Below are positions 1-64,000 of a stretch of DNA of 64,000 bases, piece by piece (the stretch's first letter is position 1; each line of letters opens with the position of its first letter). A model generated the notes under the pieces. It was given only the letters and a program-made list of their open reading frames with translations, ran no database searches and was not told the DNA's origin. Position numbers and translations under genes: made by a program. Source of the stretch: Eledone cirrhosa (Eukaryota); the NCBI GenBank assembly GCA_964016885.1, contig OZ024741.1:53134001-53198000 (forward strand). Reading direction: 5' to 3'.

Positions 1-385
1 GACGTCAATTTACATTCTGCGTTCAAATCCCACCGAGGTTACCTTTGCCTTTCATATTCAACGGAGTCGACAAAATAAAGTACCAGTAATGCAATGGGGT
101 CGAACGATTTTCCCTCCCACAAATGTTTGACCTTGTGCCTAAATCAGAAACTCTTGTGTCAGCCACGGGCGACGAATGGTCAGTATTGGTAGAACGTCAG
201 GCAAGGCAACATGATATGCGGCCAATATTTACGCCCCTTTACGTACTGATTTCAAATCCTGCTGAGGTTAGATTTGCCATTCACCCTTAAGGGTTCGATA
301 AAATAAATTACAAGTAACGCACTGGGGTCGATTTAATCAACTTTCCTCTCCCCGAAAATTGTTGACCTCGTACCTAAATCATACA
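1..385 (+). mobile_element. Two adjacent copies of a tRNA-derived SINE (octopus-type SINE family A)
   Basis: B-box-like GTTCAAATCC followed by the body 'gaggttaactttgcctttcatcc...ggggtcgataaaataaagtaccagt', which recurs about ten times in the window. Confidence 0.75.
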
Positions 386-789
386 GACACCCCCGTCTGT
401 ATACATCATATAGCAAGAGCAGCGTGAAATAAAGTGTCTTGCAACGCATTACCTCCCGATTGCAATCCTCATGCTTCAACCGCTAAACCAAGCACCTTCC
501 ACATCCATATACGTATATATTTATGTATCCATGTGTCGTTGTGTACATGCTTGTGAATTGTTGCATTCAAACTAATGATATCAATAGTAACCAATATTAA
601 ATTAAGGAGTATGATATAAATACCCTCGAAAATTAATCATTAATTAAAGGATTAATGACAAATTTCTGCATGTTTCGATATGCTGATTTGATCAAAAGAA
701 TGTGTGCGAATGTCAGCAGATCGAAGAAACCTTGTCCAGTTTGTCACAAATCTTAATATATATATCTATATATATTAAGTTAGCATATA

Positions 790-1499
790 AAGAGTACGAA
801 AATAGACCTAGAAGAAATAGATCCCGTCGCATTTGTTGGTATAACCCACCATATAATATGGAGGTGGTCACACCATTAGCTAAGATCTTTCTTTCCCTTA
901 TTAAGAAGCATTTTCACCCTACACATAAATATAGTAAATTTTTTAATAGAAATACTATTAAAATTTCTTACTCTACGACTCCTAACCTTCCACATAACAT
1001 CACAGCTTCAAATTTAGCTAAACTACCTAGCCGTAGGAACACGTGCATCCCTGTAGTTAGTACTAACTGTAATTGTAGGAATCGGGTTGATTGCCACCTA
1101 TCCGGGAAATGCCTCTCTAGTAACAAATGTAAGGTTGTAACACCCACGTTCCGTAGGGCCTACATAGGGTTAACCGCCAATAGATTCTAGCAGCGTCTTT
1201 ACACGTATACCCATTCTTTTCGTTACCCTCTAAGAAGGCATATGACGTCACTTTCAGCTTATATCTGGAGTCTAAAAGACAACCACACCCAAAATAAGTT
1301 ACACTGGGAGATCCTAGCTAATGCTAGATCGTATAACGGAAATAAAAGACCATGTGACCTCTGCGCCGCTGAGGCCCTGGAAATACTCTACGCCACAGAC
1401 CACATCTTAAACAAAAGATCTGAGGCAATTTCGGCTTGTAAACATAAATTGCACAAAATTTTCCTGTATTACAGCCCCACGTTATACCCTAACGAATAG
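790..1499 (+). pseudogene. Degenerate Penelope-like element (Neptune-type), RT-thumb/linker plus GIY-YIG endonuclease remnant
   Basis: WYNPPY..., KISYS..PN, CNCRNRVDCHLSGKC, AYIGLT..RF, TSLSAYIWSLKD, CDLC..EALEI, LNKRSE...CKH motifs; interrupted by a stop codon. Confidence 0.8.
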
Positions 1500-2059
1500 T
1501 ACGCTCTATACGTGGATATTTTACGTCTTGATGCGGGAGCTAAGTGTATGTTTTATTTTACCATTACTTATTTGCATAGGTAAGTTTATATTACCCGTAT
1601 GTTTCGTGGAGGTACGTATACCTTCTCGTACGTATATTTGATTGTTTATGTTATGGTGTATAATTTTTTTTTTTTTTATTCTTGTACATATGGTTTGGCT
1701 ATGTGTATGAGGGAGTTTTGCGTCTGTGTGAGTATGCAGGTTCGTACGTATGTAGGGTGTGTGTATATGTGTATTTCATGTTTTGGTTGACTTACGTCTC
1801 CGAACATTCGCGTATTTACATGTAGGTATCTGTGAGCGCTTGTTATATACGTATTTATTTACTTATATACGTTTATTTAATTATTTATTTATTTGTACAC
1901 AAGCATACACACACACACATATTTATATGTGGGTGGTTTTGTATACCTATGGTAAATGTTTTGCGTATGCTTTTGTATGTACGTATTTGTTTGCGTGTAT
2001 GTATTTACTTATTTATATTACTTCTGTATTGTATTTATTTACTTTGTTCTTAACTCTGT

Positions 2060-2941
<882 letters not shown>

Positions 2942-2944
<3 letters not shown>

Positions 2945-3457
2945 AATTGGTGCTCTGAAATAGAGATATATATATATGACTGCATATATAGTGTATTTTG
3001 CAATACACTGTAAGCGTAATTAAAAGCATTTCGAAGACCTTACGCTATTGTTTTAGAGTAGTGACAGTCTCACTTACTTTAAATTTTCAGCAAACAGCGG
3101 AGATAAAGCTGACAGAGCTCTGTTTCGTACTTTTTGGTACTTATCAAAGCTAACTACTGCACCTGTTTGCTGAAATCATGAATGTTTGATTCTTATAGAA
3201 TTCTAGTAATAATCAGGACCTGATTATACAGAGCGGTTGCCGGTCAAGCAGAAATTGAAAATTAGAATTGGTGCTCTGAAATAGCGATATATATATGAAT
3301 GTATATATAGTGTATTTTGCAATACACTGTATGCTTAATTAAAAGCATTTCGAAGACCTTACGCTATTTTAGAGTAATGATAGTCTTACTTACTTAACAT
3401 TTTCAGCAAACAGGGGAGATAAAGCTGACAGAACTCTGTTTCGTACTTTTTGGTACT
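2942..3457 (-). mobile_element. Retrozyme-like repeat, subfamily B (~321-bp unit, ~1.6 tandem copies)
   Basis: 'agaattggtgctctgaaatag' repeats at ~2943 and ~3264; shares 'gagcggttgccggtc...gctctgaaatagcgatata' with the 311-bp array; degenerate HHR at 3107-3151. Confidence 0.7.
3107..3151 (-). ncRNA. Degenerate type I hammerhead motif
   Basis: Reverse complement: agct-TTGATAA-gtac caaaaa gtac-GAAA-cagagctctg-TC-agct; the core differs from CUGAUGA at two positions. Confidence 0.6.
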
Positions 3458-3525
3458 GTGATTCACCTTGATTTTATGAAGGGGCACGGAAGGGAACCGC
3501 ATTTAAATAAGTTAATCAAGGTGAA

Positions 3526-3614
<89 letters not shown>

Positions 3615-3679
3615 GCAAGGAGTATAGAGTGCTCAACCGACATACCGCCTATGGACGCATCCAAGCAACCTTACTACAA

Positions 3680-3735
<56 letters not shown>

Positions 3736-4814
3736 TGTGTGTGTATATATATATGGAAAAGAATGAACGAAATTTCATTTCTCACTCTTAGTACGGCTGA
3801 TACGTAAATATAAGTATTTATACGTACATACATATATGTGTACAGACGTACATATATATATATGATTCACCTTGGTTTTCTGAAGGAGTACGGAAGGGAA
3901 CCGCATTTAGATCAGTTACAATATATCAATATATTGTGGAGAAGATACATATTTATTTTGTAAAAGAATCACTTCTACTGGAATAGAACTGTTTGATTCG
4001 TTTCAAATGATCAGGATTTCAATCGGTCGTATATCCATACCGTAAATGGAAGGTGTGAGTTTGAATTTCACGTGTAGCACTGTCCTCTTTTTCAGTCTCC
4101 AGGGCTTTACATATTCTTCTTGTTTTGGCTATTTTCTTAATTAGAAGCACCTGTGTTCAGCCATTTATGTACTTTAAATATGTCTTAACTTGGGGGCGGG
4201 GGGGTCGAAACGTACAGTTCTTGAATATAATTTCTTGAATATGATTTCTCAGATATATTTTATTGTAATAGTCCTCTACATCAAAATATTTACATAGTAC
4301 ACAATTAAACATGAACATAATAGCTCCCCCTATCCTAATCCCTACTCAACACTCACCATAATATGTGAGCAATTATGCAATTTTGTCTTTTCTTTTCGAG
4401 GGAAATTAGACATGCTAGTTGAAGTCGCTCTAAGGTTCAACACTGTGCGATGACAGAATGATGAAACTAGCGGAGTTAATGAGGATTTCTGTTGATAGAA
4501 ATCTATGTATGTAACTCTATTTTTCTCCTTCTTGTCCACGCATCATTTGTGTTGTAACAAGACATAACCTACATACCCACATATATATAACGACTGTCTT
4601 CTTCAAACGAGTGGTTGGTGAGGGACAGTAGAAAATAGAGACGTCAGTCAAAGAGTTGTTTAAGCGGAAATATGGATGGCGTCGGTAGTCAAGTTTAGGC
4701 GTTTGATTTATATTTGACTTGCGTTAAAGGTTAGCTTCGATTTTCTGAGTGTGTGTATTTTGCGTGTTACGGTAGACAACGGTTTTATTTTCATATGAAT
4801 AAACACACACACAC

Positions 4815-4957
<143 letters not shown>

Positions 4958-5665
4958 GATATATATAATATATATGATGGCTGCCCCCTCGTTATCGAGT
5001 ATGGCCATTGCATGATATACCATTATTAATAATTATTAATTAATTCTATCGTGCAATGCCTGTGCGTGAAGATATTTTTTAAAGTGAGGAAAGACTGTGC
5101 ACTGAGCCAATCCCACTCCCTGAGCGACAGTAGCTATAACCCGAAAAGAAGAAAAGATCAACATCGTCGGTAACTACTGAGCCGCACGTTTTATATCGGA
5201 GTTATCCCAGTTTCCTGAGTTGCCTTCTCCTAGAAGAATGCGCTGACAAAGACTAGGGGTCCTTCACTCCCAGTGGTTTAACCGCGCGGTACATGTCTAT
5301 ATACATATTTACACACTTTTGGATGGCGTTGACTCTTATAAGTTATTCCGCTCTTTGTCAGGTTTTGTTTTTTGTCCTGCAGGGTGTCCAAAATCACCCT
5401 CCTCACCAAGTAAACTTGGTGGGGTTGCCGGTTTAGTCGCCGACGACCCGACCATGCGACAGGTTGTACTGGGTCACATGTTACCAGTAGCACTCAAGAG
5501 TGACCCGACATATATATATATATGCATACATACATGACGTTAATCTGAAAGTCTAATCCTGTTATATGAGAAATATAAACAGCTTTATAAATTTCCTTTT
5601 GATGTGACATCATTTTACTAGACAATTTCTGACAACCGCTGTTTAAGAATATAAATTTCACTAGG

Positions 5666-5754
<89 letters not shown>

Positions 5755-6129
5755 TAACTACGCGCGCTTCTATTAAACAAAAAAGTACAAATTAATACTG
5801 GGAAAATAATACGAAACAATATAGATAGAAGATAAGACCACATAACGTTTAGCTTATAGCTAAGAATATATTACTAGAATATTTTCAGTGAATGGGCTGT
5901 TTCTGTGTTTCGGTACATGATTTTGTGGCTAGAGAGTTGTCAGAGATGCTCTTAAAGGAATGTCTATGTTTATAGTTGAGTGGTACTTTGGTTTTATTGC
6001 CGTTAGATATAAAAAGAAAACTAGATTCAAGTAAAAGTGTGGAAAAAATGACAGGAGCGTTGCCATTGATAATTCATATACTACAGTAAATTTTAACTTC
6101 TCACAAATGCTTCAAAATTCAGTTTGTCT

Positions 6130-6860
6130 GATCAACGAGCTATGAATCGATGCAGATCACAATCTCGAAGCAGCATCGATACCGATTGGCACCGGTACCA
6201 TCACTGCATACTGATATTCAACCATATAGAAACCTTTGAATTGATACAAGCAGCGCAAACTTTACTTATTCCCAGCCATCTCTGCAATGTATCGCAAGAC
6301 GTAGAGGCTGTTGTGGTTAGATCTTTGCTAGAATCATGTACGTTTGTTCACTTCGACTAAACCCGTAACATCAGCACTTACCTTTGATTGAGCACATCTT
6401 AAACACTTCGTTCAGCAACTTTATAGGCTATAAATTGCTGATGTCCTTACTTTCAACATTCTTTATCAGCCCCACTTCTCTCTTCATGTGTTGCCCATTC
6501 GGATAGATTTCTGTTAAGTGATACGAACAAATCTGGAAGATATCCATAAAAAATGTATGGTAGAGCATCCAATCTAGTTTGTTCTCTCACGTCGTCATTC
6601 ACTGCTAGATGTATGTCAGTTTCCATTATCAGTTTTCACGACATTCTAAGAAAAATAGTCGATTCGTACCTTTCAGACCTGAATAAATTTAACCTTCTCG
6701 CGTGTCAAACACACCATATTAGTTACCCACTACAGCTAAACGTTCACAACAAAATGTGTGCGTCAGCCCGGGGCTATAACCTTTCATTGTCTTCGCTGCT
6801 CTTCACGTCCAGAACTAGCGAGCGATCATCAGCTTCAATAATGATCGCCTGTTCAACGTA
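6130..6860 (-). pseudogene. Old, heavily decayed Tx1/L1-like RT fragment
   Basis: Minus-strand translation gives GLDALPY.F, DISNL*PIKLLNEVFK and LYVLRYIAEM, matching DNFRPITLLN..FKILAK and NLHPMRYIIER of the 22-27 kb element. Confidence 0.5.
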
Positions 6861-7170
6861 ATCCAGACAACTATGAAAATAATAACCAAAAATATTGCTC
6901 AAAGTTATCTATTCCAGCCATTGTTTCTATTTTTCTTTCGTTTCTCTATACCACATTCACATTCTGTAAACGTTTCAGCTTTTTCTCCACATTTTATCTA
7001 TCATCATCAGCCATTTGTCTACCAGCACCAACCCTCCCAGTTTTATCATATTTGGTAATGTGTCCGGAAATATTATTGTCAAATGAAGCGATTGAAGTCA
7101 TTGGTAAATTTAGGAGTGGCGTGCGTGATAATATCTTTTATGTTCGTATGCTCTTTCTTTCTCTTTTTTG

Positions 7171-7203
<33 letters not shown>

Positions 7204-7230
7204 TTCTCTTTCTCTCTGTCTCTCTGTAAC

Positions 7231-7360
<130 letters not shown>

Positions 7361-7465
7361 GTATATATATGTATGTATATTATATATATATGTGTCTATA
7401 TTATATATATATATATGTGTGTGTGTGCGTGTGTGTGTGTAATATATACATATATATATGTATTA

Positions 7466-7610
7466 ATAATAGTAATAATAATAATAATAATGATTTCTTT
7501 ATTGACCACAAGGGGTGATATCAAGAAAAGCATTACAGACGGCACAGGGCGGTACGATGTGGGTTTGGTGCGTGTAAAGATTTTTTATTATTTAACTACG
7601 GCGGAGTAAA
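7466..7610 (-). mobile_element. Tx1-like 3' end with (ATT)n tail, inverted
   Basis: 'atgatttctttattgaccacaaggg' is the reverse complement of the 3' end at ~22375-22402. Confidence 0.5.
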
Positions 7611-7639
7611 TTGGTTGAATTTTTTATGAATTATCGAAA

Positions 7640-10600
7640 GTTCTAATCATATTTTTTACATCGATGTGGAGTTAAAGAACCTCTCTGTCGAAGGAGGTAG
7701 ATTTTTAAATGTATCTCGCGCCCTTCAGGGATAAATTTGCTTTTATTTACAATCATAACCCCAAAATAAAAAAAAAATAAACATGGCGGACAAAGAAAAT
7801 TGTCCACAGGGAGGAACAGCGTGTTGTTCAGAGGGTGGAACAGCCATTTCCACCCAATCACAAGGCAAAGTAAAAAACAAGAGAAACAGCAGCAGCAGCG
7901 TTACAGAAATCAAACACCACAACAATAACAACAGCAACAACCACAAAGAACCCAAAGAACAACAACTATAACAGCAGCAACACAGAGGAAAAAGAAACAA
8001 ACAAAAACATCGACCACGGCAACAAAGACAAAACTAGTAAGGTGTCAACACAAATCAAAACAAACACATCTTTCGCGAAAGCGACCAACAAGTTTGAGCA
8101 AATACACATCACTAACGAAGAGATAAAGCAACCAAAGGTCTTGGTAAAAAAAAACCGGACACAGAGTAAGTCTCACCCGCCCAGCTGAGATAATAAGAAA
8201 CAAACTTTTGTGTGGTCAGTTATCGCACGATCGGATCAAAATTCAGGCGAGTTGAACAGGAACGGAGTCACAGATCCAAAGAGCTATGGGCGCCACCTGG
8301 GCACTGAAAACATATATAGCCCGTGGATCGTGATATGGCACTGTGGATGTGCTCTTCGCTACACCAGAGGAAGCCAGAGCACACTCCCTTGCTCCATTGC
8401 GCAGTGACGAAATCACAATGATGCCCACATATTGCGGCCAGAGAGTTGTGAGGGTTTGAGTGGGCCAGGTTCCACTCTCAGTAGAGATGGCGTGGTGGAC
8501 GTCAGCCGTCCTCGCTGACGTTGAGGATTCAACAACCATACTCAACGTCATACGAATAAGACAGGAAATTGTGACAGGGTCTGGGATCGAGCTAATCATC
8601 CAAGCAAACCACGAAAGCGTTGAGGCCATCCCCGATGTAATAGACCTGGACGACGGCAGCCATCTACCCGTGACTGTCGAAGATAGGCGCCCAAGGTGTC
8701 ATGGATGCGGTGAAAAGACGCACCTTAAGGCATTCTGCCCCCAAATTACCAAAACAGGCACGCGCCCACCCCTTCTCCCCAGGCCGTTCCCCGCAACAGG
8801 AGCAGACAAAAAAACAAAGAACACAGTGGCAGAAGAGAAATCACCATCCCCAACAACAAAAATACCATCACTTCCACCACCCACAAAACCAATGGGAAGC
8901 ATACCCATTCCTGATATAGCCAAATAGGACAAGGAGTGCGATGAGGCCGAAGAGTGGAGAACTATTCCAACAAAAAAAGGAAGAACTCCCTACGCTGTGT
9001 TGTTGACTTAGATAGGCTTCATAGACAAAGACCCGGCTACTGGAAGCTAAACGCGTCATTATCAGCACGCAAGGCCTACAGAGACCGGATTAGCGAACTA
9101 GTTAAGCGGGCGTTGACGGGGGCCATCGTCAACAACAAGTGGTGGTTTGCTCTGAAAAGAGCGATTAGAACAGAATCCATTAGGTTAAGTAAGGCTTTAG
9201 CAATAGAGAAAAATAAAACAGAGGGAGAACTAGTTAGACAATTAGACGAGGCGCTTAGTAAAGGCATCGCGACCGACGTAATTGCGGCGAAATTGGCCCA
9301 TGACAAGAGCAATGATCAACCAGGAAAAGTCAGTGGGCCTGAAGCTCGGCACCTGGAGAGGCAGGTCCATGCCGTCCAACAGCGTCGTCGGGCGCTGGAC
9401 GGACGGACCGGTTAAATTGCTAGGGGTCTGGTTCGGTACGGACCTCTAGACGGAGAAAAACTGGGACGATGTGACGAGCAGGGTGGCTTCTCTCACCCAG
9501 AAATGTGCGGAGAGGAAGCTATCTCTGAAAGGTCGAGCGGAGGTGGTTAACGCGTACATCGCGTCCGTCATCTACTACCGCCTGACCGTCGTGCCTTGTC
9601 CTACGCCTCGCCTGACTGCGCTGGAGCGTTTGCTCTTTCGCTTTTTGTGGAAGGGACGCGCTCCGATGGTCAGGCGGTCCATCTGCTGTCAACATCCGCT
9701 ACGTGGAGGGCTGATCATGCCGTGGCTGATGATGCGCAAACACGCGCTCAGGCTACGACATCTCCACCTTTTCCTCGACGGTGATCAGATGTGGTCACCG
9801 TTTGCTAGACGCGTCTTTCCCTAGCTCGTCTCCTTGACGGAGCGGCAGTCCAGAGTCAAGCGAAGACAGAGAGGGACCGCTTGGAGACTGGAATGTCTTC
9901 AGGCACTCACAGCCCTCGACCAATCGGGCAATGTGATCGGTGGAAACTCCACCTTGGCGTTCTATAGAGGATTAGTGGAGGGGAAGAGCGACGACGTACT
10001 TGGGGAAACTCTAGGCATGACGAAAATCAAGAAGCCAATCTCTTCGGAAGAATTTTCGGGCCGGGGCTTATGGACAACTTCCAGAAATCCCTGGCCTGGC
10101 AGTGCTACCGAGGATCTTTCCCAGTTCGGGATAAACTCTACAGGCATGGAGGTGCCGTCAGCCGGGCATGTCCGAGATGCGCGCAGGGCGACGAAACCGT
10201 CCTGCACGCACTCGACCAGTGTCCGAGCATTGCTGACTTGTGGGTTTATGTAGAACACCTGCTGTCGCGTGTAGGACGGATCCAGCTATCAGCTGAGTCC
10301 ATCGTGAGGATTGCCCCGCACTCTTCCTTTAGCCAGGAAGGGCAGGCAATTTTTATCTGTCTGGTGGCCATGGCGAAAGAGATAGTATGGTGGACACGTT
10401 TGAAAGGGCTGAAGACGAGCACTTACTTCATTTGAAAAGAAAAATCAGGGTAGAGAGGGAAGTGCTCTCTTCCCAGCATTTTGTTGAAAGATGGGTGAGA
10501 GAGGCAAGAATGGCCCGAGTGAATGGCTCTGAGTATGTGTCTGTAAATTAAAGGTGGCAAACTGGGAGAGGGCACTTGCCCTGTTGGTCAGGGTCACTGT

Positions 10601-10800
10601 GACTTTTTAATGGGCTTTCTCCACGAATGTGCCTCGGAAGTCTCCCCCTATTGGGCAATTTTTCATTGTTTTTTTTTGTTACATCCTCTACTTTTGTTTT
10701 TTACACGCAGAAATGCTCATTTGTACCGTCCTGTATTGTCCTGTACTGTCCTTAATGTCTACTTTATGTAAACCCTTCTGGTTAATAAAGAAAGGATTAT
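7640..10800 (+). mobile_element. Tx1/L1-clade non-LTR element, internally deleted (lacks APE and RT core)
   Basis: Low-complexity ORF1 start at 7783; zinc knuckle CHGCGEKTHLKAFC; PGYWKLN; LSLKGRAEVVN; C-terminal CPRC...ETVLHALDQC; colinear with 22426-27053 except for two large deletions. Confidence 0.8.
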
Positions 10801-10862
10801 TTATATAAGAAAAGAAAAAAAAGGACATAGAAACATATATATATATATATATAAATATAAAC

Positions 10863-10905
<43 letters not shown>

Positions 10906-10907
<2 letters not shown>

Positions 10908-12931
10908 GACCTATCACATGTCTGCCCGTAATGTGGAAACTGTTGACGAGCATTGTGTCTGAGGAAATCTACCATCACCTCCACACAAACAACTTGTTAC
11001 CGGACGAACAGAAAGGATGCCGAAAGAAGTCACGTGGTACAAAGGACCAGTTGCTTATTGATAAGATGGTAATGGGGAATTGCAGGAGGAGACACACTGA
11101 TCTCGCCATGGGATGGATAGACTACAGAAAGGCATTTGACATGGTGCCTCATTCCTGGATCACCAAAAGCCTGGAGGTCTTCAGGGTGGCAGATAACATC
11201 AGACAGTTGCTGGGCAGGAGTATGGGGTCCTGGGAGACAGAGTTGACATCAACTGGAGTATCCTTGGGAAGCGTGAAGATCAAGAGAGGTATCTTCCAGG
11301 GAGATAGCCTGTCCCCTCTGTTGTTTGTCCTTGCCCTGATGCCCTTGACCATTATGCTGCGAAAAGTGAGAGCAGGATACAAGTTGGGAAGGGGAGAGCT
11401 TACCACCAATCACCTCCTCTTCATGGACGATCTTAAGCTCTTCGGGAAAAGTGAGAAGGAGTTGGATGGGCTTGTTGACACTGTCCGTATTTTCAGCAGT
11501 GATATATGTATGCAGTTTGGTATTGGTAAATGTGGAGTCATTGTGATGAAGAGGGGTAGGTTGAGCAGAAGTAACGGGATCCAGCTACCAACAGGTGAGA
11601 TGATAAAGGAAATTGACTCTGAGGAAGGATACAAGTATTTGGGCGTTCTGGAGGCTGATGGCATAAAGAACAAAAAAATGAAGGAATTGTTAAGAACTGA
11701 ATACATTCGAAGAGTAAGGAGCGTATTGAAGTCACATCTGAACAGCAGAAATGCCATAAGCGCAGTAAATTCCCGAGCTGTGTCTATTATTAGGTACAGT
11801 GCGGGAATTCTGAGATGGAATGTTGCTGAACAAAAAGAAATGGATAGGAAGACTAGGAAGCTATTGACTATCTACAACATGTTCCACAAGAGGAGTGATG
11901 TCGATAGACTCTACCTAAGGAGATCTGAGGGTGGAAGAGGTCTTATCAGCATAGAGGACTGTGTTCAGATGGAGAAAAACAACCTATACAAATACGTGAC
12001 CTATAGTAAGGAGCCAATGCTCAGAACTGTACTGAAGGAGGGGACAGTAGGCCAGGGGATGTCCAAGGAGGAAATAACATCAAGGAGGAAGAGCAGCCTT
12101 AAGGGAAAATCCCTTCATAGTACCTTCTTTGAGAAAACTGAATTTAGAGATCCACAGACATGGAACTGGTTGAGAAGAGGAGACCTCAAAAAGGCTACAG
12201 AAGGAATGCTAATGGATGCGCAGGAGCAGGCCCTCAAAACGAAGTGGTTGAAGTACCATATCTACAAGGAGGAGGCTAGCCCACTGTGCAGGATCTGTGG
12301 AGAGAGAGAGGAGACTGTGGCTCACATTGTGTCCGAGTGTAAACACCTAGCCCAGACCCACTATAAGGGCTGGAGACACGATGTGATGGGCAGGGTGATC
12401 CACTGGCACCTGTACAAAGTAAACAATCTACCACATTCTGAGAAATGGTATGAGCATAGGCCAGAGGCGGTGATGGAGAACAGTCAGGTGAAGGTGCTGT
12501 GGGATTTTAGGATACAGACGGACAAAAAACTGGAACACAATAGACCTGACCTGGTGGTTGTGGACAAAGAAAAAAGATCGTGCCTGATTGTGGATGTGGC
12601 CTGCCCGTTCGACACGAGAGTGCAAGAGAAGGAGAGGGAGAAAATTAACCGATACCAGGACCTAAAGTGGGAGGTGAAAAGGATCTGGAACTGCCATGAA
12701 GTCAAAGTGATCCCGATTGTCATAGGCGCACTGGGGACTATCTCCAAAGGTTTCCAGGGATGGTTAAAGAAAATCGGCCCCTTCACGCTTTTTGGAACGC
12801 TTCAAAAGGCATGCTTGCTTGGAACAGCAAGAACCCTCCGATACGTCCTGAATATCTGAGGCTGCAGGTAGTGGCTTGATATTCAATCCAACGGACTTTC
12901 CAGTTAACCAACATCAATGACTGAGATTCAA
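10906..12931 (+). mobile_element. R4/Dong-type RLE non-LTR retrotransposon, copy 1 (5'-truncated)
   Basis: Starts directly after (AAT)n; ends 'gagattcaagg' plus (AAT)n; near-identical to copies 2 and 3. Confidence 0.9.
10931..12859 (+). CDS. Reverse transcriptase + CCHC zinc knuckle + restriction-like endonuclease (uninterrupted 642 aa, N-truncated)
   Basis: [35 protein letters not shown]; [18 protein letters not shown]; RPDLVVVD...VDVACP...EKINRYQDL. Confidence 0.9.
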
Positions 12932-12967
12932 GGAATAACAATAACAATAATAATAATAATAATAATA

Positions 12968-15240
12968 ATCGGTGAGCAGGCACACCAACAAACTGATTTG
13001 AGTATCACAGGTGAAATTCTTAAGCGGCAGGCCAAAAAACTAACCAACTGGAAATCACCAGGCCCAGATGGTGTGCAGGGGTATTGGATTAAAAATATAA
13101 CATCCCTCCACCCGAAACTGACAACCATGTCTGCTTGATGTCAGGTGAGGTACCAGAGTGGTTGACAAAAGGTACCACAGTTCTGATAATGAAAGACCGA
13201 ATCAAGGGTAATGATGTTACCAACTATAGACCTATCACATGTCTGTCCGTAATGTGGAAACTGTTGACGAGCATTGTGTCTGAGGAAATCTACCATCACC
13301 TCCACACAAACAACTTGTTACCGGACGAACAGAAAGGATGCCGAAAGAAGTCACGTGGTAGAAAGGACCAGTTACTTATTGATAAGATGGTAATGGGGAA
13401 TTGCAGGAAGAGACACACGGATCTTGCCATGGGATGGATAGACTACAGAAAGGCATTTGACATGGTGCCTTATTCTTGGATCACCAAAAGCCTGGAGATC
13501 TTCAAGGTGGCAGATAACATCAGACAGTTGTTGGGCAGGAGTATGAGGTCCTGGGAAACAGAGTTGACATCAACTGGAGAATCCTTGGGAAGCGTGAAGA
13601 TCAAGAGAGGTATCTTCCAGGGAGATAGCCTGTCCCCTCTGTTGTTTGTCCTTGCCCTGATGCCCCTGACCAGTGTACTGCGAAAAGTGAGAGCAGGATA
13701 CGGGCTGGGAAAAGGAGGGCTTACCATCAATCACCTCCTCTTCATGGACGATCTTAAGCTCTTTGGGAAGAGTGAGAAGGAGTTGGATGTGCTTGTTGAC
13801 ACTGTCCGTATTTTCAGCAGTGATATATGTATGCAGTTTGGTATTAGTAAGTGTGGAGTCATTGTGATGAGGAGGGGTAGGTTGAGCAGAAGTAACGGAA
13901 TCCAGATACCAACAGGTGAGATGATAAAGGAAATTGACTCTGAGGAAGGATACAAGTATTTGGGCGTTCTGGAGGCTGATGGCATAAAGAACAAAAAAAT
14001 GAAGGAATTGTTAAGAACTGAATACATTCGGAGAGTAAGGAGCGTATTGAAGTCACATCTGAACAGCAGAAATGCCATAAGCGCAGTAAATTCCCGAGCT
14101 GTGTCTATTATTACGCACAGTGCGGGAATTCTGAGATGGAATGTTGCTGAACAAAAAGAAATGGATAGGAAGACTAGGAAGCTATTGACTATCTACAACA
14201 TGTTCCACAAGAGGAGTGATGTCGATATACTCTACCTAAGGAGATCTGATGGTGGAAGAGGTCTTATCAGCATAGAGGACTGTATTCAGATGAAGAAAAA
14301 CAACCTACACAAATACGTGACTGATAGTAAGGAGCCAATGCTCAGAACTGTACTGAAGGCCAGGGGATGTCCAAGGAGGAAATAACATCAAGGAGGAAGA
14401 GCAGCTTTAAGGGAAAATCCCTTCATAGTACCTTCTTTGAGAAAACTGAATTTAGAGATCCACAGACATGGAACTGGTTGAGAAGGGGAGACCTCAAAAA
14501 GGCTACAGAAGGAATGTTAATGGCTGCGCAGGAGCAGTCCCTCAAAACGAAGTGGTTGAAACACCATATTTACAAGGAGGAGGCTAGCCCACTGTGAAGG
14601 ATCTGTGGAGAGAGAGAGGAGACTGTGGCTCACATTGCATCCGAGTGTAAGCACCTAGCCCAGACCCACTATAAGGGCTGGAGACATGATGTGATGGGCA
14701 GGGTGATCCACTGGCACCTGTGCAAAGTAAAAAGTTTACCACATTCTGAGAAATGGTATGAGAATAAGCCAGAGGCGGTGATGGAGAACGATCAGGTGAA
14801 GGTGCTGTGGGATGTTAGGATACAGACGGACAAGAAACTGGAACACAATAGACCTGACCTGGTGGTTGTGGACAAAGAAAAAAGATCGTGTCTGATGGTG
14901 GATGTGGCCTGCCCATTCGACACGAGAGTACAAGAGAAGGAGAGGGAGAAAATTAACCGATACCAGGACTTAAAGTGGGAGATAAAAAGGATTTGGAACT
15001 GCCATGAAGTCAAAGTGATCCCGATTGTCATAGGCGCACTGGGGACTATCTCCAAAAGTTTCCAGGGATGGTTAAAGAAAATTGGCCCCTTCACGCTTTT
15101 TGGAACGCTTCAAAAGGCATGCTTGCTGGGAACAGCAAGAACCCTCCGATACGTCCTGAATATCTGAGGCTGCAGGTAGTGGCTTGATATTCATTCCAAC
15201 GGACTTTCCAGATAACTAACATCAATGACTGAGATTCAAG

Positions 15241-15241
<1 letters not shown>
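12968..15241 (+). mobile_element. R4/Dong-type element, copy 2 (5'-truncated, frameshifted)
   Basis: ORF pieces 12917-13138, 13135-14385, 14367-14597, 14625-15167; flanked by (AAT)n on both sides. Confidence 0.9.
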
Positions 15242-15295
<54 letters not shown>

Positions 15296-15296
15296 T

Positions 15297-16020
15297 TTTA
15301 GTACAAATGCTACGTAAAGCACCCGGCTTGAGCCCCCAAAAATTCGGACCCCAAATATATTGTTATAAGGCTCAAATATTCAAATATTCAACTTTGTATT
15401 GTACACTGTATATCCAAAAAAGAAAATGGCTATAAATGGAAGAAGAACCCCCCCCCTCCTCTCCTCTGTCTACACTATATAGAACAGCCAAACTCACCAA
15501 CACCAGAAACTAGATACACCACCCACCTCATCACCTGTGTACACTAAACACAACAGCCAGATAACGGCAATTTCACCACCACTGCTCACTACTGCCATCA
15601 TTACCACCGCTATCCCATCACCGCCGCCACCACTCTTCACTCCTTCACTGACCACCACTGCCTCGGTATCGACATCACCACCACCACTGTCTCAGTATCG
15701 CTACCGCCGCCAGTCACCCACTTCTCCCAGATGGCTGCTGCCACCACATTATAGAATTCCTACTACTAAAAAAGAGGAAGGCATCAAAATATATAGATAG
15801 ACTCAAAAGAAAAAAGAAAAAACAAACAACAAAACCAAAGCAGCACAGCAACAACAGCAAAAATCGAGAAAAACAAACAGAGAAAAACAAAAACAAAAAA
15901 AAACAAAAACCGTAAAGAAAATAAGAATGAAGAGAGAAGCAGGCGGACGGACAGAGAAGAGGGGGGAAAATCTAAAACTAAAAAAACAAAAACCAAGTCA
16001 GACATTCGAACACTACATTA
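15297..16020 (+). mobile_element. Probable 5' end/ORF1 start of another Tx1-like element
   Basis: Begins after (AAT)n; A-run plus ATGGC (15426) followed by ACC/AAC-rich low-complexity sequence, as at 7783 and 22630. Confidence 0.35.
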
Positions 16021-16049
16021 CAATGAAACTTATGCTTATTCATTTTTGG

Positions 16050-16145
16050 GGCCCTTTCTGCCTGTGTGTTTGTTTGTTTATGTGTGTTCGTATACAGCGT
16101 GGTGATAATTCCACACAAGGGCCAAGTGGAACGGCGAATCCACAG
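16050..16145 (+). ncRNA. HDV-like ribozyme candidate at the element 5' end
   Basis: P1 GGCCCTT (16050-56)/AAGGGCC (16117-23); P3 gtg/cac; J4/2 GGCGAAT (16133-39) followed by ccac pairing with upstream gtgg; L3/P1.1 non-canonical. Confidence 0.5.
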
Positions 16146-19100
16146 ATGGCTATGTAACCATACATTCGCCAATCCTCGATAAGAGTGTTTAAATATCGAA
16201 CATAAACAGTTCGAATAACTGTGAAATGGAGACTAGAACGTCATGTGACAGACTCTCACCCAACAGGTGACCCCTGGCTCAGCAGCAGGAACCTGACTGT
16301 CAACCAAATACTGCTGATGTTAGAGGAAGAAGAAGAAGGAAAGGGGCCAGAACCAACTGGACGAAAGAATTGAATAGAACTGTTATGCAATGTTACCTGA
16401 AAAGTAACCCCAAGGAGAGGGGCTACAGGAGACGGATGCATAACATCTGGAACGAGATTGGTGTATTTAAATTAGATGAACAAAAATTGGCCGGGTAGGC
16501 TCGGGTAATAAGAACTAATGGGTGGATAAGCGAGCTGGAACAGGAGGAACTGAGCAGAGAGAATGGCTTGGAGATGGCGGGTGTAGTATGCCAGACAAGC
16601 GAGCCAGTGGGAAATGAAGGTGAAGAGGTCCTGAGAACGGAGGAACCACCCGAAGCAGACAATGATCTGAATACTGAGATAAATAATACCTGGAACAGAG
16701 ATACGGCCACTGAGGAGATGAATGCTGACGGGCTAGGACAAGATTCGGTTGACATCCTAAATTTAGTGGTAGATGAATTGAACAATGATAGTGGGAGACC
16801 TATGAACCTAAGATTTGTAGACAGGAAAAAGTTAAAAGAAACAACAGCTAAGGTAAACAAAGTCATCCCATAACTTGAGGCGAGGAGCCTTCACCAGTGC
16901 AACAATATCCTCAAAGCAACAGCAAATACGGCGAGGAAACTACTTGGTATAAAAGCGAGAGGAAACAACAGACAAGAAAGAGCAGAGCCGTGGTGGAAGA
17001 AACGACTGAGTGGTCAAATCGGGGAAATGAGAAATGACATAGGAAAGCTTGAGTCACTACTGAATGGGACACTAAAAAACATAGGCACTAAAAATAGACT
17101 GAAAATAAAGTACAAAACTAGGAGGAAAAAGCTAAATGTTATCATAGAGGAACTGAAGCAACGTATTGTAGCAAAGAGTACAAAAATCAGGCGATACGAG
17201 AACAGAGTCAGTCAGTATAAACAGAACCGCATGTTCGACAACAACCAGAAGATGCTGTTTGGACAGCTTGAGGGGAAAGAAAGAGGCAACGACTTGATCC
17301 CTGGGGCGGAGCAAACTAAAACATTCTGGAGAGGAATATGGGAGCAGGATGTTAGACATAATGTCCAGGCAGGGTGGATTGAGACAGTACAGAGGGAGAT
17401 CGGTGAGCAGGCACACCAACAAACTGATTTGAGTATCACAGTTGAAACTCTTAAAGGGCAGGCCAAAAAACTAACCAACTGGAAATCACCAGGCCCAGAT
17501 GGTGTGCAGGGGTATTGGATTAAAAATTTAACATCCCTCCACCCGAAGCTGACGGCCATGTTCAATGACTGCTTGGTGTCGGGTGAGGTGCCAGAGTGGT
17601 TGACAAAAGGTACCACAGTTCTGATAATGAAAGACCGAATCAAGAGTAATGATGTTACCAACTATAGACCTATCAAATGTCTGTCCGTAATGTGGAAACT
17701 GTTGACGAGCATTGTGTCTGAGGAAATCTACCATCACCTCCACACAAACAACTTGTTACCGGACGAACAGAAAGGAAGTCACGTGGTACAAAGGACCAGT
17801 TACTTATTGATAAGATGGTAATGGGGAATTGCAGGAGGAGACACACTGATCTTGCCATGGGATGGATAGACTACAGAAAGGCATTTGACATTGTGCCTCA
17901 TTCTTGGATCACCAAAAGCCTGGAGATCTTCAGGGTGGCAGATAACATCAGACAGTTGCTGGGCAGGAGTATGGGGTCCTGGGAGACAGAGTTGACATCA
18001 ACTGGAGTATCCTTGGGAAGCGTGAAGATCAAGAGAGGTATCTTCCAGGGAGATAGCCTGTCCCCTCTGTTGTTTGTCCTTGCCCTGATGCCCTTGACCA
18101 TTATGCTGCGAAAAGTGAGAGCAGGATACAAGTTGGGAAAGGGAGAGCTTACCATCAATCACCTCCTCTTCATGGACGATCTTAAGCTCTTCGGGAAAAG
18201 TGAGAAGGAGTTGGATGTGCTTGTTGACACTGTCCGTATTTTCAGCAGTGATATATGTATGCAGTTTGGTATTAGTAAATCTGGAGTCATTGTGATGAGG
18301 AGGGTAGGTTGAGCAGAAGTAACGGGATCCAGATACCAACAGGTGAGATGATAAAGGAAATTGACTCTGAGGAAGGATACAAGTATTTGGGCGTTCTGGA
18401 GGCTGATGGCATAAAGAACAAAAAAATGAAGGAATTGTTAAGAACTGAATACATTCGGAGAGTAAGGAGCGTATTGAAGTCACATCTGAACAGCAGAAAT
18501 GCCATAAGCGCAGTAAATTCCCGAGCTGTGTCTATTATTAGGTACAGTGCGGGAATTCTGAGATGGAATGTTGCTGAACAAAAAGAAATGGATAGGAAGA
18601 CTAGGAAGCTATTGACTATCTACAACATGTTCCACAAGAGGAGTGATGTCGATAGACTCTACCTAAGGAGATCTGAGGGTGGAAGAGGTCTTATCAGCAT
18701 AGGGGACTGTGTTCAGATGGAGAAAAACAACCTATACAAATACGTGACCTATAGTAAGGAGCCAATGCTCAGAACTGTACTGAAGGAGGGGACAGTAGGC
18801 CAGGGGATGTCCAAGGAGGAAATAACATCAAGGAGGAAGAGCAGCTTTAAGGGAAAATCCCTTCATAGTACCTTCTTTGAGAAAACTGAATTTAGAGATC
18901 CACAGACATGGAACTGGTTGAGAAGGGGAGACCTCAAAAAGGCTACAGAAGGAATGCTAATGGCTGCGCAGGAGCAGGCCCTCAAAACGAAGTGGTTGAA
19001 GCACCATATTTACAAGGAGGAGGCTATCCCACTGTGCAGGATCTGTGGAGAGAGAGAGGAGACTGTGGCTCACATTGTGTCCGAGTGTAAACACCTAGCC

Positions 19101-19680
19101 CAGACCCACTATAAGGGCTGGAGACACGATGTGATGGGCAGGGTGATCCACTGGCACCTGTGCAAAGTAAACAATTTACCACATTCTGAGAAATGGTATG
19201 AGCATAGGCCAGATGCGGTGATGGAGAACAATCAGGTGAAGGTGCTGTGGGATTTTAGGATACAGACGGACAAAAAACTGGAACACAATAGACCTGACCT
19301 GGTGGTTGTGGACAAAGAAAAAAGATCGTGTCTGATTGTGGATGTGGCCTGCCCTTTCGCACGAGAGTGCAAGAGAAGGAGAGGGAGAAAATTAACCGAT
19401 ACCAGGACCTAAAGTGGGAGGTGAAAAGGATTTGGAACTGCCATGAAGTCAAAGTGATCCCGATTGTCATAGGCGCACTGGGGACTATCTCCAAAAGTTT
19501 CCATGGATGGTTAAAGAAAATCGGCCACTTCACGCTTTTTGGAACGCTTCAAAAGGCATGCTTGCTGGGAACAGCAAGAACCCTCCGATACGTCCTGAAT
19601 ATCTGAGGCTGCAGGTAGTGGCTTGATATTCATTCCAACGGACTTTCCAGTTAACCAACATCAATGACTGAGATTCAAGG
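16050..19680 (+). mobile_element. R4/Dong-type element, copy 3 (apparently full length, pseudogenised)
   Basis: N-terminal Myb-like segment NWTKELNRTVMQCY...GYRRRMHNIW...EQKLA; PWWKKRL; KSPGPDG; RT; CCHC; RLE; several stops and frameshifts; (AAT)n tail. Confidence 0.9.
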
Positions 19681-19689
19681 AATAACAAC

Positions 19690-19717
<28 letters not shown>

Positions 19718-19720
<3 letters not shown>

Positions 19721-21975
19721 CTTCCGAAGAATGATGAGACAAACAATCCCAAAAATTACAGACCGATAACTTGCTTGACCACAATGTATAACATTTTAAC
19801 ATCAGTCCTAACTGAATATACATATGACCACCTGATAACAAATGATCTATTTCCCAATGAGCAGATAGGGTGTAAAGGAGGCTCATATGGTTGTAAGGAT
19901 CAGCTTTTGGTTAACAAAATGATACTGGAAGATTGTCATAATAGACACAAAAATCTATCAATTGCTAGGATAGATTATAAAAAAACATTCGATAGTTTGC
20001 CATACAGTTGGATTGAAAAATGTTTATAGATTTTCAAAATATCTCCCCTTGTCAGGATGTTCCTGTCATTCAGTATGAAGACATGGAAAACGACACTCCT
20101 TTTGAATAGTGAAAAAAAAATCACTAGAAGCTGGAGAAGTTAATATTAATTGTGGAATTTTTCAAAATGACTCTTTATCACCACTTTTATTCTGCATCGC
20201 ACTTATACCATTAAGTAAAATGCTCAATAAAACAAAACATGGATATAAAGTCTATGACAAAACCATTAATCACTTGTACTACATGGATGACCTGAAACTA
20301 CTTGCAAAAAATGATGAACAATTGCAAGGGCTATTATCCACTATGGAGCAGTTCAGTGATGACATTAAAATGGAGTTTGGACTAGATAAATGCGCCAAAG
20401 CAACGTTCACCAGAGGAAAGCTGCTGAAAAGTTCAGACATTAATCTTGATCGGGAGAATGTGATAAGAGATCTTGATCAAGAGGAAACTTACAAATATCT
20501 AGGTGTTTGTGAAGGAGACGGAATCAAGCACTCGACAATGAGGGAAAGGATAAGGAAGGAATGTTACAGCAAAGTAAAGAGCAATCTTAAGAACGGAATT
20601 GAATGCAAGGAATAGGATCGATGCTATAAACACGCTTGCCATACCAGTAGTAACCTACAGTTACAATGTCATCAACTGGTCAAGCACAGAGATCCGTAGG
20701 CTCGATACAAAAATTAGAAAATTCTTAACCATGCACAGAATGCATCACCCTAAGGCAGATATAGATAGAATATATCTCCCTAGGAAAGAAGGAGGGCGTG
20801 GGTTAATCCAGTTAGATATTGCGTTGAAAACTGCAACAATTGGATTATCTACATATCTAAGGGAATCACATGATTGGATGATCAAACTCGTTTTGAAACA
20901 CGAAAGCATCAAAAGATCATACACCATTACAAAAGATGCACAAAGATACAGTAATGGACTACAAATTTCAGAAGTCCCATTTACTGCTGAAATGGAAAAC
21001 ACAGAAAAAGCAAAGCAGGTAAAAGTAACTGCAAAGAAAGAACTGCTACAGAAACTGGCTAAGAAATGGCAAGAAAAGCCTCTGTATGGAAAATACCCAG
21101 AAAGAGCTAACAATCCTGATGTTGACAAAACTTTAACCCATCAGTGGTTGGCATCCTCTGGACTGAAATCGGAGACTGAAGGACTGATTATATCAGCACA
21201 AGATCAGTGTCTGCCAACAAAAAATTATCAAGCCAACATAATAAAAAATGGATGCAACCCATTATGCCGTGTATGTAAAAAAACAACCAGAGACCATTGA
21301 TCATGTAATTTCAATGTGCAGTCCTATAGCTCCAACCGAATACCTAAACAGGCATGACAGAGCTGCACAATACATACATTGGATAATGTGTAAGCATTTT
21401 GACCTGCCCCATCAAAAGTATTGATGGGAGCATCAACCACCTCCCATACTTGAAAAAGATCACATCTCAATCTTGTGGAACTTTAGCATCCAAACAGACC
21501 GAAAAATAGATGCAAATAGACCTGATATAATAATGAAGGACTTTAAAAAGAGGGTCTTCCTGCTAATTGATATGTCCGTTCCAATAGACAAGAATGTATC
21601 TATAAAAACATTTGAAAAATTGAGCAAGTATAAGGACCGGGAGATAGAAATTGGAAAAATATGGAAATTGAGAACTAAAACAATACCAGTGGTTGTAGGC
21701 GCTCTAGGAATGATACCTAAGGGGTCTAATGATTACTTATCGCAAATCCCAGGAAACCCGCGTATAGGAGAAATGCAAAAGATAGTACTAATGGGAACTG
21801 CGCATATACTAAAGAAGATTCTGTCAATATAAGTACATCACAAGTCTAAACACCGAAAGATGCATGTGTTTGTATGTATGTTCTTTCTTGAACATAGCGG
21901 ACCTTGTTGTCTCTTGAGGTCACTGGTTGTGACTTGGTGATAACTCGTATGAACATAAAGCAAAATAAATGATGA
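19718..21975 (+). mobile_element. Second, divergent R4/Dong-type family (5'-truncated, decayed)
   Basis: NYRPITCL, IDYKKTFDS, GIFQNDSLSP, YYMDDLKL, CRVCKK, RPDII, EKLSKYKD; starts in the (AAT)n tail of copy 3. Confidence 0.85.
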
Positions 21976-22057
21976 TCCACTGGCACCTATGCAAAGTAAA
22001 CAATTTACCGCATTCTGAGAGGTGGTATGAGCATAAGCCAGAATCGGTGATAGAAAA
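21971..22057 (+). mobile_element. Short internal fragment of Dong family 1
   Basis: 'tgatccactggcacctatgcaaagtaaacaatttacc...' matches ~19144-19230. Confidence 0.7.
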
Positions 22058-22425
22058 TGTGAATGTGGCGATAATGGCCCGTGTGAATGGGCCTACTCTG
22101 ACCATGCGCCTATAGGCCAGATAATTTGAGGAAGAGAAGGGTGCTCTCCCCGGGTGCCCTAGAAGCGCAGGGTGGTTCAGGATTGGTGTGGTACCTGAGT
22201 CACCCCTGAGCCCCCCCCCCCATCATAAGGGAATTTATTTTGTTATATTTATGCATAGTTTAATTTATATTTTTATATCTTCATTGTTAAATTAGTCTTG
22301 CCATTGTGCACTTTTAGTCGTCCTTATTGTAAACCCTCACCATCCGTGTCTTTGTATTGTACCCTACATGTTGGCCCTTGTGGTCAATAAATGAAATCAT
22401 TATCATTATTATTATTATTATTATT
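22058..22425 (+). mobile_element. Tx1-like 3' end with (ATT)n tail
   Basis: 'atggcccgtgtgaatgg' matches ~10510; AATAAA followed by (ATT)n. Confidence 0.6.
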
Positions 22426-25400
22426 GGTCTAATCGGAGGTCTTTTGCCCGCTCCCAGTAAGTGACTTTATTTGCCTGTTAAAATTATTTGTTGTTAAATA
22501 TTTCTTGTTGTGTAAGGGAGACAAGCCCTTAGACTTTGCCCTGTAAAGAGGAAAGTATAATATTTGGGCCTTTTGGCCCAAATACTTGAACATTACACTT
22601 TTAAAAAAAAATACTTATTAAAAAAAAACATGGCTGAGACCAGCAATATGTCTGCTGTCAAGTGACAACGGCGTAAATGTTGAGAGGAGGGTTAGTGAAA
22701 TTCATACAACAGACACCACCACAAACAACGTGAACAAAGAAAACAACACTGAGAACAGTAATTTTGAAAAAATTACCACACCAACTACAACAATAACAGC
22801 GTCAACCAAAATACAAACAACAACAACAAAATGACAACAAATGCAACAACGATATTAACACCACTAACAAGAAAATAAGCAACGACAACATCGACAGCAA
22901 CAGTGCAAATTGCACCGAAAACAACAACAACGGTGGCACCAAAAACACAACCAACTACAACAGTGATAACAGCAACAACATTTGTAGCAGTAGCAACAGC
23001 AACAGCACCAACAACAAGACCAGTAGCAGCAGTAGCGTCAGCAATAATGGTGCCGCTGAAAAAGATGCCACTGGTTTCGTAGGTGTGGCCCGAAATATAG
23101 AGACAGTGCTAGTCACGGAGGATGAGATGGAAGTCGCAAGAGCCATGGTGTCGAGAAACGACAATAGAGTTTCCGTGAAACCTTCACCCTATTTCTTCAA
23201 AGACCAGCAGCTGCGCACGGGTACTTACCGCACCGTAAGCAAAATATCACATCGGGTGGAGAAAACCACGGAGGCTCAAATCAAAAAGGCCTTGGAATGC
23301 GTCTGGGCGCGCAAAACCCATATCACCCGAGGCAAAAAGTACGCTACAGTAGACGTACTTTTCGTCAGCCCCCAAGAGGCGAAGTCTCACTCTTTTGAAA
23401 CCAGAAAAAGTGAGGAGATAGTCTTGGTGCCCTCCTGCTGCGGGCAGAAAATTGTGAGGGTGAAAGTGACTCAGGTCCTGCCGAACGTGCCCATACCTTG
23501 GCTGGCCGCGTCTGTACTGGCTGGAATCGAGGCGAAGACAACCATACTGCAAATACAGAGAATGGGAAGAGAGAACTGGTCAGGAATAAGCATGCAAATG
23601 TTAATGCAGACTGACCAGGAGTGCATCGAGGCCATCTCAGGCATCATAGACCTCGAAGAAGGGCTCCAACTTCCTATAAGCGTGGAAGGAAGGCGCCCAA
23701 AGTGCTATCTCTGTGAGCAGAGGGTCAGCTCAGGGTCTTCTGCCCGTAGAATACATACAAGAAGAGGGCTCCCCTCCTTCCGACGCCTGATCCGTAGCTA
23801 CCAAGAGCAGAAGACCCTTCCATGGTGAGTAGGAGGGCAACGTCCGTGGCACCCATACCAAGTCCACGGACAACTAAAGCAGCGGCATTAGTGGCGGCAA
23901 CACCAACAGTCGCAGTAGCTACACCGGCGGCAACATCGCCAGAGCAGGCTCCACTAAAACCACCACCAACAGTATAGCTCATCACCCTCCCAGACGCCAC
24001 GGAATCTGACATGGAGTATGAGGCGGGAGGGAAGTGGCAAACGGTCTACCCCAAAAAACAAAAACGGAAAAACCCTTAGCTTCACCATCCAAAAATGAAA
24101 GCAGACATAGATGGGTAAAGACTGCAAGACTTGCAGCAACACCACCACCATCACCATCACCACCACAATCATCACCACCACCGACAACAACACCACCACC
24201 AGCATCACAAAAAACACCAACATCGCAAACACAACAAAACACACACACCAAACAGCAACAATAAGAAAACAGCAACAAAATCACCCCTCCCTCACAAACG
24301 TACACAGCTATAAACATGGTAAATAAAGGACTCTTACAACATATAAAGCAGCACACAGACATCACAGAAAAAACTACTACACCCAACCAATACCAAGAAC
24401 TCTCCCGACAGACATAAACATCATTGAAATCTCAATAGAACATTACAAACTTTTAAAACAAAAGTTCCCCAACGTAGTTGGAGACTTCAGAGGATCGGTT
24501 ACCAAGAGGATATACACCGACATCATCTTGGAAAGACCCATGAACAGCCAAAGGGACGGTTCTACTGTCCCTTCACCACACGATCAAGGTAAGTGATCCT
24601 TTCTCACTTACCCCGTTTCTCATCCAGCATGGCTGTACTTAGAATATGCAGTATAAATGTACGTGGCCTGGGGTCATTATGGAAGGATTCTCACCTGCTC
24701 AACGACCTCAGGTCACTAAACATAGATGTGGTGGCCATCAGCGGGACCAGAATCTCAGAAGCACGAACCTTCGCACCGATCTTCGGCGGCTACGATGTAT
24801 ACGCATCTCCCAGCCGTCCAGGATCCGGGGAGGGGTCGCCGTGCTTTTTCGGAAGGCTTGGATCTCGCCATACGGGTCATCTTCCTGGACACAGAAGGTA
24901 AGTCGGTGGTGCTGGACGTGACCGGCATCGAAGGCAATGCTTTCAGGCTAGTAGCCGTCTACGCCCCAACAGGCGCAGGACGGCCAGATTTCTTCAGACG
25001 TCTAGAGACCTTTCTTGGAACGTCCCGCTCTTTAGTGATAGTGGGCGACTGGAACAGTATCTTAGATTCACGCTGGGATTATGTGGGGTTAGTAGACAGG
25101 GCAGATGGGTATTCTGTAGGGAAACAGATAAGGCTAGTGTAAGTTGTCCGTAATTTAAAGTAGTCGATTACACGGACTACAAATTTGTGATCTGTGAAGT
25201 TGACTTAGATAGACTCCATAGACAAGGGCCCGGCTACTGGAAGCTGAACGAGTCGTTCCCGGCGCGCAAAGCTTACAGAGACCGGAATAGCGAATTAGTG
25301 AAGCGTTCTTTGACGGGTGCGATCGTCAACAACAGGTGGTGGTTTGCCCTGAAAAGGGCTATTAGAGTAGAATCGACAAGATTTAGCAAAGGAGTAGTGA

Positions 25401-27053
25401 TAGAGGAACATAGAGTAGAGGGAGAGTTAGTTAGAAAGCTACAAGAGGCGTTTAGGACAGGCATCGCAACCGACGTGCTTGCGGCGAGATTGGCACTTGA
25501 CCAATTCTTCAACGCAAAGCATGAAGGCTGCGTTGTCAGAGCTAGAGCGCGTGCTCTAAGACACGAGGGGACGAAAGCAGTTCAATGGGACCGAGTGATG
25601 GAGGCGCGACGTGGCAACAAGTCCACAATTCCGTCTTTGTCTGATCAAAACGGGCGCATGTTGCTCGAACCCGAGCAGATGTGTGCGGCTTTTCAACAAC
25701 ATTTTGCTAAATCATTCGGGAGCGGCGGCGGGCCGGATCGGTGTATGGATTTCAGTGCATACCTTGACGGACTGCCGCGGCCTTCGACGACCGCAGCGCA
25801 GTGCTGCGAAAATCCCATATCAGCAGGTGAAATACGGGAAGCGATGTCTGACTTCAGGAGGGGTCAACCGCCAGATTTGGAGGTCTGCCCTACGAGCTTT
25901 ATGCGTATATGCCAGACTTGTTCGGCGACCAACTGGCAGCAGAACGGGAGCATTCCCAGTTTTGTGAGCCGGGGAGTGTGGTGCTGCTGAGAAAAGACCC
26001 GAACAAGGGGGACGTTATAGACAATTTCAGGCCCATAACTCTGCTAAACAGAGTTTAAGATTTTGGCCAAGGTGTTAGCAAAGAGATTGGTGCTTGTCGT
26101 CGCTGATCTCGTGGGAGAGGGGCATACATGCGCCATTCCGGACAGATCCACCCACGACAACCTCCATCCCATGCGATACATCATAGAGAGGTTGGTTAAG
26201 GAAACTGGCACGGGTGGGGCCCTGATCAACTTGGATCAATCTAAAGCATTTGATAGAGTCGACCATCGGTACCTGGTGGCGGTCCTCGAGGCGGCCGGCT
26301 TCGGGCTCGCTTTTAGGGGCTGGATCGCTGCGATGCACAGCGACATCTGCTCGATTGTGGGGGTGAATGGTCACCTGTCGCAGCCTTTCAGCATCATGCA
26401 CACGGTCCGACAGGGTTGCCCCCTCTCATCCCTCTTGTACGTACTGGTCCTCGAGCCGTTACTGCACACATTTGAGACGATGAGGGGGTCCCACGCGAAC
26501 TGGGATGCGGGAGATCCGTGTCATCTTACGCCGACGACGTCACCGTGGTGGTGTCGAGCACCAAAGACGTCCAGATGCACGGCACCACTCTCAAGGAATA
26601 CGAAGCGGTGACAGGAGCAAAGATAAATCAGGAAAAGTTGGTGGGCTTGCAACTCGGCACCTGGAGAGGCAAGTCCATGCCGTCATACAGCGTCGTTGGG
26701 CGCTGGACGGAAGTACCGGTTAAATTGCTCGGGGTCTGGTTCGGTCCGGACCACCAGATGGAGAAAAACTGGAGCGAGTTGACAAGGAGGGTGTCCTCTC
26801 TCACCCAGAAATGGGCCGAGAGGAGGCTGTCTCTGAAAGGTCGGGCGGAGGTGGTGAATGCGTACATAGCGTCCGTCCTCTGCAACCGCCTGACCGTCGT
26901 ACCTTTCCCCCGGCCAACTCTGACCAAAATGGAGCGCATCCTCCTCCGCTTTTTGGTCAGACGATCCATTTGCTGTCAACATCCATTGTGTGGAGGACTG
27001 GACATGCCGTGGCTGAGGATGAGCAAACATGCGCTGAGGCTGCGACATCTCAT
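22426..27053 (+). mobile_element. Tx1/L1-clade non-LTR retrotransposon (ORF1 plus APE-RT ORF2, frameshifted, 3'-truncated)
   Basis: ORF1 with RRPKCYLC; APE: SINVRGL, VYAP, VGDWN; PGYWKLN; RT: NFRPITLL, LDQSKAFDRVDH, VRQGCPLS, YADDV. Confidence 0.88.
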
Positions 27054-27187
27054 TTTTAACTAAACACCCTCACACACACTCACACACCCACGCATGTATA
27101 TATATATATTTATATATATATATATTTCGTTTCTGAATTTGTTTAGCAAGATTCTTTATCTGAAAACGTGTGTTGAAACCGATATTG

Positions 27188-27760
27188 TTATGCTTTGGGA
27201 GGGTCATGTTGCCAATAAGAAACACATGCACCAGTTGCTTTTCACTCCAATTTATTATAAATTAAATTTATAAATTTAAGAATTTATAAATTCCGTTTGG
27301 TTGGTTCCATAACCGGACGGTTGTTCATATATTCTGTGACCTCTTCAGTGACTGGGGATTCTTTCCTTTGTTTTTGTGCCTGTCCTTTGTTCTGTCCTAC
27401 GCCATCTTGTTTTTGTGTGTGTTGCGTGCTTAGTTTGCGCATGTGTTACATCCGGGTGTCTGTGTGTGTTTATATTTGTTTATTTTTTTGTTTATTTACA
27501 TGTTACTGGTTGGTTGTTTGTTCTATGTGTGTGTGTGTTTTCATTTTGCCCTTAATTGTAAGTTGTGATGAGGCTATTCCATGTAACCAACGAGTTACAT
27601 GGAATATATGAACAATATATGAACAATCGTCCGGTTATGGAACCAACCAACCGGAAATTTATAAATTCTTACATTTATAAATTAAATTTATAATAAATTG
27701 GAGTGAAAGCAACTGGTGCGTGTGTTTCTTATTGGCAACATGACCCTCCCAAAGCATAAA
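27188..27760. repeat. ~145-bp inverted repeat arms flanking a partial HHR-like hairpin
   Basis: 27188-27333 is the reverse complement of ~27615-27760; GTGATGA (27565) plus a perfect 13-bp stem tattccatgtaac/gttacatggaata. Confidence 0.65.
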
Positions 27761-27793
27761 AAAAAAAAAATATATATATATATACATATATAT

Positions 27794-27868
<75 letters not shown>

Positions 27869-27944
27869 ATATATGTATAAATATATATATAATATTAATA
27901 AATGTAAAATATCTTTGTAAACCATATTTATTTTATTATATGTA

Positions 27945-27979
27945 TTGTTGTTGTTGTTGTTGTTGCTGATGTTGTTGCT

Positions 27980-28018
<39 letters not shown>

Positions 28019-28550
28019 CTTCTTCTTCTTCTTCTTCTTCTTCTTCTTCTTCTTCTTCTTTTCGTAACTCTGAAGCATGTGGTTATATGACAGTTTCCCA
28101 TTTCTTTACACAGCCCTTTGCATTATTATTAAATTCTGAGAGATCTTTTAAGCTGCACTGGTTGGGGAGTAGAGGGCAAACGAGGCAGTGCATTCGCAGA
28201 TCGTTGGGCCGGTTTTGTAGCCCCATCTGATCATAGCAGCTTTTGATCGCCCCATTCCTGTTCTCAGGGGTTGAGTGTCTTCCACTGGATCCACGGTGCT
28301 TCTGAGCCAGGAGGGAGGGCTTCAGAAGGGGGATTCCCATGTCAATAGGAGGGGAGTCATTCTCTAGCTTTCTAATCCATAGCTGTAGTCTGGTTTCTTC
28401 CTGAGATGTTGTTAGGGGCTGGACATGGCTGAGGAAGCTTCTCCTTGACTTCAGTCGTTGGGCCGGAGGTTCACGTTCGTGAAGGAGGTGGCGTTCATTA
28501 CTGATAGCCTTTGTGATCACTACTGGGCTGGCAGCTTCCCGTCTCACATC
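27945..28550 (-). mobile_element. LINE 3' end, Vingi/Ingi-like, with (AAG)n(AAC)n tail
   Basis: RLKSRRSF, HCLVCP...CSLKDL C-terminal motifs; stop followed by 'ttacgaaaagaagaagaag'. Confidence 0.55.
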
Positions 28551-29802
28551 TGAAAGGTACTAATATTTAAGTACTCTTTCGTCAAATAAAATATAATAAT
28601 TGGTGTTAAGATATTGACATATCTTCATGGGAACTTAATGTTATAAGTTCAGTGAGGATAGTGAAATATCAAGAGAAATATGCTAATGATGATAACGTTA
28701 AAACTGAAAAGAGCCGTTAAGTTTAGACGCTAGATAAATTTTAAATACTTATTTTAATTTTTTTAAACGTTTGCTATTAAATTTGAAAAAAATTATTGTA
28801 GAGTTATTTTAGAATTATTTATAAAAAATATATATATACACCCAAAGATATATACATGGGTTTAGAAAGAATGATATAATTATACTTATTTATTTATTTA
28901 ATTTTTTAATATATATATTTTAAGAATATGGAAGTATTTATAATGTTTAGATGATAATTATAATGTATTGTATTAAATTATAAACTAGTTTTTCGCATAT
29001 ATCTTAATATTATGAGTGTACAGTAGTTATAAATATAATGTATTCTTGTATAAGACATTATTATATATCGTTATTTAAAATATAAATAATTATTTATTAC
29101 ATAAATGATTACGCGTGAATATAGATCTTATTTAAGTATATATATAGACATAGAATTATAAATGAGCGTAACATAGATCAAGCAATAATGTATATATGCA
29201 TTTTATACATATACTTTAAGAATGTGAAAGTATTTATACATTTTAAGTAAAGATGTATAGTATTATGCATAATTTATTATTGCATATGTTTAGTAATATA
29301 ATATTTAATCTTTTATGCAAGTTGAAATGTAAGCAAATTAACTTTTTAGGGAAGATAACTTTAATATTCAGTAATTTAAGGAATGTTAACGATAGATATT
29401 TAATAATATATTGTTTCCTCTAATGTTTAACCTAATAATTATAATTTATATTATAATATAAGTAAACAATTCATACAAGATTCCAGAGCACCATATAGTA
29501 AATATGGTTTTGATAATAGTGTTTTACATTGTATAAGAAATATTTCTATGTATAACCTTAAGAACACAAAAAAACAATTAAAAATATATATTGTACATAC
29601 GCAACACATATAGAACATAGTGTAGTAGTTCCTATAAATTATAAATATTGTGAAATGTTCTGGAGAATCGATGCAAACACGAATTAACTATTTCCTTTTT
29701 TGTTAATAATATTTCCAAATAAATGATCCAGATAAAACTTGTTGAGTGTTTCTAATCTGTTGTAAAATTAACTTTGTTGTATTATCAACAAACCATATAA
29801 CC

Positions 29803-29883
<81 letters not shown>

Positions 29884-29890
<7 letters not shown>

Positions 29891-30043
29891 TAAAATAACA
29901 GAGTAAAGTTTAAGCAAAGAATCGCTGCTTTCACCCTTAACGGGATCTTCTGAAACTAACAAAGTCAATCTGTAAACGCAGAAGTGGATATTTCAAAAAA
30001 CGTTGCAACCGGAGGAAGACAGGAAGACGATACTTTGGTTCAT
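29884..30043 (-). mobile_element. Solo copy of the PLE 3' region with the CAGAAGA HHR-like motif (29907-29957)
   Basis: Near-exact reverse complement of 2358-2516; abuts (TA)n. Confidence 0.7.
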
Positions 30044-30115
30044 ATACATATATATACATATATATATAGACATACACACACATATATATATATGTGTGTG
30101 TAGAGAGAGAGATAC

Positions 30116-30172
<57 letters not shown>

Positions 30173-30222
30173 CTTCTCAAGAATAAATAAACGAAGAATA
30201 AAAGAGGATATATACATGTACG

Positions 30223-30257
<35 letters not shown>

Positions 30258-31212
30258 TATACTTATGTATGTGTGTGCAAGTGTTTATCTGTGTATGCAC
30301 ACACATCTATGTCTAAATCATGCACCACATCTTAATCCTGACACAGACACATTTCTATTTTAGAATTACATATATATATACATGCATACATGCATACATA
30401 TATACATGCATACATACAATAACATACATACCTGCACTCACACGCATGCATTCAGACATACATATGTATCTACCTAGTTGATGTTGTTTAAATTCCAATG
30501 AGAGATTCTTGTGTCTATGTTAGAAACCGACTCTCTCTACTGGTGAAAATTTATAAAATCATAAAACCAGAAGTACTTACATACGCACGTTCTAGGTATG
30601 AAAAAAATTTCACACGACATCAAAATGGCTAACAAAATAGAAAAGTGACTTGGAGATACAGGATTTATATCCCTAAACTCCAAACTATACCAGCTGAAAC
30701 AACATTCCACAGCTACCGTTGAAAAACCAAATTATAAATTTATAGTGTATAAACAGCAAATGCTGAATGGGTTATTTGTCAGAGATCTTATGTCAGTCTA
30801 TCGAAGATGCAAAGTAAAAAATCGAATACCTGAAAATATCACCCCGAGAAAGATTAGGGAATAAGTGGGCGACGAACAAGAAGAAAAAGAAGACAAATGA
30901 CCACACTATCTGGAAAGTTAAACATTTGTTAATCATTCTTACGATTCAAAGGATGAATGCGCACGCAAGAGACGACAAGTTTTCCATTATAACCTTGCCA
31001 CCGGGAAGATGGCCGATCAAAAATAAACTGAAAATTAAACGAAAGAGAGCATACATACATACATTTATACATATATACATACATATGTTCATACATATAT
31101 ACATACATATATGCATGCATGCATACATACATACATACATACATACATACATACATACATACATACATACACACAGACCTATATATATATATGTCCATAT
31201 GTACACATACAG

Positions 31213-32103
<891 letters not shown>

Positions 32104-32166
32104 TAGTTATTGATATATGTATAAATATTTATGCACACACACACACACGAACATATATATATATAC

Positions 32167-32268
<102 letters not shown>

Positions 32269-32382
32269 GTTTGAATATGTGTAATAAAGCCAAAACAATG
32301 CAGATCTGGACATAGAAAAAAGAATGCAATTGTAAAAGATGTTGTTGATAATTCGCCCTTTACCTTGAATTTATTAAAATGT

Positions 32383-32417
32383 CCTTAATTTTCGAGATAA
32401 TATCTCTTCTTCGGAGG
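32383..32417 (-). ncRNA. Minimal HHR in the inverted PLE 3' copy (core CCGAAGA)
   Basis: Reverse complement: cct-CCGAAGA-agagatattatctc-GAAA-at-TA-agg. Confidence 0.6.
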
Positions 32418-33210
32418 GAAATAAAGGTCTCAAACCAGCACTTTAAATATCTAGCCAAGCCATGCTGACAGGAAATAGTATAGAGTATCTGTTCTATCTC
32501 TAATATCAAAGAATTAAAATTAGGTGGATAAAGAGTAGTCTCCCTTTAAAAGAGGTTTGTTTAGGGGGTTTTTTTTTGTTTTTTTTTTTGTTAATATTTT
32601 ATATACATGCCTGTATAAGTGTGTGGGAGAATGCATGAAGGTGTAGGTATGTGGGTGTGTGTGTGTGAGTGTGGGAAGATAGGTTTATCCGTAAATGTGG
32701 GGGTAGGTGTTATCTGGTGTTAGAACTGGTTTTGTGTGTGTATGTGTGAGAGAATAAGTGGAGGTGTAAGCGTGTGTGTGTGCGCGCGTGTGTGTGTGGG
32801 TGTGTGTGTGTAAATAAGGGGCTAGAGGCCCTATCAGGTTATAAATTGGGTGTTGAGTTCTAGTCTATTATTGATTGGTGGTTGTGTTTTATCTATAATT
32901 AGTGCTTCCTTAATTCTAAGATTGCCGTGGTTTCTTTCCTTAGTTTCTATTCTAACTGTTATGGTTTTATCGGTGTTTTTGCATTTAACTAGGTGTTTCT
33001 TAAATGAGGAAGCGTTAGTATTGAGGTGTTCTTTTATTCTTATGTGGAGTGGTCTGGTGGTGCTACCTACGTAGAAGTTGTTGCATTTGTCACACTCTAG
33101 TCTGTATACTACGTAAGCCTGGTGACATAGGTCTGTGTCGTTAATACGCTTTTAGCCTCGACGTTGTCTCCCTCTACACTACAGTCCCCGCTCATCCAGC
33201 TGTCGATTTA

Positions 33211-34359
33211 TTGACGGACTGCGTGGTCGCAGAGGACATCCACTGCTACGGCCTCCACCCGACGGACATACACCAGCTTTTGTCCTTCACAGTAGACAAC
33301 ACGTACTTCACCTTCCACCACCACACATACAGACAGACAACAGGATTACCCATGGGATCCAGCCTATCGGGCCTGCTGGCCATCACCTACATGAACCAGC
33401 TAGAATGCCGAGCCCTCAACACCTGCCATTCCCATGCCTTCTTCACCCGATATGTAGATGACATACTCATCCTTACATCATCCCGTGAGGAGGCAGAGAA
33501 AATATACTCAACATTCTCCAGCATGGACGCCAGTATAAAGTTCAGCATGGAACACCCCGATGACCGCGGATCCCTATCCCTACTGGACTTCCAACTCAGG
33601 GTAACAGAGGAAGGCAACATCCACACCTGCTTCTATAAAAAATCCGCCAGCAGGGACCTGTTCGTACACTTCAGATCGGCCCTCCCACTCGGTGCCAAGT
33701 TCGGATACATAAGGAACGAACTGGCACGTATCAAGAACAAATGCACCGACGCTGGAGACCGAGACACACACACCACACATTTCCTGGAAGTACTCAAACT
33801 GAACGGATACACGACATCCACCACAAACCGTGCCAGAAAGAACAGAGGACACCACACCCGAGGCACTAACACTTGCTTCCTGAAGCTCCCACACTTCAGT
33901 GAAGAAACAACAACAGCCATCTGCAGAGCCATCAGACGAGAGGGACTGGATATCCAACTGGCCCACTCGGGTCCTTCTCTGCGCGGACGGCTGGCCAAGA
34001 GACACTCCACCAGACATGACAACTGCTGCAGACTAGCCAACTGCCCCATCAACGACACAGACCTATGTCACCAGGCTTACGTAGTATACAGACTAGAGTG
34101 TGACAAATGCAACAACTTCTACGTAGGTAGCACCACCAGACCACTCCACATAAGAATAAAAGAACACCTCAATACTAACGCTTCCTCATTTAAGAAACAC
34201 CTAGTTAAATGCAAAAACACCGATAAAACCATAACAGTTAGGATAGAAACTAAGGAAAGAAACCTCGGCAATCTTAGAATTAAGGAAGCACTAATTATAG
34301 ATAAAACACAACCACCAATCAATAATAGACTAGAACTCAACACCCAATTTATAACCTGA
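33211..34359 (+). CDS. PLE RT (C-terminal part) + GIY-YIG endonuclease, uninterrupted 382 aa
   Basis: YRQTTGLPMGSSLS, RYVDD, LSLLD, VVYRLECDKCNNFYVGSTTRPLHIRIKEH, EALII...PPIN. Confidence 0.9.
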   Translation: MTDCVVAEDIHCYGLHPTDIHQLLSFTVDNTYFTFHHHTYRQTTGLPMGSSLSGLLAITYMNQLECRALNTCHSHAFFTRYVDDILILTSSREEAEKIYSTFSSMDASIKFSMEHPDDRGSLSLLDFQLRVTEEGNIHTCFYKKSASRDLFVHFRSALPLGAKFGYIRNELARIKNKCTDAGDRDTHTTHFLEVLKLNGYTTSTTNRARKNRGHHTRGTNTCFLKLPHFSEETTTAICRAIRREGLDIQLAHSGPSLRGRLAKRHSTRHDNCCRLANCPINDTDLCHQAYVVYRLECDKCNNFYVGSTTRPLHIRIKEHLNTNASSFKKHLVKCKNTDKTITVRIETKERNLGNLRIKEALIIDKTQPPINNRLELNTQFIT

Positions 34360-34753
34360 TAGGGCCTCTAGCCCCTTATTTACACCCCCCACACACACAC
34401 GCTTACACCTCCACTCATTCTCTCACACATACACACACAAAACCAGTTCTAACACCAGATAACACCTACCCCCCACATTTACGGATAGACCTATCTTCCC
34501 ACACTCACACACACCCACCCACATACCTACACCTTCATGCATTCTCCCACACACTTATACAGGCATGTATATAAAATAATAACAACAAAAAAACCAAAAA
34601 AAACCCCTAAACAAACCCCTTTTAAAGGGAGACTACTCTTTATCCACCTAATTTTAATTCTTTGATATTAGAGATAGAACAGATACTCTATACTATTTCC
34701 TGTCAGCATGGCTTGGCTAGATATTTAAAGTGCTGGTTTGAGACCTTTATTTC

Positions 34754-34788
34754 CCTCCGAAGAAGAGATATTATCTCGAAATTTAAGG
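34754..34788 (+). ncRNA. Minimal HHR in the PLE 3' UTR (core CCGAAGA)
   Basis: cct-CCGAAGA-agagatattatctc-GAAA-tt-TA-agg. Confidence 0.6.
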
Positions 34789-34947
34789 ACATTTTAATAA
34801 ATTCAAGGTAAAGGACGAATTATCAACAACATCTTTTACAAATGCATTCTTTTTTCTATGTCCATATCTGCATTGTTTTGGCTTTATTACACATATTCAA
34901 ACGTTTATACCTCATTACACAATGCTACAAGTGAACTATAACCTCCT

Positions 34948-35002
<55 letters not shown>

Positions 35003-35717
35003 AACTGGAGGAGTATCCTTGCAAACCTTTCTAACGTTGAGATTGGTTACAACACACACACATTTTATTTTATTTTATTATATTATTTTGTTTTATTCTT
35101 TTACCATCTTGTTCCTCCTACCACTTTATCCAACATCTTTCTGACTTTGAGATTGGTTATAGCACACACACATTTTATTTTATTTGAATCCTCATTTTTA
35201 TTTTTCATTTTTCATGTTTCATTTTTCATTTTTCCTTTTTCATTTATTTTTTATTTATTATTTATTTTCTGTTTTCTTCATTTTATTGCCTTCTATTTCT
35301 TCATATGCATGAAACAGCCCCCCCCCCACCACCACCACGAGAAATGGTGGCAGGATGCATGAAGAAACACATATATATACTTCTAAATGTCAGCAGCAGC
35401 AAGATCTAGGCTGACCACAGCACCAACACCACTACCAAAATAAGGGTAGAGGTCCGATGCACTTAACAATAGCAAAAACAAACACTACAGGTAGCCCCAC
35501 CCCGGAAAGATTTTCTATAGACTTTTGACTGAGGAATGTTCTCACAACTGCCCAATGGGAGAAGATGAACTTTGACGCTGAAATTCGTTTGTTTAAATTC
35601 ATATGATTCCAGTTCCTCAGTGAAATAGCAGCCCAACCAGGAGCTGGGCATGTCGGAGTATTGACGAGGTTAAGCACCTCAACAACATGTATACTCGTCT
35701 CTACCACACTAATTCGG

Positions 35718-35772
35718 ACTGCCTGAGGAGGTCGCGGCCAGGGATGGCTGTCACCGAAGTATATATAGCAGT
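35718..35772 (+). ncRNA. Type I hammerhead motif (GAAG variant)
   Basis: actgc-CTGAGGA-ggtcgcggcca ggga tggctgtcacc-GAAG-tatata-TA-gcagt. Confidence 0.65.
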
Positions 35773-35943
35773 AATAAACGAAGCCAAATTTTAAACATTT
35801 GACTTATTTATTTTATTTTACATTACTCCGGAGTAACCAAACCAACCTGCGCACTTCGTCGAGTGCTCCATTCTGCATACTAGGGTGTTGGTATAAAACC
35901 AACATATACTAAAAAAAAATATTCCGATTCTCTATAATTTATT

Positions 35944-35978
<35 letters not shown>

Positions 35979-36181
35979 ATGTGTGTGTGTGTATGTAGTT
36001 ATGTTTAAATGTACGTATATAAGTGCATATATATATATATATATTTACGTGTGTATCTATGTATACATACATAATTATCTATATACCTATCTATCTATCT
36101 ATCTCTCTCTCTCTCTCTCCCCCTCTCTCTCTCTCTCTCTCTCTCTTATATTTATATATATACACACACATATGTATGCAC

Positions 36182-36219
<38 letters not shown>

Positions 36220-36796
36220 ATTTATATAAGTGTTTGCATGTATGTGTCTATGTGTAACGGTGCCTGTACGTATGAATTTAGAGAATATTTATGTGCGTAT
36301 GTAATTGCGTATAATCAGATATAGAGAAAATTAGACAAGCCCGAAATAGCCTTGCTATTTACTAACTTAATTCCAAATTTAGACAAGCGCGAAACACATT
36401 TCAAGTAATAAATTTACGCCGTGTTTGCTATATCTATGTTTTATTGTCGGAACCGATAGATTTATACAAATACCCGACTGTCTTTTACGCCGTAATCAGA
36501 AACCGGCTTTGGATGCTACACAATTAAGTTAGAATTGTTGGTTCAAATACAACTTTCTAGTAGCTCTGTTGGTCGCCCTATAGTACGAGAAAATTATATG
36601 AACAGATTTCGCCATTGACTCTTTTATCAACGATGTGTTTGTACGTGCGATTACTGAAATTGAATAAATAGTCTTTTGTGGTGGGAAAACTTCACAGATG
36701 TTTGAGATAGTAGACAGAAACACGATATATATATATATATAAACATTCACCCCCACATATATATATATATTTATATATATATATATATATATATGA

Positions 36797-36983
36797 AAAT
36801 GTTTGACCCCGACGGCAGAGCTCAAGCCGTTTTTTTCGACGGCTATTTCTGGACTCCAGAAATAGCCGTCGAAACGGCTTGAGCCCTGCCGGCAAACATT
36901 TTCCTATTACCCACTCTACTACCCTAAGTATTGAGTACTCTGGTGCGTTATGGTCCATCTGGTTTCTTACCACACCACCTTCG

Positions 36984-36985
<2 letters not shown>
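36797..36985. repeat. Small (TA)n-embedded repeat family with a fold-back and an HHR 3'-half-like motif (other copies 44240-44352, 63480-63652)
   Basis: Shared 'tggtgcgttatggtccatctgg...ccttcgtta' and 'GAAAcggcttgagctcagccgTCgggg'. Confidence 0.55.
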
Positions 36986-37048
<63 letters not shown>

Positions 37049-37389
37049 TAATTATTGTTATTTCTCTGTAATACTATCGAATGATTATGTTCTGGAATAC
37101 GATCTTTTCGCATATAATTTTCATTTAGCTTTTACAGAACAACGAAATCAAGATGCTGTCCTCTTGACGCCAAAAGAGATCATGGTGTTTCGTTTAGTCC
37201 GGTGGGAGGCTACTTAACAACGCATACGAGTCAGTTTTTGTTCAACTGAAATCCTAATAGATAGCTTAGATATTGTAATACTATAAAAGACACACCAACT
37301 GAGAACTACTGATTTTTTTTAATTTGGTAATTATCTTCTTTATTCTAAGTAAGGTAATTAGTACATTTTTCTCTATGGTTCCAGAACTG

Positions 37390-37769
37390 CCACACACACA
37401 CTCACATACTTACACCTTCATGCATTCTCCCACACACTTAAACAGGCATGTATATAAAAAAAAAAAAAAACCCCAAAACAAACCCCTTTTAAAGGGAGAC
37501 TACTCTTTATCCACCTAATTTTAACTCTTTGACATTAGAGATAGAACAGATATTCTATACCATTTCCTGTCAGCATGACTTGGCAAGCTACTTAGAACGC
37601 TGGTTTGAGACCTTTACTTCCCTCTGAAGAAGAGATATTATCTCGAAAATTAAGGACATTTAAATAAATCTAAGGTAAAAGACTAATTGTCAACAATATC
37701 TTTTGCATTTGCATTCTTTATTCTATGTCCATACCTGCATTGTTTTGGCTTTATTATACATATACAAAC

Positions 37770-37776
<7 letters not shown>
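37390..37776 (+). mobile_element. Solo 3' UTR of the 32-35 kb PLE family with canonical minimal HHR (37621-37655)
   Basis: Colinear with ~34500-34909; cct-CTGAAGA-agagatattatctc-GAAA-at-TA-agg. Confidence 0.8.
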
Positions 37777-37862
<86 letters not shown>

Positions 37863-37866
<4 letters not shown>

Positions 37867-39000
37867 GAGCCTTGATGAATATATAAAGAACAGTAACAAG
37901 ACTACTTATATATTCTAAATGACAAGACCAAAAATGGCTGCAAATTAGATTTTAACACTAAAAAACTCCACTCAAAACCAGTTTGATATTAACAGAGAAT
38001 GTAACGAAATAGTGAATAGCCTAGACATAGATGAATATACTGAGCCTTATAAACCCAACCCCTTCCCCCGGTTTACGCTAATGGAACACAGACATACCTT
38101 CTAGGATAACTCTTCTATTAGACTAATTAGCCCTTCTAACTGTTATATTGGCAGAATTAGTAAACATATTCTTGATAGAATAATACCTAAATTCAAGAGA
38201 AACATCAATCTTAGACTGTGGAGAAATACAGATGATGACATTAAGTGGTTTACCAATTTTAAGATTTAATATAATTTCAAGTTTATGGAGTTTGATATTG
38301 ACAATTATTATTTCACTGTATCTCCTCTGCTTTTAAATAAGTCTCTAATGTTTGCTATAAAATTTACAGATCTTCGAAGAAATGAATTTGGTATAATTAT
38401 CGCTGCTAGTCGTACGATTGTCGAGTTCGAGGACTTATTTGGACCAGATCTGGCCATCCCAATAATTTTGATATGAAGAAGGGTTCAAGTGACTAAGCAG
38501 AAGTTACTGATCTAATTGGCCTATTCTTATTCCATAAACTCAACAAGGAAGTTTCAGTCATTAGAGGCGGATAATATAGAGACGATGCTCTTCTAATTCT
38601 TAAGAATGTTAACCAGCGAAGAGTAGAAAATATAAAGACACTTTTACATAATTAAAAAAAAGTTATGGCTTTCGTATCACAGTTGACTTAATCAATAACA
38701 TTGTTAATTTTCTAGATGTTATGTTATAAATGGACACTGGTTTATACCGTTACTACCACAAACCAGGATCACGTCTATGCTACGTGCAGGAATTGTCTAG
38801 TGATCCTAAATCAATGATCGATTCTATTGTAAAAGGCGTATCCTCTAGAATCTTGAGGTTGTCGGCTAATGAGGATAATTGTAACAGCAGTGCCTGGTAT
38901 TATAATGAAACTTTAGCTAAATCTGGTTATAAGGAGAACATATCTTATATTCCTCCCAATAATTATTTTATTATAAAACTCATAAACATTTAAATATGAT
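37863..39000 (+). pseudogene. Decayed Neptune-type PLE reverse transcriptase
   Basis: RLISPS..IGRISKHILDRI, WRNT...IKWF, FDIDNYY, AEVTDLIGL, YRDD, NFLDV, Y.KP motifs with many stops. Confidence 0.75.
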
Positions 39001-40084
39001 TACTTGTAATCTATAAATAAAAATAGGAATGGATTTAATAGGGTTAGGAACCAAAAGAATATTTGTAATAGCTATAATGTCACTTTCCTTACAACAATAA
39101 GAAAGCTGTTGATACTGGAATTTCTAACTAAGGAAATTAATATAGATAATGCTCCCTCAATCTTTTGTTTTATTTTGTTTCATTAAACCCCTTTAACTCA
39201 GTTTTCTACGTCTTTGTTAAACCAGTATCTGCTAGAAATTAGGCTTCACCACTTACCCAAACTATTAGTTTGTCAATTTCACTTTATCCATCATTATTTT
39301 ATATATAAGTTATTTCTAGATCATATAAGTACGTGTATATCAATCTCTTAACTTTCTTATATATTATAACTCTCTATAATAGAATAATTATTTTCTCGTA
39401 TAATTTGTAATTTTGATTACTTCTGAGGTTTCAAGCTCATCCTAAAATCTAAATAGCAATGTGTATACTTGTATGTGTGTATATCGAAGTTGTGTTTCTA
39501 TGCTTATACACACACACATATGCGTGTGTGCGTGCGTGCGCGCGAACGTGTGTGTATGAGTGTGTATGTGCATATGTGTATGTATATATATATGCGTGTA
39601 TATGTCTATGAGTATGTATTGATAATTGTGTGTTTATGTGTATTTGTATGTATCTGTGTGTATATTTGTGTATATATGTGTATGCGTTATATACGTCGTA
39701 CGCTTATATATGTATAGAGAAAATACATGACCTTGGTGTTTAAATTTAAGACAGAAAATAATAATTTACCTCCCTTTCTATGATATTTTTAATCCGTTCT
39801 ATTTCTATGTTAACGAATTTTGAAATTATTAGTTACCATTCGTAGGATGTACAATTTTTAATCGTTAATTCCCCTAATAATTTCAGTAGAGTTGTAGTCG
39901 TTGAAATAGCAACATGTTCTGCTACATGTATTTACTTTTTTGATACAGAACTTTAATCTTCTGAGAATATATATATATGAACGAAAGGAAAAGGATGACT
40001 TCACTTGTAGTTCTAAATAATTTGATTTAATTTTATATTATAATATGATTTGGTAGATCTACCAACTCATATTATTATAATATT

Positions 40085-40500
40085 AGGTGGGTGGATTGGC
40101 AGTATCGGTAGAGGGTCGGACGCCATGCTTTGCAGCAAAGAGTTAAGTTCTTTTATGATCTGAGTTCAAATCCCACCGAGGTTAACTTTGCCTTTCATCC
40201 TCACGGGGTCGATAAAATAAAGTACCAGTTACGCACCGGGGTGGATTTAATCGACTTTCCCCTCCCCCAAAATCACTGGCCTTGTGCCTATACAAGAAAC
40301 CAATATTAGGTGGGTGGATTGGCAGTATCGGTAGAGGGTCGGACGCCATGCTTTGAAGCAAAGAGTTACGGCCCTTTATGATCTGAGTTCAAATCCCGCT
40401 GAGGTTAACTTTGCCTTTCATCCTTACGGGGTCGATAAAATAAAGTACCAGTAATGCACTGAGCAATTGCTGGCCTTATGCCAAAAGTAGAAACAATTAT
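40085..40500 (+). mobile_element. Tandem pair of SINE family A
   Basis: A-box-like TGGCAGTATCGG and B-box GTTCAAATCC; unit repeated at ~40085 and ~40306. Confidence 0.8.
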
Positions 40501-40594
40501 TATAAAGTTAAATCAAATTATTTAGAACTACAAGTGAAGTCATTCTTTTCTTTTTCTCAAATATACCTAACTGTACCAAAGACCTCACACATTT

Positions 40595-40655
<61 letters not shown>

Positions 40656-40678
40656 GTATATACATATATACATATGTA

Positions 40679-40741
<63 letters not shown>

Positions 40742-40772
40742 ATATCTATATATATATATATATATATATATC

Positions 40773-40807
<35 letters not shown>

Positions 40808-40813
<6 letters not shown>

Positions 40814-41520
40814 ATGATGCGCAAACATGCGCTGGGTGTACGACGTCTCCAACTATTTCTTGATAGTGAACAGGTGTGGTTGCCGTTTGCTTTAAACGTT
40901 TTCCCCCCAGCTCTTCTCCTTAACGGAGTTGCAGTCTGGGATCAAGCGAAGACCGAGAAGGAGCTCTTGGAGACTCGAATATCTTCAAGTGCTCACAGTC
41001 CTCAACCAATCGGCTGTGCGATCGGTAGAAACTGTACTTTAACATTCTATAGAGGGTTAGTGGAGGGTAAGAGCGACGACGCTCCTTGAGGAGAATCTGG
41101 GCGTTAACGAAAATCAACTCGCCCCTCTTTTCCAGACGACCGTCGGTTCAGGGCCCCTGGACAGTTCCCAGTATTACCTGGCCTGGCAGTGCTACCGAGG
41201 AGCTTTGCCAGTTCGGGATGAACTCTACAGACATGGAAGTGCCGTCTGCTGGCCTGTCCGAGGTGCACTCATCTAGTGAACGAGTATTGCTGACCCGCGG
41301 ATTTATGTCGAGTAACTGCAGTCACGTATAGCACTAATCCGACAATCAACTGATTCCATTCAGAAGATCATCCCGCCCTTTTCCTTTACAGGAGAGGGAC
41401 AGGCAGTTTTATCATCCTCGTGGCCATGGCTAAAGAGGTCGTGTGGTGGACACGTTTGAAAGGTTTGACGACAGAAATTTTCCTCTTCGGCGAAGTCCTA
41501 ATTAACTTTTTCAGTATTGA
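40808..41520 (+). pseudogene. Tx1-like ORF2 C-terminal fragment
   Basis: [41 protein letters not shown]; colinear with ~9727-10420. Confidence 0.8.
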
Positions 41521-41731
41521 ATTTGTAATCATGAGGTTGTAAGTACGATTCCCGCGTTATTTACTTGAGCAAGACACTTTATTTCATGTTGTTCCTTTCG
41601 CCTGGATTTGCGACGGGTAGATAATAATAGCAATTGGAAAGACCAATGAAAACATTGTTTCCTCAGTTTGATTTGACGAGCTCCACCTCACTCGTTAAGC
41701 GAATGAGGTCTGTGATCTTGTCGATCGACTG

Positions 41732-41780
<49 letters not shown>

Positions 41781-41782
41781 AA

Positions 41783-41832
41783 AGTTTAAGCAAAGAATAG
41801 CTGCTTTCACCCTAACGGGATCTTCTGTAACT
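41783..41832 (-). ncRNA. Third copy of the CAGAAGA HHR-like motif
   Basis: Reverse complement matches 2441-2491. Confidence 0.5.
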
Positions 41833-41834
41833 GA

Positions 41835-42154
41835 GTAAAGACCTGAAAATCCGCCTCTTCATTGTACGGGTCTGAAACTTGGACACTGACCAAGAAACTC
41901 ACTCAGATGGTGGATGGGTGCTACACGTGAATACTGAGGATGGCTCTGAACATTAATCAGTATACACTGAGGATGAAAAACTCAGAGCTGTATGGGAGCC
42001 TACCAAAAGTCGGCTCAAAAGTGACGCAGAGGAGACTGAGGTTAGCTGGACATGCTCACCGACATCCAGAGTTGACATTGCACTCAGTGCTCCTGTGGGA
42101 GCCCCTACACATGGACACACTAGAACAGGAAGGCCAAGGTTAACGTATGTTGAT

Positions 42155-42155
<1 letters not shown>
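41835..42155 (+). pseudogene. RTE-clade LINE RT C-terminal fragment
   Basis: YGSETWTLTK, DGCYT.ILRMALN, ELYG, RRLRLAGH, GRPRLTYVD. Confidence 0.75.
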
Positions 42156-42246
<91 letters not shown>

Positions 42247-42506
42247 GGAGGGGAGATTGATATGCATTTATCTTAAAATTAGAGAAGATACGTGTCATGA
42301 GAGTATTATGGCGATTTAACGATGCTAAACATGAAAACCAAATGCACGACATTGTCAAAATTATGTGGTTGACAATGTTGATGTTGACATATTTGATTAT
42401 ATATATATTTGTAAACGGAATTCTGTTGAGAAAATATAATGTGTTAACACCTAAGCCTACAGAATAAGTATTCTACTGGTCTATAAACACACACACACAC
42501 ACACTT

Positions 42507-42636
<130 letters not shown>

Positions 42637-42721
42637 TGTATTTTAAAGTGCCCAGGATTTCCACTCCTTTGAGCACATTATTTACAGGGAACGGCGAGAG
42701 TCTATGGCTCCGTAAATGTAT

Positions 42722-42779
<58 letters not shown>

Positions 42780-42820
42780 GTTTACGTATAATGAAGAATT
42801 AATAAATTAAATAATCAGAG

Positions 42821-43311
42821 CTATATATCATAAAACATGTCTTTAGAATCACTAGATAAAATATATATCATTTCCTCTCCCAATTAGCATAATTAACCAT
42901 ATAAAAAATCAATTAGACCAAGCTATAAGAATAAAGGCTCCTATGAAGAAATCTCCGACAAATAACCGAAAGCAGCCCCTTCGCGGCGGCTACGACGGAG
43001 TATTTAGCGAACATTTTGACAGCATGTAGAAATCGACCAGATATACAGTCAACTAAACACAATTAGGTGTAAAATAAACTTAGAATAAATGCGTACATAT
43101 TTAATTTGCTCTACCATGGTTTCATCCGTATTTTAAGACATCCGTCGTAGCCGCCGCGAAGGGGCTGCTTTCGGTTATTTGTCGGGGATTTCTTCATAGG
43201 AGCCTTTATTCTTATAGCTTGGTCTAATTGATTTTTTATATGGTTAATTATGCTAATTGGGAGAGGAAATGGTATATATTTTATCTAGTGATACTAAAGA
43301 CATGTTTTATG

Positions 43312-43316
<5 letters not shown>
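42821..43316. repeat. ~175-bp inverted repeat arms in (TA)n, with an HHR 3' half in the spacer
   Basis: ~42821-42999 is the reverse complement of 43140-43316; minus strand 43108-43123 reads GAAA-ccatgg-TA-gagc. Confidence 0.7.
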
Positions 43317-43342
<26 letters not shown>

Positions 43343-43351
43343 CATATATGT

Positions 43352-43412
<61 letters not shown>

Positions 43413-43415
43413 TGT

Positions 43416-43466
<51 letters not shown>

Positions 43467-43469
43467 TAA

Positions 43470-43500
<31 letters not shown>

Positions 43501-44214
43501 TATATGTGAATATAGACATAGAATATTCGAAAATATTCTGTATGTTTATAATAAACATTTTGAAGACCTAATCGCTATAGAATAGAATACGTCACGTATT
43601 ACAATTAGATTCTCGATAAAAGCAAGGGAAGTAATCTACGCGTTTCATTCTTGTTAGAAATCTTCAGGACTACATATCCAGTGCTTTTATCGAGAATGAC
43701 ACAGCTAGAGACTTATAGAATACTTAGCTGTGTACAGGAACTGGTTTGAAAGAGCGGTTGCCGGTCCGGCAGAAATTAGAAATTGGAATCAATGCTCTGA
43801 AATAGCGATATATATGTGAATATAGACATAGAATATTCGAAAATATTCTGTATGTTTATAATAAACATTTTGAAGACCTAATCGCTATAGAATAGAATAC
43901 GTCACGTATTACAATTAGATTCTCGATAAAAGCAAGGGAAGTAATCTACGCGTTTCAGCTAAGTATTCTATAAGTCTCTAGCTGTGTCATTCTCGATAAA
44001 AGCACTGGATATGTAGTCCTGAAGATTTCTAACAAGAATGAAACGCGTAGATTACTTCCCTTGCTTTTATCGAGAATCTAATTGTAATACGTGACGTATT
44101 CTATTCTATAGCGATTAGGTCTTCAAAATGTTTATTATAAACATACAGAATATTTTCGAATATTCTATGTCTATATTCACATATATATCGCTATTTCAGA
44201 GCATTGATTCCAAT
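43501..44214. mobile_element. Retrozyme-like repeat (310-bp unit): ~1.5 units plus an inverted ~0.8 unit
   Basis: HHR on minus strand 43631-43673 and plus strand 44013-44055: gtagtc-CTGAAGA-tttct aaca agaat-GAAA-cgcg-TA-gattac. Confidence 0.85.
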
Positions 44215-44350
44215 TTATATATATATATATATATATATATAAAACGAAGGAGTTGTTGCAAGGCACCAGATGGCCCATAACGCACCAGAGTACTCAATAC
44301 GTCCAGAAATACGAAATGACTTGATCTCTGCCGTCGGGGTCATACTTTTT

Positions 44351-44400
<50 letters not shown>

Positions 44401-44440
44401 TGTGTGTTGATATATATATATATACATTATTAATACTATA

Positions 44441-44493
<53 letters not shown>

Positions 44494-44610
44494 TAGTAGA
44501 ACACTGGAAGGTAATATCCGTAGTGGTAGAGCACTCAGTCCATGGGACGAGTTAGGTAGAAGTGTTTACACAACAGTTAGGTATGGTGAACTAACTGTTG
44601 TGTAACCACT

Positions 44611-44642
<32 letters not shown>

Positions 44643-44825
44643 TATATAGTATTAATAATGAATTCAATAACAATTCAGATTTTATAGGTTAAAAAATAGG
44701 TTTTTTATATTGAAGCACGTCAGAATCCTTAATAATCATTAATGAATGAAATATTGAATATCAACACTTCTCCTACTTGATCTTTCCACAACCCATGGCA
44801 AATATATATATATATATATATATAG

Positions 44826-44862
<37 letters not shown>

Positions 44863-45029
44863 AGTGTGTGTTGTGTATATATATGTATAAATACATATAT
44901 ATAAGTATACATGCATACATATATACATCCAAGCGCCCCCCCCCCCCCCCACCTACGCGTACACACACAGACACCCACTCATTCTCTCTGTGTTTCTCAA
45001 ACACACACACATTCACACACACTCTCTCT

Positions 45030-45085
<56 letters not shown>

Positions 45086-45749
45086 TACACATATTTAATC
45101 CTTTCATATATTAAGAAGATCTTTTCAAAAAAATACAAGGCAACCATATAGAATATGTTTGAAAATATCCTTGGTTACCATATAGCAACTGATATTTCTA
45201 TACGGTAACCATGGAGATAATTTGTATAGAAAAGAAAAAATAAATGATTTCGCAAGAATCCATATGTATGCAGAATACATAATGCAATACAGACCCTAAC
45301 CAGAGATTTACAGCAGCAGAATTGTTACAGATGCTATTCACCTTAGAAAATGTTTGCAATTACCTGATACAATTAACTATTAATATACCAATCTCTTAAC
45401 GATTATTCCTCCTGCTAGAAGTGTGTGGCAAGATGCACTTTGGCTACACTAATCAGTTGTGCAAACTGCCATTACAAGTTCAAGATCAACTTAATAAGTG
45501 AAATTGCTTGCTAGCAAGGTGACTGACGAGGTAAGATTTAGTTATTTGTTCGTTTATTTATGTAACTGTTTACATAAGCACGTGACAAGACTCTCTTTGG
45601 CCACATTATAATTCTTTCCAAAATAAGCATTAGGTCATCCATTTAGGAGAAAGAACGTGTTTACAGGTCTTTGATTGTCAAACCAACATCTTTAGTACGT
45701 TGGTCGATATAAATAATCCGATGACGCCCGATGCGAGAGTGTCCAAGGG

Positions 45750-45905
45750 CTGGCATCGTCTTCGCTTCGGTAACAGTGCCCAGCATGTCTTAGCCTTCTT
45801 TCCTCAACTAAAGCTGATATAGGAAGGATCTGTCCATATAACTCTCCTTTCAATGACTGCTGCTTCTAGGATCTGTTCAGCACTACGCGCAGCATTTGGG
45901 TTTAT
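45750..45905 (-). pseudogene. RTE-clade LINE fragment
   Basis: Minus-strand translation MLRVVLN.S*...ELYG..LPIS....ERRLRHAGHCYRS. Confidence 0.6.
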
Positions 45906-47778
45906 CTCTGTGTCATTGTCCCTACTGAAGATTCATACAAAAGTACTTTCTAGAGATACATCAGTGTATGCTGGGATTGAAACAGCTGACACAGTGTTAG
46001 TAGAAAAGCGGATATGTTGTTGATATGGTTAAACAGCAACTCCTCACTCGCGTACATAAAAATAAATTTAGCAAATTGCTGAAGTATTTCTTCATTAATG
46101 TTGAAACAAGATGTCGAAGAAAGCTATTAAAACTTCACTCCAAACATGACGCTTAGACACGTATTAAAAAAAAAATCCCTTAAAGATTGCCAACAATTCA
46201 TATGAAATGGAAGCTATTAACAATAAGCTAAATACCATTAAACAATATAATAGAACAGGAATACAGCAAACCTAATATCTTATTGTTGAAATTGATTCTT
46301 AAATAATGACGGAACACAAGGAAGACATGAGAATTCTAAAATTAAATAGCTACACGACTCTACATTAAATTTAGAATCAAAGTCACCTATCTCATAATAT
46401 TCAGCATTTTGGTGAAATAAATTTCGTTGTATTTTATTAACACCACAACCATAAATCTGAACTGCTGCAATAAAACTTTAAAGTTTTTAATTTTCTTTTT
46501 CTTTAGTCTTTGCTATTCACCTGTCAAATGTATGCGACCAAAATCAAATGAATATCAACTAGGAAATTGACGAATGGAATTTACGAATTCTAATAAATTG
46601 TATAAGCAAAAACATCAATTGCAAATAATAACATAAATGCAGATTTAAAAAAGAATATAGAAAAATAAACAAATAAATAAACACAAGGGAAATAATTGAA
46701 CAGAAAGATAAAGAAAAGAAACAATTGAATGTTTTAAGAGAATTTTCTAGAAAATATAAATAAAAGGGAATGTTGGGAGCATTCTAATACCTTCATCTAA
46801 GTTTGATTGTAAAAAACATAAGGGATTTCTACAGATATCATAGAAGCGATGCGACAGCGATATAGTTTATGTTATAAAATTTATACTAATGGAAAAAAAA
46901 TATGCTGTTCGTGTGATTTCAACGTCACTGTAAGATGTCCATTACCAGAAATATTTTCTGTAAATAAAAATCCATGTCTTAAAAGAAATTATCAGAAAAA
47001 TACAAGACTCTATCGGGGCCAAAATAGAAGTTTCTCCGGATTAACAGTAATGAATTTCTAAGGAACAAGGAATAGCTTCTATGCAGCTAAGTTTACCCAT
47101 AAATCACCTGCTAGCATTTTAATGGCAGGGAGGGGCACATTCAATAATACTGTTCTAGATATGCTTAAACGTTAAAGACGTGTAACCTCGTGTGTTAAAT
47201 TTTGGCTTCAATCATAAGAACCTTGAATCGATTTTTGGACGGGGCATCCCGATGTGTCCTTCATCAAGATACTTCATTTTACGTTGATTTAGTGAACGTA
47301 ACATGAAGTAACTGCAAACAAAAAAATGAGTATTACCATCAGTAGCTAGGAGGTAAACTAGAAAAGGCATGGTGCCCAATACAGAGTTTTGTACTGCCAG
47401 TCGTTTAATGCAAATGGGACCGGGCTAGGCGTAAGTTTGCGGAGCTACAGAGTTTGGGACATGTATCAATGAATCCCTAAAAAGACAGGATGGTCATGAA
47501 TTGAATATCCTTAAGAACATATGCTAAACTGCACCTAATCAAAGGTTACACAAGATCAAACATCAACCAAAAACATGCAAGACAGTCAACTAGAATTCTG
47601 AAGGTAAAATGTCTCTTTTTAATCACACCAAACCGCCAGGCTAATAACTTGTTTCAAATATAACAGCAATGCTCAAAGCACACACACATACACACACGCG
47701 CGCACACACATACATACACGCAAGCGCGCGCGCGCGCGCACACACACACACGCACACATACACGCACACACACTCACT

Positions 47779-47830
<52 letters not shown>

Positions 47831-47859
47831 TTTACAATGTGTCTGTGAGGCGCGCGCGC

Positions 47860-47893
<34 letters not shown>

Positions 47894-48177
47894 TGCAAAG
47901 GCTCGTAGGAGGGAAAAAGGAAAAGAGCGTTCTGTCTTCCTCTACGCATATGTAGATTGAATATGCTAAAGCACTTCTTCCTAGAAACCTAAGGTAGCAA
48001 ATTAATTATTACATATATGGATTATAATATATAATATATATATATATAAAAGAAGAAAATTTCTGTTCGCATGCCAACATAAGATCAAGAATGAAGTGTT
48101 CATTCTACTGACATGGCTATAAAATTGAGGCTTGTTTGCAAAATTGCAAACGAATCGAATGTTATTATTAATATCGG

Positions 48178-48360
48178 TATGTTGGCAGTATCAGTAGAGG
48201 GTTGGACGCCATGCTTTCTAGCATAGTTACGTCCCTTTACAGTCTGAGTTCAAATCCCGCCGAGGTTAACTTTGCCTTTCATCCTTACGGGGTCGATGAA
48301 ATAAAGTACCAGTAATGCACTGGGTATTTGCTGGCCTTGTGCCTAAAGTAGAAACAATTA
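48178..48360 (+). mobile_element. SINE family A
   Basis: Matches 40306-40500. Confidence 0.8.
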
Positions 48361-48964
48361 TTAATATAAAAAAAAACTCAGATTACATTTATTTTATATA
48401 TATATATATATATATATGTGTGTATGTGTGTGTGTGTGTATATATATGTATATATGTACACCTATATATGCGTGTGTGATGGGGGGGGGGGGTATTTGTA
48501 AGTGTGTATGTATTAATGTAAAAAAGGTACTCATACTAACACAAATGAGGTATTCATATTTATAGACAAAGATAATAGCTACGCAAACACTTAGACGCAT
48601 TTACATAGATATACATACATTCAAAACTGCAGTCACAAAAAAATAAGCACACAAACACGCACACGCACAAAAACACACACTCGCGCGCACATACATACAG
48701 TCGGTGGTTTGTCCCGTTCTCTTGCCACTTCCATCTACTTCATCCTATATATTTACAATCCAAGTCAAATCTATTGTCCATTTAGCTGAATAAGCAGACA
48801 TTTTAAGATCTAATCAACAGACGGTGATGAAATGTCATACGGGTCAAAGAGAATGATAGAGCTGGGATCTGTGTGAGGCTGCAGAGTGTTATTGTGTGTG
48901 TGTGTACGCGTGTGTGTGTGTATGTGTGTGCGCGAGCGTATGTATGTGTATATATACATACATG

Positions 48965-49029
<65 letters not shown>

Positions 49030-49458
49030 TTAATACATACATATATATATATCGTATCTGTTATTTATATATTTATACAAATATATATATATATATATAT
49101 ATGCATATATATATATATATATTATATTTATAGATGCATGTATATATCACTCTATTATATATATATATATGTGTATGTATATATATGTATATGTGTGAGT
49201 GTGTGATGTGCGTGTCTGTGAATGTGTGTGTGTGTGTATGTACAAATGGAGAGAATGAGAGTAGTATGAGAGAATGGAAGACGAAAGAGATTCGTTTCTT
49301 TCATCAAATAAATCATTCGTAAAAGAGTTTTCAGAATATATTCAAAGGAAACAAGAAACATGATAGAGTATAGCTTACTATATACATGCACATTATAGTA
49401 CCGTATATATACACTTGAATACACACAAGTACATACACAGACACAGACACAGACACAC

Positions 49459-49607
<149 letters not shown>

Positions 49608-49764
49608 TATATATATACATATATATCACGAATAACAAACCATTATTTCTATGAAGAGGCTGAGTGAGAAATCAATTTGCTATGTTGAAACTCCATATCA
49701 TGTGAGAAAACGAAGAACTGGACTTTTCTCTATGTCTCCCCCTCTCTCTCTTTCTCTCTCTCTC

Positions 49765-49830
<66 letters not shown>

Positions 49831-50118
49831 GTATTGTAATATCTTAGGTGGGTCACACGTCATATTACACATGAACCTGTTGATATTCACATCGGTTTTA
49901 TTACTACCCCGAGGAATTATTCATTCTTCGTTGAGCTTAGTAATCACATGGTTAATTAATTGTCAAGATCTTTACTAACATATTCTGTGATTTTCACAAT
50001 AGTCTTTCATACGATATATATTTCTGAACTCATGTTATAAACTGAGTTTTATTATTTCTTCTGACAAACATGCCTTAACCTGGTGAATATATTATTCTGT
50101 ACATCACTGATGATCATG

Positions 50119-50202
<84 letters not shown>

Positions 50203-50210
<8 letters not shown>

Positions 50211-53200
50211 TAGAATATTCGAAAATATTCTGTATGTTTATAATAAACATTTTGAAGACCTAATCGCTATAGAATAGAATACGTCACGTATTACAATTAG
50301 ATTCTCGATAAAAGCAAGGGAAGTAAATCTACGCGTTTCATTCTCGTTAGAAATCGTCAGGACTACATATCCAGTGCTTTTATCGAGAATGACACAGCTA
50401 GAGACTTATAGAATACTTAGCTGTGTACAGGAACTGGTTTGAAAGAGCGGTTGCCGGTCCGGCAGAAATTAGAAATTGGAATAAATGCTCTGAAATAGCG
50501 ATATATATGTGAATATAGACATAGAATATTCGAAAATATTCTGTATGTTTATAATAAACATTTTGAAGACCTAATCGCTATAGAATAGAATACGTCACGT
50601 ATTACAATTAGATTCTCGATAAAAGCAAGGGAAGTAAATCTACGCGTTTCATTCTCGTTAGAAATCGTCAGGACTACATATCCAGTGCTTTTATCGAGAA
50701 TGACACAGCTAGAGACTTATAGAATACTTAGCTGTGTACAGGAAATGGTTTGAAAGAGCGGTTGCCGGTCCGGCAGAAATTAGAAATTGGAATAAATGCT
50801 CTGAAATAGCGATATATATGTGAATATAGACATAGAATATTCGAAAATATTCTGTATGTTTATAATAAACATTTTGAAGACCTAATCGCTATAGAATAGA
50901 ATACGTCACGTATTACAATTAGATTCTCGATAAAAGCAAGGGAAGTAAATCTACGCGTTTCATTCTCGTTAGAAATCGTCAGGACTACATATCCAGTGCT
51001 TTTATCGAGAATGACACAGCTAGAGACTTATAGAATACTTAGCTGTGTACAGGAACTGGTTTGAAAGAGCGGTTGCCGGTCCGGCAGAAATTAGAAATTG
51101 GAATAAATGCTCTGAAATAGCGATATATATGTGAATATAGACATAGAATATTCGAAAATATTCTGTATGTTTATAATAAACATTTTGAAGACCTAATCGC
51201 TATAGAATAGAATACGTCACGTATTACAATTAGATTCTCGATAAAAGCAAGGGAAGTAAATCTACGCGTTTCATTCTCGTTAGAAATCGTCAGGACTACA
51301 TATCCAGTGCTTTTATCGAGAATGACACAGCTAGAGACTTATAGAATACTTAGCTGTGTACAGGAACTGGTTTGAAAGAGCGGTTGCCGGTCCGGCAGAA
51401 ATTAGAAATTGGAATAAATGCTCTGAAATAGCGATATATATGTGAATATAGACATAGAATATTCGAAAATATTCTGTATGTTTATAATAAACATTTTGAA
51501 GACCTAATCGCTATAGAATAGAATACGTCACGTATTACAATTAGATTCTCGATAAAAGCAAGGGAAGTAAATCTACGCGTTTCATTCTCGTTAGAAATCG
51601 TCAGGACTACATATCCAGTGCTTTTATCGAGAATGACACAGCTAGAGACTTATAGAATACTTAGCTGTGTACAGGAACTGGTTTGAAAGAGCGGTTGCCG
51701 GTCCGGCAGAAATTAGATATTGGAATAAATGCTCTGAAATAGCGATATATATGTGAATATAGACATAGAATATTCGAAAATATTCTGTATGTTTATAATA
51801 AACATTTTGAAGACCTAATCGCTATAGAATAGAATACGTCACGTATTACAATTAGATTCTCGATAAAAGCAAGGGAAGTAAATCTACGCGTTTCATTCTC
51901 GTTAGAAATCGTCAGGACTACATATCCAGTGCTTTTATCGAGAATGACACAGCTAGAGACTTATAGAATACTTAGCTGTGTACAGGAACTGGTTTGAAAG
52001 AGCGGTTGCCGGTCCGGCAGAAATTAGAAATTGGAATAAATGCTCTGAAATAGCGATATATATGTGAATATAGACATAGAATATTCGAAAATATTCTGTA
52101 TGTTTATAATAAACATTTTGAAGACCTAATCGCTATAGAATAGAATACGTCACGTATTACAATTAGATTCTCGATAAAAGCAAGGGAAGTAAATCTACGC
52201 GTTTCATTCTCGTTAGAAATCGTCAGGACTACATATCCAGTGCTTTTATCGAGAATGACACAGCTAGAGACTTATAGAATACTTAGCTGTGTACAGGAAC
52301 TGGTTTGAAAGAGCGGTTGCCGGTCCGGCAGAAATTAGATATTGGAATAAATGCTCTGAAATAGCGATATATATGTGATAGACATAGAATATTTTTTTTA
52401 TTGCTTTTATCGAGAATCTAATTGTAATACGTGACGTATTCTATTCTATAGCGATTAGGTCTTCAAAATGTTTATTATAAACATACAGAATATTTTCGAA
52501 TATTCTATGTCTATATTCACATATATATCGCTATTTCAGAGCATTTATTCCAATTTCTAATTTCTGCCGGACCGGCAACCGCTCTTTCAAACCAGTTCCT
52601 GTACACAGCTAAGTATTCTATAAGTCTCTAGCTGTGTCATTCTCGATAAAAGCACTGGATATGTAGTCCTGACGATTTCTAACGAGAATGAAACGCGTAG
52701 ATTTACTTCCCTTGCTTTTATCGAGAATCTAATTGTAATACGTGACGTATTCTATTCTATAGCGATTAGGTCTTCAAAATGTTTATTATAAACATACAGA
52801 ATATTTTCGAATATTCTATGTCTATATTCACATATATATCGCTATTTCAGAGCATTTATTCCAATTTCTAATTTCTGCCGGACCGGCAACCGCTCTTTCA
52901 AACCAGTTCCTGTACACAGCTAAGTATTCTATAAGTCTCTAGCTGTGTCATTCTCGATAAAAGCACTGGATATGTAGTCCTGACGATTTCTAACGAGAAT
53001 GAAACGCGTAGATTTACTTCCCTTGCTTTTATCGAGAATCTAATTGTAATACGTGACGTATTCTATTCTATAGCGATTAGGTCTTCAAAATGTTTATTAT
53101 AAACATACAGAATATTTTCGAATATTCTATGTCTATATTCACATATATATCGCTATTTCAGAGCATTTATTCCAATTTCTAATTTCTGCCGGACCGGCAA

Positions 53201-53797
53201 CCGCTCTTTCAAACCAGTTCCTGTACACAGCTAAGTATTCTATAAGTCTCTAGCTGTGTCATTCTCGATAAAAGCACTGGATATGTAGTCCTGACGATTT
53301 CTAACGAGAATGAAACGCGTAGATTTACTTCCCTTGCTTTTATCGAGAATCTAATTGTAATACGTGACGTATTCTATTCTATAGCGATTAGGTCTTCAAA
53401 ATGTTTATTATAAACATACAGAATATTTTCGAATATTCTATGTCTATATTCACATATATATCGCTATTTCAGAGCATTTATTCCAATTTCTAATTTCTGC
53501 CGGACCGGCAACCGCTCTTTCAAACCAGTTCCTGTACACAGCTAAGTATTCTATAAGTCTCTAGCTGTGTCATTCTCGATAAAAGCACTGGATATGTAGT
53601 CCTGACGATTTCTAACGAGAATGAAACGCGTAGATTTACTTCCCTTGCTTTTATCGAGAATCTAATTGTAATACGTGACGTATTCTATTCTATAGCGATT
53701 AGGTCTTCAAAATGTTTATTATAAACATACAGAATATTTTCGAATATTCTATGTCTATATTCACATATATATCGCTATTTCAGAGCATTTATTCCAA
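50203..53797. repeat. 311-bp tandem array with one HHR per unit: 7 units, then a junction at ~52391-52400, then ~4.5 inverted units (retrozyme-like)
   Basis: 'gacatagaat' at 50207, 50518, 50829...; units near-identical; flanked by (TA)n. Confidence 0.92.
52663..52706 (+). ncRNA. Minimal type I hammerhead ribozyme (representative of 11 array copies)
   Basis: gtagtc-CTGACGA-tttct aacg agaat-GAAA-cgcg-TA-gatttac; palindromic ACGCGT stem III. Confidence 0.8.
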
Positions 53798-53834
<37 letters not shown>

Positions 53835-53850
53835 ATATATTTATATATAT

Positions 53851-53972
53851 ATAAGAGGAAAGCACGAACGGGGGATAATTTTCCATCATCAGCTACCTCC
53901 TGAGGATCATGGATATCTCTACGCAGACAACTGATGAAGGGAAATTATACGCCGTTCGTGCTTTCCTCTTAT
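53851..53972. repeat. Small fold-back element; each arm has CTGATGA but lacks GAAA
   Basis: taagaggaaagcacgaacgg...tcatcag / ctgatga...ccgttcgtgctttcctctta. Confidence 0.6.
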
Positions 53973-54066
53973 TTATGAATACACCTTATCAGCAACTACA
54001 CAGCCCCTGTTTCTTCTTATATATATATACATATATATATACATATATATATACATATATATATTT

Positions 54067-54122
<56 letters not shown>

Positions 54123-54604
54123 GTGTGTGAAGGCAAGATGCGTTCTTGAGCAAGATATTTTATTTCACGTAGCCCCAGTCTACTTAGCTGACAAAAATCT
54201 GTTGTACTTGCTGTTCAAAAGGGTCAGTATTGTTACAAAATCTGTCACGGAGTATTTTCCTGAGAACTACATTAAGGATACATGTGTTTGTAGAATACAC
54301 ACATCTACTGTGTGAGTGTGAGACCAACACACTAATCACTACTACACCGCCCATGTTCATGTGCCTAGATGTATTACCAGTAGTACATACCAAAGTGTTG
54401 GTGGTTCACAGCGAGTTTTATATACTGTGTTACATAATAGAATTAAAAGTTAATATATATTTGAGGATCCAGTAAGATTTTCTAATGGGTTTTTTTCTCG
54501 CTGGACTAAGAGGTGCTCTGTAAACCACGATCGTTCACAGTTACCCCCACTGCAGGACAGGAAAAATGACAGCAACAACAACATGATTCTTGATTTTCAG
54601 TTGT

Positions 54605-55325
54605 AATAATTGTTTCTACTTTTGGCATAAGACCAGCAATTAACCAGTGCATTACTGGTACTTTATTTTATCGACCCCGTAAGGATGATCATTATTATAT
54701 TTATTTTTAAAATAATCCTCTTATAAGGATTATGGCCAATATCACCCGCACAATGTCTGCAATATGTGCGAAGAGGAAAGTGCATTATATCTCATTACTT
54801 AACTGGTACTTTATTTTATTGAACCCAGAAGAATAAAAAGCAGCGTTGAGCCTGGCTTGATTTGAAATCCGAATATAGAAAGTAGAAAATAAATATCGCG
54901 AAGCATTTTCTCCGACGCTCTATGTATACTGCTAATTACTGTCCTGTATTATTCCAATAATAATTCTTTCTAACAATGACACAAGGGCAACAATTTGATT
55001 AAATTAACCCCAATATTTTTTTATCGACCTCGGAAGGGTGAAATGCAATGCTTAATTCGGTGGGATTTGAACTCGTAAAGGGACGTAATTAAATACTGCA
55101 AGGCATTTTGTCCGACATATATTCCAATACTGGTTTCCGATTTAGGCACGATGCCAGCAATCTGAAGAGAGGGGGGGGGTCGACTAAATCTACTCCGGTA
55201 CTAGTACTTTATTTTATCGACCTCGTAAGGATGAAAGGTTAAGCTAACCATGACTGGCTTTGAACACAGAACACAAAGGACCGTAACACTATGCCGCAAA
55301 TCATTTTGTCTGACATATATTCCAA
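54605..55325 (-). mobile_element. Cluster of about four decayed SINE family A copies
   Basis: Repeated 'ctggtactttattttatcgaccc', 'gatttgaac' and 'gcattttgtccgac'. Confidence 0.65.
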
Positions 55326-55832
55326 TAATAACAATAGCTAATTGTCCTAGCCTTACCTAATATAGCTGTTTTTATCTATCACGCTCTGACTAAACACGAA
55401 GAAAACTTTCCCACCATCACTACAATATCGATAGATGCAGTAATATAAACATGAAATATGGATTGAAGATCGACTATAATCAAGGAGAGTTTAGATCAGA
55501 AAATACGAAATGAAAAGATTTGGCCCGTAATGCCATCGGCAAATTCTCGAGAATTCAGTCTAATCTTTTTCGTTGTCATTCTTCAAATTATTCCCGAAAA
55601 CCTATTGATTTCATGTAGCTGTTATCCAAAATTTATTTAAAGCAAGGTATGTTTGCATCAACAAATATAGCATTGCCGCTTTCATCAGAATATCGCTGGC
55701 GGGTATACTGTTATGTCGGACCGTACAGCTTTGCTGATTCGGGAAGTATTTTATTGAGTAGTATACGTACAATTATATACGGATACACGATACTCAAAAG
55801 TATCTTTGTTTATATATTCCTACAGTAGACCA

Positions 55833-55921
<89 letters not shown>

Positions 55922-56469
55922 GGAATAGAGCGGGAGAGAGAGAGAGGGGGAGACAGAGAAATATGTGTGTGCGTTTGTTTGTGTGTTGGTATATATATAA
56001 GTATGCATATATATGTATATGATTATACACACGCATATCGATCTATACTCACATGTAATCATAGGAGCGTATGTCTTCTTATTTGACGAAGAAATAAACT
56101 ACACTGTGTTAGACAAGGTCTTATCTTCGAATATATATATGTATATGTGTGTGTTTCCGCCGTGTGTGCGTATGTGCGAGTGTGTATATGCGTGTGTGTA
56201 TATGCGTGTGTGTACTTGTGTGAATTGAAATTGGTACAAATTTATTTCAGTATGTAGTGACATTAATCTATTAAGACGATTGGTGAAAGAATTTATTAAA
56301 TGTTTAAATATAATTAGTTTTGAGATTGCTGAATTTGTTCAAATTCTGCCGCCATTATGTTTACAAATTACAACATGACTCTGAAGTTCTGAAAATAGGT
56401 TTACAGTTTATTTTCAGTTAAACCCGAATAACATTTGTAATCAAAGCCAGCAAGTCATCTATGGAACAT

Positions 56470-56645
56470 GGTATACTGGTATACAGACGCGTTAGAATGT
56501 CAGATAGAATGCTTTGCACAATTCAGATAGAATGTCCGATAAAATGCTTTGCAAAATGTGTTCCAGTGCTGCCCTCTTTGATTTCAAATCTCGCCGAAGT
56601 CAACCTTACCTTTCATTTTTTTCGAGTCGACAAAATACATACTAG
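56470..56645 (+). mobile_element. Decayed SINE family A
   Basis: 'ttcaaatctcgccgaagtcaaccttacctttcat...gtcgacaaaata'. Confidence 0.55.
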
Positions 56646-57377
56646 TTTCAATTCTTCCTCTAAAGCCCTTTGTACCTTCTCTATAATTCACTCTTCTTCT
56701 CGGGCTCACGACACGTCGTATATCACGACGGTGTCCCTGAGAGCCCATCACTACTTACAGATCCTTCCATCCATCTATCATCCATACATACATATATATT
56801 TCTTTCATACATTTTAGGTTTTAAATCGATCCATCAGAGGATTTATATAACTATCAACATGTTTTACACAGTAATATATGGATTCATCTTCCTAGTATGG
56901 TGTTCTGAATATATACATATATTTGTACAAGCATTCTGCCGTTTACTGCCAGAAAAAATCATATATATATATATGTGTGTGTGTGTTGGGGTGGGGGGTG
57001 ATGAATATATATATATATGTATATATACATGATTGTTTCTGAGGATAGTCGACAGAATGGATGTGTTTATCGAGGCTTATAGTATGGAGATGCTTAAATA
57101 CTCTTGATTGGTCTACACCTCGAGTAATATTGCTTGCCTACTGATACAATCGTAAGACAATGGATTAGTTAACTACCACACTTTGCCTTATATTTCACTT
57201 ACTCAGTATTATAGTGGACTTTATTATTTGACCACTGCACGACAAGTCCTACGATACCGCTTTTCATAAAAAAAATTTCGCTATACTTTGATGGGATGTT
57301 AACTTCAACACGACACAGTGTTTTAAAATAGTAATAAAATCGGTCTCAATTACGTTGAACATGAATGATTATATGAT

Positions 57378-57494
<117 letters not shown>

Positions 57495-57632
57495 GTTATA
57501 GAGTAAGGTGTATTATTGGTTGTGTCATACGGTCCAATAAACTTTTGTTAGCAATATTAAGTTCTCCACGCTTTTGTATATCTCCAATTCCATTTATGGG
57601 AACAGCTAGATGATGTAAAACGGGGTATTTGT

Positions 57633-57916
57633 ATCAAAATAAAGATCCGAAGGCATGGCATAAATGTCCAATCATTTTAATCACGACACATGTTTCAATA
57701 AGAGATAGATCGATCGTGTAGCCATGATCGATTATCACTGATCTCGTCAGGTGAAAATGATTTGTCTTCAAATCCTTGATATGGGGGAGAAAATTTAACG
57801 ATGTTCACTCACTAGAGTGATAATCGATCATGGCCACACGATCGATCTATCTTTTATTGAAACGTGTCGTGATTAAAATGATTGGACATTTATGCCATGC
57901 CTTCGGATCTTTATTT

Positions 57917-57921
<5 letters not shown>
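57633..57921. mobile_element. Fold-back HHR element in (TA)n
   Basis: 57633-57739 is the reverse complement of ~57816-57921. Confidence 0.75.
57681..57754 (-). ncRNA. Type I hammerhead with a long stem II
   Basis: Reverse complement: tcac-CTGACGA-gat...atcgatc atggctacac gatcgat...att-GAAA-catgtg-TC-gtga. Confidence 0.75.
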
Positions 57922-57982
<61 letters not shown>

Positions 57983-58150
57983 GGAAGCAGAAAATTGCTT
58001 ATTGTGATCCAGTTCGTTGCAGTATAACAATATAGGGTTGCACTTACCAATGAAACGGTCGTAAATACCTGGATAAAATCCGTCTCTTAATGCTCACCTG
58101 TGTTTTCTCTTTTATACTATATATATATATATATATATACTATATATTTA

Positions 58151-58210
<60 letters not shown>

Positions 58211-58240
58211 CGACTATGGACGCATCCAAGCAACCTTACT

Positions 58241-58296
<56 letters not shown>

Positions 58297-58487
58297 CTGT
58301 GTAGAAAAGATATTTAAGTTGTTGGAAATCCAACAAATATAGATGTTTATAACTGATTCAGAGCACTCGACAGTTTCTGGAGTAAGTATTCAATGGTATT
58401 AAGTATTCAATGATATTATCCATGGGATAACTTGAATCGTTAAGGTATATTATCTTTGGTCATGTCAAATATTTATAAAACATTTTG

Positions 58488-58547
58488 TATTTTATCTGAT
58501 GATAGCGCACCAAAATTGTTGGTACCCTTGAAATATATAACAGAATA
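58488..58547 (+). ncRNA. Type I hammerhead motif (decayed copy of the 60803 family)
   Basis: tattttat-CTGATGA-tagcgcacca...tggtaccctt-GAAA-tata-TA-acagaata. Confidence 0.6.
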
Positions 58548-58586
58548 AATAGGCTTTTATAAATATAGTTTCCATATATTTAATAT

Positions 58587-58652
<66 letters not shown>

Positions 58653-59203
58653 AGTAAGGTTGCTTGGATGCGTCCATAGGCAGTATACCAGTGTGTGATC
58701 AGGAGCTCAGAATGTCTGTCTATGTGTGAGCACACGCGTGTGTGGGTGTGTATGTGTCTGGTGACGGGCAAGGCTAGTACTGGCAAGACAGATCACAACC
58801 CCTTGCCAATGTAGCAGTAATTCTGGCGACAGAATTAAGGTGAGTGACAGCTCACGCCTGAATGGAAATGGTCATTGGGCAGCTTTGCATGGTCAAACAT
58901 ACAGTTGACGTCTCGAACTCTTAACCAATCGACTGGCCGCGCAAACAGGATGATGGCAGATGATAGAAATTTTAAGGGTCGGAGTCCAATAGACAGAGGA
59001 TTTGCTTCGAAGTCACTAGACGTATCTGAAGAACTTCCGAATCCAGAATCAGGTTCGATCCACAAATAGATCGCACCTCGAGCTGTTCGCCGGAGAAACA
59101 GTTGTAATACGTTAATACATTCTGTTCATACATCATTGATTCTTCGTTTTCCATATTATATATATATATATATATATTTGTGTGTGTGTGAATATGTGCA
59201 TGC

Positions 59204-59246
<43 letters not shown>

Positions 59247-60802
59247 CCTGTCTCTGTAGGTATGTATGCGTATCTGAAGAAATATAAATGCAGTAATACA
59301 ATCTGCGAGAAAATAAGAGTGACAATGTTCATGAAAATAATCGAAACGAAATATACTTCTCGGAATTTGAGAAATATCTTTTAGAAAACTGCACACAACA
59401 ATACTTGTATTAAATCTACCCTCCTTGATCAGAAAAGCTTTTTCCTCCCGAGCGACTTCTTTGCCGTTTTCATCCACCAATGATGAAAGACACATGGCCG
59501 AATCGTTGTGCACTGCAATAGAAGCCTAAACCATGTAGTTCCATAACGTACTTCCTAACCACTCAGCAATATGTTCATTGCTTTTCGTACATTTTCTAAT
59601 TAATATAGCTGTCATAACGAAGCTTCTATTAATGTGTGTATTTTTACATAAGTTAATTACACTATATTTATTTATCGATATTTTTGTTTTATGTGGTTTA
59701 ATATAGTGTGACACAACGGTATTTTGACGCCGATACATAGACATACAAGGGGAACGTGTTGTAATTGTTTGTCCAGCGTAATTGTTTGCCCAACTTTCAT
59801 ATTTACTTGTGAATGAGTAAATGACATTGGATATTAGTAATATATTTAGTGCCTCACAGACGTGTGTGATTTCTTGCAGACAAAAAGATTTTCGTTTTTC
59901 TTGTTTCTGTAATATAGTTTAGAGTTAGTGTTTAATTGGGCGTCCTGTATATTATGCACTGTTCGATGACTTCAGATTTTCTGATAAAGTATTCATTTAT
60001 TCTGTCTATAGCCGGGAACTATTTACTTTAGACAATATACTTTATGTATGTTTGTCTACTATGTGTTCTATAGTTTAATAATGTATTTAAATATCTATTA
60101 TTCATGTATGAATATTTGTTTCGTCAATTAATTTGTTTACGGAGTTTTTCTTTTGTCGAATAAAACGTAATGGTTCTTCTGAGTAAATATTTTGCAATCG
60201 ATGTTTGTGCTGTTGATATGTTCGACGTTTTACTACAGTAGAATTAAGGATAAAGCAGACCTATGATCAAACGAGTACCAGACGTAACTATCTAGCAGCC
60301 AACATATATTTCTAAATACAGAGCATCTAGATGATGTGATCTATTTTGTCTTATATTTTAATACTGTAAGATAATTATTGAGGGTGATTAGGAAGTTGAT
60401 AAAACGCTCAGTAGGAGCATGAATGTATTCACGTGACCAGCTAGATATACATATCAAACTACACATTAAAAAGTAAATATTTCTAGGATAAGGTGTCACT
60501 AAATGTACGATTGTTGACAGAAAAAGAAACGAAATCGAATTATTGCCAAAGTACTTGATCATTGATAACACATATCACAATGATCTGGGGTAAAATATAA
60601 AATAACAACAATGACAACAATAACTCTATAAGGGCATATATATATTTAGTATAACAAGACGGGGTTTCACAATAAACCTTATGAATCATCGACCGTTATA
60701 TAGGTTTCGCTTACAAAATATATATATATTCACTATTCAAACAGAACTTAAAACGATAGGTTCTTGTTCTTGAATAGGTCACTATCTATAAAATAACTTT
60801 TG

Positions 60803-60865
60803 TATTTTATCTGATGAGAGCGTACCAAAACATGTTGGTACCTTTGAAATATATATAATAAAATA
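60803..60865 (+). ncRNA. Type I hammerhead motif, canonical core
   Basis: tattttat-CTGATGA-gagc gtacca aaacatgt tggtac cttt-GAAA-tatata-TA-ataaaata; perfect 8-bp stem I. Confidence 0.75.
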
Positions 60866-60932
60866 AATATGGTTTTATAAAGATGGTTTCTATTTATTAA
60901 TATTATTGATATATATATATATATATGTATGT

Positions 60933-61265
<333 letters not shown>

Positions 61266-61808
61266 CTTTTTTTATATATATATTTTATAGTTAAATCTAT
61301 TTAGTATTGTTTGCTGTACTGTATTTATTTTTTATTTCAAAACACACTGTTTGGGTGTTTTGTGGAAATAATCATATTTTTTCAATGTGAATTTTTTTTG
61401 CCAATGTGATTCACTGTTTATTCAGACCTGGCTTACCTTCTCTTTGATGTGACGTCACGTGCCACTAGGGAGCTTACTGCTAGCATCACCAGTCACTAAC
61501 AAATGACAGCTTAGTACGTTATTTTGTGCCTTTCCTAAACACAGAGGTAACCTCACGCTGAGGAAATGGCCACGCGCCGAATTACATAATGTGTACTACC
61601 GTTAATTAATATTCAGTTTACGACCAGCAGTTCGGGACCGTGGAATCTATTATAGCAATCCGGATACCGTATCATCTTAACCACACGTTTCCCTCGTTGT
61701 TTGACGAAAGTGTCCACTCTGTCCAGCGTGAAACGTTACAAACATCTCTATGCTTCATATGTTTATTCTGTCATTACCACAGCAGCGTCCGACGAGCTTT
61801 TGATATAT

Positions 61809-61861
<53 letters not shown>

Positions 61862-61876
61862 CGTGTGTGTGCGCGC

Positions 61877-61911
<35 letters not shown>

Positions 61912-61912
<1 letters not shown>

Positions 61913-62030
61913 ACACCGTGTTACTGAAAAGTTGTAGGCTTTGGGTAAAGGAAAATACGGGTGGATCAGTTAATTATGATTTTATTCAACATATTCCCCT
62001 TTCAGATTCACACACCTATTGCAGCGGCTC
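61912..62030. mobile_element. Mariner-like terminal fragment
   Basis: 'TAcaccgtgttactgaaaagttgtaggct...ttattcaacatattcccc' resembles the termini at 2719 and 31213. Confidence 0.35.
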
Positions 62031-62739
62031 TACCTCTCCTGTAAAAGTAACCCCTCTACCCTTTCGATATCCCTTAAGCCAGGGATTTTTCAGCATCAGG
62101 GTATATATATATATATATATACATACAGAAAGAGTGAGGCATACATACAGATAGATAGAAAAAGGGTAGTGAGAGAGAGAGATGGAGGGGGCGGGGGTGA
62201 GAGAGTGAGAGAGAGTGAATCAGATGTCAGACCAGTCGACAACAAATAAAAAAACGTAGAAGATATTTAGTTGGATAGTTAGAAAGATGATGAGGTGGAC
62301 TGAGTGAAATCTTAAGTAGTATTTCACTTCTTTTTATAGGTAACCTGAGAGACGACCTGACAGTATCGCTGTCTTAGAAATAGCAGTAAATTCTCCTTCA
62401 GCTCTACCCCCATTCCATTTTCGGAAAATAAATCAACAGTGAGTTTGATGAAGATAAGATTAGTTGAAAACATACGATGAACCTTAATTATTATCAACTT
62501 TATTTAGTGTTATTAGAGGGCAACCTTCAAACAAACTTCCTTTTCATAAGGATATAGACATATGTCATCAACCAGCAACAGTTACAACAATAACTCTAAT
62601 TAAACACACACTCTAGCATACAGAGGCTCCTCAACAACAATCGTCAGATTACTATATGTCAGAACAAATAAATAATAATTTAAACACTACACATGCGCAC
62701 TTGTACGTCGGCAAAACCCCTACATACATACAAATATAA

Positions 62740-62955
62740 TGGTTTCTTATATAGACACAATGCCACCAATTTGGGGGGAGAGGAAGTCGATTAAATCGAC
62801 CCCAGTGCGTGACTGGTACTTTATTTTATAGACCCCGTAAGGATGAAAGGCAAAGTTAACCTCGGCGTGATTTGAACTCAGATCATAAAGGGCCGTAACT
62901 CTATGCTACAAAGCATGGTATCCGACCCTCTACCGATACTGCCAATCCACATCCC
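62740..62955 (-). mobile_element. SINE family A
   Basis: Reverse complement of ~40090-40300. Confidence 0.8.
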
Positions 62956-63331
62956 TACATACAAATAAATCTAATAAGTGCCGTACACACAAATTCGCAC
63001 CCACAACTCCTCTACACACACGTATTTAACTCTGTAGCACTAGAACTCATCTAATAAAAATGTTTTGTAAGAAAATGTATATATACACACATACACATAC
63101 ACACACATGAATATATATATATATATACACATATATATATATAAACAATCACATTATAAACGTAAACATGTATGTATGTTTTTGAAACGGTGCGCGAGTT
63201 TGAAATTAGAAATTAGAAATTATAAGCTTTCACCGTACGGCAACACTCATCTTTTTCCATTCTCCGAGGGTTATAAACCCCACTATCAGGCTAGAAATTT
63301 CTTTAGTCTAAAATACGGTGAAAGCTTATAA

Positions 63332-63391
<60 letters not shown>

Positions 63392-63395
63392 ATAT

Positions 63396-63482
<87 letters not shown>

Positions 63483-63522
63483 CGTTATGGTCCACCTTGC
63501 TCCTTACCACACGTCCTTCGTT

Positions 63523-63556
<34 letters not shown>

Positions 63557-63649
63557 CGAAGGAAATGTGGTAAGGAACCAGGTGGGCCATAACACACCAG
63601 AATTAGCCGTCGAAACGGCTTGAGCTCAGCCGTCGGGGTCGTACTCGTT

Positions 63650-63706
<57 letters not shown>

Positions 63707-63903
63707 TATATATACAATGTAAATATAATGTAAATAATAATAAAAAAGTGTATAATCTTTCAAACATTTAATAACTGTGTGTATATATATACGAAACAAA
63801 CAGTCCTTTTTTTACCACTGTATCACGTGTTAATTCCTCCCTCCGCCACTCGAGACTTTCTCACTTGCTACGAACGCGTCAAGAAACAGTTCTTTTTTCT
63901 GAA

Positions 63904-64000
63904 AGGTCTCTTGATAATCCGTATCAACCTGACAGTGATGATGCATTTTTATAGTGCAGATAATGTGACACACTGATCGGCGAAACTGTAGTCGGGACTT
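63904..64000 (+). ncRNA. Degenerate HHR with a long stem II
   Basis: aggtctc-TTGATAA-tccg...cagtg...cactg atcggc-GAAA-ctgtag-TC-gggactt. Confidence 0.45.

What the first reader, a model, noticed from the sequence alone, without database searches (positions are those of the whole stretch)
2942..3457. Divergent sister family keeps the same RNA architecture with different sequence (covariation visible in one window)
Seen: the ~321-bp unit shares anchor blocks with the 311-bp unit (gagcggttgccggtc, gctctgaaatagcgatata, gaagacct). The hairpins at equivalent positions are replaced by different but still pairing sequences: agtgtatt..aatacact versus agaatatt..aatattct; atgctt..aagcat versus atgttt..aaacat; HHR-enclosing stem ttcagcaaacag/ctgtttgctgaa versus ttctcgataaaagca/tgcttttatcgagaa; stem III acagagctctgt versus acgcgt. 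The HHR is on the same strand and in the same position. Inference: selection acts on the whole RNA fold, not only the ribozyme, and the conserved blocks may be cis-signals for a helper RT or for transcription.
Basis: partly seen in the sequence, partly recalled or inferred. Interest (0 to 1): 0.78.

Follow-up and report, generated by a model that had tools for sequence, protein, structure and literature searches.

The report
Ribozyme retroelement with conserved RNA fold
This is a decayed copy of a small protein-less jumping element that carries a predicted self-cutting RNA. Its many relatives in the genome keep much of the same predicted RNA fold through matched base swaps, including a swapped pair inside the ribozyme core, and its insertion ends suggest that it likely borrows the copying machinery of a Penelope-like transposon.

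Summary
Window 2942-3457 is 1.6 units of a ~319-nt non-LTR retrozyme (family B) with a type I hammerhead on the minus strand. It belongs to a superfamily with 24,477 exact hits of one anchor.

The B consensus does not restore CUGAUGA. It has the compensated core pair U3-A8 (39 of 39 units), also fixed in subfamily F (single origin rejected) and in distant clade Z (14 of 14).

Covariation is real: 14 of 17 doubly changed A pairs still pair in B (7.9 expected), and G·U steps lean to the ribozyme strand. But about a quarter of the pairs differ between A and B, and inserted copies decay evenly. Selection therefore likely acts on the mobile RNA, not on genomic copies.

One anchor is the Penelope-like 'tail': insertions sit in (TA)n, and 65 of 70 two-armed insertions carry the tail on one arm only. 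No homologous helper was found. Cleavage and expression are untested. This is a new member of a known kind, with a useful map of candidate RT-recruiting structure.

The parts
2913..2941 (.). (TA)n microsatellite at the fixed 3' end of the insertion (target)
   Evidence: 118 of 135 tail-bearing ends abut (TA)3+
2942..3457 (-). family B retrozyme insertion, 1.6 units, one arm, 5'-truncated at 3457
2942..2977 (-). terminal PLE-type tail (~36 nt between the two end classes); carries one private change in the anchor
2990..3009 (-). hairpin H5 (second copy 3309-3328); two compensated pairs against A, one inside the B/C clade
3086..3174 (-). long stem enclosing the hammerhead (arms 3163-3174 and 3086-3097); strongest covariation
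3089..3164 (-). type I hammerhead: U3 at 3147, A8 at 3142, stem II 3140-3127, palindromic stem III 3123-3112, predicted cut between 3111 and 3110
   Evidence: sequence; descriptor hit; Rfam HH9 E 0.0033, below its gathering score
3209..3227 (-). hairpin H8, invariant in the B/C clade, only 3 of 8 pairs kept in A
3229..3245 (-). second anchor: 3' arm of helix P6 (3229-3234) and half of hairpin H7
3262..3296 (-). internal copy of the tail: (AU)n, 3' arm of helix P3, 5' arm of P6 (3273-3278)
3331..3348 (-). hairpin H4 (decayed copy 3012-3029); one compensated pair, U-A to C-G
43494..44219 (.). family A insertion, two inverted arms, tail on the right arm only
50190..53798 (.). family A insertion, 7.1 + 4.5 units of 311 bp in inverted arms, tail on the right arm only

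Best explanation
The region is a decayed, 5'-truncated copy of a non-autonomous non-LTR retrozyme whose family carries a U3-A8 hammerhead core, and it was likely inserted by the reverse transcriptase/endonuclease of a Penelope-like element (PLE) acting in trans. Proposed cycle: (1, inferred) tandem copies are transcribed on the hammerhead strand. (2, predicted) The hammerhead cuts once per unit, and monomers are circularised as in other animal retrozymes. (3, inferred) The PLE protein binds a structured module around the tail (helix P3 enclosing hairpins H4 and H5, plus P6 and H7), nicks both strands of a (TA)n target, and starts copying inside the RNA at two sites ~36 nt apart, one per strand. 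(4, shown in DNA) This leaves arms with fixed 3' ends, variable 5' ends, and the tail on one arm only. (5, shown for 30 B copies) Inserted copies decay evenly, so (6, inferred) the compensatory changes were fixed in the few source RNAs that kept moving, which gives a ladder of subfamilies.
For: Core: U3-A8 in 39 of 39 B units from 30 loci. Pattern counts: 1,492 U3-A8 hits within 3,833 hits (controls 5 and 9). The first 100 listed, counted by hand, are 60 C-G, 33 U-A, 3 U·G and 4 C·A. The B and F origins are separate (AU p 5.7e-5), and Z also has U3-A8 (14 of 14). Covariation: A to B, 14 of 17 double changes keep pairing (7.9 expected, p 0.002); B to A, 14 of 18 (8.5, p 0.009); B to C, 8 of 9 (1.2 expected if changes fell at random). 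RNAalifold on 32 real copies: 22 of 42 pairs with double changes. For 55 named pairs, 25 show double changes against 18.2 shuffled (0 of 500) and 3-13 when slid. G·U against A·C on the hammerhead strand is 7:1 for interior pairs and 11:3 for all pairs, with stepwise U-A, U·G, C-G paths. P6 covaries in Z, where 6 of 9 copies pair at all six positions. PLE signature: the tail is on one arm in 65 of 70 two-armed loci, and in 36 of 41 found without the tail in the query. The same holds in 8 of 8 two-armed loci of an autonomous PLE of this genome. It matches PMC8557442 (tail often at one end only) and PMC11167929 (two internal RT starts bound the tail). 5' ends do not pile up at the cut site (9 of 335, 8.4 expected).
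Against: Cleavage, transcription and circles were not observed. Watson-Crick covariation and folding z-scores are as good on the opposite strand, and the G·U excess is only borderline (two-sided p about 0.06-0.07, my hand calculation). With letters redrawn, B to C gives p 0.07 and C to A p 0.16. 'Further pair types' fell below the shuffles (54 against 59.6), and those shuffles ignore relatedness. The minimum-energy fold of B pairs the core with stem III instead of forming the active hammerhead. No homologous helper pLTR was found in 30 + 70 PLE loci. The first 20 nt after the cut hold 36 of 335 5' ends, about 21 expected. In the Xenopus preprint 8 of 9 tested retrozymes did not cleave, and PAc insertion in vitro did not need cleavage.
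Confidence: 0.8

Rival explanations
1. The matched changes come from DNA-level or RT-level hairpin correction (template switching, or gene conversion between the arms of inverted repeats), not from selection on RNA structure.
For: Most covarying pairs are Watson-Crick and score the same on both strands. The element switches template often, as the inverted arms show. Copies show no constraint.
Against: Positions 3 and 8 are not arms of a hairpin, yet they switched together in separate lineages. G·U intermediates persist as subfamily states. The long-range helices P3 and P6 are kept, and P6 covaries.
Confidence: 0.08
2. The fold is selected only to make a stable, ligatable circle (compact and nuclease-resistant). 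The PLE protein reads the anchor sequence, not a shape.
For: A and B differ in register in three hairpins, so pairing as such may matter more than geometry. The anchors are nearly invariant between A and B. Known retrozyme circles are described as highly self-paired (PMC7229834, passages).
Against: In clade Z the anchor sequence changes while P3, P6 and the ~37-nt spacing of the end points stay.
Confidence: 0.25
3. The hammerhead of B is a dead relic. The element moves as uncut multimeric transcripts, in effect a PLE-mobilised SINE-like repeat.
For: No pile-up of 5' ends at the cut site. Cleavage is dispensable for PAc in vitro. B arms are short (median 297 nt for the B/C clade).
Against: Core positions stay fixed across subfamilies while the 3-8 pair, stem I and stem II covary. 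U3-A8 is reported as active in vitro (PMC3088659, section 8).
Confidence: 0.1

Closest known systems
Non-LTR retrozymes of animals (Cervera and de la Pena 2020, PMC7229834; Li et al. preprint 10.64898/2026.07.22.740005)
   Same: Tandem units of ~310-340 nt, low GC, one type I hammerhead per unit, no ORF, thousands of dispersed copies, strongly self-paired predicted circle, PLEs in the same genome.
   Different: U3-A8 core fixed in three lineages. PLE tail, (TA)n target and inverted arms shown directly ('tail' has 0 occurrences in both main texts). No homologous pLTR found here, whereas the preprint reports TE homology for 24 of 57 Xenopus families. Expression and cleavage untested here.
EN+ Penelope-like elements (Poseidon PAc, PMC11167929; Neptune/Naiad insertion anatomy, PMC8557442)
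   Same: 5' truncation, inverted arm, 30-40 nt tail at one end, AT-rich or (TA)n target, end points well downstream of the hammerhead cut.
   Different: No RT or endonuclease ORF; a canonical-sized hammerhead inside a long enclosing stem rather than a minimal one; the unit is the whole element.
U3-A8 hammerhead core variants (Perreault 2011, PMC3088659; Schistosoma Cercyon PLE, PMC4209133)
   Same: The same compensated core pair. The U10.1-U11.1 closure of stem II, seen in families A and E, is also described in PMC3088659.
   Different: Here the switch can be placed on a subfamily tree within one genome, with C3-G8 sisters on both sides.

Membership tests
non-LTR retrozyme | tandem unit of about 170-400 nt without ORF | tested here: met
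   319-320 nt (B), 310-312 (A), 341 (Z); no ORF of 150 aa or more over the region
non-LTR retrozyme | type I hammerhead in each unit | tested here: met
   descriptor hit; core in all aligned units; Rfam HH9 only at E 0.0033, 22.9 bits against a cut-off of 52, none at gathering
non-LTR retrozyme | dispersed multicopy family | tested here: met
   1,926 candidates for B, 40 scored; 24,477 anchor hits
non-LTR retrozyme | self-cleavage of the transcript | not testable with these tools
   needs an in vitro assay
non-LTR retrozyme | circular RNA in cells | not testable with these tools
   no raw RNA reads were available to lay
PLE-mobilised non-autonomous element | [quoted passage not shown] | tested here: met
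   65 of 70 two-armed loci
PLE-mobilised non-autonomous element | 5' truncation, inverted arm, microsatellite target | tested here: met
PLE-mobilised non-autonomous element | sequence homology to the pLTR of an autonomous PLE | tested here: inconclusive
   none in 30 loci of one family and 70 of 150 listed GIY-YIG loci; the genome gave 10,597 GIY-YIG candidates
autonomous PLE | RT plus GIY-YIG ORF | tested here: not met
active hammerhead core | Watson-Crick pair between positions 3 and 8, with the other core positions kept | tested here: met
   18 C-G, 13 U-A, 1 U·G, 0 unpaired in 32 copies; 37 of 39 B units read UUGAUAA exactly

The most novel reading that the evidence does not exclude
Retrozymes carry a structurally defined RNA module (P3 enclosing H4/H5, with P6/H7 around the tail) that recruits a non-homologous PLE protein in trans and assigns the two RT start sites one to each target strand. 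Three clades at 50-63% identity give its covariation model. This would be the first defined cis-element for PLE reverse transcription on a non-coding passenger RNA, a SINE-like partnership by shape rather than by shared 3' sequence.
Probability: 0.3. Interest if true: 0.75.

Novelty: new member of a known kind. Interest (0 to 1): 0.5.

Why it matters
Which enzyme moves animal retrozymes, and what it recognises, is open: PMC7229834 names PLEs only as strong candidates, and the 2026 preprint argues from co-occurrence and pLTR homology. This family shows the PLE footprint in its own insertions and narrows the candidate recognition element to a small covarying module that can be tested in the existing in vitro PLE assay. 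It also offers natural C3-G8 and U3-A8 sister ribozymes, and shows that scans demanding CUGANGA miss whole families (1,492 pattern hits here).

Tried and rejected
Rfam at gathering scores found nothing in the window.

Sequencing runs: no RNA holder listed. Contigs of four runs laid on the B unit gave only short pieces for three of them, so they were not used as cross-species evidence.

Helper search: BLAST and nhmmer of the retrozyme against 30 loci of the window's PLE family and 70 GIY-YIG loci found only separate insertions. The pLTR of the window's PLE family is not unusually structured (z -0.4). One weak hit led to clade Z, which is another retrozyme clade, not a helper.

A first clustering split copies by presence of the tail and was replaced. 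Terminal-column artefacts in two consensuses (C, G) were removed before the tests. The first P6 count for Z used a faulty pattern and was redone.

Rejected: B as a mutated, dead CUGAUGA copy (U3-A8 is family-wide); selection on genomic copies; linear cleaved monomers as the main template. Folding z-scores could not fix the strand. R-scape, CMfinder and LocARNA were not among the tools, and promoter signals were not tested. Three look-ups in earlier findings returned nothing.

Full report
Observation. The region holds 1.6 units with a period of 319, next to a (TA)n run at 2913-2941. Family A lies at 43494-44219 and 50190-53798 as inverted arms. The hammerhead is on the minus strand: U3 at 3147, A8 at 3142, a four-pair stem II, a 12-nt palindromic stem III, and a predicted cut between 3111 and 3110. 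Rfam gives only a sub-threshold HH9 match there (E 0.0033) and nothing at gathering scores.

The superfamily. The window lies in a 3.0-Gb genome (G000). B gave 1,926 candidates, of which 40 were scored, the best at 94-96% identity. A copies are 99-100% identical and form long arrays. The tail anchor has 24,477 exact hits against 0 for the control. From 523 extracted units, 192 distinct ones fell into subfamilies that form a ladder F/E/G, C, D, B5, B beside clade A (89 of the 192 rows used, bootstrap not fully settled). Mean divergence from consensus is 0.4-1.2% in A, 2.8-6.1% in the B groups, 3.6% in D, 4.4% in C, 5.9-6.6% in G and E, and 8.1% in F (B1 is biased low by how it was found). B is thus older than A. 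A weak profile hit led to a third clade, Z (324 candidates), with a 341-nt unit at 49-54% identity to A, B and C.

The core. All 39 full B units have U3 and A8, and 37 read UUGAUAA exactly (these were picked by similarity to the window copy). Patterns blind to the rest of the unit agree: 3,833 hits allowing either state and 1,492 for U3-A8. The first 100 listed, counted by hand, are 60 C-G, 33 U-A, 3 U·G and 4 C·A. Positions 3 and 8 form a tertiary Watson-Crick pair, and U3-A8 is a known natural covariation reported as active in vitro (PMC3088659, section 8 and passages read) and found in Schistosoma PLEs (PMC4209133, parts 1-2 of 4 read). With both columns dropped, the tree needs two changes, and one clade for B plus F is rejected (p-AU 5.7e-5). 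That group was named after I had seen the quick tree, and most F copies came from a pattern that demanded UUGAUAA (51 hits, control 0). In Z, 14 of 14 readable cores are U3-A8; Z was not in the tree, so the direction of change at the root is open.

Covariation. To avoid choosing helices that pair in both families, pairs were predicted from one consensus alone (probability at least 0.7) and read in the other on a sequence-only alignment. A to B: of 62 pairs, 25 were unchanged, 17 doubly changed (14 kept; 7.9 expected with letters redrawn, p 0.002) and 20 singly changed (6 kept). B to A: 29 unchanged, 18 doubly changed (14 kept, p 0.009) and 15 singly changed (2 kept; six of these are a one-column slip in P3 that one search aligns in register). 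B to C: 8 of 9 kept, 1.2 expected under random placement, but p 0.07 with letters redrawn; C to A gave p 0.16. On 32 real copies, RNAalifold predicts 42 pairs, 22 with double changes. For 55 named pairs, 25 show double changes against 18.2 in shuffles (0 of 500) and 3-13 after sliding, while the count of pair types fell below the shuffles (the shuffles ignore relatedness). The signal sits in the enclosing stem, stems I and II, and H4 and H5. H2, H8 and H9 of B are not kept pair for pair in A, so 'whole fold' overstates it. Yet A, B/C and Z predict the same order of helices. P6, nearly invariant between A and B, changes on both sides in Z, where 6 of 9 copies pair at all six positions.

Strand and level of selection. 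Watson-Crick covariation and folding z-scores are as strong on the opposite strand. G·U states outnumber A·C states on the hammerhead strand 7 to 1 among interior pairs and 11 to 3 overall (borderline by a hand binomial), and several pairs step from U-A through U·G to C-G along the ladder. In 30 B copies, rare changes occur at 4 of 360 core sites, 37 of 2,459 stem sites, 18 of 900 anchor sites and 82 of 5,837 other sites (p 0.82, 0.76, 0.18; low power for the core). Inserted copies therefore look neutral, and the constraint is inferred to act on the source RNAs that keep moving.

Insertion anatomy. Arms end at two places about 36 nt apart, before or after the tail anchor, and 118 of 135 tail-bearing ends abut (TA)n. 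In two-armed insertions one arm has the tail and the other lacks it in 65 of 70 loci, and in 36 of 41 loci found with tail-free queries. An autonomous PLE family of this genome (window 33145-34359, RVT_1 plus GIY-YIG; many open ORFs of about 900 aa) shows the same pattern in 8 of 8 two-armed loci. PLE tails of 30-40 bp, often at one end only, are described in PMC8557442 (passages read). PMC11167929 (parts 1-2 of 4 read) shows that the tail lies between two internal RT start sites and that the protein cuts and extends both strands; it saw no difference in start site between strands, and cleavage was not needed for insertion. The end points here lie about 135 and 170 nt after the cut, and 5' ends do not pile up at the cut (9 of 335 within 4 nt, 8.4 expected; 36 in the first 20 nt, about 21 expected). 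The template must thus be circular or an uncut multimer, and these data do not tell which.

Helper. No homologous pLTR was found in 30 loci of the window's PLE family or in 70 GIY-YIG loci from about six families; the sampling is small against 10,597 candidates. Two families are candidates by behaviour only. One is the window's recently active family. The other (1,714 hits of its end motif) has a U3-A8 hammerhead and, like the retrozyme, a tail that starts with (AU)n.

Comparison and novelty. The element meets the sequence-level criteria of non-LTR retrozymes (PMC7229834, passages read; preprint 10.64898/2026.07.22.740005, parts 1-3 of 5 read); cleavage and circles are untested. The class, the U3-A8 variant and the one-sided PLE tail are each known. 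In seven paper searches I found no report of a covariation-supported fold outside the ribozyme for an animal retrozyme, or of the PLE tail in one. 'Tail' has 0 occurrences in the main texts of the two retrozyme papers. Their supplements were not read and may bear on this, and the library lacks most subscription journals.

Verdict. A real feature and a new member of a known kind, with a testable map of a likely RT-recruiting module. Interest 0.5.

Noticed in passing
window 32270-34950: 5'-truncated autonomous-type PLE (RT + GIY-YIG, ORF 33145-34359) with an inverted arm, in (TA)n, 44-nt tail on one arm only. Its minimal hammerhead mostly reads CCGAAGA (U4C variant); the family has many open ORFs of about 900 aa.
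   Followed up: partly
L313:495-625; L378-L402: Clade Z: 341-nt retrozyme, about 50% identical to A/B/C, U3-A8 core, 16-nt palindromic stem III, same helix order and tail spacing.
   Followed up: yes
L308, L311, L332, L354 and others: PLE family whose pLTR hammerhead has both U3-A8 and a U·U closure of stem II, and whose tail starts with (AU)n; candidate helper without detectable homology.
   Followed up: partly
L020, L030, L127, L157, L355 flanks: Abundant short repeat with inverted arms in (TA)n and a minimal-hammerhead-like core resembling that of family A; possible shared origin of the ribozyme module.
   Followed up: no
L195:3732-4100, minus strand: Another hammerhead-bearing repeat (C3-G8, U·U-closed stem II) without the A/B anchors.
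   Followed up: no
subfamilies: Pair 10.1-11.1 is U·U in A and E, A-U in C, D, G and some A, A·A in F, and G-C in B. Stem III grows from 2 bp (A, long arrays) to 4-6 bp (B); a link between dimer dependence and array length is untested.
   Followed up: partly
window 3458-3526 and 3863-3918: Short repeat with inverted ends directly at the 5' end of the B insertion, with a second copy nearby.
   Followed up: no
window 687-1190: Fragment that resembles a PLE ORF end by eye (recalled resemblance; no Pfam hit).
   Followed up: partly
window 10907-21300 and 25154-27063: Several broken non-LTR retrotransposon ORFs (RVT_1 hit at 10907-12856).
   Followed up: no
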